Assembly (NCBI GenBank): GCA_964016885.1
Contig: OZ024741.1
Span: forward strand, 383,718,001-383,782,000
Direction: 5' to 3'
From: Eledone cirrhosa
Lineage: Eukaryota
DNA length: 64,000 nucleotides
This document shows, piece by piece, positions 1 to 64,000 of this stretch. Both the position numbers and the translations under genes were made by a program. The notes below the pieces were generated by a model, which saw only the letters and a program-made list of their open reading frames with translations, ran no database searches and was not told the DNA's origin. Every line of letters begins with the position of its first letter. Within the stretch, counting starts at the first letter, position 1.

Positions 1-257
1 ATATTATAGATATATACTTGAATAAAATATAAACAGGATCCTAGATACATAAAAGTAGGATTTTGGTATCTTCTGCCCTCAGACAAAAGGTTGGGAACGA
101 AATATGAAATATGAAATAATCTCTTGCATATTCGAAATTCACTATGGAATAGTTAAAAGGTTTTCATTTGAATACAGTCGAAATGAGTATTCTGCATTCA
201 AATATCATAGCATCGAAGGAGTTGCACCCGTTCTCAAATGCCACAGACAAACACACG

Positions 258-364
<107 letters not shown>

Positions 365-1049
365 GTATGTATATATTATATATATATATGAATAGTTAGT
401 TAAATAGATAGGTAAGTAGATAGATAGATATGTAACTCTCTATATGTAACTCTATATAAAAGTATGTAAACATTCCTTCATATAAGTGTCCTTATATTTA
501 TCATTTCGATTCAACCAATACGGTGTTGTTTTATCACAATCCATACCCTCAAAAAATTGATGTATTAGTCAATACATAGCAAAGGATAATGTTACATAGA
601 CAAACATGGCAAGTAATTTTCTTTATTTCCCATAAGAGCGACAGATGACGGTAAGATTCGAAGAACAATTACACAAACTGTGATTGTTTACGAAGAATCG
701 ATTAGGTAAAAGAAAACACGCATACGAAAGAAACTAAATCAAGCTTCTTAATAGAGGACAGATATATACAATGAACTAAGAAACCCAACAGATCCAGAAA
801 TACTCTGAATACTCAGAACAAGTTCACTCTTGCAGTTGTATTCTTTGGGCTTTCAGGCGCATGTGAATATTCCGTCGTGTCATTCTTTTTGTCCTCCAGC
901 AAATTTATTGGAAGGAGCAACCTCCAGTAAATTTGTGGAAAGGTGTGCTTCTAGCTTTACCTTTCTTTTCAAGGGAAACTTGAAAATGCTGTTGAGGCTT
1001 TGGCCGAAGAGTAAAGTATTCATTGTCAGTTCTTTCTATCTTGTCTTTT

Positions 1050-1460
1050 CATACAATCACTGACGACATAGAAACATGTCAGAGGAACACTACCTGGCCT
1101 CGCACTCAATGCAATGTGGTGGAATGATCTTCGCGATAGCCAAATCTGTCCTATACGTGGCAAGAGCTGTTTGACATAACTCCATAAGTGATACGCGGAC
1201 ACTGAACGAGTATGTGCTCTACGCATATCACACACATACATGACTAACCCCGCTACCATCCTTGTGGATTTTATAAAATAAAACTTGTAAAGCTCTCCCT
1301 AAGCCATGGATTTCTGGAAGTTCCTTTTATGTTCTTCGAGCTGAAAGTCTCCCGGAATAAGCTACTAGACTGATCTCCATTGACACCCAGAATCTCACAG
1401 AGAATGTCGTTGGACTTACGTACTACTAAACGACAATATATTTCAATTGATAACAATCAC
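1050..1460 (-). mobile_element. Old degraded fragment of the Tx1/L1-type LINE family (post-RT region)
   Basis: Minus translation YCRLVVRKSNDILCEILGVNGDQSSSLFRETFS aligns by eye to FYRGLVEGKSDDFLGEILGVEEDQLFALFRRTFS of ORF 6111..7190; boundaries approximate. Confidence 0.65.
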
Positions 1461-2319
1461 AATGCGAACACCATGTGAGGAGTTAGTGGTTGTCTGCTAG
1501 TCTATTTAATGTACAGATTGTAAATTGATCATTGAATCTAACCTGAGCAGGATTTCTCATAATATAGTCTTCTTCATTCGAGAGTTGCCTGACAATAAAT
1601 GAGCTTACTGCTGTATTGTATCCCGGTTGCCACTAATGATTATGCATATACTGTTTGGATAGTAACACAAGTTAATCTTCAATTATAAATGTATTCACAT
1701 GTGAATGAAAGTGATTGTGAACCCGCATAATTTATTGCATGCATCTTATAAAAACAGAAAAGCTATGTTATCTATTATATCTCAATAATATGTGCTTTCA
1801 ATAGATGTACTTAATTTTCACACAGCAAAACAAACCAAACCAGTTAAACACCAAGATTGCGCCTTTACAAACACATTAGATATGAGACCTACATACATAT
1901 ATATTCATTCATACATACATACATATACAAACAAACATTTCATACACACATACATACACACACACACATACATACACACACACACACATACATATACACA
2001 CACACATACATACACACACATACATACATATATACATAGATACATACACATACATACACGTATATATACTTACAAACGTATATGCATATAATATAAATAT
2101 ATTTACATAATTGTGTAAATATAAATAAATACCATGCGTTCGTATCTTCAATTTAAATTGAAAAACATTTTATCTATGTACCTATTTGTCTACGCACTTT
2201 AGAAATGTATAATTAGATTATTGGCACACATACACACGTATATATACACACACACACACACGTACATATACACACAGTCGCACATGCATGCATACGCATG
2301 TATATATATATATATATAT

Positions 2320-2631
2320 CATCATTTCTTTTTATGTCCACTTTTCCCTGCTTGCAAGGGTGGGACGGGAACTGATTCTGGCTTGATTTCTACAGCTGGA
2401 TGCCCTTCCTAACACCAACCTCATTTACAGTGAGTGTTGGGTGCCTTTTTGCTGTGGCACCTCCACGACCACTTTGCAGTGATGGGGACTCATTTCTACA
2501 GCTGAGTAAACTGGAGCAATGTGAAATAAAGTGTCTTGCTCAAGGAAACAACACATCACCCGGTCTGAGAATTGAACTCACAACCTTTTGATTGCAAGGC
2601 CAATGCTCTAACCACTAAGCCGTGTGCCTCC
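2320..2631 (-). mobile_element. tRNA-derived SINE
   Basis: Minus strand has A-box-like GGCTTAGTGGTTAGAGCA and B-box-like GAGTTCAATTCTC, then CCTTGAGCAAGACACTTTATTTCAC core; sits between TA tracts. Confidence 0.65.
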
Positions 2632-2649
2632 ATACATATATATATATAT

Positions 2650-3252
2650 TTGTGGCTGCCAACTCGTTTTCGAGTACGGCTACTACTTTATATCCATGTA
2701 GGAGAACCCCTACCGATGCGCTGAACGAGTGTGACTTTTTAGTCCAGTCAGCGACTTGAAAACTCTGGTACAAACACTACACTTGTGACAATTATTGACA
2801 CATAGTGCTTTGCCTTTGGTACCATGTGACGACAAGTGCAGAGAGATCTCCAGATACAAAGCAATGCCTGTGCCGTGAAGCTTTTACAGTGAGCAAAGGC
2901 ACTGCACAAAGCCAGTCCCACTCTCTTAACCAAGATGATATTTACCAAAAAGAAGAACAAGTCAACATCATTGGATACCATCAGGGTTGCAGGTGTTATA
3001 TCAGATTTTCCTTCTCCAAGAATTGTGCCTTGACAAAGGCTAAGGGGTCATCTCTCCCGGTGATTTTGGATGACCATTGACTCTTAAGAGCTCCTTTGTC
3101 CTTTGACAGGTTTTGTTTTTAGTCCTGCAGGATGTCCAAAGTCACCCTCCTCACCAAGAAACCTTGGTGGGGTTGCCAGTTTAGTCCCCAACGACCCGAC
3201 CATGAGACAAGTTGTACTGGGATACATGTTACAGTAGCACCAACTGGTGACC
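2650..3252 (-). mobile_element. ~600 bp non-autonomous element, probably RTE-derived; copy 1
   Basis: Near-identical to 10050-10644 and 14438-14842; no intact ORF; flanked by TA/TACA microsatellites. Confidence 0.7.
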
Positions 3253-3259
3253 ATATATA

Positions 3260-3310
<51 letters not shown>

Positions 3311-3370
3311 CAAGCGTTAAACTAATATATTCCTGTACCGATTGTGTTGTTATTTCTGTTTACCATTTAC

Positions 3371-3404
<34 letters not shown>

Positions 3405-3723
3405 TCCCGTAATAGATGTAGGAGTTGTAGGAGCGCTATATTGACATACGGCGTTTCTAGGGTATTTTCAAACCTGATGGAGCCCATCCAAATCCAGGTC
3501 TTAAAACACCAGATTTCTTCCGCGGAAGAATAGAAAGTGAGAGAGAGTAAGTGAGAAACAGCTGCAGACTGGTACTTAGAAAATATATTTCTACACCCTA
3601 CCCCCCGGTATTGTGTGCTTATTCAGTTAATCCTTGAATATTTTAAATACTAGTGTATTAAAGGCATATTCTAATTCGCTTACACACACACCACCCTACA
3701 AACTTCTTTTTATTATTATTATT

Positions 3724-6700
3724 CGGTTACCAAGAGGATATACACTGACATCCTCTTGGAAACAACCATGACCAGCGAAAGGGACGGTTCTACTGTCCCT
3801 TCACCACACGATCAAGGTAAGTGACCCTTTCTCACTTGCCCCGTTTCTCATCCACATGGCCGTACTCAGAATAGGCAGTATAAATGCACGTGGCCTGGGG
3901 TCATCTTCGAAGCAGGGTCACCTGCTCAATGACCTCAGGTCACTAAACATAGATGTGGTGGCCATCAGTGAAACCAGTATCTCAGAAGCACAAGCCTTCG
4001 CACCGATTTTCGGCGGCTACGATGTATACGCATCTCCCAGCCGTCCAGGATCGGGGGGAGGGGTTGCCGTCCTTTTTCGGAGAGGCTTGGATCTCGCGAT
4101 ACGGGCCATCTTCCTAGACTCAGAAGGTAAGTCGGTGGTGCTGAACGTGACCGGCAGCGAAGGCAATGCTTTCAGGCTAGTAGCCATCTACGCCCCAACA
4201 GGGGCAGAACGGCCAGATTTCTTCAGACGTCTAGAGACCTTTCTTGGAACGTCCCGCTCTTTAGTGTTAGTGGGCGACTGGAACGGTATCTTGGATGCAC
4301 GCAGGGATTGTGTGGGGCTAGTGGATAGAATAGGAGGGTGCAAGAGCCTCACCAACCTGCTCAGACGTTTTGAACTGTCTGACAGGTATCGACTGGATCA
4401 CCCGAATGTGCCAATGTGGACATGGACGAACTGCATCGGGTCATCCAGATTGTATCTCGATGGGGTATTCTGCAGAGAACTAGATAAGGCTAGTATAAGT
4501 TGTCCACAATTTAAAATAGTCGACTACATAGACAACAAATTTGTGATCTGTGAGATCGACATAGGCAGACTTCATAGACAAGGGCCTGGTTACTGGATGC
4601 TGAACGCGTCTTTCCCGGCGCGCAAAGCCTACAGAGACCGGATTAGCGTATTAGTTAAGCGGGCGTTGACGGGAGCGGTCGTCAACAACAGGTGGTGGTT
4701 CGCCCTGAAAAGGGCAATTAAAGTAGAGTCGATTAGGTTTAGCAAAGGAGTAGTGATAGAGAAAAATAGAGTAGAGGGAGAGCTAGTCAGAAAGCTAGAA
4801 GAGGCGTTTAGGACAGGCATCGCAACCGACGTGCTTGCGGCGAGATTGGCACTAGACCAATTCTTCAACGCAAAACACGAAGGCTGCGTTGTCAGAGCTA
4901 GAGCGCGTGCTCTGAAAAACCAGGGGGCAAAAGCCGTCAAATGGGCCCGGGTGGCAGAGGCGCGACGTGGCAATAAAGCCACAATTCGGTCTTTGTCTGA
5001 CCAAAACGGGTGCGTGATGCTGGAACCCGAGCGGATGTGTGAAGCTTTTCAGCAGCACTTTGCTGAACTGTTCGGGAGCACCGGCGGCGGCGGCCCGGTT
5101 CGGGGCATGGACGTCAGTGCATACCTCGACGGACTACCTCGGCTCTCGATTACCGCAGCACAGTGTTGCGAAAACCCAATAACAGCCGGTGAAATACGGG
5201 AAGCGATGGATAACTGCACAAGGAGTAAATCGCCAGGTTTGGATGGTCTGCCCTACGAGCTTCATGCATTTATGCCAGACTTGTTCGGTGACCTCTTGGC
5301 AGACTTCTACTGCAACTGGCAGCCGAACGGGAGCATTCCCAGTTTTGTGAGCCGGGGAGCAGTGGCGCTGCTGAAAAAAGACCCGAACAAGGGGGATGTT
5401 TCGATAATTTCAGGCCCATAACCCTGCTAAACGCAGAGTTCAAGATTTTGGCCAAAGTGTTAGCAACGAGGTTGGCGCTTGTCGTCAAGGGTCTGGTGGG
5501 AGAGGCGCAGACATGCGCCATTCTGGACAGATCCATACACGACAACCTCCACCTCATGCGATACATCATAGTGAGGGTGGTTAAGGAACCTGGCACGGGT
5601 GGGGCCCTGATCAACTTGGATCAATCCAAAGCATTCGATAGGGTCGACCATCGGTACCTGGCGACGGTCCTCGAGGCAGCCGGTCTCGGGCCCGTTTTCA
5701 GGGGCTGGATCACAGCAATGTACAGCGACAACTGCTCAGTTGTGAGGGTGAACGGTCACCTGTCGCAGCCGTTCAGCATCATGCGCTCAGTCCGCCAGGG
5801 TTGTCCCCTCTCGTCCCTCTTGTACGTATTGGCTCTCGAGCCGTTACTGCACAAACTAGGGGCGATGAGGGGCGTCCCACGCGAACTAGGATACGGGAAA
5901 TCCGAGTCGGCTTACGCTGACGACGTCACCGTGGTGGTGTCGAGCACCAGACACGTCCAAATGCTCAGCACCGCTCTCAAGGAATACGAAGCGGTGACAG
6001 GAGCAAAGATAAACCAGGAAAAGTCGGTGGGCTTGCAGCTCGGCACCTGGAGAGGCAAGTCGATGCCGTCCGACAGAGTCGTGGGGCGTTGAACGGACGG
6101 ACCGGTTAAATTGCTCGGGTTCTGTTTCGGATCAGACCTCCAGATGGAGAAAAACTGGAACAAGGTGACGAACAGGGTGGACTCCCTCACCCAGAAATGG
6201 GCCGAGAGGAAGCTGTCCCTGAAAGGCCGGGCGGAGGGGGAGAATGCGTACGTCGCATCCGTCATCGGCTACCGCCTCACCGTCGTCCCTTGCTCCAGCC
6301 CAACTCTCACCAAAATGGAGCGTCTCCTCTTCCGCTTTTTGTGGGAGGCACGCGCTCCCATGGTCAGACGATCCATCAGCTGTCAACACCCGTTGCGTGG
6401 AGGACTGGGCATGCCATGGCTGATGATGCGCAAACATGCGCTGAGGCTGCGACATCTCTGGTGCTTCATTGATGGTAAACAGGTGTGGTCGGCGTTCGCC
6501 AGGCACGTTTTCCCACAGCTCGTCTCCTTGACGGAGCTGCAATCCTGGGTCAGAAAAAGACCGAGGGATAGCGCTTGGAAACTGGAATGTCTCCAGGCGC
6601 TCACTTCCCTCTGCCATCTGGGCACCAGTATCGGTGGAGCATCCAGCTCGGCGTTCTATAGAGGACTAGTGGAGGGGAAGAGCGACGACTTTCTCGGAGA

Positions 6701-7580
6701 GATCCTGGGCGTCGAAGAAGATCAGCTGTTTGCTCTCTTCCGGAGAACTTTCAGCCCAAGGCCTATGGATAACTTCCAAAACCCCCTGGCCTGGCGGTGC
6801 TACCGGGGAGCGCTGCCGGTTCGAGATAAGCTCTACAGGCACGGAAGTGCCGTCAGCCAAGCCTTTCCGAGATGCGCGCAGAGCGACGAAACCGTCGTGC
6901 ACGCACTCGTTCAGTGCCCGAGCATTGCTTACTTGTGGAGCTATGTCGAACATTTGCTGTCGCGTGTAGGACTGATCCGCTTGTCGACTGAGTCCATTGT
7001 GCAGATGGTCTCGCCGTCTTCCTTCGAGGAGGACGGGCAGGCGGTTTTCATCTGCCTGGTGGCCATGGCGAAAGAGATTGTGTGGTGGACAAGGTTAAAA
7101 GGGTTAAAGACAGACACTTTCCTCTTCGGCGAATCCCTAATTAACTTTTTCAAGTTTCACTTGAAGATGAAAATCAGGGTGGAGAGGTAAGTGCTGCCTT
7201 CTAGCAAGTTTGTTGAAAGGTGGGTGAATGTAGCGAGAATGGTCCGAGTGAACGGGACCACTCTGAATATACGTCATTAGTTTGAGATATGGAAAAATTG
7301 AGAGAGGGCGCTTGTCCTGGTGGTCAGGGTGGCCGTGGTCTTTTGTGTGGTTTTCGCCACGAGTAACCCTCGGAGGTTTCCCCCTATTTGGGAATTTTTT
7401 ATTGTTTCAATTTTCATTTTTATTGTTTATATATATATATGTTTCTATGTCCTTTTTTTCTTTTCTTATATAAATAATAAAAATATTTACACGCACAAAA
7501 CCCACATCGTACCGTCCTGTACCGTCCTGTGCCGCCTGTAATGGTTTTCTTGATATCAGCCCTTGTGGCCAATAAAGAAA

Positions 7581-7592
<12 letters not shown>
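3724..7592 (+). mobile_element. Tx1/L1-type non-LTR retrotransposon, ORF2 with APE endonuclease, RT and C-terminal Cys/His motif; no ORF1 seen
   Basis: APE motifs INARGL, ISET, IYAP, GDWN; RT motifs KSPGLDG, DQSKAFDRV, VRQGCPLS, YADD; RCAQSDETVVHALVQC; AATAAA then (ATT)n tail. Confidence 0.92.
3856..7280 (+). pseudogene. Disrupted ORF2 (APE-RT) of the Tx1-type LINE
   Basis: Frameshift near 5400 before FRPITLLN, TGA at 6090 where the 55 kb copy has TGG, TAA at 7188; split into ORFs 3856..5421, 5448..6092, 6111..7190. Confidence 0.88.
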
Positions 7593-7615
<23 letters not shown>

Positions 7616-7730
7616 TTTATTTTTCCTTTTATTTTTCTTCTTTTTATTTTTCTTCTTCTTCTTCTTCTTCTTCTTCTTCTTCTTCTTCTTCTTCTTCTTC
7701 TTCTTCTTCTTCTTCTTCTTCTTCTTCTTC
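7583..7730. repeat. (ATT)n followed by (CTT)n microsatellite
   Basis: Direct reading. Confidence 0.95.
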
Positions 7731-8192
7731 TACCACTTCAACTACTACCACTGCAATTGTAGTCAACAACCAGTCATTCAATAACAAGGAACCAACCAAT
7801 TTCTATTCCTAACCACCATGGTGGAGAGAGAGAGAAAGAGATAAACGAAAGTGTGAACTCTTTCATATGTATGTAAACTATGTTCTTTATACCCTCTTCT
7901 TATTAAAATACAACTTCATTTCATTATACACTTTTAATTATATTTCCTGTAGCATGAAGAAGCATAAACAACTTTTGGCTGAAACCGGTACGATTAATTG
8001 CTATTTTTAAATAAATATTTTGCTGTTATTCTATGAGAAGATCTTATTAACATTTTCTAGTTTTGTTTATTTTCCTAATATATATATATCAACTCGTGTG
8101 TCATTTCTAAACATTCACAAGCGTGAACCTAATACCTAACACCTTTCGTAACTGTACTCCTTGTTGTTCTTATTTACTTTTCCAATATATAT

Positions 8193-8260
<68 letters not shown>

Positions 8261-8619
8261 TGCGGTGCTGTGACCACCCTTGAACAGTGTTGCTGAGCAA
8301 ACAAGCCGAAACCGCTTGGCGCCGTGGTTGGGATTTTCCATGTCACTTTCTATATATATAAATATATATATGTGCGCGTGTGTGTGTGTGTATGCATATA
8401 TATATATACAATTTACGATTACCGTTTTATTATAACCAACTGTAAAACAACAAAATACTCTGATCAAGTAAGGTATAGCTGCCGGCTAACCCGTCCCTGC
8501 GGTACAGCTTCGATTTCTGACAAAATATTTTGTCTACTACCGCAATTTTACATACATGTATATTATACATACATGTATACAACGTCCTTTCTACAACTTT
8601 TCCCGTAGTTGAATAAGAG

Positions 8620-8920
8620 CAAAGACGACGCTGTCAAAGAAAATCATGATTAGAAAACATCAAGAACTGGATACCTCTCAACACTACAAACGTCCTGTGT
8701 ATAACGGTGGACAGAGATCAGTGTGATTGTTGACTACCAAAACGTATAGAGTGGCCCATCAATGGCTGGTTGCGCCAGTTAAGAGACGTTGATGATACAT
8801 AATATAATTACCGGAATAAGCAACTAGGTTGATCTCCAATGACACCTAGAGTCTCGCAAAGAACGTCGTTAGAGTTGTTTAACACTAACCGACTCTAGAA
8901 TTCAATTGATAATAACGACA
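8620..8920 (-). mobile_element. Old degraded Tx1-type fragment
   Basis: 8811-8915 resembles 1352-1456 (CCGGAATAAG...GATCTCCA.TGACACC.AGA...TTCAATTGATAA). Confidence 0.55.
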
Positions 8921-9544
8921 ATGATTATACATAATGTAGCTCCTTCGTTCTCAGGTTCTAAACATATTACACTAATAATTTGTTAAGTGTGCTAGTTTTC
9001 CACGAACAATAAAATCAATTACACATTAAATATGAGGTTCTGGTTGACGAAACATATACATTAGGACCAAACGTCGTTTTATAAATCTGTAGTCGTTATT
9101 AAGGTAAAAGGAAATTCATAGAAATTTTAAATAACAATTTGTTTAAGTGTGTTTTAATTAGTAAAAAATAATAACAAAATGGAAGTACAAAGCTGAAATG
9201 GTATTTAGTGCAACAACAACAGATAGGATGCGACGAATTTATAGAATCGTTAGAAAGCCAGATAGAACAATTTGCGCTATACTTTCCGGCCAAACACGCT
9301 CTGAGTTCAAATTTGCCTTTCATCATTTTGAGGATGAAAAAAAAAGTACCAGTCCAATACTCGGGTCGATTCTTCCTCCATGTCTCTTTCTGACTTCCTC
9401 TCTATCCTCCTCCTCTCTCTCACTCTCCCTCTCTCTCTCGACTGTGTTCAGACCTGGTGTAACTGCCGAAAAGTCACAGTATGTTAGTATACAGCCCACA
9501 CGATTCCTTTCGCATCCATCCATCGATACATACATACATACATG

Positions 9545-10040
9545 ATGGCTGCAAACTCTGCTAAGAGTACTACAATCTCTTGTCAGATTATGGAGTTTGG
9601 TGCACTTTTAGGCTATGGCCATCCACACAAACCTGTAACATATCCTGAACAAGCAATGCCTGCGCTTTGAAGGTATTTTAAGAGGGGAAAGGCCTTGCAC
9701 ACGACCAATTACACTCTCTGAGCCTCGAAAACACTACCCGAAAAGCCGCAGGTCTTTTTTTGGAGTTTCCCTCTCCTAGAAAGGTATTGTGATAACAACT
9801 GGGGGCCTTTCACTCCCATGTGGAAAAAAGAAAATGAAAGTACTTTTTGGATGGCCATTGATTTTGCTGAGTTCCTCCGCCCTTTGCCGGGTCTTGTGAT
9901 CATCCTGCAGGGTGTCCAAATATCACCCTCCTCACCAAGCAAGCTTGGTGGTGTTGCCGGTTTAGTCGCCGACAACCTGACCATGAGACAAGTTATACTG
10001 GGTTACATGTTACCAATAGCATCCGAGAGCGACCTGATAC
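9545..10040 (-). mobile_element. Diverged relative of the ~600 bp RTE-like element
   Basis: 9848-10020 aligns with 3065-3240 (TCACCCTCCTCACCAAG...CTTGGTGG, TTTAGTC, CCATGAGACAAGTT); TACA tract on the left. Confidence 0.6.
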
Positions 10041-10049
10041 ACATACATA

Positions 10050-10644
10050 GTAGCTGCCAACTCGTTTTCGAGTACGGCCACTACTTTATATCCAAGTAGG
10101 AGAACCCCTACTGATGCGCTGAACGAGTGTGACTTTTTAGTCCAGCCAGCCACTTGAAAACTCTGGTACAAACACTACACTTGTGACAATTACTGACACA
10201 TAGTGCTGGGACCATGGTACCATGTCACGACAAGTGCAGAGAGATGTCCAAATATAAAGCAATGCCTGTGCCGTGAAGCTTTTATAGTGAGCAAAGGCAC
10301 TGCACAAAGCCAGTCCCACTCTCTTAACAAAGATGATATTTACCAAAAAGAAGAACAAGTCAACATCATTGGATACCATCAGGGTTGTAGGTGTTATATC
10401 AGAGTTTTCCTTCTCCTAGAATTCTGCCTTGACAAAGGCTAAGGGGTCATCTCTCCCGGTGATTTTGGATGGGCATTGACTCTTAAGAGCTCCTTTGGCC
10501 CTTTGACAGGTTTTGTTTTTATTCCTGCAGGATGTCCAAAGTCACCCTACTCACCAAGAAACCTTGGTGGGATTGCCAGTTTAGTCCCCAACGACCCGCC
10601 CATGGGACAGGTTGTACTGGGATACATGTTACCAGTAGCACCAA
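10050..10644 (-). mobile_element. ~600 bp non-autonomous RTE-like element; copy 2
   Basis: Near-identical to 2650-3252; flanked by (TACA)n. Confidence 0.7.
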
Positions 10645-12923
10645 CATACATACATGCATACATACATACATACATACATACATACATACATACATACATA
10701 CATACATACATACATACATACATACATACATGCATGCATGCAGGAACGAATTCGTATCAAATTAAGATAGTCATAAGTAACAACGTGTACAAGGCCACAA
10801 TATATTTTTCAGTGAAACTTCTGCCGTTGATATTAAGTTTTATCAATACAGAAACCAATTTGATAGTTTGTATTTGAGGTGTTAAATGTTAAACATTTTC
10901 TACTAACACTAACTGCACCACGCTTTAGTGATTGATGGGCGTATGGTGCACGAAGTATTATTTCTCATTAAACTTGCTACTACTTCTGTCTTGATACGGA
11001 AGACACAATTATAAATAAAATATGTTGTCTAAGTATAACCTCTATACACGATAAAAGACAACATTGGTTATTAATGAAAACAAAACCTCAGTCGTTGTTA
11101 ATACTGTTTAAAATATGACAGCTTTTATGACAAACCTGTTTTTATATGTTCGTCGTGCCAACGGGGAAACCTGTCAGATATTCGCAAACGGAATGCTTCT
11201 GCACCCTGTTGGTGTTTGAAAGCTCGAGAGGGACACATTCGAAAGCTAGGGAATGGGAATGGGGTCGTTGGGTGACATGGAGTGATGAAGGAGGAAATGA
11301 ACCAAGAATACAAATTAGTAGTTGCTTGTGAAACTGTCACAATTAATTATTCTAGAAATGTTTTAATAAAATTTAAAGAAAATATTATACAAATCTAATT
11401 TTCAATGTATAATTTTTGCATCAACTTTACCGTGGGGTTGGCTGCTGATGAAATATATTCTTTAAAAGAGAACGATAGTCCAAAACAATTGGGTAACTCT
11501 GCTCTATGTGGTTGTTCGACGAAATAGAAATAGAAGCCGGACTGAAGCAGTATTCAGTTGGGACTAACTGCTACCAACAACAATAGTATGAGATCGTTAC
11601 GTATTTTACTTCTCGCTACGATATATAATTGTGTGAAGTGAGACATAATTTCATATTTGTAACGAGCGCATTTATTCATAGCAACTAACTAGAGAACACA
11701 CGTAACTTCTACGTTGTATATTTTCTCTAATATAAAATCGAAACAACAATGCCATTTTCTAATCAAAGTAAAGGCAAAATAATTAAGGCAAGTACGCGCC
11801 TGTTCTTTCAGAAAGACAAAACGTATACAACAAAAAATATCTCCTTAATGTTTTATCACACAAGTCAATATTTCGATCGGTTAAGTAAATTATTGAACGG
11901 ATTAATGTGAAGACATATAAACGGATTGAATAGCTCTGGAGTATGTACAGAATTGACGTCTGTCTGTTTATGGGAACGCCGACATCTGAATCATTAGGAT
12001 GACGAACAAACTTCTACCATTAATTGTTCCTAACCTGTCACCAAGACAACAAGAGAGTTTATAGAAAGCCGTTCGTCATGCTAGAAATAGCAGCTAGATT
12101 GCATCTTAAATATAGAGATGGTACGCTAGATGATCTAGTCGTACATAATATCCCTAAAAAGACGGGTTAATCATGATTGCAATCGTTCATAGATTTCTTC
12201 AATCATGAATGTATTGCGGCAATGCTTTGTGTCTATCTTGGAAATTATTATTGCATACACTTATAAGGGGCGGTGGTTAGCAGTATTGACAAAGCATCAG
12301 ACAACTTGCTTTGCGGCATAGAGTTATGACCCTTTACGGGAACGATAAAATAAAGTACCAGTAACACACTGAGGTCGATTTAATTGACTTCCACCTCCCC
12401 TAAAATGTTGACCTGCTTAAAACAGAAACTATTATTACATACACATATAAGGGGCAGTAGACGGCAAAATGTTTAGAGCAAAATCTTTAGAGCCTTGTGG
12501 TATTTTGTTATGGAACTTTACCTTCGGAGTTCAATTTCTCACACTCTGAATTCAAATCATGCTAAGGTCCATTTGCTTTTCATGCTTCCAGGGTCGATAA
12601 AATTACTCAAATGTTGTTTAACTCCAGGTCAACACTGATTGGGCAAAGCTATGAAAAAATATATTTATGATTGGACAAATCTATGAACAAATTCAAATAT
12701 AGGGGAAGGGTATTGTCGAATTAACGACTCCAGTAATTAGTACGTTATTTCATCGAAAGTGGGACGGTGAATAAGCAAATGAGACTATGACGAGATTTGA
12801 ATTCCAAACGTAGAGTGACGTGAGAAATTCCAAAAGGCATTTGTTTTTTCAGAACCCCTAACTATTCAACTAACTCGCCTTCCTCAGCTCGAGTGCGATT
12901 ATGTAAGAATCTACGTGTGGCTA

Positions 12924-13298
12924 TATTAGGAGGAAATATTACCTATGTACATGTTGTGTAAAATAACTAGGAATAAGCAAGCGCGTTGTGACTGCAATCT
13001 ATCAAAATATCATGTCACAACGGATAACATGGTTTATATAAATCGAGTTAATTTGCTTTAGCATAACATAACAAGTAATCACACCCACACAGAGACGTAT
13101 GTAAATATTTCTAGAAGTATTTACATACGTCTCAGTATGGGCATGATTACTTGTTATGTTATGCTCAAGAAAATTATCTGAATTTACATAAACCATGTTA
13201 TCTGTTGTGACATGATATTTTGATAGATTGCAGTCACAACGCGCTTGCTTATTCCTCGTTATTTTACACATGTACATAGGTAATATTTCCTCCTAATA
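12924..13298. mobile_element. 375 bp fold-back palindrome, MITE-like
   Basis: TATTAGGAGGAAATATTACCTATGTACATG... is mirrored by ...CATGTACATAGGTAATATTTCCTCCTAATA; centre CTAG at 13111-13114 with no spacer; TA termini. Confidence 0.8.
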
Positions 13299-13299
13299 C

Positions 13300-14157
13300 A
13301 TCTTCTCTTGGTTGTCCATCGTAAACGATGATGACATCTTCATTGTTGTTCCCGTCTGCCGTGGGCGCGAAGGTGGCTATGGAGGCCGATCCTTGACTTG
13401 CAGGTCCGGAGACAGTGAGGGCAGGGGAAGAGACCGGAGTCGCTTGGGGCAGCTGCTAATGCCTTTCTCCTCCTTTCACGAGCCTCAGTGACCACTGCCC
13501 GTCTCTTCTCTTCAAAAGAGTCTTTGGCGCGTCTGTTAAGGGCTGACCAGGCCGCCCACGTGCGGGTTTGCGATGGCAACTCCCAGAGGTTACCTCCGCC
13601 TGTCATCTCCGCCTCTCGCTCATCGCTGCAGGGCTTTGGGAGAGCACGCTAAAGAAGAAACATGTGCGGGAAAGGTTTATAGTGGGAGGGCCACTGCACA
13701 GTGACGGTCCCACTCACTCGGCCGCAGAAGCCAGAACCGGTGATACGGAGTACCGTCACGACCAGGGAGTTCCTTGGCTGCAGTGGATGGCCACGACGTC
13801 TGTAGTGCCTTGCCGTGCCCTAGCGCTCCACACCGCTTGCTGTCGCCGCCTTCGTGACCGTTGGGACGATGTTGTCCTCCTCCACTCACTACGCCGGACC
13901 CAGTCTTCGCATGCAAGGGTAGGCATCCCTATCTAACTCACCGGGGAGATTCAGACCCATCCGGATACCCTCGACCTGGTTCGGCCCGCCAGCCAAGGCG
14001 GTTTACCGGGGTGTGGCAGTTGTCGCATGCTACAGCTTCTTGGGGCCACTGGTGAGAGCTGAGTGTCAGGTGGGGCCCAATGTGGGACGAGCTGTCCTGA
14101 AAAGGGCATGGCTACACCCCCCTATAGAGTTACATGCACCTCCCTGACACCCCAGGC
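13300..14157 (-). mobile_element. Internally deleted RTE-type element (putative 5' UTR joined to the C-terminal zinc finger and 3' end)
   Basis: FPCPHCLRTCKSRIGLHSHLRAH C2H2 terminus; 3' end GATGGACAACCAAGAGAAG; GC-rich non-coding 5' part; no EN or RT between them. Confidence 0.7.
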
Positions 14158-14206
14158 ATATACATGCACATACATATGCACATGTGTATATACATATTTA
14201 CACATT

Positions 14207-14401
14207 TTTGGATGACCGTTGACTCTTATCAGTTCTTCCGCCCTTTGTCAGGTTTTGTTTTTTCTCCAGCAGGGCGTCCAAAATCACCCTCCTCACCAAG
14301 TAAACTTGAGTGCTACTGGTAACATGTAAACCTGTACAACCTGTCACATGGTCGGGTCGTCCTAATACATACATACATACATACATACATACATACATAC
14401 A

Positions 14402-14435
<34 letters not shown>

Positions 14436-14842
14436 CATGGTGGCTGCCAACTCGTTTTCGAGTACGGCCACTACTTTATATCCATGTAGGAGAACCCCTA
14501 CCGATGCGCTGAACGAGTGTAACTTTTTAGTCCAGCCAGCCACTTGAAAACTCTGGTACAAACACTACACCTGTGACAATTATTGACACATAGTGCTGGG
14601 CCCATGGTACCATGTCACGACAAGAGCAGAGAGATCTCCAGATATAAAGCAATGCCTGTGCCGTGAAGTTTTTATAGAGAGCAAAGGCACTGCACAAAGC
14701 CAGTCCCACTCTCTTAACCAAGATGATATTTACCAAAAAGAAGAATAACATCATTGGATACCATCAGGTTTGCAGGTGTTATATCAGAGTTTTCCTTCTC
14801 CTAGAATTCTGCCTTGACAAAGGCTAAGGGGTCATCTCTCCC
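14207..14842 (-). mobile_element. Two fragments of the ~600 bp RTE-like element (14207-14363, 14438-14842) separated by (TACA)n
   Basis: Similarity to 2650-3252. Confidence 0.7.
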
Positions 14843-14895
14843 ATACATACATACATACATACATACATACATACATACATACATACATACATACA

Positions 14896-14926
<31 letters not shown>

Positions 14927-14948
14927 GTTTTCCTTTCAGATAGACGCG

Positions 14949-15730
14949 CTTCATTCTTGCTCTTTTGTTGGCATGTAAACAGAACTGCAAGCACTAGTGT
15001 TTCTGAGTATCACCCTTCATCAGTACAGCTCACTGTTCACCTACCAACTGATGAAAGGTGATACCCAGAAACATTAGTGTCTGCAGTAATGTTTACATGC
15101 CAATAAAAGAGCAAGAATGAAGGGTTCATTCTACTGACATGGCTATAAAAATGAAGTTTGTTTGTATAATTGCAAACGAATCGAATGTTATTATTAATAT
15201 TCGAAAAAAATAAAGTACCAGTAATGCACTGGGTAATTACTGGCCTTGTGCCTAAATTAGAAACAATTATTAATATTCGAAAAACTCAGATTACATTTAT
15301 TGTATTCAGCTATGTAGAGCGAAAATTTCCTTTTTTTATTTAATGTGGCAAAGCCAGCCATTTATAGCTCGTATACAGGAAACTGACTGACCAGTCTGCT
15401 GATATGCAAATCTGGCTGATCAGTGGATCTGCTAATATGCAAATCTGACTGATCAGCCAGTCTGCTAATATGCAAATTAGGCCGATCAATCACTTTAGAA
15501 AATAGCATATATTTTCACTAGCTCTGACACTTAGCAGGTGAACAGTGAGCTGTACTGATGAAGTGTGATACCCAGAAACATTAGTGTCTGCAGTTCTGTT
15601 TACATGCCAACAAAAGAGCAATAATGAAGGGTTCATTCTACTAACATGGCTATAAAATGAGGCTTGTTTGTATAATTGCAAACGAATCGAATGTTATTAT
15701 TAATATTCGAAAAACTCAGATTACATTTAT
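14949..15730 (+). mobile_element. HHR-bearing non-coding element: ~431 nt unit present ~1.4 times, plus an inverted arm at 14949-15042
   Basis: CTGATGA...GATACCCAGAAACATTAGTGTC at 15048 and 15555; 507 bp spacing includes a 76 bp SINE-tail insertion with duplicated TTATTAATATTCGAAAAA; ends in (TA)n. Confidence 0.8.
15547..15596 (+). ncRNA. Minimal type I hammerhead ribozyme motif
   Basis: GAGCTGTA-CTGATGA-AGTGTGATACCCA-GAAAC-ATTAGT-GTC-TGCAGTTC; 8 bp stem I with G-U pairs; the copy at 14982-15031 (-) has stem II GGGT/ACTC but a GCT triplet. Confidence 0.75.
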
Positions 15731-15831
15731 ATATATATATATATGTAGAAGTTCTATTTAAATTGTTGGGATACAGCAAGCAAATATTTTTATAACTGAT
15801 ATAAAGCACTCAACAAATTATTGGAGTAAAA

Positions 15832-16460
15832 ATACGATATATTAACAAATGGAAACTATATTTATAAAACCATATTTATTTCATTATACATATTTCAAGA
15901 ACATCAAGTTAAATTATGGTGTGCTTTCATCAGATAAAATATAATATAGATCAGTTTTATAAATAAATATTGACATACCCTTAAAGAATGCGTCCATTTC
16001 TTTTACTATTATGCAAATTAGTGTCGGATATTTTTAAATCACAGTAGATTTAAAATAAGCCGTTGGGGTATGGAGAAAGGGAATTGTTTTCTTATTTTCC
16101 TCTTAGAGTTTGCCCTTTTTTCTCTTTTTTCTCTTTTTTCTCTTTTTTCTCTTTTTTCTCTCTCTTTTCTTTCTCTTTCTCCATACCCCAACGGCTTATT
16201 TTAAATCTACTGTGATTTTAAAATATCCGACACTAATTTGCATAATAGTATAAATAAATTTATAACCCCACTATCCGGGAGCTTCCAAAAGAAATGATCG
16301 CATTATTTTAAGTGTATGTCAATATTTATTTATAAAACTGATCTATATTATATTTTTTCTGATGAAAGCACACCATAATTTAACTTGGTGTCCTTGAAAT
16401 ATGTATAATGAAATAAATATGGTTTTATAAATATAGTTTCCATTTGTTAATATATCGTAT
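15832..16460. mobile_element. Head-to-head inverted HHR element (arms 15832-16079 and 16175-16460)
   Basis: Arms are reverse complements around a pyrimidine-rich spacer; TA tracts on both sides. Confidence 0.8.
16351..16415 (+). ncRNA. Hammerhead ribozyme motif (mirror copy 15877-15941 on minus)
   Basis: TATTTTTT-CTGATGA-AAGCACACCA..TGGTGTCCTT-GAAAT-ATGT-ATA-ATGAAATA; ~9 bp stem II. Confidence 0.7.
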
Positions 16461-16502
16461 ATATATATATATATTATACATTCACGCACATACGTATAAA
16501 TA

Positions 16503-16569
<67 letters not shown>

Positions 16570-19500
16570 GTATCTGTATATGTATATATATATATACTCA
16601 TGCACATATATACACTCACTAAAGTATACACGCGCTCGCTTCATACATGCGAAGATATATGAACAGGTTACAACTACATGGATTGTGTATATGTATTTAC
16701 TACTACTCTTGCGGAATAAATAGCGGACAAGCCACTAGAACAATAGAATCAAGTTTCGTAAAGTAATTGTCACGCAGTAAATTCATGTTTGTTTTGTTGG
16801 GCGTTGATGCAACACGGTTTTGTATAGTTTAAATCAACCAATGATTATCAAGTCCAGACATATGGTTCACTAACGGCTGTCATGCTGTGTATATATAACG
16901 TCCGTACAAAAATATCCTCGCAAATCTATATAGATTATTTATGTTAAAACGATAATGGCGCTATTTTAAACTGTGCATACACATATGTTACTGAAAATAA
17001 TATGTTGATAATCCTCAATACAAAGTTTGTTTTTATTCATTTAATTTAAGTTTTTTATTCATTTATTTCGTGTTTATATTGAATTATTTTCTATTCGACA
17101 ACAAAAATACAATTAAAAGACCTTAGAAAAGAGATCCTATAGATAAAATAGTACAAAATATACACAATCTGTTGGACAGTAAATTTCAGTCACGGCGAAG
17201 ATGGTAAAAGGGTAGCCACCATAACAACCAGCGAAATCTGCCTGAACAGCCATTCCACATCACGTGAGTCTTTCAAAAAAGATGACGTACTCAACTCGAT
17301 TTGACGGAGGAAAAAGACTGTCTGCAGTCTGGGAACACAGACGGTCTGAATGGTGACCGACATAAATTAAATCCGTTCGTTAATTCATGGTATTTTGTGG
17401 CTGAACTGAGAGGTAGCATAACACCTGGCATTCAAAAAGATTGAATTACCCCACTTAAATAGAAATTGTTATTCCTCTATATGAAACTATATCTGTTTCA
17501 CTTATTTTAAACAACAAAAAAGACATTAAAACAAAAACGGGGAAAAGGTTTTATAAATCCTATATCCAAAATTCCTGTTTTACTAAACTTTCTTCTTCAA
17601 CCTTGATTGACTTACCGCTTGTTCACTACATTTCTCACACAAAAAAAAACAATTTTCCTCAACTGAATATCACGAGAGGCATGATGGTAGTAGAACTTCA
17701 GATAACAGATGACAGGGTTTGCCTCTGCGATCAAACCTTCATACACCTTTACAAATATCACTTGAAGAAGAAGGTGAGTGTGGAAGAGGAAATGCTGACT
17801 TTCATATTATTTGGTGAAAGGTGTGCATGAGGCAATAATGGCTACCTTCAATGGGTCTACTCTGAGTAAACAGCTGGGAAAATTCATTTTCCTTTGGTAT
17901 TCAGAGTAATCCGAAAATGGAGTTTTTTTTCTGAGTGACTCTAGACCCTTCTGTATTGCGATACATGTTTTCCATTGTAAATATTTTACATTTCATTTCA
18001 TTTAATTTTAATGTCTTCGACTGACTCAATACAACTCTCCACCTGTGTTTTGTAATTCATCCTCCTAATGTCGCCCTTGGAGCAAATAAGTAATCATTTG
18101 ACGTATAGAGTTACGGCCCTTGCCATTCTGAGTTCAAATCCCGCCAAGGTTAACTTTGCCTTTCATCCTTACGGGGTCAATAAAATAAAGTACCAGTAAT
18201 GCACTGGGTAATTGCTGGCCTTATGCCTAACGTAGAAACAATTATAATTGTTATCAGAATCGTGAAAGCATCGACCGAAATGCTTTGCCGCATTGGTTCC
18301 GACTCCTTACATTCACATTGCGTCGAGGTCGGATGTTCGTTTCACTTTTCCAGTATCGATAAAATCAAGTCCCAAATATGTACAGGGTCGATATATTCAT
18401 CTTTTCCCTTACTTGAAGTTGCTGGGCTTGTGTCAAAGAATTATTAGCTCATTGAAATTAACTTTATCTTTCATCACTTAAAAGTACTTGAAACAAGTAT
18501 CAGTTGTGTACTGGTGGCGATTCGGTGAACAATATTTCTCCCTTAAGTTGTGAGGCCCCGTGTCAATATAAGAAATCATTCCTATGAATTCCTAAACTTG
18601 ATCCTCTCCTCTTTTATCTGTTATACTATATGAAAAAGGGCAGCTCACATGACATTTCAATACGAGGAAATCACGACTTATGGGTTGCTACAGTAAGAAG
18701 CATCGTCAGAGACCTGGTTCAAGTACTTGCAAAACAGTGGACACAGCTAAAGGCATCTAAAGTTCAGATATTCGTGTTAAACTGGGTGATTGATCCAGTC
18801 GACTACCATTTCCCCATTATTTGTATTTTTGACTCTACACTTTTCAACACCACTCCACTCAACGTCACTATTTCTTCACTTTTATTCAATCTCGCTCCAC
18901 TTTTACTGTTTTCTCTCTCCTCCTATTCAACCTCACTCCTTTCCACCTAATTGTCCTCCTATTTAACCAAACTCCACTCCTCTTTTGTTTTCATTTTCAA
19001 CCTCATTCCATATTTTTGGTATTTTCTTTCATTATCCCGACCCAATTCCCTTCTTTCTCTCTCTATGTTTTATTTTCCATTTAATCGCTTCAATTTATTT
19101 CGGTTTTTGTTTTGTTTTTTCTTTATGTAAAAAAAAACAGCAGAAAATCTCTGGCAAGCCAAGAAATTGACACCAATTAGAAAGTTAGAAACTCTTTACC
19201 TAAAATATAGATCGTTTGAATAAATTCTGAAAGAAACTAATATTTGATTATATTTAAAGACTTACAAATTATAAGAAAAGTAGAACCTTGGAGCAAATTC
19301 TTTGGGGCATTAACATTCTCTCCGTATGTTCTGAGCTGATATTCTGGCATAGACAACTTTGTCTTTTAGACTTTCCAGTTCAACAGAATAAGTATTAATG
19401 TTTACTTTAGTCACCTGTATCTTAAACTGTAAATTCATAGCCCCAGGCTAATATGAGAAATCGGCATTATCTACATTTATTGGGGCACAGGGGGGAGAGC

Positions 19501-20189
19501 TATATATTGATTTCTAATTTAGGTTCAAGGTTAATAATTTGTGGGTAAAGGAGAATCGACAAATCGAACTTTGTACTATTTTATCGACTTATGCATATAT
19601 ATATGTTTGGGAATATATGCCCATGCATGTCTATTAGCTTATGCACGTGTAATTGTGGACGTTTAGGCACGTTGATATGTGTAGGTGTATGCATATATAA
19701 GTGTGTAAGATTATGCACTTGTATTCGTGTAAATCTAATCTCATGTATGCATGAAAATGTTTACTCATACATGAACATATGTGAGTTTAAGCACATAAAT
19801 GTGTGTTAATTTATGCACTTATATGTGTGACAATTAATATATGCCTGCGTGTGTTTATGGAAGAGACAAGACAAGTTAAAGAAACAGAAAATAATTACAG
19901 GCTGGAGAGTCATATAATTAAATAGCGACTATGATCGACAAAGTTAATTAAATATAATTCATTACACGAGATTTTAGTAAATCCCAAATTCCAGCATAAG
20001 ACCGTGTACGGAATTATTCTCTGACCCCGAGGGCATTAGCTGATTCGAACACGTCACTAGCAAATGACGCTTTATGCAGATAATTAATCCAGCAGGTAAT
20101 AACTAATCCGAACTCAAATGTAATGTCAAAGGATCTTCCTTCATATTGATTTCTGACAATCATATATTACACGATCTTCCTTTATATTA

Positions 20190-20670
20190 CAATGGTAAAA
20201 TAGCGAAGGTAGTGGTGATAGCGGCGGTGGTAGTGGTAGTGGAGTAGAAGGAGGTGGTGGTAGAGGAAGTGGTAGGAGATTTTGTGAGAAGAGTGACAGT
20301 TGTAGTGTTCGTGGCGGAAGAGTGGATTTGTTGTTGGAAGAGTAGTGGTGTTGTTGGCTGCGAAGGCGGTAGCGCTGTTGATATAAGTGTTCTTCTTTCA
20401 GGTTGAGGTATTGTTGGTGGTGTAGAAGTAGTGATAGTCGTAAAGGAGGCGGTGTTGGTAGGAAAAGGTTGTGTTGTAGTGTCCGTGGGGAGGAGTAGAT
20501 TGTTGTGTATTGGCTTTGGCGGTGGTGATGAATGTGTTGTGAATGAATTTACTGATATTGATATTGGCATTGTTGGAGCAGGCTGTGGTGATGGTGAGGC
20601 GTGTAGGAAGTAGCAGTAGAGGTGACGATGGTGGTGTTGGAGAGAGTGGTGGTGAAGGTGCTCGTGTTGT
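20190..20670. repeat. Degenerate (GGT/GTA)-rich low-complexity tract
   Basis: Direct reading. Confidence 0.7.
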
Positions 20671-22133
20671 TTTTATTGTTTCGTACCAGGTCAACCCTGA
20701 TTGCACTAAACTAAAATCAATAAAATTCTATCCGTGACCATCTTACGGTTCTATAATGTGCATGGAAACCAGAACTATATTGCAGATCGAGTTCTCCTTT
20801 TAAGACGGTAAAACGTGATTTGTGGTGGAGTTACCACGTCATAGTGTTTGTAGCACTAGTGGTGGCAGTGGTGTCGGTGGTGGTATTAGCCGTTGTGTCT
20901 AAAGTAACAGATGTGATGTAGATGTTAATAGTGAAGGTGGTGGTTATGGTGGAATTACATGCAAGCAACAAAAATATCTACCTGGTGGCGGATACCTTTG
21001 TCTGTTAATGTGAAATGTCTAATATATATACTTAAAAGGAATACCAAACTCAACTCTTGGTTGACCATTAAGCAACTTTAGCTGGTGTTTAGAGCCTATA
21101 GTAAAGAAGGGCCTCAGCAATGGCGGAGCCCCAGCATGGCCTCAGCCTGTCGGCTGTAATAGAGTAATTATCAAAAGGACATATGTATTTATGAGCGACC
21201 TTTTGGTGTAATATTTTTAAAAAGAGAGACCTCCAAGCTTTATGCATCTTAGGGCATCACCAAACTTTAATCTGACACTGGACAGACGTAAACAATGGCT
21301 ATTTTTAGTGTAAGGTAAAAACGGGAATAGTTTCCTGTAGCTTTCTTCAGAACTTAAGGGAAATTCAACTCACAACAGAGATTGTTAACTAACTAATTAG
21401 CTCCTTACAATCCGTAGCTTCCCTCTCCATGTTAACAATTTATAGCTATGTTATCTGTATCAGCGAAAAGTGTGCATACTCTTAACTGAACACAACATGA
21501 ATCGCTGAACCTTTGCTATGTTTTGTGACATTCTATCCACTTGCTCTGATGTCAGAAATGCTCAATACTGCAATCATGCTTTTCTTATTAGACAGACCTT
21601 CGTTTTCACGTTTTTATTTACATACTAATTACAAATATGAAATATGAATCCAAGAAAAATGTTACAGAAAACAGTCACAGAAAAACTCACAGGGTATAAA
21701 GCCCCATTTTACTTAATTATGATAAAAAGGGAAGTTTATTAAACATAGTGGAATCGTATATCTATGAAAAATATACGGGAAAACATCATTGAAAACTCTT
21801 AAACTCTGGTTTCATCTTTTTACTCTTTCCTAACCAAAAGAGTTACTTGTTTCTGTGTTTTTCTCAATTAAAAGTGTGACTATTTTTACTTTTTTCCATG
21901 ATTTCGTTCATCATGGAATATATCCGCCTATGAGGTAATAAAGTATATATTGCGCTAATGAATGAGTCTCTGCAATGTCATTTGGCCTGTCTTATACGGT
22001 GGATAATGTAGACAGAGGTGCATTGTGGCAAGAATAAAGATGGGATAGCCAAGACTATTTAATGGCGTTATTTTATAATTAGAAGTGCATAAGATATTAA
22101 AGATTCACTAACATCATTAACAATATATAGCAA

Positions 22134-22323
22134 GGGCGGTAGATTGGCAGTATCGGTAGAGAGTCAGACGCCATACTTTCCAGCAAAGAGTTACGTCCCT
22201 TTACGGACTGAGTTCAAATCCCGCCAAGGTTAACTTTGCCTTTCATCCTTACGGGGTCGATAAAATAATGTACCAGTAATGTACTGAGTAATTGCTGGCC
22301 TTGTGCCAAAAGTAGAAAAAATT
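22134..22323 (+). mobile_element. ~190 bp tRNA-derived SINE
   Basis: A-box-like TGGCAGTATCGG, B-box GAGTTCAAATC, core GCCTTTCATCCTTACGGGGTCGATAAA; further partial copies near 12268-12605, 18107-18243, 23448-23595 (-), 53329-53440 (-). Confidence 0.8.
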
Positions 22324-24260
22324 ATGAACAATATATTTTTAATGACTGATATTTTTCGCACATTCCAAGTGTCCTTCCTATATATCGCTACCGAAAATCC
22401 TTACATATATATAATGAGCCAATAAAGAATCCTCTGCTAGAAATAAGAGTAAATTTTTCCTCAAATCACAGCCTACTGTATAAAAATAAAGACATCGGAC
22501 AATGTGGTCCGGGATAATATATTCCTAAAACAAAAGACTGAATTGCCACACCTTGAATACCTTTGATCTGTGGTCTGCTTAATCAGAGCTAAGTTGTAGC
22601 TAATCGCCAACAAAAGCCTATGTCAATTATTTTTAGTACACTTCACACTCTGTCGTCTCTGATGTTAAACTGGAAGGCATTTGAGGAAGAACATCATCGA
22701 TTGATGAATAAACGAAAGGTTGAGACCCAGTTGCCAGTTATTGTTGTACCTACTGTTCTATATTAAGAAAGAAAAACAGTCTTTTCATGCTTCAGTGAAA
22801 GTTTATCTGAATAGACCTCAAGTAGAACTGGGTGTGGTTTGAGGCTCTTTTTCATAATACACAAGTTGACAGTTGATGCGGAAAACTATAATTAAGCAAA
22901 GCTCAAAATATCCTTTTCAGTTGAAAGGAACAAGAAATATTTTACAGCTGGCTCCAGTGTTACAAAGATTATCGACAAATCAATCATTTCTAAAAGCCTC
23001 ATGAGGTGTCCTGTTCCGGATTTTTCTCAAAAGGTAGCAAATGTACTATGTAGTTTTCAACAGGTCAAGTTTATAATATAACCATCAAATTAAATTTTAC
23101 CTTTGTTGCTTTTTTTTTTGTTTTTGTTGTTGTTTAATCATAGGTCAGCTAGACCAAGGAGCATATATTGTTCCATATATCCTCACTTTGTTTCTTTTAA
23201 GACAGCATGGAGCATTTTCTGACAGGTTGAGTGACCACATTGAAGTCCCTTCAATGGCTTATTATATTGTATTTGTTGTTGTTGTTATTGCTATGGTTGT
23301 TGTTATTCTATAGCTTGGTCAGTGAGAGGCCAGCGTTCATGGCCTTAAAGTGCTCTCTCATTCAAATGAACAGGGGAAAGGGGGACAGAAACTATAATCC
23401 ATCAGTTGCTGCAGTAGGAAACACCACAACAATATAAGTATACCAATTTCTAATTTAGGTACAAGGCCAGAAAACTTGGAGGAAGAGAAAACTTAATTAA
23501 ATCAATCCCAATACTTGACTAATGCTTTATTTTATCGACCCCAGAAGTTCGAAAGAATGAAAGGCAAAGTTAACCTCAGCGGAATTTGAACTCATGAAAT
23601 AAAGAGCCATATAGATATTGTAATTACATTATATTGTAAACTCTCCGTATTCTGAATATCATCGAGTTATGTGCATATCATATAATAGCACCAATTACTT
23701 GTAAGAGAATAAAGGAAGATAATGGACAGATGATGGTGTTAAGCAGTACAAGATAACTGATGTTCTATCTATGGACAGTCAGTCTTTATTGCGAGGTATA
23801 TCCTATTAATATTTCAGGTGTAAATCTCTTTAAGGTAGGCAAGGAAATGTATACAACATGGTGGAATAGTTAAGAGGTTCGCTTTGCAATTAATCAATCC
23901 TAGGATATATCCTACTGTAGTATTTTTGGCAATTATCATTTACCATAGCCTCAGATAGATCCATGCCTTGTGATTGAAGATAGGTAGCTGGAAACTGTTT
24001 GGAAACCCAACTGAAAGACGTGTTTATGTGTTTGAGTATAATCACATACACACATTATATATAGATATATAGATATATATATTTGTGTGTGTGTGTGTGT
24101 GTACATATTTCAGTTTTGGTTTTACTTTTGATTTTCTTTCTCTGGGTAATTGTATTATGTGTGGTGTCCTTTTCACTAGTATATCTTTCTTGTATTTAGC
24201 TGTTGGGTAGAATCGTCTAAGGAAACATTATACATGTATATATATATATATATATATACA

Positions 24261-24317
<57 letters not shown>

Positions 24318-27300
24318 GGGAGGAGGGAGTTAGTTCCACAACGAATTAGCATACCTTGATCGAGAGCGTGCGTTTCACCAAGCGAATTTTCAACCAGTGA
24401 ATGTCCACAGCCATACATGGTTCTGCCGAGGTCCTCATTATTTTCCTATTACCCATTCTACTACCCTAACTATTGAGTACCCTAAGTATTGCGTATGCGT
24501 ACGTTATATGAGTCACACTCATATGTAATTACATCAATTCATTGTCTTCATTCATGTGTACGCGGCGCATAACAGAGCTTGCCATTCACACAACATAACA
24601 CAGTCCACATCAAATTTCAGTCCTCATCTTTGTTAATAGCTATCAACTTCTATCTGAACAGGAAATATAGCCAAATAGAAAATGTAACATGAACGATGGT
24701 AAAATTATCAAAAACAACTTATAGATAAAACATTACATATAAATATACATATATATGTATAGGTGTATGTATGAATGTGTGTATATATATATTTATTCAT
24801 ATATATATACATGTATATGTATGTATATATGTATGTATATGTGTATATATATATATAGGTATATATACATATATACATGTATGTGCGTGTATATATATAT
24901 ATGTGTGTATATATATATATAAGTTTATATGTATATATATGTGCGTGCGTGTGTGTGTGTGTGCGCGCGTGGTTGTGTATGTGTGTGTACATAGATGTAA
25001 ATGCAACTATTTGAAAGTACTTAAGCCGAAACTCAATCTCTGTATGATATGAAAGATTATGATGAAATCGTAATATACAAAAATGATAAGAGTAATTTAT
25101 TCGGTGTTCTAGACAACGATAGAAATCATCATAAAAATTAACATTCTACTTTAAGATAACAGTACATTATAACATTCTTACATAAGCAGAAGGTCAGAAG
25201 TTTTAGAGACAGGGAATAGTCGATTGCATTGCCCGAAGCACTGGGATTCTACTTATTTTATCGTTCCCAGTATTTAACCTCAGAATATAAACGATCGTAA
25301 TTGAACATCCCAATTTATTTTGTCCATCGCCACATTTCTGACAAATCCCCATCGTTATAACAGTAAACTAATGAGAATTAAGAAAGATAGCACTCTTGAA
25401 ATAAAGATTGAGCTTCATATATTATGATTGTTAGATTAATTTTTTATTCTGACGCAATCGCTTAAATAATATTCTCTCCTGTCACAGTGGAGGAAACTTC
25501 ACCTCATCTCATATCTAAGGAATTATAAATATTCACAAGCTATGTAGCGCCCTTCTTCATTAACCATAATTTCTAAAATTAAATCTCCAATACATAAAAT
25601 CAAAATATTATTAAATATTAGATAGCGAGGAAGAATGTTATATATTCATGATGAAGTATTTGATATTTTAGAAAAGACCGACCAAGTAGATCTTCTAAGG
25701 AAGTCGAAAGCATTTTCGCTAAAGTAATGTGGAGGGAATTAATTCACATAATACTGGAAGATGTCTACAGACTCCCAAGTGAGTCGTAGGGGCGCTATGG
25801 TAAAATACAGTGTTTCTTGGGCATCTTAAAAACATGGCAGAATCCATCTCTTCTACGGGTTATGTGTACAGATACCCAGTATTAAAACCTCCCACTATAT
25901 GAAACAGCGGAAGGAGGTTTTGCTCAGTTGGTCGACTTGCAAGAATTAGCAGCAACATTTTTTTTAAATATCACCCCATAACCTTAAAATGAAAGAAAAA
26001 AATCACACATTTAACAAAAGATGGATAGTCAAGACTTTAGCGACTTTAGTTAAATGTCTTCTCTTTCACAATTGACCTGAGGCTTAACAACAGCCTCCCA
26101 TTAAACGGACTATCGATTGAATAAAATAACACACATATTTTCTAAAATTCAGAAGTCACTGTCATAAAAAATGTAAGAATGCTGTGGACAGCCCTGTAGT
26201 AGGTATATAAAAATATTGAATAGTTACGTCTAGAGCATCTTTTATAACAAATTGACTCAATCAAGACAGCATCAACAACACTATGGACAAAAACTGTTGT
26301 ACAGCACATTCAAATTAATTTTCCAGATCAATTTTTACACCCATGCAATTTTCTGCCTACTACGTAGGAACAAAAAGTAAGTGACTTAAGCAATAAACCT
26401 ACAATTTATACCATTTAATATTTTTGCGACGAACAGGCAAGTAAAAAACCAAATAGACTCAAAATAAATAAATAAAATGTATAAATAGATAACTAAATAA
26501 AACTTAGAAAATGCCTACGTTCTCTTTCATATCCAATTTAGCTGCGATAAAAAATTAACATGATTCGAAAACTATATTTCTATGTAAATGTATGGTTATG
26601 AAATGACATTAAAAACATGTAGGCACTATAAAATGACTTCTCATGCATACAGATTGCAAATGTTCACGTAAGTATAAAACATCAGTTACAGAATCTTTGA
26701 AAATACATATGAAAAATACTTTAAAAAATGGAAATTAATATAAGAAAAATGGGAAACAACAAGTGCATAAATAATATAGGTTGCTTCACTCGTGAAAGCA
26801 ATTAAAATTATTTACAAACTCTTTAGATTTTATTACCATTGAAGTCCATTAGTTTAGATAATTTCGTGGGCTTTAGGGAGAAGAGAAATCTAAAACCTTT
26901 ACGGAATTTGAAGTCAAAACGTGTAAAGTCATAACTAAAAGCCGCAAATCATTTTGTCCGGCGCTCTACAGATACGACCAATCTATCGTTCAAACAGACG
27001 TGAATATACAACAAAGATAACACTCAATAGCGCAGTCAAACTGCGTATGAAGTATATAGCATGAAATATATGCATTCATGCTATAAAATAGAGGAAGCCA
27101 TTATGTAAACAAAACATTTATAACAATAAATACAACAGGCATCACACACTAACATAATCTACTAATGATAATATTCAATACAAATTCAAAATCTATTTAA
27201 CTAAATGAATAAATCGATTACTACAATCACAAGACTCATGGTTCAATCATTCTGCGTAGAACTCTTTGACAAATATCTTTCACAACAACCTTGTTTCGGA

Positions 27301-27630
27301 AGTCCGTTGGATGGATTATGTAATTTAATAGTCCACACATATATCGCCTTCTCTAGAAGAAATCAAATCTGGAGACGGATGGGCTCCGCCAGCTTTTAAA
27401 CATTCTAAACACTTCGCATGCTATCACGGCGCCTCTGCAAATCCATCATGAGTTACGGTTTCATGAATGTAGGTATATTTATATAAGTATGTGTATGTGC
27501 ATATGTATATATATATATATATCCAGGGAGAGTATCGCGGAGTTACTGTAGGTTCACCCAGGTGAGCACTCGATGTTTAGGTTCGCGTCAGTATCGAAGT
27601 GTAGAGCTAGACAAAGTGTAATATAATAAT

Positions 27631-27816
27631 TGATTCTACTTTTGGCACAAGGCTAGCAATTATCCCAGTATTACTGGTGCTTTATGTTATCGACTCCGTA
27701 AGGATGAAAGACAAAGTTGACTGCAGCGGGATTTGAATTTAGACCATAAAGGGCCGTAACCTTTTGCAGCAAAGCATGGCGTCAGACTCTCTACCGATAT
27801 TGCCAATCCACCGCCC
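27631..27816 (-). mobile_element. Same ~190 bp SINE family
   Basis: Reverse complement of 22134-22323. Confidence 0.75.
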
Positions 27817-28141
27817 ATGTAATATAATAATACAAGGACGAATGGTTACTTCTTCATTACGTTTATTGTTTCGTGACGCGCGTTTCGCTACTGATCAGCT
27901 CAAAGTTCGATCTGTATCGATCTAGCTCGACTCTGGAATCAAAAGCGCGTCAGATCTCTGTAGAAGTCAGGCCTCCGTACTACTACAGAATAATTGCTGG
28001 ATAATTGCTGGCCTTGTGTCAAAAGTAGAAATAATTATATATTTTGCGTCAAGTATGAAATTTGTAGAAATTTGTCTTTGTTCTACAAATTTTTACAAAG
28101 TTCATACTTGATGATCCAATATATATATATATATATATATA

Positions 28142-28172
<31 letters not shown>

Positions 28173-28969
28173 CTGTGTGTGTGTGTGTGTGCGTGTGTGT
28201 GTATGTATATGTTTATATGCATCGATCGACTATGACCACATTTTGTGTTCATTACCGCTAATCTTTTAAAACTGCGGTGCTCTCAGAATGATGAAGACAT
28301 GTGCCAGTGTGTCAATACCAAGGATCCAAACATTGACAATCCTTTACCCAGAACATAGCTGCATTAAATTACTACTGCCCACGCCTACGGCATACTAAAC
28401 CAGCTGTGTAAAAAAACTACAGTTAAGGTATTTCATTGTCGCATATGTACGTAATATTTCGATCTTAGCAGTGAAAGGCTGTAAGCGGCCCCAAGTCGTC
28501 CTTGACTTGATTTGCTCTAGCTGGAGTAAAGGATAACAAATGTAGATGCAAAGACCCTCATCAAATTTGATCGTGACAAAGTGCTGTACGTCACGAAACG
28601 TATTTGAATTTTTTTTTATTTAGCAACAGGCAAAAACTAACATTGATGATCAGATATTACAGATACCGCAGCAAATTGACAGATATATATATATATATAT
28701 ATACAAGCCTGCATAAAAATTAATCAATGATTGTTGACTACCTTATGAGTTCCTCCACCGTTTGACGGCTTTTGATTTTCATTCCGCAAGATTTCCATGT
28801 ATTTACCTCTTCATCAAGCATGACTGGAGTGATTTCGATTATAATTTTGAAATTAAAGTCCTTTTTAAAGAGAGTAGACAACATAAATGTAAATTGAACG
28901 GGCGAGAGGGCAAACATTTAGAATACCCTCAAAATCCAACAATGTCAAACGCAACTAACTCCCATTGAT

Positions 28970-29545
28970 CAAGTTGGATCCCCAAGCAAGACCAGTCAAG
29001 ACCATGGATGTTATCCAACCATCTTGCTCGTCCTCTGCCACCGGGTTTTGCCCATAAAATCTGTCCAGCGATTCTTTCTTGAGACATTCTAGCCATATGT
29101 CCGCTATATCGGAGGTGTGATATCTCAATTCAGAAAAGTAGCGGCTCTACCTGAATGACTAGCTGATCTCAGAGCTAGGCATGGTCGAGTAACGTTACTC
29201 CAAACACCTTTTGGAGGAACTCCATTTCGGCCGCTTGTATTCGCGAATGTAATATTTCGGTCAATACACAAGACTCGTGATCATAGGTAACGGTTGGTAC
29301 GAATACTGTATTTAAGATAGCAAATTCGGCTTTTATACCTATTTTGTACTTAATTCTTCCTCCTGCATTCCATACTTATGAAAACGACTCCGAAATATTT
29401 TAACTTCTCCATCTGCTTCAGTGGAACTCCACTCACATGAAGAGAGCACTGCACAGGCTTCCTTGGGAGGACGTGTATCTGTCTTGGCTGCACTGATTTC
29501 CATTCCAGCCACGCAGTACTCAGCAGCAAACCTATCAAATACCAT
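28970..29545 (-). mobile_element. Degraded RTE-type LINE fragment (late RT to thumb)
   Basis: Minus translations LKQMEKLKYFGVVF and SRIQAAEMEFLQKVFGV. Confidence 0.65.
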
Positions 29546-29969
29546 TCGACGAGTTTAGTAGTATCATGTCTATAAAGGTTTAAAAGTTACGTTAGAAGCA
29601 ATAGTAACAACAATATTAAAAAACTACTGTCAGACCGGTGAAAAAGATAGCGGCAAACTTTCATTATCTCCGACGTGACGAAGCATTCAATTCAACAACG
29701 AATACAAAAGATACGCATACCTCGGAATCATGTGTCGCTATATATGGAATATTTTGAATAATTTTACACATTGTGATAAAAATTTAAACAGATTAGGAAG
29801 TCGAACAATGTGTTTAATATAAGCATACTTTTAATATTTTCTTCTTCTTTACTGAATGTTCAATAAAAAGATCCTTTTCCAAAAGAAGTTAATGGTACAT
29901 AGACAGACAACAAAGGGAAGTAAACAGACAAGCCAACTACTCCTGTTAAGGCACGAATGTATAAGCATT

Positions 29970-30025
<56 letters not shown>

Positions 30026-30240
30026 GGTTTGGGTTGCATATATAAATATATTGAAATATTATAAACAATAATGTATGCAACTTATCAATTTTCTGCAGAC
30101 ATATTCATCCACAGAGGTATGCATAAACATATGCACATACATCTGTGTGGGTGTCTGTGTTACATGGAGTAAGTTATGTGCCTACTGAGTTACTTAGACG
30201 CATACACCATAGTTTATAATATGTGTGTGTGTGTATGCGC

Positions 30241-30277
<37 letters not shown>

Positions 30278-30765
30278 AATGTGTACGTGTTGGTGTTGCT
30301 CTGAGTTTGTGAGTGCGTCCGTTGCATTGCCTAGACGCATACACCATCGTTTTATTATGCATCAGTATGATCAATAAAAGGAATATATGCCTAGAAATAA
30401 ACACAAACGTGCACAGAAACAATATACAAAAAATGTCTGGAGCAAATTTCAGTCGTGATAGGTTTTTTAGCTTTTAATATTTACTTATATGTATATAAAA
30501 GCTACAAGTGTAGTTGAAAGCATATCAGTTTATTGGAAGACACGTATGTCTACATTTCTCTAAACAGTAACAATGCATAGACGACTTTCAGACGGATCTT
30601 ATGAAATTAATCACAGTTGTTCATGGCGTGGAATTCAACGAATTGAACGAATGTAAAATCAAATCAATAATGTTTTACACAGCCAGGTAATTTATATAAT
30701 CTATATATTAAATATATAAATGTTAACAAGAATGACATGCTGCCATTAAGAATGTTTTATATATA

Positions 30766-30796
<31 letters not shown>

Positions 30797-30821
30797 GCTT
30801 GTGTTTTTGTGTGTGTGTAGG

Positions 30822-30869
<48 letters not shown>

Positions 30870-30876
30870 CATTATA

Positions 30877-31631
30877 TACTATAGAGTAAAGCATGTCCAG
30901 AGAATTATTTGATAATATATATACATCATCTCTACTCCCAATCAGCATAATTAACCACACAAAAAATCAATTAGACCAGGCTATAAGAATAAAAGGCACC
31001 TATGAAGAAACAGTAAATAAATACGCCACAGCAGCGTCTTCGCGTGCAACCGCTATAGAATATTTACCCAACATTTCAACAGCACGTGGAAATTAATTAA
31101 ATATACGGTCAACCGTACATAATTAGGTAAAAATTAATGTTAGAAATGCTTATATACATACCAGGACTAAATCACTAAATCCCGACCCTAGGGTTTCGCT
31201 TACTTTTGAGATACCTTATTCAGGTTAATACTCGAGTTTTAGAGCTCTTCAGGGGATAAACTCGCTAGGACATATTATTTTCAGAAGTGGCCCCTGCCAA
31301 ACACGAATTCAAAATGGTTGAGAACTGTGACGTGGCAGTGGTCAAGTCAGGAAGGGTGTGATTGGTTGCTTACGGCGAGTGGGTTGGTGGCTAGAAAGCG
31401 CAGCCCAATATCGCCCAAATTTTTATCTCAACCTTATGGGAGATTATTAAATATAAATATTTACACATACACCAATTAAACAAAGTCACAGATATATATG
31501 TGTTTTGGCAACTGTTCACGATGTGGCTCAATTATTTGCTCTGATTATTTAATTTATTAATTCTCCATTGAGCCCCAAAACACATATATACCTGTGACAT
31601 TGTTTAATTGGTGTATGTGTAAATATTTATA
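30877..31631 (-). mobile_element. ~690 nt HHR unit family, copy A (main arm 30877-31532, inverted arm 31533-31631)
   Basis: Highly similar to 58405-58976 but starts at a different point; related to 32774-34160; between TA tracts. Confidence 0.85.
31179..31257 (-). ncRNA. Type I hammerhead ribozyme motif
   Basis: ATCCC-CTGAAGA-GCT...AGC-GAAAC-CCTAGG-GTC-GGGAT; complete core, perfect stem I, palindromic stem III. Confidence 0.88.
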
Positions 31632-31693
31632 CATTATATATACATATATATGTATAATATATATATATATAAAATACATAATGTATACATACG

Positions 31694-31758
<65 letters not shown>

Positions 31759-32035
31759 TTCAAGAGTAACCAATCTTAAAGAGAGAGATGGAGATAGGAG
31801 AGGAGATAGGAGAGGAGAGATTGGTGAATTAGTTAGAAGCCAAAGCGTAAAGGCATGTGCTCAATGTGCAATATGCAGTAGAAAGCAGCTAGGTGGCTGG
31901 GTTCATGCAGAAGTTAGGCGCGCAGAGCTGGAAATATTCATTAGTTAAGCAAAACAAGACCACAAATTTCACAAGGAAGACATTATTAAAAGATTGTCAA
32001 CATATTTTAGTTTGATGTAAGGAATGTAGAGAATA

Positions 32036-32468
32036 ATAATAATAATATTAATAACAATAATGTCCGTTTACAATTGTTTCGCTACTCCATATAATATGTC
32101 TGGATCAGATGACTATATATCATTATTGATCTCACACAATGCAGCCTCTCACACAATGCAGATCTCACACAATGCAGATCTCACACAATGCAACCTCGAC
32201 AGATGAATACTGCTTGATTATGGCTGACAATTGATACAATTAGGACACCATAGTGAAATACCAATATATGGAACATTACATTATGTAACATTCTCTCCTT
32301 ATTTTAATTTATATTCCTTTGAAGTTCCGATGAGCTGCTCTGTTTTTAAATATGTTAATTATTTTCAACTGAACCAGATCAATAATGATATATACTCATC
32401 TGATCCAGGAATATTATATGGAGTAGCGAAACAATTGTAAACGGACATTATTATTATTAATAGTATTA
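32036..32468 (+). mobile_element. HHR element with short inverted arm (32036-32132 mirrors 32376-32468) in (AAT)n
   Basis: Reverse-complement arms; four ~16 bp CTCACACAATGCA repeats at the junction. Confidence 0.7.
32324..32442 (+). ncRNA. Hammerhead-like motif with CCGATGA core and long stem II loop
   Basis: GTT-CCGATGA-GCTGCTCTGT...ATGGAGTAGC-GAAAC-AATT-GTA-AAC; 10 bp stem II. Confidence 0.6.
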
Positions 32469-32655
32469 GGGTGGTGGATTGGCAGTATCTGTAGAGAGTC
32501 GGACGCCATGCTTTCCAGCATAGTTACGTCCCTTTACGGTCTGAGTTCAAATCCCGCCGAGGTTTACTTTGCCTTTCATGCTTACGGGGTCGATAAAATA
32601 AAGTACCAGTAATGCACTGGGTAATTGCAGGCCTTGTGCCTAAAGTAGAAACAAT
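32469..32655 (+). mobile_element. Same ~190 bp SINE family
   Basis: Similarity to 22134-22323; inserted in an ATT-rich tract. Confidence 0.8.
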
Positions 32656-33157
32656 TATTATTAATATTATTATTATTATAAAATATGTTACAATCTTTTA
32701 ATAATGTCTTCCTTGTGAAATTTGTGGTCTTGTTTTGCTTAACTAATGAATATATATATATATATATATATATATAAAGGTTTACATATACATAAAGTTA
32801 TAGATATATATGTTGCAACCGGTCACTTTGTGGCTCTATGAAGAATTAATAAATTAAATAATCAGAGCAATATATCATAAATCATGTCTTTTGAATTATT
32901 AGATAAAATATATACCATTTCCTCTCCCAATCAGCATAATTAACCATATAAAAAATCAATTAGACCAAGCTATAAGAATAAAAGCTCTTATGAAGAAATC
33001 TCCAACAAATAACCGAAAGTGGCCTCTTCGCGGTGGCCCCAATAGAGTATTTATCCAACATTTCGACAGCATGTAGAAACTGACTAAATATACCATCAAC
33101 CATACACAATTAGGTGTAAATTCGAACTTAGAAGAAATGTGTACATACCGTAATTAT

Positions 33158-33235
33158 ATCTCTACCATGGTTTCATCCGTATTTTTAGACATCCAATTAA
33201 TAGGAAATGTCCAGAGTTAGGATTCATCAGGAGAC
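33158..33235 (-). ncRNA. Type I hammerhead ribozyme motif
   Basis: GTCTC-CTGATGA-ATCC...GGAT-GAAAC-CATG-GTA-GAGAT. Confidence 0.88.
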
Positions 33236-33803
33236 AAACTCAAAATTAGACATTTAGTTTTCCAAAGTGATCGCGCCAAAATTAGATTCAAAAATGGCTA
33301 AGAATCGCAATGTGGCAGTGGTCAAGTTAGAAAGAATGTGATTGGTTGCTTACGGCGGGTAGGCTTGTTGCTAGAAAGCGCAGCCAAATATCGCCACATT
33401 GTATCTCAACCTAACGGGAGATTATTAAATATAAAGGTTTACATATACATAAAGGGAGAGGAAATGGTATATATTTTATCTAATAATTCTAAAGACATGA
33501 TTTATGATATATTGCTCTGATTATTTAATTTATTAATTCTTCATAGAGCCACAAAGTGACCGTTTGCAACATATATATCTATAACTTTATGTATATGTAA
33601 ACCTTTATATTTAATAATCTCCCGTTAGGTTGAGATACAATTTGGCGATATTTGGCTGCGCTTTCTAGCAACAAGCCTACCCGCCGTAAGCAACCAATCA
33701 CATTCTTTCTAACTTGATCACTGCCACATTGCGATTCTTAGCCATTTTTGAATCTAATTTTGGCGCGATCACTTTGGAAAACTAAATGTCTAATTTTGAG
33801 TTT

Positions 33804-33881
33804 GTCTCCTGATGAATCCTAACTCTGGACATTTCCTATTAATTGGATGTCTAAAAATACGGATGAAACCATGGTAGAGAT
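33804..33881 (+). ncRNA. Type I hammerhead ribozyme motif (mirror of 33158-33235)
   Basis: Same motif on the plus strand. Confidence 0.88.
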
Positions 33882-34153
33882 ATAATTACGGTATGTACAC
33901 ATTTCTCCTAAGTTCGAATTTACACCTAATTGTGTATGGATATTTAGTCAGTTTCTATATCCTGTCGAAATGTTGGATAAATACTCTATTGGGGCCACCG
34001 CGAAGAGGCCACTTTCGATTATTTGTCGGAGATTTCTTCATAAGAGCCTTTATTCTTATAGCTTGGTCTAATTGATTTTTTATATGGTTAATTATGGTGA
34101 TTGGGAGAGGAAATGGTATATATTTTATCTAATAATTCTAAAGACATGATTTA

Positions 34154-34219
<66 letters not shown>

Positions 34220-34356
34220 ATATATATGAGTCCCGGGTTCAATGGAGATAACCATAGTGAGTAAGGTACTCAATACATTAGTAGAGCGTAAACATGAAAT
34301 TTAATATAGAAATGGCTTCTATTAAACTAGAACTGTTTCATTCCAATGAAACAGAT

Positions 34357-34465
<109 letters not shown>

Positions 34466-35029
34466 AGTTGACGATAAAAGATTCTGTTATGCCCTGCTGA
34501 CTCTAGTAGTGATAATAATAATTTCTAAAAGTGTCGCAAGGTCAGAAATTTTGTTTGCCAAAGAGAGATTAGTTTGTTAATACTTTATTTAATGAAGGTC
34601 GAAATGTCTTTGACGGGAATTGAACTCAGGACAAAAGTTGCAAAAATAAATACAACAATTTGTCTGACGTTCTAGAGGTTCTGCCATTCCTGCATATGGC
34701 CGGGCTTTGAAATCAAACTTTAGTTTAAGCCAGTGCGATTAAATTCATGAGTAATTTGAGAATAGATGAAAATAACATTGTATATTGGAAAACAAAATTC
34801 GTCAAGAATATGATACGTGCTATTAATACTTTTAACGTACTAGGCATAAACTATGACTCATACAGAATTGAGCTGGAATAAACGGAACAATTATTCCTTT
34901 CCTAGATTCAATAACACGTAATACGAGAACTCTACTAATAAATTACCACGTACTATACATTTACTTTGACATCTAATGACTCTAGATGGTATGGAGTTAT
35001 TGGGCATCAAAAGAGTTTGAAAAGTCTAT

Positions 35030-35400
35030 TCAATTCATACTGGAGCCAGCAGGCCTAGAGCGCGGAGATGGCAAGCACCCAGACGGAATCACCCACTTCG
35101 CCTCCAACTTAGTCTCTTCGGCCACAAAACCTGCATCGCAAACCGCCTCGCAGAAGAACATAAGATAAACAAACACCGGGGTTTGTCCAGCCGCTTCCAC
35201 TTCACATCGGTCACCGTCGAGACCTCAGGCGTACTTGGACCACGTACTGCCGAGCTCCTTCGCAAGATCAGTGGCCGTCTGAGGAGGAAGCCCCACGAGC
35301 TTGGGTGGCTGTTGCAGCGGGTGACACTGGCCATCGTCCGAGGTAATGCTTTTGCCGTCTTGTCAGCGAGGTGCAGCACTTTTTCTCTATTGCCCTAGGC
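35030..35400 (+). mobile_element. C-terminal restriction-like endonuclease fragment of a CRE-like non-LTR retrotransposon
   Basis: EPAGLERGDGKHPDGIT...VETSGVLG...LLQRVTLAIVRGNA. Confidence 0.7.
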
Positions 35401-37594
35401 CGAAAGCCCAATCACCCTCCCGCTTTCACCCTTCCCCTCTCTACTGCGACACCAGAGCTCTTGCTATCCCCTCTCCTTCGCGTTCTTTTTCTGCTTTCTT
35501 TCTCTCTTTTTTTCTATATTTCCCTATTCTTTCTTTCCTTTTGTTTCCCGCCCCTTTTTTTTCTTACTAAATTTTTTTTTTTTTAAATAAATATCTATGT
35601 ATATTATTATCTATATAAATAAAAGTTTGATTGTGTCTGTCCGAGAAAAAAGTTTGCTAATCTTGTTGATTAATATTGCACAAAGAATAGTAAATTAATT
35701 ATCACCACGCCAACAAATTCCTCCAAGGAATCAGGGAATTAGATTAGATTAGTTTTTCCTATTCTTTTCACTACTAAGGACCACTTTTATTTATATGAAC
35801 TTTCAATGGACATCCGCTACAATTACTCCTTTCCTAGATTATTATAACGAGAAAATAATCATTGAAAATGGATAGCCTATAGTGTAAGTATATTAGGCTT
35901 TGAATAAAGTGCGTGAAGTTTTGGTGTTAGCTGACGGATTACCAGTTCTAGGTTTTCGGAGCTCAGATTTTTGTAGACCGTCTGCCTGGGAACTGCTGGA
36001 TTAGATGCTGAACTATTAAAACAGACAAAAAGCAGCCATAAAATGGAATACTCAGATAGCACGTACATGAATATTGGTGGAAGTCTTTGTTAAACAAACA
36101 CAACCTGAATGAATCAACGGAAACTATAACACCGTTATACAAGAGTAGGCTACCACCACTAAATAAACTGACAAGAATACCCACAATTCCTCAAATATAA
36201 ACGGCAAAAATTACCTGTGTTGTATTTTCTGCCACAATACACCACATAATATGCTGATGCTCTACGCTTACTCCCTGAAAATATGTTTGAAGTCTCAATA
36301 ATATAGCATAACTGCTCTATCAATACCGGGTATAGCATACGAGAATAGGTTATATGGTGCTTATATGAACACCTGTTTTTTTTAAAACTGTCAAAACTAC
36401 TATGGAAGTATAACAACCGGATAACCCTCCAGATAGCACATAATATACTTGTCATAATTCTCTAGGACAAAAACTACAACAGTGTATTGATATGTAGATA
36501 GTAAATGCTCCTAATGTTGTTCAGAAACTAATTGTTTAACGAATGCTGCTAATTGCTAATGAGCAGAGTGACATAAAATAAAAGATGATACTGTTTCACA
36601 CCAAATGAACGTTGAAAGACTTACTAAATGCATAATCATAACAAAGAAACTAGAACAGTTCACCGATAAAGTTGTACATGGGTACTTGAAATGTAAAGCA
36701 CAGACCATAGAGAAAATTAATTACAGTCAAAATCTGGCATGAAATACCGACAGGTTTATGACATCGACCTTGAAAGTTATTTCAATGCAATCCAGGAATA
36801 AGAAATCTCCTCCAAGTACCTTCTACGCAAAAGATAGAAATAATCAATATATGAAGGTTATGAACAGCTAGAACTGAATGTATTATTGATAGATTTGAAA
36901 GAATGTCTAGATAATACTTCCCCATAATGCACGAAAACCAGAGAACCGTGTGTGTGTAAAGAAAGGGAAAGAGAGACAGATGGTGCTTATAAACAGTACA
37001 ATTCTAGTACACGTAAGCAAGGTAATTAATCATCGAGAGTGCACAAAGACTCAACAGGTAGTCGGTGTTGTGAGTTTATGTCTATGTGAATTAAACAATC
37101 GAGTATAATTGACTCGAATTACGTAACAAGGAAAATGTAGTATGCATTAACACAAATTACCTTGCGAACAACTAACATTTTCCGGTGATTGTACACTTCG
37201 TCAGCCGCTGCCGAAATAAAGAAAGTAACCACACAATATATAGCAATTGCTGACATCACAGATTGGTGGTATATAAATCGATAACAAAATGGCAAATGAA
37301 TGTTACATCACATAATAACTAGCTGAATAAGGAAGTGAAAATACCTCCAGAAAATACCCCCTGAATTGGAGGAAGTTAAGTCGATGCACTGAAATGTATA
37401 CGAGAAGCCATAGTAGTAGATAGATGTACCACCAGAACTGAATATAGGCAGTAGAATTTTAGTTCATCTAAAAGCAATATTTGATCACTGACGTTTCATA
37501 ACTCAACCAGTAGTCGGTAATGTGAATCAAACAAACAAACAAAAAAGCCACCAAGTATATATAACAAAAATATGTATGAAAAATATTTTAATGT

Positions 37595-37655
<61 letters not shown>

Positions 37656-39149
37656 CATACATATATGAACAGATATATATATGTATATATATATCTGTTC
37701 AGGTCTGTGCGTGCTATAGATACATTCATACAGGCACACATGCATTCATGCATAAATACATACAAACATGCATGTATGCATACATATACAATCACAAATA
37801 TATATATACATAAATACATACACAAATACATTCATACATACATACATACATACAATCATACATGCATACATATATGCAATTTGTCGGTTATTTATTTGCA
37901 TTAGAAGGAAGACATTACCCATAGGTGAAATCTGTCGAACTTGACACTAGACGTGACAACTGTGAATGTTTATATCAATGTTTATGCTATGTTTTTGCAA
38001 TTACAATGCAAACATGTCTTCAGTTTCGGTTTGCTTGGATGTGAAAGTACAAAAACAAACAGAGTATTTGATTAAAGATGACTGCGTAGTAAACATTTTC
38101 CTAAAAATTGTGTGAGTGTGCATGTTTATGTGTATTGGTGTTTATTCGTATGTAAGTGATTGACGAGAATTAATTTTAGTTTTTTGGCTGTTGTTGCTGC
38201 TGTTGTGTTGCTGTTGTTTAATGAAGCAAGCATTCTAGTCTTTTGTTGTATTTGTTTTTGAACTTTGTTCAGATATAACATTTCCAAGATAACGCTTTCC
38301 AATGTATCCCCCCCCCCATTTTTAGAACGGCTAGGTGTGATATGATGTAGATTTGGCTGCTATTTCTATCAGATTGAGAGGTTACGTGTGGGTTCCTTGC
38401 TGATTTCATTGTCGGTTTCATATTTTTTTAGTATTAATGGTGTTGACTGCAACTAATTTTGGGTTAGCTCAGACTACGTCTTCCAAAGCATCTAGCTACT
38501 TTTACGACGGCTAAGTGTGATTTAGGGTAGATGTGACTGCTATTTTTAGCTGCTTTAACTCGTTGTTAGTAGCAACTATGGTTTACTCATGAATCTTGGT
38601 TTTCTTGTTATTCTGCAACAATGGCCATCTATGATGAAGCAGAGCCATGAAACGTAAGGAGTTAGTTTAATGCCCAAATCAAACAGCTGTCGAGTGGATA
38701 AAATTCATGTGGGTTTTCTCAGCGAGATTCAGCATAACAAGGCAAATCTTTAGAATTACTGATACAACTTATTTTCTCCAGTTGTTTGGAATGGAGAACG
38801 TGAAATATGGTTCACGATCTTACCAGCGTGAACAGAACGGTGTACTCATTATACCGCACGCCTTTACAGCATAGATATGTGTATGACGATGGACGGAGAA
38901 TTTATGCATGTGACACAAACGGAGGTTATACGAGAGCGCGTGCGGAGAGCGTGCGTTTGTGTGTGTGTGTGTCTGTGTGTCTGTGTGTGTGCGTGTGTGA
39001 GTGTGTGTGTGTGTCTGTGTGTCTCTGTGTGTGTGCGTGTGTGTCTGTGTGAGTGTGCGTGTGTGTGTGTGTGTCTGTGTGTGTATATATATATGTGTGT
39101 GTATATATATATGTGTGTATATATATATGTGTGTATATATATATGTGTG

Positions 39150-39212
<63 letters not shown>

Positions 39213-39269
39213 GTGTGTGTGTGTGTGTCTTATGATTTTATTTATGATTTTGTTAGCATGTGCAAGTAT

Positions 39270-39900
39270 GTAAGTGGGTTTGAATGTGTGTATTTAGTGA
39301 CAACAAATGCAGACTCTCCAGAATTAACATCGAAGATGTTACCATGTCATAAGCAGCTGTCCAAAGATGTCATCGAGGTACTATCTACTTATGAGGCATG
39401 ATGTAGTGGCCAAAACACTGTACAATGCAATGCGTAGAAAAGATAGCCCCGACAATAAACATATTAAAAGTTACAGCAATGTGAAAGACATACTCATACA
39501 TAATATAAAGGATTACCGGTAGAATGTTCCAGTCAAAACCCCAATAAACTACAAGCATAATAGACCAGATATGATGATATGGGACAGGGAAAAGAAAGAC
39601 ATGCACAGTAGAGGAAGTTAGCTGCCCAGCAGGTGCCAATATAATATTAAAGATTAGCGAAAAGGAGACTAACTTTGTATAACTAATAAGGAATCTGCAG
39701 ATACACCACCCATTCTATAACTTTAGATTTATACCTTTGATTATTGGGCCACTTGGATATGTTAGTAACTGCCTCAATACAAATCTTGAGAAGCTTCACA
39801 GAACCAGAAAGAACACGATTAGTTAGGAAATTAAAAGTACAATCCATTAATGGAACAGTAAAAAATATGTAAAACATTCCAAAACTTCTGCATATAATAA
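39270..39900 (+). mobile_element. Degraded C-terminal RLE fragment of an R4/Dong-like non-LTR retrotransposon
   Basis: MRHDVVAKTLY...KHNRPDMMIWDREKKTCTVEEVSCP (RH...RPD...E signature); a similar relic may lie at 57480-57660. Confidence 0.65.
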
Positions 39901-40399
39901 TTGCATGTACAAATGTACAGATACAAAATATACACACAATAGTATCCATGCCTGCACACACACACGCACTTATGCAAACATGCATACTTAGTTGATGTTG
40001 TATAAATTCCAATGAAAGTGTCTTGTGTCTATGTTAGAAACCGATTCTTTCTCTATTGGTAAACATTTATAAAATAAACCAGAAGGACATACATACACAC
40101 ATACATACATAGCGGAAGCCTACTCGTGTCTGAGTACGGTCACTTCTTAGAATGACTAAAATAAAACAAGGACACATAGATGTTGCTGTCGCTGATGCCG
40201 CCTTAGATAGCTCATCAAATCAGGAAGTGACTTACATACCATACGACACAGTGTGAAGCTAAGTTTTCCACCTTATTAATATAGGTTGGCATGGCACGCC
40301 TTGTGGTGCCGTGTTAGCCAACCTCCAGAGTGGCCCATTTTCGTGTAGATGCCACATACAAAATCAAAGTATATTGGATACACAAAGGTGTAATTTACA

Positions 40400-40920
40400 T
40401 GAATATGATGTATATTATTGCTTAGTAGCCACGCCTTTGTCATACATACACATCCGCACTTCCCACAGGTAAGAGTTCATTTCGAACCTAGTTCTGGGAG
40501 CGGAATAACATCCCTCATATATTTAGCTGTTCACTTCACTTTGGTATAGGCCCTCTAATTCTTTTCAAATTTCTCAACACCGGTAGAAATACGATTTCGC
40601 CACTGGGCTCTTTAGGTTGCAAGATTTTCTGATATATCCGAGTTGATGTTGATTTGCTTCAAGGTAACTTTCAGGCAGTCATTGAATAGCTTGTGTGGTT
40701 TGCACCGTAAGCTTTTGCTTTACAACAGTTCGCTATACAAAACTTGCTTGGGGGGTTCTGCTGTCATTTAGGCGTACTATATCACATGTCCACCTGAGGC
40801 GCTGTTTCATGATCATGCTCTCGATGCTTGGCTGTTTTTACTTTTCCGCACAACCTCATTTAAACCACGCTGATAATCCGAATAAGGTGAAACAATTGTT
40901 CTCGGTAATGGTGAACTAAC
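40400..40920 (-). mobile_element. Degraded RTE-type LINE 3' fragment
   Basis: Minus translation PSIESMIMKQRLRWTCDIVRLNDSRTPKQVLYSEL. Confidence 0.65.
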
Positions 40921-41194
40921 TGTTGTGGAACAGCTTCTACCAAACTTGTCTCATGGACTGAGTGCTCTACTACTACGGATATTAACCCACCAGTGTTCTA
41001 CTATTATATATATATATATATATATATATGCGTATGGTCATAGATATATTTTCCCCATATTCACACACTCACTCTTTCTCTCTCCCTAAACACCCTGTCT
41101 CCCGCTGAACACGCACTCACATACACGCATGCCATCGTAGGTAATGTATGTGGGTATATGAATACATGATTGCCTGTGTATACTTCTACGGTGG

Positions 41195-41298
<104 letters not shown>

Positions 41299-41505
41299 CG
41301 TGTGTGCGCGCGTGTGTGTGTGTGTGCGAGTGTGTGTGCGCGTGTGTGAATGTGTGTAGTATATGCCTATGTATAGGTAACGTTTTCCCTGTCATTTTTA
41401 TGATGGAAATCTTATTTCATTCCTGCGGTGTGAATTCCATTTTAACGTTAGGTTTTATTTCCCCTTTTAATATGCAAATATTTATTGTATTTACATTTGT
41501 AAGCC

Positions 41506-41553
<48 letters not shown>

Positions 41554-41997
41554 TAGAAGTATATATAGATAGATATAGATGTGTTGGTGTGTCTGTGTGT
41601 GTGCATGTGTATACATGTGTGTGCGTGTGTGCATGTGTACGCGTACGCGTGTGCATGTGTACGCGTACGCGTGTGCCTGTGTGTTTATCTCTTTGTATGT
41701 GTGCGTTCATATTTATGTATGTGTATATGTATGCGAAAACATAATGAAAAAGTGTTGAGTAAATACTATATAAAAATGGCGTCAGTTTTAACATTAAGTT
41801 AAAGAATTCAAAATGTTTGGTAGTTCTGTAAAGATCAAATTTTCAGATATTTTTCCACATATTCCATATATACTAGTTTCATTATTGTCTCCATTTGTCT
41901 TCGTGTACAAGAAACAGAACTTCAATTTCGCGATTAATTTACCACTCTCTTTAACGTTCTTTCCCTCTTACTTTTTCTCTCTCCTTCTCTCACTATG

Positions 41998-42122
<125 letters not shown>

Positions 42123-42181
42123 CGTTTTTGAATTTGTTTTGCAAGATTTGTTTTCTGAAAACGTGTGCTAAACAGGTATTG

Positions 42182-42386
42182 TTATACTTTGGGAGGGTCA
42201 TGCTGCCAAGCAAAACACACGCACCTGTTGGTTTTCACATCAATTTATTATGCATTTCCGGTTGGTTGGTTCGATAACCGGAAGGTTGTTTATATATTGT
42301 CAAAGCTCTTTCGTCAAATATTCTGATAAGTGAAAACCAACAGGTGCGTGTGTTATTATTGGCAGCATAATCCTCCCAAAGTATAA
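42182..42386. repeat. Inverted repeat with ~57 bp arms and ~90 bp spacer between TA tracts
   Basis: TTATACTTTGGGAGG...CTGTTGGTTTTCAC mirrored by GTGAAAACCAACAG...CCTCCCAAAGTATAA. Confidence 0.75.
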
Positions 42387-42421
42387 ATATATATATATGT
42401 GTGTGTGTGTGTGCGTGTGTA

Positions 42422-42492
<71 letters not shown>

Positions 42493-42496
<4 letters not shown>

Positions 42497-43085
42497 GTGG
42501 TTACACAACAGTTAGTTCACCTTACCGAGAACAATTGTTTCACCTTCGCGGATCTTCAGCTCGGGATGTGTATGGTTATAGGAACAGGAAGTACAACGGA
42601 ACGAACGCGCATGCGCAGAAACTCTGTCACTTCACACAGGCAATATAGACTGCGTCCGGGAGGTGTAAGGGATATAACTGCGAAAGTCCGGAAAGTTTTT
42701 AGGTTGAAAATAAAATATAAAAATATTAAAAATAAAATTACAAAGAATCAGTCCGGAGCCTTGTAGTTATGCAATAGATGTTTGGTGACGTGTGGACAAC
42801 GTGTGAAAAATTCACTCTCGTGTTTAGGCAATCACTATTGCGTAATCTCTTTAGGATAGTTATTCGTTCGTCAATACATAAGCCACACGTCGGATTTCCC
42901 CTTGCGTATGGCTTGGTCTTAGTGATGGCTTTCCATTGAATGGAATAGCCTATACTTGAGTCCTTGAGGGACCATACGTGGCTGGCAAGTTTCGTGGATG
43001 AACGTCTGTCCGGGTGTCTGAAGGTAGACTGGTGGTTCAGGAAATGCTCCTTGAATCGGCCCTCCTCCATGTCCACATATATATA
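42493..43085 (-). mobile_element. 3' fragment of a second Penelope-like element (GIY-YIG C-terminus plus HHR-bearing tail)
   Basis: FKEHFLNHQSTF...TKLASHVW...IQWKAI...CGLCIDE...LNTR aligns to the endonuclease at 48760-49122; ends in (TA)n. Confidence 0.85.
42525..42564 (-). ncRNA. Minimal hammerhead ribozyme motif
   Basis: CCGAG-CTGAAGA-TCCGCGAAGGT-GAAAC-AATT-GTT-CTCGG. Confidence 0.82.
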
Positions 43086-43149
43086 TATGAGTGCCAATAC
43101 TGGAATTGAATAATCAAGACCGTAGCGGTATGTCATATAACAAATCATA

Positions 43150-43212
43150 TATTTTGTCTGATGAAAACGTTCTGAAACAACACAGTACCTTTGAAATATA
43201 TTTCATAAAGTA
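43150..43212 (+). ncRNA. Degenerate hammerhead motif
   Basis: TATTTTGT-CTGATGA-AAA...TTT-GAAATATAT-TTC-ATAAAGTA; 8 bp stem I, mismatch in stem III. Confidence 0.5.
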
Positions 43213-43493
43213 TATAATTTGATTATGCGAATATTTTTCACTTGTTAACATTTTGAATAATATTAAAAACTCCAGGAAAACACACTGTTGAGTGCTTCTA
43301 GCTACTGTAAAATTATATTCGTTGAGTAATCAACGAACCATACTAATCTTTGGTTATATATATATATATATATATATATATAGGAAAAGAGTCAGGACTC
43401 CAACGGCCGGAGCTCAGCCGGAACCACTCAACTAACCTAAAATGTAAGATACATCACTGAGGCATATTGATAATTAGTGGTGATGTATGTATG

Positions 43494-43596
<103 letters not shown>

Positions 43597-43811
43597 TTAA
43601 TTATTATTAATTATACTATTTATGGTTATGTAAATACAAAAACCTTTTGCAGTTATATGTATTTTTTTATACAAACCCTAAATAGTGGTAGGCAGTAATA
43701 TATTACTACCTTATTACCAGTAAGTTAAGTAGCTCAATGTAAAAACATCAGATGATTTACAGAGCAGTTATATGAAATATAAGAATCAAAGAACTGTTCA
43801 AGACATTTTTG

Positions 43812-43858
43812 TGCTTACAGCTGTTTCCTCCAAACCGAGGTTTAGATTCTTCGGAGCA
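43812..43858 (-). ncRNA. Hammerhead-like motif with CCGAAGA core in PLE 3' region
   Basis: TGCT-CCGAAGA-ATCTAAAC-CTCG-GTTTGGAG-GAAAC-AGCT-GTA-AGCA. Confidence 0.72.
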
Positions 43859-45307
43859 ATTTATTAATGAATGGACAGTTATATGACCTCCTTTTCACCC
43901 AAGAGACATACAGATACATATGCAAATATTGTGGGTCAACATTCATTACAGCATTTAAAGTGGCAGTACACACTTCGAGATTACATTCATATTAAAAGGT
44001 ACAATCAAGAATCAAAAATACAGGTTAAAATACAACATGAAAATAAGCGGTTATATAGTGCAAATGTTATATGAGTGGCAAGCACGTGCGTCTTGTTTAT
44101 ATAGTGTGGCAGAGAGTTACGTGTAGTAGAAGCACTTAGGTAGGTAAACAAGAGTGTTAGGTTGGTTGATCTGGTGGCAAATTCTTTATATGATTGTTAC
44201 AGTCTGTGTGTGGAGAAATGATATAAGCATTAAAAATAGTGTAAGCATTAAAAATATTAAAAATATTGGAAATGCACAGCGAAGGGATGATATAGACTTC
44301 ATGTACTTCGATATTTTCATGGTCAGGGGAGTGTATTTTTCAGATTATATTGCCCTCACATAATCCACGACAATTCGATATTGAGCGTTTGACAATCCAG
44401 TTAGAGAATCGTAGTCTGATGTTCTTTAGTTCAATACAGGAGGCTGTTACGTTTCGAGAATCGACATTGAATACTACCCGGAAGTGTGTGTGTGGCTAAG
44501 GGGAGTTAATGCATGAGGGGAGGTAACTCCGAGGTTTCTATTCCTAGCTATTGAAATGTGTCTCAATATAGACCCTAATTTCTATGGTTGTGCGCAACTT
44601 CCAAAATATTTCTAAAGCATAAAGTGTTTTAACTATAGAGTGTCTATTAAGTTGTGCTGAAGGTGTTCGTATTATTATGGTGAATTAACCCCCATCGTAG
44701 GGTGCCACAAATGAATATTATAGACGATGAGCGAGGATTCTAAATTAATGATCTCTGTGGTTGTAGTCTGCTCATAGGACCAGGCGCGGTGATTGCAGAA
44801 TCACTTCAACACTCAATGATCTCTGGTAAGTTCTGGGTCATCGCTTGTTACATTGGATGTCGAAAGATAATCATCACCTGGGCCGACCAGAGGTCAATCC
44901 GCAGTCCTCATGACCCCACTCTGACCATCAAATCATCCATATATGTACAACCCGCACGTCAGTTGCAATACATTCATTCGCTGCACTCAGCGTCCTGGTC
45001 CTACTGCTCAACAGCGTTACTAGATTAAATCGTTTTTCATCCGTCCAAGGAAGGCACTTCCTCCGCACAACACTACCAAGCCAATCAATTCATGCTTAAA
45101 TTACCTATAGAGCGGTGTAGTGCAGTTCAAGTGGGTGGATGTTGTCACACCTAACGTAGAGGTATAAATGGGTATTCTCTCTGCGAAAGGTTCCAGAGGG
45201 ATGTCGTTGTTTGTGTTATATGAGATCAGTTAGTGTTGGGTATGTGGTATAAGGTGTGCCCCTGGTGTTTGATGCTAGATGTGGTGTTTGGTTCAAGTCC
45301 GACCTTG

Positions 45308-47464
45308 CTATATATTGGGCTTAAAGTTTTGGAAGGAATGTCTGAAGCGGTGCTGGCAAGTTGCAAACACCTCAGATTTTTTGTTAAGTAGGTTACGGTT
45401 AGAGAAGATAATATTGTGGGTCTCTAGTATACAGAGGTTACAAAATTTATTAGGTGGTTTGTACGAAGTTGCGCTGCCTATCACTTCCCATTTGAGTGTG
45501 TATGGTTTATTTTTAGTTTTTAGATAGTGTATGTAGCTAGATAGTGAGGTGGAGTTGGCTAGGCTGTGCTTTTTGAACGAGTGGATGTGCGAATTATATC
45601 TGATTTTGAAGCAGTTAGAAGTGGACCCTACATAGGTTTCTGAAGAGTTGCTAGTTGTGACGGTGCATGATTATATGATATCCTTGGTTAGGCATTTTTT
45701 ATCTAAAGGGCAGGTTCTATTAGCTCTACAGTTACAATTATCCTGTGTGTTAGTCTGCTGGTTATAATGCAGTGCAGAAGTCTGGGTGGTAGCTATAGGA
45801 TTTTGGACATTCGGGTTGTCAACCCCGGTGTTATTTCTTATACTAGTGTTATTTCTATTGTTACTGCCGTTACTATGGTTGCTTGCTACAGAGGTATTTA
45901 GAAGGTTTGCATCCTGTTGTGATTTCGTTTGTTGGAAGTAAGAATTAATTTTACTTTTATTGCTGCTAGCTATGTGGTATGCTAAGTTAGGCATCGTAGA
46001 GTATGAGATTTTAATAGTGTTTTTGTTTAAAAGGTTGTGGTACTTGTGTCCTAGAGGGAAGTTTTTATCTAGTAGTGAGAAGAAAGCCATAGGTATGTTG
46101 GTGGAGACATTTAGGTTGAAAGGAGGGTTTAAAAATGTATTATTTCTTCTTCTATTTTTGTTTTTAGTGTTTGATGTGTTGTTTCTTCCTAAGGCACCAC
46201 AGTAGTTTCCGTGGTAATAGTTACTTCCGGTGGCACCCTCCGCTTTGGTGTACTTGTGGTTGCTATTCCTATTATTAGGTTTCCTCATGGACATGTTGTG
46301 CGAGATGATGTTGTAGCTATGTGTTTTCTTAGGTAGGAACTCAATTTCTATATTATGGCCGGATCTAGCTAATGCTTGATTGTAATATTGTGAGTTTTTG
46401 CTAAATATGTTTGCGTCATAGGATAGACTAGAGATTCTATTGGATACCCCCTTAGAGATAGAGTTTAATATTGATCTAGGGTGATTAGACTTGTTATCTA
46501 CGTAAATTAGTTTTTCGTTAGGCTTATGGAAAGGTGTATATATTTTTGAGTCTAGGTATAGTGTGGCGTCTAGGAAGTTAACATTTTTAGTGTTTTTGTC
46601 CATGGTGATACTAAGGTTAAAGTTTTTGAATGTCTTGTGCAATTGTTTTCTAGTTCTTTCTATATTAAATTTTTTATATTCTATAAGTAGAAGTGCATCA
46701 TCGCGGTACAAACCACCGTTGAGGTAAGGGAGGTCCTTATGGATTTCATTAAGAAGGTATAGGCCGACCAAATCAGTGACCTGCGCCGAATCACTAGATC
46801 CCATGGTTATGTCGAAGTTGTTGTGCGTATCCTTGCGTGTCCATAGTTGGTCCTCGAAGGTGATTATGGTTTTACGGGCCGCAAGTATGACATCAATCTG
46901 GGCTCTAGTCAAGTCGCTATTGTTTATGGCCATGATAAGTGCCTTATTTAATAGGATAGGGGAAATAGAGGTGTAGTATGATCTCAAATTGAATAAATTT
47001 GTTGTCCTTATTATTCTTGATATCTTTGAACCATTCAATCACTTCACCCGTATTTCCACATTGTTTAAGGTGTATCTTGTGTTTAATTTGTGGGATGATT
47101 TTATCCAAAATTTTCTTGCTGATAATACCAATGTCGGACTTGGAAGGGCAGATAAGTCTTATCGAGGGGTTGCTGATGAAGTCCTCCTTATGGTCCTTCA
47201 GAGAGAATATAGGGGGGTTTGGGGTGAATGGTTGTGTATGCCTCTGAAGTCCTAGTTTAGACACTATATTATATCCCTCTATATTAATATCTTCTAAGTT
47301 TTTCAAGGTGGTCTTCTTGTAGCTTTTATGTAGTTCATTATATATAAACTTTCTATAAGTATTATAATCTAGGCTGTATATGTTATTAGTTTTATCTGCG
47401 TGTACAATAATTTTATTACTAGTTTTGAATCCATTAATAGAGGTGTTAAGTTTGTTTAAGAAGG
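45308..47464 (-). pseudogene. PLE RT-GIY-YIG ORF, disrupted
   Basis: Frameshift near 46980 (QFEI../YTSISP); TAA at 45671-45673 in place of the Tyr of IIY. Confidence 0.85.
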
Positions 47465-49122
47465 TTTCCCCTATCCTATTAAATAAGGCACTTATCATGG
47501 CCATAAACAATAGCGACTTGACTAGAGCCCAGATTGATGTCATACTTGCGGCCCGTAAAACCATAATCACCTTCGAGGACCAACTATGGACACGCAAGGA
47601 TACGCACAACAACTTCGACATAACCATGGGATCTAGTGATTCGGCGCAGGTCACTGATTTGGTCGGCCTATACCTTCTTAATGAAATCCATAAGGACCTC
47701 CCTTACCTCAACGGTGGTTTGTACCGCGATGATGCACTTCTACTTATAGAATATAAAAAATTTAATATAGAAATAACTAGAAAACAATTGCACAAGACAT
47801 TCAAAAACTTTAACCTTAGTATCACCATGGACAAAAACACTAAAAATGTTAACTTCCTAGACGCCACACTATACCTAGACTCAAAAATATATACACCTTT
47901 CCATAAGCCTAACGAAAAACTAATTTACGTAGATAACAAGTCTAATCACCCTAGATCAATATTAAACTCTATCTCTAAGGGGGTATCCAATAGAATCTCT
48001 AGTCTATCCTATGACGCAAACATATTTAGCAAAAACTCACAATATTACAATCAAGCATTAGCTAGATCCGGCCATAATATAGAAATTGAGTTCCTACCTA
48101 AGAAAACACATAGCTACAACATCATCTCGCACAACATGTCCATGAGGAAACCTAATAATAGGAATAGCAACCACAAGTACACCAAAGCGGAGGGTGCCAC
48201 CGGAAGTAACTATTACCACGGAAACTACTGTGGTGCCTTAGGAAGAAACAACACACCAAACACTAAAAACAAAAATAGAAGAAGAAATAATACATTTTTC
48301 AACCCTCCTTTCAACCTAAATGTCTCCACCAACATACCTAGGGCTTTCTTCTCACTACTAGATAAAAACTTCCCTCTAGGACACAAGTACCACAACCTTT
48401 TAAACAAAAACACTATTAAAATCTCATACTCTACGATGCCTAACTTAGCATACCACATAGCTAGCAGCAATAAAAGTAAAATTAATTCTTACTTCCAACA
48501 AACGAAATCACAACAGGATGCAAACCTTCTAAATACCTCTGTAGCAAGCAACCATAGTAACGGCAGTAACAATAGAAATAACACTAGTATAAGAAATAAC
48601 ACCGGGGTTGACAACCCGAATGTCCCAAATCCTATAGCTACCACCCAGACTTCTGCACTGCATTATAACCAGCAGACTAACACACAGGATAATTGTAACT
48701 GTAGAGCTAATAGAACCTGCCCTTTAGATAAAAAATGCCTAACCAAGGATATCATATAATCATGCACCGTCACAACTAGCAACTCTTCGGAAACCTATGT
48801 AGGGTTCACTTCTAACTGCTTCAAAATCAGATATAATTCGCACATCCACTCGTTCAAAAAGCACAGCCTAGCCAACTCCACCTCACTATCTAGCTACATA
48901 CACTATCTAAAAACTAAGAATAAACCATACACACTCAAATGGGAAGTGATAGGCAGCGCGACTTCGTACAAACTACCTAATAAATTTTGTAACCTCTGTA
49001 TACGAGAGACCCACAATATTATCTTCTCTAACCGTAACCTACTTAACAAAAAAGCTGAGGTGTTTGCAACTTGCCAGCACCGCTTCAGACATTCCTTCCA
49101 AAACTTTAAGCCCAATATATAG
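47465..49122 (+). pseudogene. PLE RT-GIY-YIG ORF with internal TAA at 48757-48759
   Basis: Frame continues after the stop: SCTVTT...TYVGFTSNCFKIRYNSH...KWEVI...CNLCIRE...LLNKKAE...CQH...PNI*. Confidence 0.88.
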
Positions 49123-50571
49123 CAAGGTCGGACTTGAACCAAACACCACATCTAGCATCAAACACCAGGGGCACACCTTATACCACATACCCAACACTAA
49201 CTGATCTAATATAACACAAACAACGACATCCCTCTGGAACCCTTCGCAGAGAGAATACCCATTTATACCTCTACGTTAGGTGTGACAACATCCACCCACT
49301 TGAACTGCACTACACCGCTCTATAGGTAATTTAAGCATGAATTGATTGGCTTGGTAATGTTGTGCGGAGGAAGTGCCTTCCTTGGACGGATGAAAAACGA
49401 TTTAATCTAGTAACGCTGTTGAGCAGTAGGATCAGGACACTGAGTGCAGCGAATGAATGTATTGCAACTGGCGTGCGGGTTGTACATATATGGATGATTT
49501 GATGGTCAGAGTGGGGTCATGAGGACTGCGGATTGACCTCTGGTCGGCCCAGGTGATGATTATCTTTCGACATCCAATGTAGCAAGCGATGACCCAGAAC
49601 TTACCAGAGATCATTGAATGTTGAAGTGATTCTGCAATCACCGCGCCTGGTCCTATGAGTAGACTACAACCACAGAGATCATTAATTTAGAATCCACGCT
49701 CATCGTCTATAATATTCATTTGTGGCACCCTACGATGGGGGTTAATTCACCATAATAATACGAACACCTTCAGCACAACTTAATAGACACTCTATAGTTA
49801 AAACATTTTATGCTTTAGAAATTTTTTGGAAGTTGCGCATAACCATAGAAATTTGGGTCTATATTGAGACACATTTCAATAGCTAGGAATAGAAACCTCG
49901 GAGTTACCTCCCCTCATGCATTAACTCCCCTTAGCCACACACACACTTCCGGGTAGTATTCAATGTCGATTCTCGAAACGTAACAGCCTCCTGTATTGAA
50001 CTAAAGAACATCAGACTACGATTCTCTAACTGGATTGTCAAACGCTCAATATCGAATTGTCGTGGATTATGTGAGGGCAATATAATCTGAAAAATACACT
50101 CCCCTGACCATGAAAATGTCGAAGTACATGAAGTCTATATCATCCCTTCGCTGTGCATTTCCAATATTTTTAATATTTTTAATGCTTACACTATTTTTAA
50201 TGCTTATATCATTTCTCCACACACAGACTGTAACAATCATATAAAGAATTTGCCACCAGATCAACCAACCTAACACTCTTGTTTACCTACCTAAGTGCTT
50301 CTACTACACGTAACTCTCTGCCACACTATATAAACAAGACGCACGTGCTTGCCACACATATAACATTTGCACTATATAACCGCTTATTTTCATGTTGTAT
50401 TTTAACCTGTATTTTTGATTCTTGATTGTACCTTTTAATATGAATGTAATCTCGAAGTGTGTACTGCCACTCTAAATGCTGTAATGAATGTTGACCCACA
50501 ATATTTGCATATGTATCTGTATGTCTCTTGGGTGAAAAGGAGGTCATATAACTGTCCATTCATTAATAAAT

Positions 50572-50618
50572 TGCTCCGAAGAATCTAAACCTCGGTTTGG
50601 AGGAAACAGCTGTAAGCA
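50572..50618 (+). ncRNA. Hammerhead-like motif with CCGAAGA core (mirror of 43812-43858)
   Basis: Same motif on the plus strand, ~40 bp before (TA)n. Confidence 0.72.
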
Positions 50619-50649
50619 CAAAAATGTCTTGAACAGTTCTTTGATTCTT

Positions 50650-50731
<82 letters not shown>

Positions 50732-51130
50732 CATACATCACCACTAATTATCAATATGCCTCAGTGATGTATTTTACATTTTGAATACAAATAAGGTCGT
50801 GTATCGAATTGAAATAAACTTGATCAGCTGATATTATTCAACCAATTAGTATATACGTATTAGATGTTGAAAAAAAATCGATTAATCAAAGTTATCCAAG
50901 CGATTAGTATATAAGTACTTCCTCTTGGTGTATTTGAAATCCAAAATGAGCATAAATCCAAAAAGAAGAAAGATATCTTATGAAGATCGGTTGATCGATA
51001 TTTTTGGTTATCGACAGTAGATCTTCTAATAGAGATTTCCTTTTATTAGATATTTTCCAACAAACATAGAGTAGATATTCATGAGCAGTCTTATTACACT
51101 ACACCTCTCACCCCTCCCTCCTCCTCTCCA

Positions 51131-51171
<41 letters not shown>

Positions 51172-51173
51172 TC

Positions 51174-51226
<53 letters not shown>

Positions 51227-51232
51227 CATATG

Positions 51233-51274
<42 letters not shown>

Positions 51275-51333
51275 TACATACATACATACATACATGTATA
51301 TATACTATATACATACACACACATATATATATA

Positions 51334-51376
<43 letters not shown>

Positions 51377-51452
51377 CAAAGGTATTGTGGTAAGGAACCA
51401 GATGGACCATAACGCACCAGAGTACTCAATACTTAGAGTAGTAGAGTGGGAA

Positions 51453-51550
51453 ATATGAAAAAGTATGACTCCGACGGCAGAGCTCAAGCCGTTTCGACGG
51501 CTGAAAATAGCCGTCGAAACTGCTTGAGCTCTGCCGTCGGGGTCATACTT

Positions 51551-51558
<8 letters not shown>
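51453..51558. repeat. Near-perfect 106 bp hairpin
   Basis: ATATGAAAAAGTATGACTCCGACGGCAGAGCTCAAGCCGTTTCGACGGCT-GAAAAT-mirror arm with 2 mismatches. Confidence 0.9.
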
Positions 51559-51625
<67 letters not shown>

Positions 51626-52043
51626 CATATATATATAGATATATACATAAATATATTGTCTGTGCGTGTTAGGAAAGATGTTATGAACATATGTATGTAT
51701 GTGTCTCTACGAGAATGTGTATTTCCTTAATATAGATTCAAAGAGCCATAAAAGAGCCGGACTCAAAAACACTATAAAGAATCGGAAGGTGAACACAATT
51801 ATTCTCCGTGATGAATATTACAGATAAGAAAAAGAGAATATATCAATACACTTGCCTTTTCTTTGTACAATCTGTCGTTAAAATCACGATTTTACGGTGG
51901 ACATAAAACTAGGCTGTTTCCAGTATGATCTACAAAAATACACGCTCGCACACATCAAAGTAACAAACAATTGAAACTCTCACATACATATCTGCATAGG
52001 TACATACATACACACACACATATATATATGTATAAACATATAT

Positions 52044-52110
<67 letters not shown>

Positions 52111-52263
52111 CATATATACACGTACATATAAATACCTACATATATAAATACATGAATACATACATAAATGCATCATAAATACGTACATACATAAATGAAT
52201 ACATAGTTACGTACATACATAAATATATATACATATATCGTGAATTTTACCCGCCCTAGATAG

Positions 52264-52297
<34 letters not shown>

Positions 52298-52318
52298 GTG
52301 CGCGCGCGTGTGCGTGCG

Positions 52319-52438
<120 letters not shown>

Positions 52439-53799
52439 TTTGTGTGTGAGTGTGTGTAAGGAGGGGGGTTGTATGCATATAAATACGTATGGATAATTGT
52501 GCGTGCATACACATATATCCCTCTTAGGTTGTATATTTATTTGTACGTATGTGTGCGCATGCGTGTTTGTTTGTTTCCATTGTATATATATGTCTCTGCA
52601 TGAAAGACGGCAAATTAAAGGCAATTTTTGTAAGAAGGAAAACCAGAATAATTGATGTTAAAGGCAACACTATCGTGTAAAAGTATTGACTATGAGAAGT
52701 ATAATATAAAACTAGTACCTTATGGATATGTAACATCCATGACCCGACAGTTTTGTGTTATTGTTATTTAAAATCTGAGAATGGTCTGAGGAAGGTATTG
52801 CTGCTTACCCTATAGCAGAATCTTTTGTTGAACGATATCTTGTATATTGCAATTTACGAACTTACTAAGAATTCTAACTCTATAGTTATATATATACGGG
52901 TGACGTTTAAAATTGTTTTTCTACTTATATAATAACAGAGATTCCATATTTTTTCCCAAAGAGAAATAGTATTGAAATATCTGTATAGAAACAGGAAATT
53001 GATGTATATATTTACATAGAAAGGTTTCGGTAATATGTTATACAGGGTGTCGTATTTATACATACAAATAGTGTCTCGCATTCTGAATATGGCGAAGGAA
53101 GAAAAGCTTTGTTGGCACACATAAGCAGCTCATATTTTATTTCGCCTTTCAAATAAATATTTGGCCTAACCAATTTGCTGAGGGAATATGCTTCACTGAA
53201 GAGATTTAATACGATAGAATCATATCCATTGCTTTTAGCCAGTTGGCATAAAGACAAGGTCCAATCGCACTACATTGTCTAAAATGTTACGGGAAGATTT
53301 TCAATGTAAATAAGCTTATTTAAAATAATTGTTTCTACTTTTGGCACAAGGCCAGCAATTACCCAGTGCATTACTGGTACTTTATTTTATCGACTCTGTA
53401 AGGATGAAAGGCAAAGTTGACCTTGGCGGAATGTGAACTCTACAGGTTATATTATTGAAAACAGAATAGAAATAATGACATTTTTCTATTTAATATCATG
53501 CTATTCTAATGTCAGATTTGTACCTCCTATTTTACATATACATATTGTTCATATGCACACTGAACACAATTATATAATGTGTCGATGGTTGATTCAATCG
53601 TGGGAGGAAGATATTTATTCTATGAACAGGAAAACCGAAATCTGACGGAAACTTTCGACGCTGTACTCTTAAAATGCGATATAGTCATGTTTTCACTTAA
53701 TTGGATGATATTGAATGTGGCAAGTTCTTGCGATTTATTGTTAGTATCATTCATTGGTATTGTTGATAAGTCTGGCAGTGATACTAACATTTCACACTG

Positions 53800-53847
<48 letters not shown>

Positions 53848-53881
53848 ATGTGTGTGTATTTGTGTGCATGTGTACATATGC

Positions 53882-53921
<40 letters not shown>

Positions 53922-53928
53922 TTATATG

Positions 53929-53980
<52 letters not shown>

Positions 53981-54078
53981 GCAGAGATACCTACATATAT
54001 GTAGAAAGGTAGAAAGATCGATAGACAGACAGATAGTTAGATAGATAGATAGATAGATAGATGGATAGACAGACAGAC

Positions 54079-54175
<97 letters not shown>

Positions 54176-54996
54176 TCACTCATGATATTGTTGAATTTTA
54201 AATATCCCCCGGTGAATCACAAATTTCATTAGGAAATTTTTCTTCCCAATCGTATTATGCCAACCTCTAATTACTTCGTGTACTATGTGTACAATACTAT
54301 CATCAGATTCGGCTTCATTATTTTGGCCGGCAACTCGCGACCTAAACAACAAAATATTTATCAGAATCTCTCGGTGAGATAATAATATATACGCATCTTC
54401 ATTTATTTGTATTATACGGATTTTATCTTTCCGTCTTACTTCTTTCTGATAGTCGTTTCCCATAGCTATAATTACTTCGTAGTTATAGAGCACTCTTTCT
54501 AGAAGAGACTTCGTTTAGTCGTGTTAGGATGTACACTGAAAATTATGAGTGTCTCTTGCGCAAGTTCAACAATGAACGCCAGTGAAAACAAATACGGGGA
54601 ACAATAACAAACATTGTTATTAGGTTCACGCTTGTATGAAATAGTAAAAGACTTTTCCACAAAGAAACGAGAGTGGGAGAGAGCTTAGGACAGAGAAGAG
54701 GTTAACGGGAAAAGGTGGGTCATCAGGGGGGGGGGTCTTTTTTTCTTACATAAAGGTGTGTATGCTGTAGTGGTGGCAGAGCATCCGAATCTATCAGTGG
54801 TCAGTCAGATTGTTTGTGAGTGCGTCCGTCTAGTCAAGGTCTTTATCTGTCTGTACGCATGTGTTGATCTAATTCTGAGTATGTATATATGTGCGTGCTT
54901 CTTGTATGTGTGTTAGTGAGTATGTATAGTAGAGTTCGTGTTAGGAGTGTGAAGTTTAGTGTGCATTAATGTGTATGCCTGCCGGCTTGTATTGTT

Positions 54997-57470
54997 GTTT
55001 GCTCGATTGTTCGGGGGGGGGGGGAGTGGTGGGTCAGAGACGGTAGTGGACTTCAGTCCCTACCTCGACGGCTTGCCACGCCTCTGGACGGCCGACGCTG
55101 AGTGCTGCGAAAGGCCGATAACTTCAACCGAAATTCAGGATTCTCTTGTCGGCTGCGCGAGGCGCAAGTCACCCAGTTTGAATGGTCTACCCTACGAGCT
55201 TTACGAAAATATACCACACTTGTTCTCCGATTTCCTCGAAGCGCTCTACTGCAATTCGCAGAAGAACGGGAGTATTCCCAGTTCTGTGAGCCGGGGCGTA
55301 GTGACGCTGATAAAGAAAGACGAGAACAATAAGGATACATTAGATAACTTCAGGCCCATAACTCTGCTCAATACAGAGTTTAAGATGTTGGCCAAGGTGT
55401 TAGCGAAGAGGCTGGCGCTTGGCGTCGAGGATTTGGTTGGGGGGGGCGCAAACTTGCGCAATCCCGACCAGGTCCATAGACGATAACCTCGACTTCATGC
55501 GATACTTCATAGAGATGGTAGAGTGTAAACCTGGCTTCGGTGCGGATCTGATCAATTTAGATCAATCGAAAGCATTCGATAGGGTCCACCATCGGTACCT
55601 GGAGGCTATCCCCAAGGCAGCTGGCTTCGGCCCCGTCTTCAGAAGCTCGATCGCTGCAATGGACAGCGGTATCTGCTCGGTGGTCAAAGTTAAGGGCAAC
55701 CTCTCGGAACCGTTTCAGATCTCTCAATCGGTCGGTCAAGGGTGCCCTCTCTCCTGCCTTCTGTACGTATTGACTCTCGAGCCTTTACTGTGGAAGCTGG
55801 AGCTGTTGCGGAGTATCCCTCTCGAACCGAGACGCGGAAAGGCTGTGTCAGCTTATGCGGACGAAATCACTGTGATTGTGTTGGACACCTTGGAAATCGA
55901 GGTAGTCGGCACCTTATTGGAAGAATATTAAAGGTTGACGGGAGCAAAACTTAACCCTGAAAAGTAGTTGGGCTTGCAACTCGGCACCTGAAGAGGCAAG
56001 TTCATGCCGTCCAACAGTGTCGCTGGGCGCTGGACGGACGGACCGGTAAAGTTTCTCGGGGTTTGGTTCGGGCCAGATCTCCAGAAGGATAATAATTGGG
56101 ACGATGTGACGGGCAGGATAGCCAATCTCACCCAAAAATGGGCAGCGAGGAAGCTATCCCTGAAAGGTCGGGTGGAGGTGGCAAATGTGTACATCGCGTT
56201 CGTCATCGACTACCGCCTAAACGTCGTGCCTTGCCCCGTCCGCCCCTCGCCAACTTGGAACGGCGCCTCTTCCCATTTTTGTGGAGGGGACAGGTTCCGT
56301 TGGTGAGGCGGTCCATCTGTTGAAGCACCCTATACGCGGAGGGCTGGGTATGCCGTGGCTAATGATGCTCAGACATGGGCTGAGGCTCGGTCATCTCCAG
56401 ATATTCTGCCTAAACGGTGAACATGATGGTCGCCGTTTGTCGGACGGGTCATTCCGCAGCTCGTCTCTTTGACTGAGCTGCAATCCTGGGTCAAGAAGAG
56501 ACCGAGACTGGCTGAGTGGCATCTGGAATGTTGCCAGGCACTCACTGCCCTCTACCAGGCGGGAAATGCGGTCAGTGGAACTTCCACTCTCGAGTTCTAT
56601 AGAGGATTAGTGGTGGGCAATTGCGATGTCGCACACGGAGAGATTCTGGGCGTCGACAAAACCGAACTAACCAGTCTGTTCCGGAGGACTTTCGAGCCGG
56701 GGATGATGGATAACTTCCAAAAATCCCTCGCTTGGCAGTGCTACCGGGGGGGGGGCACTGCCGGTTTGAGATGAACTCTACAGGTACGGAAGTGCTGTCA
56801 GATGGACTAGCCTGAGATGCGCGCAGTGCGACGAGACCGTTCTGCACGCACTCATCCAGTGTCCATGCATTACTGACTTGTGGTGTTATGTCGAACAGCT
56901 GTTGTCGTGTGTAGAACGGATCCGGCTATAGTCCATATCCATAGTGAAGATCGACCCGCCGCCTTCTTTTGTCCAGGAAGGGCAGGCAATTTTCCTCTGT
57001 CTTGTTGCAGTAGTGAAAGATGTATGGTGGACCAGGTTGAAAGGACTGAAGACAGACCCTTTTCTCTTCAGCCAATCACTCATCAACTTTTTCAAGTTTC
57101 ACTTGGAAAGGAAGTTGAGGGTGGATAGAGAAGGCTGCCCCCCCCCCCCCCCCCACCAGTACATTTTTGCTGAAAGGTGGGTGGCGAGAATGGCCCGTGT
57201 GAGCTTACTTTGATCATGCGCCTGTAGGCTGGTGAATTTTAAGGAGAGGGGTGCCCATTCCGGGTGCTCACGAAGCGTTGAGAGGTTCAGGATTGGTGGG
57301 GCACCTGAATCAACCCTGGATGGTTATCCCCCCTATTGGTGAATTTTCATTGTTGTATTTTTCTTGTTTATTGTTATTGTTTTTCTATTTTTTACTCGAA
57401 TTTTGTGTAAAACCCCCACTGTCTTCTTCTATTGTATTGTCCCCTATATGTTGGCTCTTTTGGCCAGTAA
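54997..57470 (+). mobile_element. 5'-truncated, degraded Tx1/L1-type LINE related to 3724-7592
   Basis: DNFRPITLLN, DQSKAFDRV, QGCPLS, YADE; several stops and frameshifts; similar 3' end. Confidence 0.9.
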
Positions 57471-58404
57471 ATCAGCTAGCCAGCAAATGTCAATATAATA
57501 CTGAATATTAGCGAAAAGTAGAATATTTATGCTGACTTAATGAGGAGTCACAAAGACTATACCTTTATATTTGTACCTGAGATCATTAGGACACTTGGAT
57601 ATGATACTAGTTCAGTACAAATCTTGCGAAGCTGGGCTTCACAAAACCGGAAAGGAAAGGAGCCTATCTCAGAAACGGTCAAAGGAAACTAACTATCCCT
57701 ATTTCTATTGCTGGTATTAACTGCCTGTCAGAAAGAGGATGGATATGATCTCAGCGCTCTCACGACAGGATCAAATACTGGGTCTTTAATTATTCTGCCA
57801 ATCTACCGGCCCCAGAATGGTACTTTAGCTATCGAACTCGAATGGATAATAGGAGAATATTCCTATTGCAGTATTCGAACTTGGAATGCAGAGACCCGGA
57901 ATAGATATCGACGCTTTAACAACTCTGCCAATTCACCGCAGAAATTAAACCAAGCCCCCACATATTGAAATACATATATATACATATAGAATACACTTCA
58001 TCGCTGAATTCATTGTTTCTGGCGTGGAAGCGTATGAACACATGACATCCTCGTGAGTATGCTTGCAAATAAAGTATATGTGCGTTACGTTTTATACACC
58101 ATCCTTTATAAGTTGATTCTCAACTCTATTTTTAACATTGGTTTCGACAATTAGAGCACGTTCGACAATTCAAGCACATTTTTTCTTATTGACTTTTGTT
58201 GATTATATAAAATGTTTGTATTCCAGATATTTCGGTTCTCCCAACACCAGATCACTCTGAACCACAGTGTACACAGGTTTATGATTCTCTTTGCAACACC
58301 ACTAACAAAAGCAGTATTTCATCATAGACATCTACTATGATCATCTGACTACCAGAAGTACAATACGTCCAGGGTTATATATATATATATATATATATAT
58401 ACAC

Positions 58405-58976
58405 TACACCAATTAAACAAAGTCACAGGTATATATGTGTTTTGGCAACTATTCACGATGTGGCTCAATGAAGAATTAATAAATTAAACAATCAGAGCAA
58501 AATACTATATAGTAAAGCATGTCCAGAGAATTATTTGATAATATATATACATCATCTCTACTCCCAATCAGCATAATTAACCACACAAAAAATCAATTAG
58601 ACCAGGCTATAAGAATAAAAGGCACCTTTGAAGAAACAGTAAATAAATACGCCACAGCAGCGTCTTCGCGTGCAACCGCTATAGAATATTTACCCAACAT
58701 TTCCACAGCACGTGGAAATTAATTAAATATACGGTCAACAATACATAATTAGGTAAAATTAAAGTTAGAAATGCTTATATACATACCAGGATTAAATCAC
58801 TAAATCCCGACCCATGGGTTTCGCTCACTTTTGAGATACCTTATTAAGGATGAATCTCGAGTTTAGAGCTCTTCAGGGGACAAACTCGCTAGGACAGATT
58901 ATTTTTCGAAGTGGCCCCCGCCAAACACGAATTCAAAATGGTTGAGAACTGTGACGTGGCAGTGGTCAAGTCAGGA
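58405..58976 (-). mobile_element. ~690 nt HHR unit family, copy C (different permutation from copy A)
   Basis: Begins with the sequence that ends copy A, then runs into the sequence that begins copy A; abuts (TA)n. Confidence 0.85.
58804..58881 (-). ncRNA. Type I hammerhead ribozyme motif
   Basis: GTCCC-CTGAAGA-GCTC...GAGC-GAAAC-CCATGG-GTC-GGGAT. Confidence 0.88.
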
Positions 58977-59373
58977 TGGTTAATTTATCTGGCAATAAAT
59001 GTTTATCATTGATTGATTACAAATACAGATATAACTATATATATATAGTCTATCAAAGTTCTTTCGTCACACATCTGCAACATCATCAGTGGTACTATTA
59101 TGTTCCCTCCCGTTGTATTGTAATGCTTACGCCATTTTTATTTTATTTATATATATATATACAAATAAAATATAGAGTTATTAACTCATATTGATACCCT
59201 GCAATTAACAACCTCAAAGTATAAATACTGAGCATTATAATATTAATATATGTAGAAATATACACAGTAAATTCTGCGTCTAAAATTACGAGGGTAGATT
59301 ATACCACTAATGTTTTATGTATTTAAACTGAAGCATACAGTAAGATACAAGATTTCCTATACATACCGATTTC

Positions 59374-59463
59374 ATCTCTCGGACAGACTAAAGATTTAAT
59401 CTGTTTCGCCCTGAAAATTGTGTTTGTAACAGATAATCCTTAGGCATTTCATCAGCGAGAGAT
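59374..59463 (-). ncRNA. Hammerhead ribozyme motif with long stem III
   Basis: ATCTCTCG-CTGATGA-AAT-GCC...GGC-GAAAC-AGATTAAATCTTTAGTCT-GTC-CGAGAGAT; perfect 8 bp stem I. Confidence 0.8.
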
Positions 59464-59710
59464 TAGATTAAATGAAACAAAACGCATCTAACAAGAAACT
59501 CACGGAAGTAAATAATGTACCTAGTGGGTTGAAAGCTATACGTGGTGTGAGTGGTTATGCTAGAAATAATACTCTAATTACACTCATCTTATAAGCTCAC
59601 CAGATAGGGAACCGAAATACAAATAAAATATAGAGTTATTAACTCATATTGATACCCTGCAATTAACAAGCTCAAAGTATAAATACTGAGCATTATAATC
59701 TTAATATTAA

Positions 59711-59895
59711 GGGCGGTGAATTGGCAGTATCGGTAGAGGGTTGGACGCCATGCTTTCTAGCATAGTTACGTCCCTTTACAGTGTGAGTTCAAATCCCACC
59801 GAGGTTCACTTTGCCTTTCATCCTTACGGGGTCGATAAAATAAAGTACCAGTAATGTACTGGGTAATTGCTGGCCTTGTGCCTCAAGTAGAAACA
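59711..59895 (+). mobile_element. Same ~190 bp SINE family, with ~16 bp target duplication
   Basis: Similarity to 22134-22323; ATTATAAT(C/A)TTAATAT on both sides. Confidence 0.82.
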
Positions 59896-60042
59896 ATTAT
59901 AATATTAATATATGTAGAAATAAATTATAATATTAATATTAATAACAATTATAATATTAATATATGTAGAAATAAACACAGTAAAATTATAATTTTAGAC
60001 GCAGAATATACTGTGTTTATTTTACTGTGTTTATTCTACATA

Positions 60043-60093
<51 letters not shown>

Positions 60094-60127
60094 TATAAAA
60101 ATGGCGTAGGCATTACAATACAATATA

Positions 60128-60174
<47 letters not shown>

Positions 60175-60182
60175 ATATATAT

Positions 60183-61284
60183 ATCACCTTGACTGACCAG
60201 TCTATCGGGCGTCCATTCGGCGCTGCTGGTCACATTCCTCTCTGGATCGTGCTTTCCTCATCTATGTAGTCCCAATCGTATTCCGAAAATCGTAACTCCA
60301 CCTTCGTGGAGGCTTTCCGAGTGGTCGTTTCCGCTCGCGTGGGTACCACTCGGCAAGTGCGCGGGTCCACCGATTATCGGTGAACCGGGCGACGTGTCCA
60401 GCCCATCTGAACTTTCTGCGCATATATTCCATGACGTCCCTCACGCCGGACTTCTGCCTGATGATTTCGCTCCTGGTGTGCTCTCACAAAGAGATTCCTA
60501 GCATTGATCTCTCCATGGCTCTTTGATCCATTACCAGCCTCTGCTCTTCTGCCTTCGTTGGAGCCCAAGTTTCACTGCCATATAACATTGCAGGTAAAAC
60601 TGTGCTAATGAAGAGGTTAGCGCCGGTGGTCTTGTCCAACCTCCCCTTGAGCACATCCCTTATGCCGTTGAACTCCTTCCATCCGGCCCTTACTCTCCGC
60701 GAGATCTCACGCTCAATGTCTCGGCGCATGTTCACTTCTTGTCCTAGGTAGACGTATTCCTCCACCTCCTCTATTTCATCACCGCCAACCACCATTCGAC
60801 TTGTTGGCACGTTGTCGGACCGCATGAACTTCGTTTTCATGCGGTTTATCTTGAGCGAACGAAAGAGTACAAGATGCCTCTTTGCGTCGCGGTCGTAGAC
60901 TACGAGAAAGCCTTCGACAGCGTCGAAATCAACGCAGTGCTGAACTCGCTGCAGAGGCACGGATTCGAGGCGCAATATGTTCAACTGCTCAGGGACGCGA
61001 GTTATGGATGCACCACCGACATAGCTCTTCTGTCATCATCCGTACGAGTGCCGGTCGAGAAGGGTGTGAAGCAAGGTGATACGATCTCTCCAAAACTTTT
61101 CACAGCGTGTCTTTAGCAGATCATCAGAGGCATTGACTGGCAAGGCCGTGTCAACATCAACGGCGAGATACTTACCCACCTCCCTTTCGCTGATGACATC
61201 GTACTCATCGCTGAAACCACAGATCTGCTTCAGACCATGCTGACGCAGCTCGACATTAAAAGCTCTGCAGTAGGCTTCAAGATA
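60183..61284. mobile_element. 5'-truncated RTE LINE with inverted 5' segment (60183-60854 minus; 60855-61284 plus)
   Basis: Plus: DYEKAFDSV, GVKQGDTISP, FADD...VGFKI; minus: LKINRMKTKFM, YVYLG, RWAGHVAR. Confidence 0.88.
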
Positions 61285-61323
<39 letters not shown>

Positions 61324-61409
61324 TTTAATTAAATATTTAGCTCTGTAACTTACATAGAGCACGCTTCATTCCATTGACTTTTTCAATTTTCAACGGAAAC
61401 TTCAATACT

Positions 61410-61443
<34 letters not shown>

Positions 61444-61837
61444 GTAATAATAATAAATTTGAAGACTAAAATCCAAAGAGGGCTCGATAAGGATAAATAT
61501 ATATCAAATATATAAGAACCGTAGGGCAAATATTTATTAAAATAACAGATTAAAGTTTAAGCAAAGAATCGCTGCTTTCACCCTTAACGGGTTCTTAAAT
61601 AATAATCAACTGTGAAAATTGTAAACTTGACTGTCACCACAGCATATGAACCTGAAGATTGCGAAAGCGTATAAAGTACTTGTTCAATTAACACTTAACA
61701 TTTAATATTTTACCATACTATTTCATTATAATATCATTATAATTTTAAAGGATTGTAAATAAAACGTGTATATCAGACACATTTGGAATTCCTTTTATTA
61801 ATATAATCTTCTATACACAATCATACACACCCGTGTA

Positions 61838-61930
<93 letters not shown>

Positions 61931-61966
61931 ATGTGTGTGTATGTGTGTCTGTAGTGTTTGTGTGTA

Positions 61967-62001
<35 letters not shown>

Positions 62002-62017
62002 AATATGTGTGTATATA

Positions 62018-62055
<38 letters not shown>

Positions 62056-62213
62056 TATATATCATATATTTATATATATATATATATATATGATTATCAA
62101 TATATGGAAAAGAATGAAACGAAATTTCTTATACATACTTATATATATGAATACATATATATACATATGCATATATATACATATGCATATATATATACAC
62201 ATATATATATACT

Positions 62214-62249
<36 letters not shown>

Positions 62250-62254
<5 letters not shown>

Positions 62255-64000
62255 TAAGTGTAATGAATTCTTTTACAATGAAATTAGCTCAAAGAAAGAA
62301 ATATTTCTGAGCCGTATAAAACATTTAAATATAAATTAATATATATGATGAAACACAAATACCAACATATCTGTAATTATATTGTAAAAGAAAATTTAGT
62401 TAGCTAGAATGAAGTATACTAATTATAATATTACAGTCTGCCCATATCGATTTAAAATAATAAATCAACAAAGACAAACAGTATTGCCAAATGGCCTTGA
62501 TGTTTAGACACATTTAAATTTCAAAATAAAACCTGTTCCGTAGATAAGTTTAAACTTTAAAATCCAAATATGTTTCGAGATAAAAGAAAGTGTAAGGATA
62601 TCATGTCCTGCTCTCTTCAGTAAACATCCAGGAACACATTGATATGCTTCACTTCCAAATATTTTAAAAGACTGTGTAACGCACATGGTTTACAGTTTCT
62701 AGCTAGCCTCATAACCGTACTGCTAGAAATAACAGCCGTATATATGAGGCTACTTTCAGCTCAACCTAAGGAGCAATAATATTAAGTGGAATGAATTCGT
62801 TTACAATGAAATTAGCTCAAAGAAAGAAATATTTCTGAGCCGTGAAAAACATTTAAATATAAATTAATATATATTATGAAACACAAATACCAACATATCT
62901 GTATTTATATTGTAAAAGATAATTTAGTTAGCTAGAATGAAGTATACTAATTATAATATTACAGTTTGCCCATATCGATTTAAAATAATAAATCGACAAA
63001 GACAAACAGTATTGCCAAATGGCCTTGATGTTTAGACACATTTAAATTTCAAAATCAAACCTGTTACGTAGATAAGTTTAAACTTTAAAATCCAAATATG
63101 TTTCGAGATAAAAAAAAGTGTAAGGATATCATGTGCTGCCCTCTTCAGTAAACATCCAGGAACAAATTGATATGCTTCACTTCCAAAAATGTTAAAAGAC
63201 TGTGTAACGCACATGGTTTACAGTTTCTAGCTAGCCTCATAAACGTACTGCTAGAAATAACAGCCGTATATATGAGGCTACTTTCAGCTCAAACTAAGGA
63301 GCAATAATATTAAGTGGAATGAATTCGTTTACAATGAAATTAGCTCAAAGAAAGAAATATTTCTGAGCCGTGAAAAACATTTAAATATAAATTAATATAT
63401 ATATGATGAAACACAAATACCAACATATCTCTATTTATATTGTAAATGAAAATTTAGTTAGCTATAAGGAAGTATACTAATTATAATATTACAGTCTGCC
63501 CATATCGATTTAAAATAATAACTCAACAAAGACAAAGAGTATTGCCAAATGGACTTGATATTTAGACACATTTAAATTTCAAAATCAAACCTGTTCCGTA
63601 GATAAGTTTAAACTTTAAAATCCAAATATGTTTCGAGATAAAAAAAAGTGTAAGGATATCATGTTCTGCTCTCTTCAGTAAACATCCAGGAACAAATTGA
63701 TATGCTTCACTTCCAAATATTTTAAAATACTGTGTAACGCACATGGTTTACAGTTTCTAGCTAGCCTCATAACCGTACTGCTAGAAATAACAGCCGTATA
63801 TATGAGGCTACTTTCAGCTCAACCTAAGGAGAAATAATATTAAGTGTAATGAATTCTTTTACAATGAAATTAGCTCAAAGAAAGAAATATTTCTGAGCCG
63901 TGTAAAACATTTAAATATAAATTAATATATATTATGAAACACAAATACCAACATATCTGTATTTATATTGTAAAACAAAATTTAGTTAGCTAGAATGAAG
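62250..64000 (-). repeat. Tandem array of 528-530 bp units (at least 3.3 copies, runs off the window), one HHR-like motif per unit
   Basis: AAATTAGCTCAAAGAAAG at 62281, 62809, 63337, 63867; starts directly after a TA-rich tract. Confidence 0.93.
62542..62629 (-). ncRNA. Hammerhead-like motif (also 63070-63157 and 63600-63687)
   Basis: GGATGTTTA-CTGAAGA-GAG...CTC-GAAAC-ATATTTGGATTTTAAA-GTT-TAAACTTATCT. Confidence 0.7.

Follow-up and report, generated by a model that had tools for sequence, protein, structure and literature searches.

Inverted insertions in a TA-repeat chain

Within a 64,000-nt window of the Eledone cirrhosa genome lie two head-to-head insertions, A (30876-31631) and B (32772-34161), whose junctions are known from the assembly sequence. 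Their four outer ends fall at two homologous sites of the repeat unit, p1 and p2, with the roles of long and short arm swapped. B is numbered on a unit of 649 nt, with position 1 set at 33454. The features concerned are as follows.

30876..31532, minus strand: copy A, long arm; 657 nt of a ~689-nt unit, 3′ end at p2, reads through the ribozyme cleavage site
31533..31631, plus strand: copy A, short arm; 99 nt, 5′ end 0-3 nt from p2, 3′ end at p1
31756..32753: insertion D, inverted, unrelated to A and B and lying between them in the same TA-repeat chain; left boundary inferred
31934-32132 and 32376-32753: arms of D; a dispersed SINE-like repeat interrupts the right arm at ~32470-32660
32750..32776: (AT)n array flanking B on the left
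32772..33454, minus strand: copy B, left arm; unit positions 132-806, 3′ end at p1, TA microhomology of 5 nt
33454..34161, plus strand: copy B, right arm; unit positions 1-708, 3′ end at p2, TA microhomology of 6 nt
34156..34227: (AT)n array flanking B on the right
43594..50661: Hydra-type Penelope-like element, 5′-truncated; head-to-head arms of 3.2 kb, outer ends both in (TA)n
58400..58979, minus strand: copy C; single arm, un-inverted, 5′-truncated, 3′ end in (TA)n ~10 nt upstream of p1

The units of A and B are 71% alike; C is identical to A in 459 of 481 columns and belongs to the same family, four of whose five arms in the window measure 0.84-1.09 units. At the B junction the left and right arms overlap by 1 nt, and the first 59 nt of the right arm recur exactly at its end.

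The arms are not simple mirror images. The original prediction had quoted a 31-mer from the short arm of A as absent from the long arm, and so it proves: it lies exactly at 31533-31563 on the minus strand and has no match in the long arm at up to three mismatches; the other three of its four matches are both B arms and copy C, and none of 100 shuffles matched. The first 34 nt of the short arm are not an inverted copy of the adjoining long-arm end, and the arm carries a 16-nt internal deletion that the prediction had missed. Copy C gives uninterrupted sequence across p2, in which the long arm's 3′ end runs straight into the short arm's first bases; because C shows this order of the unit, the distance between the stop of the short arm and the start of the long arm can be put at 0-3 nt, which agrees with what had been claimed for the circle. 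Neither insertion has one arm that is a contiguous subset of the other; in B, the arm bearing the extra 3′ piece is the one without the extra 5′ piece. A further claim, that each B arm is longer than could be copied back from the other, holds in that the arms are not nested, yet all the bases of each arm are present in the other in permuted order; as both arms exceed one unit, only copy-back in one uninterrupted pass is ruled out.

A hammerhead-like motif and a candidate enzyme source

Each unit carries a motif resembling a type I hammerhead ribozyme:

31179..31257, minus strand: copy A; CUGAAGA core, GAAA, palindromic tetraloop, GUC triplet; predicted cut after 31184
33157..33236, minus strand: B left arm; predicted cut after 33163
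33803..33882, plus strand: B right arm; CUGAUGA core, GUA triplet; predicted cut after 33876

All four long arms (A, B and C) have the core, the stems I-III and an NUH triplet; four compensatory pair changes distinguish B from A and C, and stem II of A has one mismatch. Rfam, run on the window, returned no family at the gathering score and no hammerhead up to an E-value of 10; loose E-values gave microsatellite-driven microRNA matches only. No constrained type I fold was obtained for the cores in insert F and in a 528-nt array. That the arm ends might mark the ribozyme cut was considered and rejected, since the junction ends lie at unit positions 1 and 132 and the cut at 423.

A and B resemble animal non-LTR retrozymes, as described in PMC7229834 and bioRxiv 10.64898/2026.07.22.740005: in both cases the copies are non-coding, low in GC and arranged head to tail in the genome, with one type I hammerhead per unit and a palindromic loop 3. 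Here, the longest stop-to-stop frame within the arms is 78 codons; the GC contents of the units, 0.34 and 0.37, lie under the 45-50% taken as a retrozyme criterion; head-to-tail copies appear in both B arms, each longer than one unit, and as joints of unit end to unit start in reads of runs X1, X7 and X8. Against this, loop 2 is long and structured, and head-to-head inserts in (TA)n, known here from DNA, are undescribed in the retrozyme passages searched. The units (649 nt in B, ~689 nt in A) also fall outside the range of 150-450 nt given for non-LTR retrozymes in PMC7229834, and the family is therefore filed as retrozyme-like. A and B are insertions of a non-coding, retrozyme-like element of 650-690 nt with a type I hammerhead-like ribozyme, probably mobilized by Penelope enzymes.

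The Penelope-like element at 43594-50661 is the kind of enzyme source expected for A and B. It carries DKT, a CxCX5C linker, a C-terminal GIY-YIG domain with CxxC and CxH, and a (TA)n target; its placing in the Hydra clade comes from motifs read by eye from the translation against the clade description, and its GIY-YIG profile match (E = 0.019) is short of the curated cut-off. Pfam did not recognize the RT fragments. The copy lacks its 5′ part, its start matching residue ~99 of the nearest named relative, and in the arms that remain there is no CTGANGA-GAAA core. The best match between A or B and an arm of this element is 18 nt (E = 0.095); we infer Penelope mobilization rather than read it from sequence, since this was the single candidate partner compared and it offers no sequence link.

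Shared end sites and the probable priming from both target ends

Sites p1 and p2 lie ~100-115 nt apart, and the one-sided extension between them measures 98 nt in B and ~114 nt in A. With 12 alternating-TA runs of at least 4 nt per unit, the chance of a matching site pair is 1 in 66, or 1 in 36 when the runs are merged into nine sites; in both units p1 was used despite a longer TA run 30-45 nt upstream. All four outer ends of A and B meet (TA)n or TA-rich DNA. In run X8, from another sample, 107 reads break off in (AT)n immediately behind p2 (33512); the 24 of 506 loose ends listed include none in (AT)n at p1. The 3′ end of copy C, 10 nt off p1, counts against fixed sites.

Insertion A is also bounded by a target-site duplication:

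30866..30878, plus strand: left copy, 13 bp, TATACATTATATA; last 3 nt also the long-arm 3′ end
31628..31640, plus strand: right copy, 13 bp; first 4 nt also the short-arm 3′ end

This 13-mer, picked from a repeat listing and then counted, occurs exactly twice in the window and brackets all of A; the two overhang ends that it implies pair with p1 and p2, providing microhomology for both arms. For A, an automatic duplication finder reported another string, which is microsatellite-like, and its results for the remaining seven inserts were unconvincing; in the pure (AT)n flanks of B no duplication is discernible.

The B arms, for their part, come from a common source. They are 97% alike, differing by 10-11 substitutions and an 8-nt indel, and at 11 of the 34 listed sites where they agree both carry the allele that is in the minority in X1 (at 33915, for example, 97% of X1 depth differs from them). 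Descent of the arms from distinct subfamilies, named in the original prediction as its refutation, was looked for in B and not borne out.

One could suppose instead that two separate insertions, or neighboring copies fused by a later deletion, produced each inverted pair at different times. One insertion does follow another in the TA array (A, D, B and others), and private changes in B are unevenly divided, eight in the right arm against two inferred for the left, with two more unassigned. The split is not significant (p = 0.11; 0.04-0.39, by placing of the unassigned two), a single duplication brackets the whole of A, no target DNA is found at either junction, and the similarity and common minority alleles of the B arms speak of one source; sequential insertion is accordingly very improbable.

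Reverse transcription at A and B was, on the best reading, probably primed by both ends of the target. Such two-ended priming with head-to-head joining is the account best supported by the p1/p2 sites, the duplication around A and the common source of the B arms, in evidence drawn from two informative insertions. A Penelope-type endonuclease/reverse transcriptase, presumably acting in trans, would cut the TA-rich target on both strands and leave 3′ overhangs, the strand cuts in A being 13 nt apart as judged from the duplication. Each 3′ end would then pair with element RNA at p1 or p2 through 3-6 nt of TA microhomology (the ends are observed, their priming conjectural) and be extended toward the 5′ side of the RNA, which would be uncut at the ribozyme site, or religated. 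Once the cDNA ends were joined with 0-1 nt of homology and the gaps filled, the product would be a head-to-head insert with a different end site for each arm and the p2-p1 ‘tail’ on one of them. Each of the three long arms continues across the ribozyme cleavage site, so the template was a multimer or a circle; a linear multimer suffices, because head-to-tail DNA of the family exists, and a circle also fits. In A, the cDNA from p1 would have halted on meeting the p2 primer, as expected when one RNA carries both primers (twin priming). In B, each cDNA would have gone slightly beyond one unit, whether on a single RNA of 2.2 units or more that leaves a gap of 72 nt, on a circle with two strand-displacing enzymes, or on two RNAs (dual priming); A fits a single RNA, and B fits one or two.

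The original prediction had proposed just this independent priming and joining, on a circular or multimeric RNA. Its core gains from the shared sites, the duplication and the B source; the data accommodate circle and multimer alike, and they also fit fold-back followed by a second event. Under fold-back self-priming, a cDNA or antisense RNA copies itself and hops to the second (TA)n end; A and B would each require something more, namely loss of ~34 nt or 131 nt beside the hairpin centre or, in B, a jump through the 59-nt terminal repeat. Palindrome centres delete asymmetrically, and insert F shows a one-sided 11-nt loss adjoining such a centre. Fold-back predicts symmetric centres, and four of the eight junctions scanned have them (F, H, 12.9 kb and 28 kb; stems of 8-16 bp), together with nested arms; the large Penelope element is likewise nested, its right arm within the left. 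The fold-back model is also in print, drawn from palindromes at inverted junctions (PMC3846280), and it leads to the same target duplication as two-ended priming. In A and B, however, the arms are un-nested and the best junction stems are 3 and 4 bp, with no palindrome; copy-back must in addition have ended each time at the other copy's primary end, bypassing stronger TA runs. Symmetric centres would also be predicted where two antisense cDNAs are joined by annealing at a self-complementary site. Fold-back, and with it the added second event, is thus an unlikely origin for these two insertions.

The nine sequencing runs listed include none of RNA. The reads of four of them, X1, X7 and X8 among these, bear on two further possibilities. 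Family depth in X1 is 6,000-245,000. Joints between opposite strands are few, shallow (5.8 in X1; 5 reads in X7) and at differing places: one, in X1 (33499/33892), lies 13 nt from p2 at one of its ends, and a second, in X7 (33981/34044), is not near p2. Inverted loci are common in the window and could be transcribed through, so that the inversion might already have existed in a source locus and been retrotransposed as one composite RNA; a master junction should then recur deeply, which these joints do not, and the question is merely shifted one step back. Very little credence is given to this account. Assemblers do have trouble with inverted repeats (PMC8557442), and the B junction is absent among the 8 joints and the 12 of 16 spaced joints listed from the four runs. 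These runs contain at most 0.64 of the stretch's words, and the A and B locus may therefore simply be absent from them; moreover, the arms differ (the substitutions and indel of B, the 16-nt indel of A), they are offset and not mirror images, their ends fall on conserved sites and, in A, a target duplication encloses them. An assembly or chimeric-read artefact is scarcely credible. A depth profile and a table of molecule ends were left out, because subfamily divergence also breaks alignments there. An 18-nt pattern at seven metagenome loci was dropped as chance (matches of 18-38 nt, flanks unlike), and a longer gapped pattern had no match in viral and prokaryote contigs.

The proposed two-ended priming among known systems

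Inverted Penelope insertions and L1 twin priming are already known; new here are the reuse of p1 and p2 across A and B, the 13-bp duplication around A and the common source of the B arms. The origin of tandem and inverted insertions of Penelope-like elements (PLEs) is described as an open question (PMC8557442), and self-priming on an antisense template is the sole explicit model found in print (PMC3846280); the passages searched of PMC2377424 and PMC9977147 hold nothing on mechanism. PLE insertions share with A and B an inverted, 5′-truncated copy joined head-to-head at the 5′ end, an extension at one end, partial tandems, (TA)n targets and, in the case of A, a duplication around the whole unit, with a tail of 30-40 nt rather than 98 and ~114 nt (PMC8557442, PMC3846280). 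Unlike PLEs, A and B have no protein frame and no RT or GIY-YIG of their own; unlike the products of the self-priming model, their arms are not nested and their junctions lack palindromes. A and B supply a testable answer to how Penelope-type elements form inverted copies: an arm that carries the centre, and the positions of arm ends, distinguish two-ended priming from fold-back, insertion by insertion. Small, repetitive, non-autonomous copies, abundant in the genome, are an unusual read-out of priming; the point is one of mechanism, for mobile-element specialists.

A and B work like twin priming, the original L1 model of which reportedly dates from 2001, and are not the L1 case. As described in PMC2837659, both target 3′ ends prime, the second primer pairs internally by microhomology, one duplication bounds two inverted pieces (true of A), and the first cDNA finishes close to where the second was primed (0-3 nt away in A; in B, 72 nt remain between the point where the p1 arm stops and p2). 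The differences from L1 as described there are that no first primer sits on a poly(A) tail, every end in A and B being an internal TA-rich site, apparently fixed, and that the template is repetitive, such that arms overlap in sequence and each can exceed one unit.

A biochemical parallel is the Poseidon PLE of the green anole, whose purified protein cleaves and extends both DNA strands in vitro and begins at two internal positions in the RNA that lack homology to the cut DNA (PMC11167929). Shared with A and B are the AT-rich target, a tail equal to the interval between two start sites, and an uncleaved RNA template; the ends of A and B differ in showing microhomology. The searched parts of PMC11167929 do not link the start sites to inverted insertions; if two-ended priming is right, the two start sites and two-strand extension seen there would be the cause of both tail and inverted arm, and retrozyme-like RNAs would be bound mechanistically to Penelope enzymes. 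It is possible, as a more tentative extension, that Penelope-type retrotransposition is two-ended by design: an enzyme dimer would allot the fixed start sites of one RNA, p1 and p2, one to each DNA end, making inverted arm and tail in the same step, and on a retrozyme circle two enzymes would follow one another by strand displacement through roughly one turn, which would account for the near-unit length of four of the five arms.

Geometry of the head-to-head copies

The structural analysis covers the window, and the outside data are sequencing reads aligned to it. Copies A and B are head-to-head insertions, and copy C an un-inverted copy, of one retrozyme-like family; self-comparison places them as follows, the reference for the unit in B being 33454-34102 (649 nt).

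30876-31631: copy A
31532 to 30876, minus strand: long arm of A
31533 to 31631, plus strand: short arm of A
32772-34161: copy B
unit 1 to 708, plus strand: right arm of B
unit 132 to 806, minus strand: left arm of B
58400-58979: copy C

A is 95% alike to C (459 of 481 columns) and about 71% alike to B. The inverted-arm feature of A and B is real. The original prediction held that these arms are not simple fold-back copies, and in A its particulars are borne out: the short arm begins with a 31-mer foreign to the long arm (31533-31563), and it stops near the long arm's start, 0-3 nt from p2, one of two homologous internal TA-rich sites. Copy C shows the direct continuity, running unbroken across A's arm boundary, from the last bases of the long arm directly to the first of the short arm. 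In B, the first 59 nt of the right arm recur exactly at its end; the arms have one base in common where they meet, match at 567 of 585 columns and show an 8-nt indel. Here the claim that neither arm was copied back from the other stands for single-step copy-back, which is excluded, and for that only, because both arms exceed one unit.

An origin of the arms in distinct subfamilies is contradicted for B. The arms differ at 6 of 40 listed variable sites (231 more exist), the left arm agreeing at all six with at least 98% of the depth in X1, a run from another sample; at 11 of the other 34 listed sites both arms carry the X1-minority letter, and they are thus one lineage. Private changes, inferred by comparison with A, C and the repeat within the right arm, number 8 in the right arm and 2 in the left, with 2 unassigned, a difference that is not significant (p = 0.11). 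Such a distribution could signal two templates or an error-prone second arm. The junction of B is absent from the joints listed in reads; the best run has 0.64 of the window's words, and the locus is possibly missing from these samples. Two other opposite-strand joints occur: 33499/33892, with one end 13 nt from p2, must be head-to-head, because only 46 bases lie below 33499 and its shorter side measures 48; 33981/34044 is not close to p2.

The element and its mobilisation

By its sequence, the A/B/C element appears to match animal non-LTR retrozymes, as these are defined in the available parts of PMC7229834 and bioRxiv 10.64898/2026.07.22.740005, in all but unit size. The unit is non-coding (GC 34-37%); in reads the family is abundant, with head-to-tail joints in three of four runs. 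All four long arms carry, on the strand reading outward from each junction, a type I hammerhead-like motif: CUGA(U/A)GA core, stem II, GAAA, a short stem III with palindromic tetraloop, a GUA/GUC triplet and a 5-6-bp stem I, with four compensatory pair changes in B versus A/C. An Rfam search did not detect this motif. The putative ribozyme site is read through in the arms: the predicted cut is at unit position 423, the junction ends at 1 and 132.

The insertion layout of A and B is that of Penelope-like elements, whose hallmarks (inverted 5'-truncated copies, a tail on one side only, (TA)n targets) are set out in the accessible text of PMC8557442, which calls their origin undefined. A retrozyme-like unit in this layout makes the junctions 5'-to-5' and the outer ends 3' ends. 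A Penelope-type mobilising enzyme can only be inferred, because the large Penelope element of the window has no sequence in common with A or B.

End sites and the probable priming of both target ends

The outer ends of A and B, four in all, lie at two homologous sites. The first, p2, immediately before TTGCTCTG, ends the long arm of A and the right arm of B; the second, p1, TTTATA before TTTAATAATCTCCC, ends the short arm of A and the left arm of B. The end of copy C lies 10 nt upstream of p1, and neither A nor B uses a longer TA run found 30-45 nt upstream of that site. With 12 alternating-TA runs of at least 4 nt per unit, a matching pair of end sites would arise by chance once in 66 cases, or once in 36 when nearby runs are merged (9 sites); the null is rough and the cases are two. 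In run X8, 107 reads pass out of the unit into (AT)n, the change falling exactly behind p2; no such exit at p1 is found among the loose ends listed (24 of 506).

The 13-mer TATACATTATATA brackets A (30866-30878 and 31628-31640) and occurs exactly twice in the window. Read as the 3' overhangs of a staggered cut, its top end pairs 3 nt with p2 and its bottom end 4 nt with p1; extension from each overhang end yields exactly A's two arms, and two primers on a single RNA would leave a p1 arm stopping where this one does. Across the window, 10 of 13 ends examined share at least 3 nt of alternating TA with the target, versus 8.9% of B-unit positions, which fits microhomology priming but a copy-back hop as well.

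Two-ended priming is probably the origin of A and B: a Penelope-type protein would cut both target strands, each target 3' end would prime at one of the sites p1 and p2, with end-joining of the two cDNAs to follow. The predicted independent priming and head-to-head joining is supported by the end sites and the fit of the duplication, but it still competes with fold-back plus a second event, which gives the same final target duplication and which we consider unlikely; the remaining rivals are improbable even when pooled. The structure of A agrees with a single RNA template. For B, three arrangements are compatible: a single RNA at least 2.2 units long, on which 72 nt separate the end of the p1 arm from p2; a circle copied with strand displacement; or two RNAs. 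Four of the family's five arms measure 0.95, 1.04, 1.09 and 0.84 unit, which hints at a one-turn limit; transcripts slightly over one unit are compatible too.

Element type and inverted layout are already known; what is new is evidence for separate priming of each end, with two conserved sites in use, a variant of a known mechanism. L1 twin priming reportedly goes back to an original model. A and B contradict, for these two copies, the published self-priming model, and the point is testable genome-wide. That model, in the portion of PMC3846280 available, puts head-to-head repeats down to self-priming on an antisense template. In excerpts of PMC11167929, both strands are cleaved and extended, two internal start sites bound the tail and are used without DNA-RNA homology; those excerpts draw no connection from the two sites to inverted copies. 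Partial texts describe twin and dual priming for L1 (PMC2837659), propose circles as tandem templates and note opposite-strand hammerhead pairs 100-700 bp apart (both PMC4209133). A literature search of partial texts, with older subscription reviews and supplements outside it, found no twin-priming proposal for such elements; an earlier statement is possible.

Other inverted inserts and repeats

Inverted inserts total 11 in 64 kb: A, B, a large Penelope element and eight from unrelated small families, the majority with an end in (TA)n and several with CTGATGA cores.

43594-50661: Hydra-type Penelope-like element, 5'-truncated, with 3.2-kb head-to-head arms
12924-13298: inverted insert
14926-15745: inverted insert
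15746-16460: inverted insert
28049-28119: inverted insert
31756-32753: inverted insert (D)
42120-42386: inverted insert
51376-51558: inverted insert
59160-60046: inverted insert

The arms of the large element are 99% alike (29 differences in 3196 columns), and it ends in (TA)n on both sides; the left arm is longer by about 480 nt at the centre and by 175 nt at its outer end. A stop between RT and endonuclease is common to both arms, and a frameshift near 46975 affects the left one. The arms of the element are nested, which speaks for fold-back; that explanation also draws on symmetric centres at four of the eight junctions scanned (inserts F, H and those at 12.9 and 28 kb) and on a short one-sided loss adjoining the palindrome of F. 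Symmetric centres do not in themselves favour fold-back, we infer, because an antisense cDNA pair, such as two-ended priming would produce, anneals only at a self-complementary site. Inserts D, E, G and H have no second copy for comparison, and the assignment of their centres, like that of their apparent tails, is provisional.

The left arm is seemingly longer at its outer end in 8 of 9 callable inserts, A being the exception; the extension mostly could be flank, and the excess may be chance or misreading. Beyond (TA)n, the large element is flanked by 47-nt inverted repeats (43439-43485 and 50736-50782) and F by 34-nt ones (59114-59147 and 60089-60123). They may be hairpin inserts of greater age, centred on TA, or else target flank copied in inverted form; the second possibility would favour copy-back.

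The window DNA is of animal type and rich in microsatellites, and holds further repeats.

62251-64000: head-to-tail array, at least 3.3 units of about 528 nt, 95-97% alike
22111-22341, 27623-27832, 32446-32667, 59691-59911 (fragments at 15207, 18109, 23507, 53309): dispersed 220-nt SINE-like repeat
3772-7198 and 54953-57139: broken LINE-type frames (endonuclease and RT), two copies 74% alike, from translation
60484-61116: RTE-like RT fragment, from translation
42738-43202, minus strand: GIY-YIG-like fragment, another Penelope family
35021-35398, plus strand: fragment like the C-terminal end of a restriction-like-endonuclease LINE
2631-3307, 10043-10712, 14206-14842: 650-nt repeat, three copies 91-95% alike, adjoining (TACA)n arrays

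Each unit of the 528-nt array has a CTGAAGA-GAAA core on the minus strand, and the array ends in (TA)n and shows 4 nt of microhomology there; it is probably a separate retrozyme-like family, unrelated to A/B/C. A constrained search found no type I fold in its units. Pfam gave no match for the GIY-YIG-like or LINE-like (35021-35398) fragments. The SINE-like repeat, which we take to resemble an octopus SINE, is inserted three times in AT-rich parts of inverted inserts (D, F and the 15-kb insert). Among named relatives, the one closest to a retrotransposon protein encoded in the window comes from the octopod Argonauta hians (40% identity), which makes a cephalopod source likely. The 650-nt repeat by (TACA)n forms a second microsatellite-associated family.

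Follow-up and report, generated by a model that had tools for sequence, protein, structure and literature searches.

A tandem array of long-armed type I hammerhead motifs in Eledone cirrhosa, probably a non-LTR retrozyme

Introduction

Do the repeats at one end of a 64,000-nucleotide stretch of the Eledone cirrhosa genome (contig OZ024741.1; the whole analysed stretch is called the window here) encode a hammerhead ribozyme, and to which class of element do they belong? A preliminary description had seen a satellite-like array of 529-bp units, each with a hammerhead of atypical stem III. It had read the array as a product of rolling-circle retroposition that could release unit-length RNA. Cervera and de la Pena (2020; PMC7229834) described type I hammerhead repeats of animals as transcribed, self-cut and circularised by an RtcB-type ligase, and proposed that they are copied by Penelope-like proteins. 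A Penelope-like protein is reported to nick AT-rich DNA, and its hammerhead to cut only with the protein present (PMC11167929). In the type I hammerheads described from animals, stem III is usually short and dimers are often required (PMC4209133, PMC7761336, PMC6155905, PMC6765202, PMC8490949, PMC2837043).

Results

The array and its setting

BLAST and alignment placed a head-to-tail array at 62251-64000, with its RNA sense on the minus strand, and the array runs beyond the end of the window. A BLAST search with unit 1 (62251..62778; 528 bp, its left edge uncertain by a few bases owing to TA microhomology) returned 62779-63308 (96.4%), 63307-63838 (96.1%) and 63837-64000 (97.6%). The other units, on the same strand, were set at 62779..63306 (unit 2, 528 bp), 63307..63836 (unit 3, 530 bp) and 63837..64000 (unit 4, a part of 164 bp that is cut by the window and whose ribozyme lies outside it). 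The tandem array itself was thus confirmed, as three full units and 164 bp; for its unit size, the alignment gives 528, 528 and 530 bp instead of 529 bp. Pairwise comparison of the full units shows 19, 20 and 21 differences in 528 positions (approximately 96% identity). The G+C content of the array is 29%, and the array is non-coding, with a longest ATG-started frame of 60 aa.

Because the RNA sense is minus, position 62251 is the 3' end of the array. The earlier observation that the array starts at a TA tract held: its left end abuts a (TA)n-rich microsatellite at 61836..62254, which is likely its insertion target. BLAST within the 64-kb window found no further copy of the unit, only short AT-rich matches. 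Searches for relatives of the unit in GTDB genomes and in phages, which cover prokaryotes and phages rather than animal genomes, gave 0 matches. In the 164-nt overlap of the four units, 3 of the 14 variable columns place units 1 and 4 together, and likewise units 2 and 3. This grouping points to at least some duplication or conversion at the DNA level, and for this particular array the rolling-circle origin put forward earlier is a conjecture.

Fold of the hammerhead and its cleavage site

A type I hammerhead was found on the minus strand in all three full units. A descriptor that allows a long stem III reads each unit as stem I (8 bp), CUGAAGA, stem II (3 bp), loop II (31 nt), GAAA, stem III and GUC. 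The core boxes and the NUH triplet of type I (CUGAAGA, GAAA and GUC) are thus present in 3/3 full units, and the junction is closed by stem I (8 bp) and stem III (20-21 bp), with stem I open. Stem III consists of 20-21 contiguous pairs and 6 apical pairs (approximately 27 bp) and spans 66 nt, and the whole ribozyme measures 130 nt.

By descriptor and folding, the hammerhead of unit 1 lies at 62499..62628 (minus). Its stem I is at 62621-62628/62499-62506, its core at 62614-62620, stem II with loop II at 62577-62613, GAA at 62574-62576, the stem III hairpin at 62508-62573 and C17 at 62507. Those of unit 2 (63027..63156, C17 at 63035, a G.U pair in stem II) and unit 3 (63557..63686, C17 at 63565, a G.U pair in stem I) are on the same strand. 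The predicted cuts follow C residues 62507, 63035 and 63565; monomers of 528 and 530 nt would result.

The folding energies of the three motifs ranged from -29.9 to -38.5 kcal/mol, and the fold given here lies 3.3, 4.9 and 7.0 kcal/mol above the minimum-energy fold of the three units. Pair probabilities in this fold were 0.74-1.0 for stem I and 0.81-1.0 for the first 19 pairs of stem III. Three pairs can be written for stem II, including the basal G-C (G10.1-C11.1), and their probability is approximately 0 in pseudoknot-free folding of all three units. Stems II of 1-2 bp are known from active hammerheads (PMC3088659).

The preliminary description had recognised the string CTGAAGA-GAG..CTC-GAAA on the minus strand, which is present in 3/3 full units, and a pairing-preserving change in unit 2, which is an A>G substitution that yields the G.U pair in stem II. 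Its pairing scheme was abandoned. A 2-bp stem III with a 16-nt loop, a GUU site and stem I GTTTA/TAAAC lies 21.4, 29.8 and 30.5 kcal/mol above the minimum-energy fold; a descriptor restricted to short stems III returns this pairing in 3/3 units, and it has no folding support. The circular fold first showed that the strand after GAAA pairs with a strand 66 nt downstream, and the GUC site lies 46 nt past the site proposed before. A stem I extending approximately 20 bp from the former site was also considered, and gave way to the combination of an 8-bp stem I and a long stem III. A 36-bp internal duplication, called a tandem repeat by TRF, is better explained as the two quasi-palindromic strands of stem III.

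Rfam gave 0 hammerhead matches in the 64-kb window at the gathering score, and the other hammerheads of the window were missed too. Two local Rfam searches gave 13 and 8 weak matches, none of them to a hammerhead.

Chance expectation, strand bias and conservation

In 100,000 dinucleotide shuffles of the unit, scanned on both strands, none reached stems of 8/3/8 bp; with laxer stems, 5 reached 5/3/5, 48 reached 5/3/2 and 305 reached 4/2/2. When GAAA, the stem III hairpin and C17 were fixed and the rest was random, the core and stem II arose together with a stem I of 8 bp in 3 of 2,000,000 sequences, and with one of 5 bp in 19 of 2,000,000. The hammerhead pattern is far beyond chance.

The long stem III carries a strand signal. 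On the minus strand, units 2 and 3 have 6 G.U pairs in this stem and unit 1 has 5 G.U pairs and one U.U, with no A.C in any unit; for 6 pairs, simple arithmetic gives this bias a probability of 0.5^6 = 0.016. The presence of G.U without A.C favours an RNA helix over a decayed DNA palindrome. The fold of one monomer was more stable than its shuffles (z -7.3, 0/100); with 30 shuffles, the same monomer gave z -8.3 for the minus versus -3.9 for the plus strand. A second monomer folded modestly (z -2.9 minus versus -2.4 plus, 30 shuffles).

There are 31 variable columns in total, none of them in the 13 core positions. The ribozyme has 6 variable columns of 130 and the rest of the unit 25 of 400 (Fisher p 0.67), a comparison that has little power either way at approximately 4% divergence. 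No excess conservation of the ribozyme over the rest of the unit was measurable in these three near-identical units, which are too alike to show selection. Both substitutions in stems I and II preserve pairing, as would 36 of the 186 possible single changes; this concerns two events only. In unit 1, a pair is lost through one change at the apical end of stem III.

Pairing between loop II and the 5' flank of stem I

The 5' flank of stem I (62629..62653 in unit 1, minus) is complementary to loop II over approximately 20 pairs with bulges, and is a candidate for a pseudoknot or for a blocking hairpin. When 40 nt of flank was included, a core-sequestering hairpin of flank and loop II was better than the active fold by 14.0, 8.5 and 8.8 kcal/mol; the folding program cannot model pseudoknots, so these energies compare with the pseudoknot-free active fold. 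In folded circular monomers, the probability of stem I was 0-0.04. Because the program is blind to pseudoknots, the same complementarity may activate rather than block. Where stem II has 1-2 bp, pseudoknots between the stem I and stem II regions are reported to rescue the hammerhead (Perreault et al. 2011, PMC3088659). The pairing may thus be a pseudoknot that props stem II, or an inhibitory hairpin.

Nine motifs were tested for a helix directly beside stem I and stem II, with P taken against local sequence. Such a helix has 5 bp in unit 1, 7 bp in the motif at 58804 and 5 bp each in those at 33803 and 33157 (P approximately 0.005 each); in units 2 and 3, it has 3 bp (P approximately 0.05). 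The motif at 31179 has 3 bp by this rule, and a 7-bp duplex that begins about 1-3 nt further in was left uncounted. None was found in the motifs at 15877 and 43147, which rules out the pairing as a universal feature. An adjacent helix of 5-7 bp is therefore present in 4/9 motifs and missing from 5/9. The contact occurs in three families with differing sequences and is absent from two, and 2/3 array units carry a change in it.

Other hammerhead elements of the window and a common upstream block

The same descriptor found five other type I hammerheads in the window, whose stems III are short and mostly palindromic. Relaxed scans added 43147-43215, 42530-42559, 15048/15555 and a degenerate pair within a Penelope-like element. 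In 11/11 motifs checked, a TA run lies no more than approximately 410 nt 3' of the cut, in a window where TA runs are frequent. The array has the same orientation to its TA tract as the other hammerhead elements, and this counts against a coincidental pattern.

A profile search joined three elements into one family. The element at 30876..31650 (minus; hammerhead 31179-31257) has a second copy at 58390..58980 (hammerhead 58804-58881), and the two are 95% identical to each other and 72% identical to 32777..34161. The latter comprises two inverted arms of a non-coding 649-bp head-to-tail unit, with hammerheads at +33803-33882 and -33157-33236, a short palindromic stem III, a 49-nt stem II region and TA tracts at both ends. 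Its layout has been described for Penelope-like insertions (PMC8557442). Its loop II has two possible pairings, one within stem II and one with the 5' flank, in the manner of a strand-exchange switch. The two copies at 30876-31650 and 58390-58980 have two alternative 3' ends that are separated by approximately 100 nt and recall the 'tail' of Penelope-like elements, and one compensatory change in their flank:loop II pairing was seen by eye.

A motif block on the minus strand, AGGTTGAG ... GGCTG...TTTCTAGC, recurs in the array at 62722..62767, 63250-63295 and 63780-63825, where it precedes the core by 147 nt. It is common to the array and to the 30876-31650 and 32777-34161 elements, where it stands 147-182 nt before the core, and we infer that it is a candidate internal promoter. 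The 3' end of the array and the left arm at 32777 both end in TA just before this block, in the same register. A profile built from the three non-array copies matched the array units with E values of 0.00085, 0.0065 and 0.18, which are optimistic because the block was chosen by eye; a one-sequence profile gave 0.79 and 1.6. A whole-element profile of the neighbouring family did not find the array. Alignments of the whole unit with its neighbours had scores that were matched by 2, 17 and 50 of 1000 shuffles in three comparisons, and the other four comparisons were null. These sequence comparisons lend modest support to a common descent of the array and the neighbouring hammerhead elements.

Further short elements were observed. 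A short AT-rich element occurs twice at 15760-16460, in opposite orientations and with 84% identity; one hammerhead lies at 15877-15941, and its copy at approximately 16360-16410 is less intact. In the interval 14949-15720, a short element whose cores are hammerhead-like is present three times (15048, 15555 and, inverted, approximately 14978-15045); a 33-bp tandem repeat lies beside these copies at 15391-15488.

Penelope-like elements and the candidate partner

A broken Penelope-like element with Hydra-clade motifs is located at 43769..50661 and ends in TA. It lies in a 3.2-kb inverted duplication (99% identical) and has an in-frame TAA at 48757-48759 and degenerate hammerheads near both ends (50576-50614 and 43816-43854). 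Its motifs (DKT, CxCx5C, YRDD and, at the C terminus, a GIY-YIG-like region) are given as characteristic of the Hydra clade, a group with (TA)n insertion sites (PMC8557442). A Pfam search left the Penelope-like ORFs without a family assignment (4/4), and their identity was drawn from homologues and motifs. Among the matches listed, the best-scoring named relatives of two retroelement proteins of the window belong to cephalopods, with Argonauta hians and Octopus bimaculoides at 35-41% for one protein (3 of the 6 NCBI-named matches among 120 listed), and Acanthosepion pharaonis at 53% for the other (the one named match among 120 listed).

The Hydra-clade element was rejected as a direct parent of the array, which has no similarity to its 3' region; its ribozyme is different and degenerate. 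Judged from its sequence, this element is context indicating that the machinery exists in the genome, rather than a demonstrated partner. A GIY-YIG-like fragment (42738-43202, minus) was also observed within 42493-43360, with the hammerhead-like motif 42530-42559 just before a TA tract; it stands back to back with the hammerhead element at 43147-43215.

A different likeness was seen by eye in the supplement of PMC8557442. The ORF starts of octopus Naiad consensus sequences match the ribozyme core of the array and the bases that follow it, one of them over 18/19 nt with one gap. No second core half was seen by eye in those consensus sequences; the paper marks 8 Naiads with a half core and the second half 35-50 nt away.

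Other repeats and coding remnants

Two decayed L1/Tx1-like copies (endonuclease, RVT_1, zf-RVT), 74% identical, lie at 3772-7190 and 55047-57139. Reverse transcriptase fragments in both orientations, which we take to be RTE-like, lie at 60193-61285, just left of the TA tract. A dispersed repeat of 140-230 bp, probably a SINE, has at least 6 copies (18109, 22111, 27623, 32446, 53309 and 59691), and a second dispersed family occurs at 2652, 10050 and 14420. Ser/Thr/Pro-rich open frames at 20141-20727 (minus) possibly represent an exon from a host gene of mucin-like type; the one frame run against Pfam had no match.

Discussion

Class and proposed mechanism

We believe that the array is a non-autonomous, Penelope-dependent retroelement, a non-LTR retrozyme in tandem, and give this reading a probability of about 0.68. 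By sequence definition it is a non-LTR retrozyme, and its mobilisation was probably by Penelope-type elements. Li et al. (bioRxiv 10.64898/2026.07.22.740005) define the class by at least two consecutive units, each with a complete type I hammerhead below -5 kcal/mol; the array has three consecutive units of this kind, as found with our own descriptor and not with their RNAbob models. Its non-coding units (60 aa), G+C content below 50% (29%) and unit size of a few hundred bases (528-530 bp) also agree with the class. The 3' end of the array is joined to (TA)n, the preferred target of a Penelope-like partner, in a window where TA tracts are common. Homology to a pLTR is absent for the Hydra-clade element of the window and weak for the other non-coding hammerhead elements, and the likeness to Naiad was found by eye. 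A minimal animal pLTR hammerhead has a minimal or short palindromic stem III and needs dimers; the stem III of the array spans 66 nt, so the array was not filed there. The reading of the preliminary description as retroposition with unit-length RNA is supported in part, since it fits the evidence and the described class, although the structure on which it was built was wrong.

The following mechanism would fit. An internal promoter in the upstream block would drive transcription of the minus strand across several units. The hammerhead would cut after C17 and release monomers of 528-530 nt, and no partner hammerhead would be needed because stem III is already long. A host ligase of the RtcB type could circularise the monomers. 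A (TA)n-targeting Penelope-like protein with reverse transcriptase and GIY-YIG domains would then copy multimers or circles into a nicked TA tract, and unequal exchange might afterwards reshape the array. The pairing of loop II with the 5' flank could prop the weak stem II as a pseudoknot, or could keep the RNA off until the protein refolds it.

Competing explanations

The array may also be a dead relic, in which one pLTR-like or retrozyme unit entered the TA tract and was amplified at the DNA level by unequal crossing-over to a satellite whose ribozyme no longer cuts. We consider this unlikely, while taking it seriously. The units differ at 19-21 of 528 positions, the ribozyme shows no conservation beyond that of the rest, units 1 and 4 stand against units 2 and 3 in three columns, stem II is weak and a blocking hairpin is predicted. 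A local route from pLTR to array is proposed by Li et al. (bioRxiv 10.64898/2026.07.22.740005), in whose in vitro assays 1/9 predicted Xenopus retrozyme dimers cleaved and 8/9 elements were without cleavage. However, the core is intact in 3/3 units and the helices are kept, at a divergence (approximately 4%) that gives little power. A relic would share the origin of the tandem retrozyme that we prefer and would differ from it only in present activity.

It is improbable that the repeats are the terminal repeats, in tandem, of a Penelope-like element, autonomous or truncated, with its ORF beyond 64000. The array extends past the window at its 5' end, the expected place for such an ORF, and Penelope-like elements make partial tandems and insert in (TA)n (PMC8557442). 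Against this, autonomous tandems alternate pLTR and ORF (PMC4209133, PMC11167929), whereas at least 3.3 non-coding units follow each other here with no ORF between them. The units also have no similarity to the 3' region of the Penelope-like element of the window.

Helitrons end in TC on the 5' side and in a hairpin and CTRR on the 3' side. An ordinary AT-rich satellite, or a Helitron- or MITE-derived repeat with DNA hairpins and a coincidental hammerhead pattern, is very improbable: Rfam has no hammerhead match, and the unit has several other hairpins and a plus strand that also folds better than shuffles, but 0/100,000 shuffles reproduced the pattern (3/2,000,000 with the hairpin given), the G.U bias is on the ribozyme strand, the orientation to the TA tract equals that of the other hammerhead elements, and neither CTRR nor a TC terminus is present at the one visible end of the array.

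Meaning and wider reading

The array as a tandem retrozyme would by itself be ordinary, because the class is known; it seems to be a known class with a new structural variant, a long-armed hammerhead. The long stem III should remove the need for dimers and would let dimer dependence be tested as a control of the ribozyme. The miss by Rfam suggests that counts of animal retrozymes are too low, and 'no hammerhead' calls in some Penelope-like clades may be limits of the descriptors. Within one 64-kb window, the data offer invertebrate support for retrozymes as passengers of Penelope-like elements, a proposal that its authors tested in vertebrates only (bioRxiv 10.64898/2026.07.22.740005). The array may also be a source of small circular RNA in cephalopods.

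A wider reading is speculative, and we consider it unlikely. The array could belong to an overlooked hammerhead group of this lineage, characterised by a very long loop II paired to the 5' flank of stem I; in the array, this contact would reach approximately 20 pairs and stem III approximately 27. The ribozyme of the array would be active as a monomer and carry a built-in switch, on in the multimer or when bound by the partner protein and off in the circle, and its partner would be of the Naiad type. The core halves are spaced 37 nt apart in the array and 47-49 nt apart in the related families, and this spacing was likened to the 35-50 nt of the Naiad half cores. The Naiad clade is reported as being without canonical hammerheads (PMC8557442). 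Motifs of this kind escape Rfam and probably the usual descriptors. One published consensus in the supplement of PMC8557442 has, by eye, a complete type I hammerhead with a 45-nt loop II that resembles a GT-AG intron; an intron-like loop II would be another way in which a long loop II could hide a ribozyme.

Comparison with known systems

In the literature covered, which was partial, no report of a long helix III or of a pseudoknot in animal tandem repeats was found, and no report of cephalopod retrozymes; PMC13282606 has 0 occurrences of 'ribozyme'. The closest systems are the metazoan non-LTR retrozymes of coral, mussel and axolotl (PMC7229834, bioRxiv 10.64898/2026.07.22.740005). They share with the array non-coding low-GC tandems with one type I hammerhead per unit, a self-paired monomer and co-occurrence with Penelope-like elements. 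The 528-bp unit compares with 150-450 bp in PMC7229834 and 51-972 bp in bioRxiv 10.64898/2026.07.22.740005. The stem III of approximately 27 bp and the 31-nt loop II of the array differ from the 1-2 bp or short stable stem III described for these retrozymes. The circle of the array is predicted to block its own ribozyme, which PMC7229834 describes in animals for some mussel circles only and as the rule in plant retrozymes and viroids.

Satellite-like arrays of type I hammerheads are also known as pDo500 of Dolichopoda crickets (PMC2837043), and as newt satellite 2 and schistosome SMalpha/W (PMC8490949). The unit of pDo500 is similar in size (approximately 497 positions; PMC2837043). The ribozymes of these satellites are compact and often need dimers (the single form of pDo500 has 49 nt, and W an 'extremely short stem III'), whereas that of the array has 130 nt (PMC2837043, PMC8490949). 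The pLTR hammerheads of Penelope-like elements resemble the array in being type I, in G10.1-C11.1, a pair that can be written for the array, and in their association with insertion into (TA)n; those of animals have a minimal or short palindromic stem III, and in the Hydra clade loop II has 3-10 nt and stem III 3-4 bp (PMC4209133, PMC8557442 File S2).

A large helix III and activity as a monomer are described for type I hammerheads of fungal and protist Penelope-like elements, bacteria and phages, chrysoviruses and mammalian introns (PMC4209133, PMC13725137). They have no canonical loop-loop contact, as may hold for the array, and chrysoviruses tolerate a very short helix II. In contrast, these hammerheads are not reported from tandem animal repeats in those sources, and they were compared by description. 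Pseudoknot-stabilised hammerheads (PMC3088659) resemble the array in Watson-Crick pairing of the stem I/II region, which is a candidate contact in the array, and in stems II of 1-3 bp, and they include all three types and human C10orf118. Their contacts comprise approximately 4-6 bp, versus the approximately 20 bp that are possible in the array and that could equally inhibit its ribozyme.
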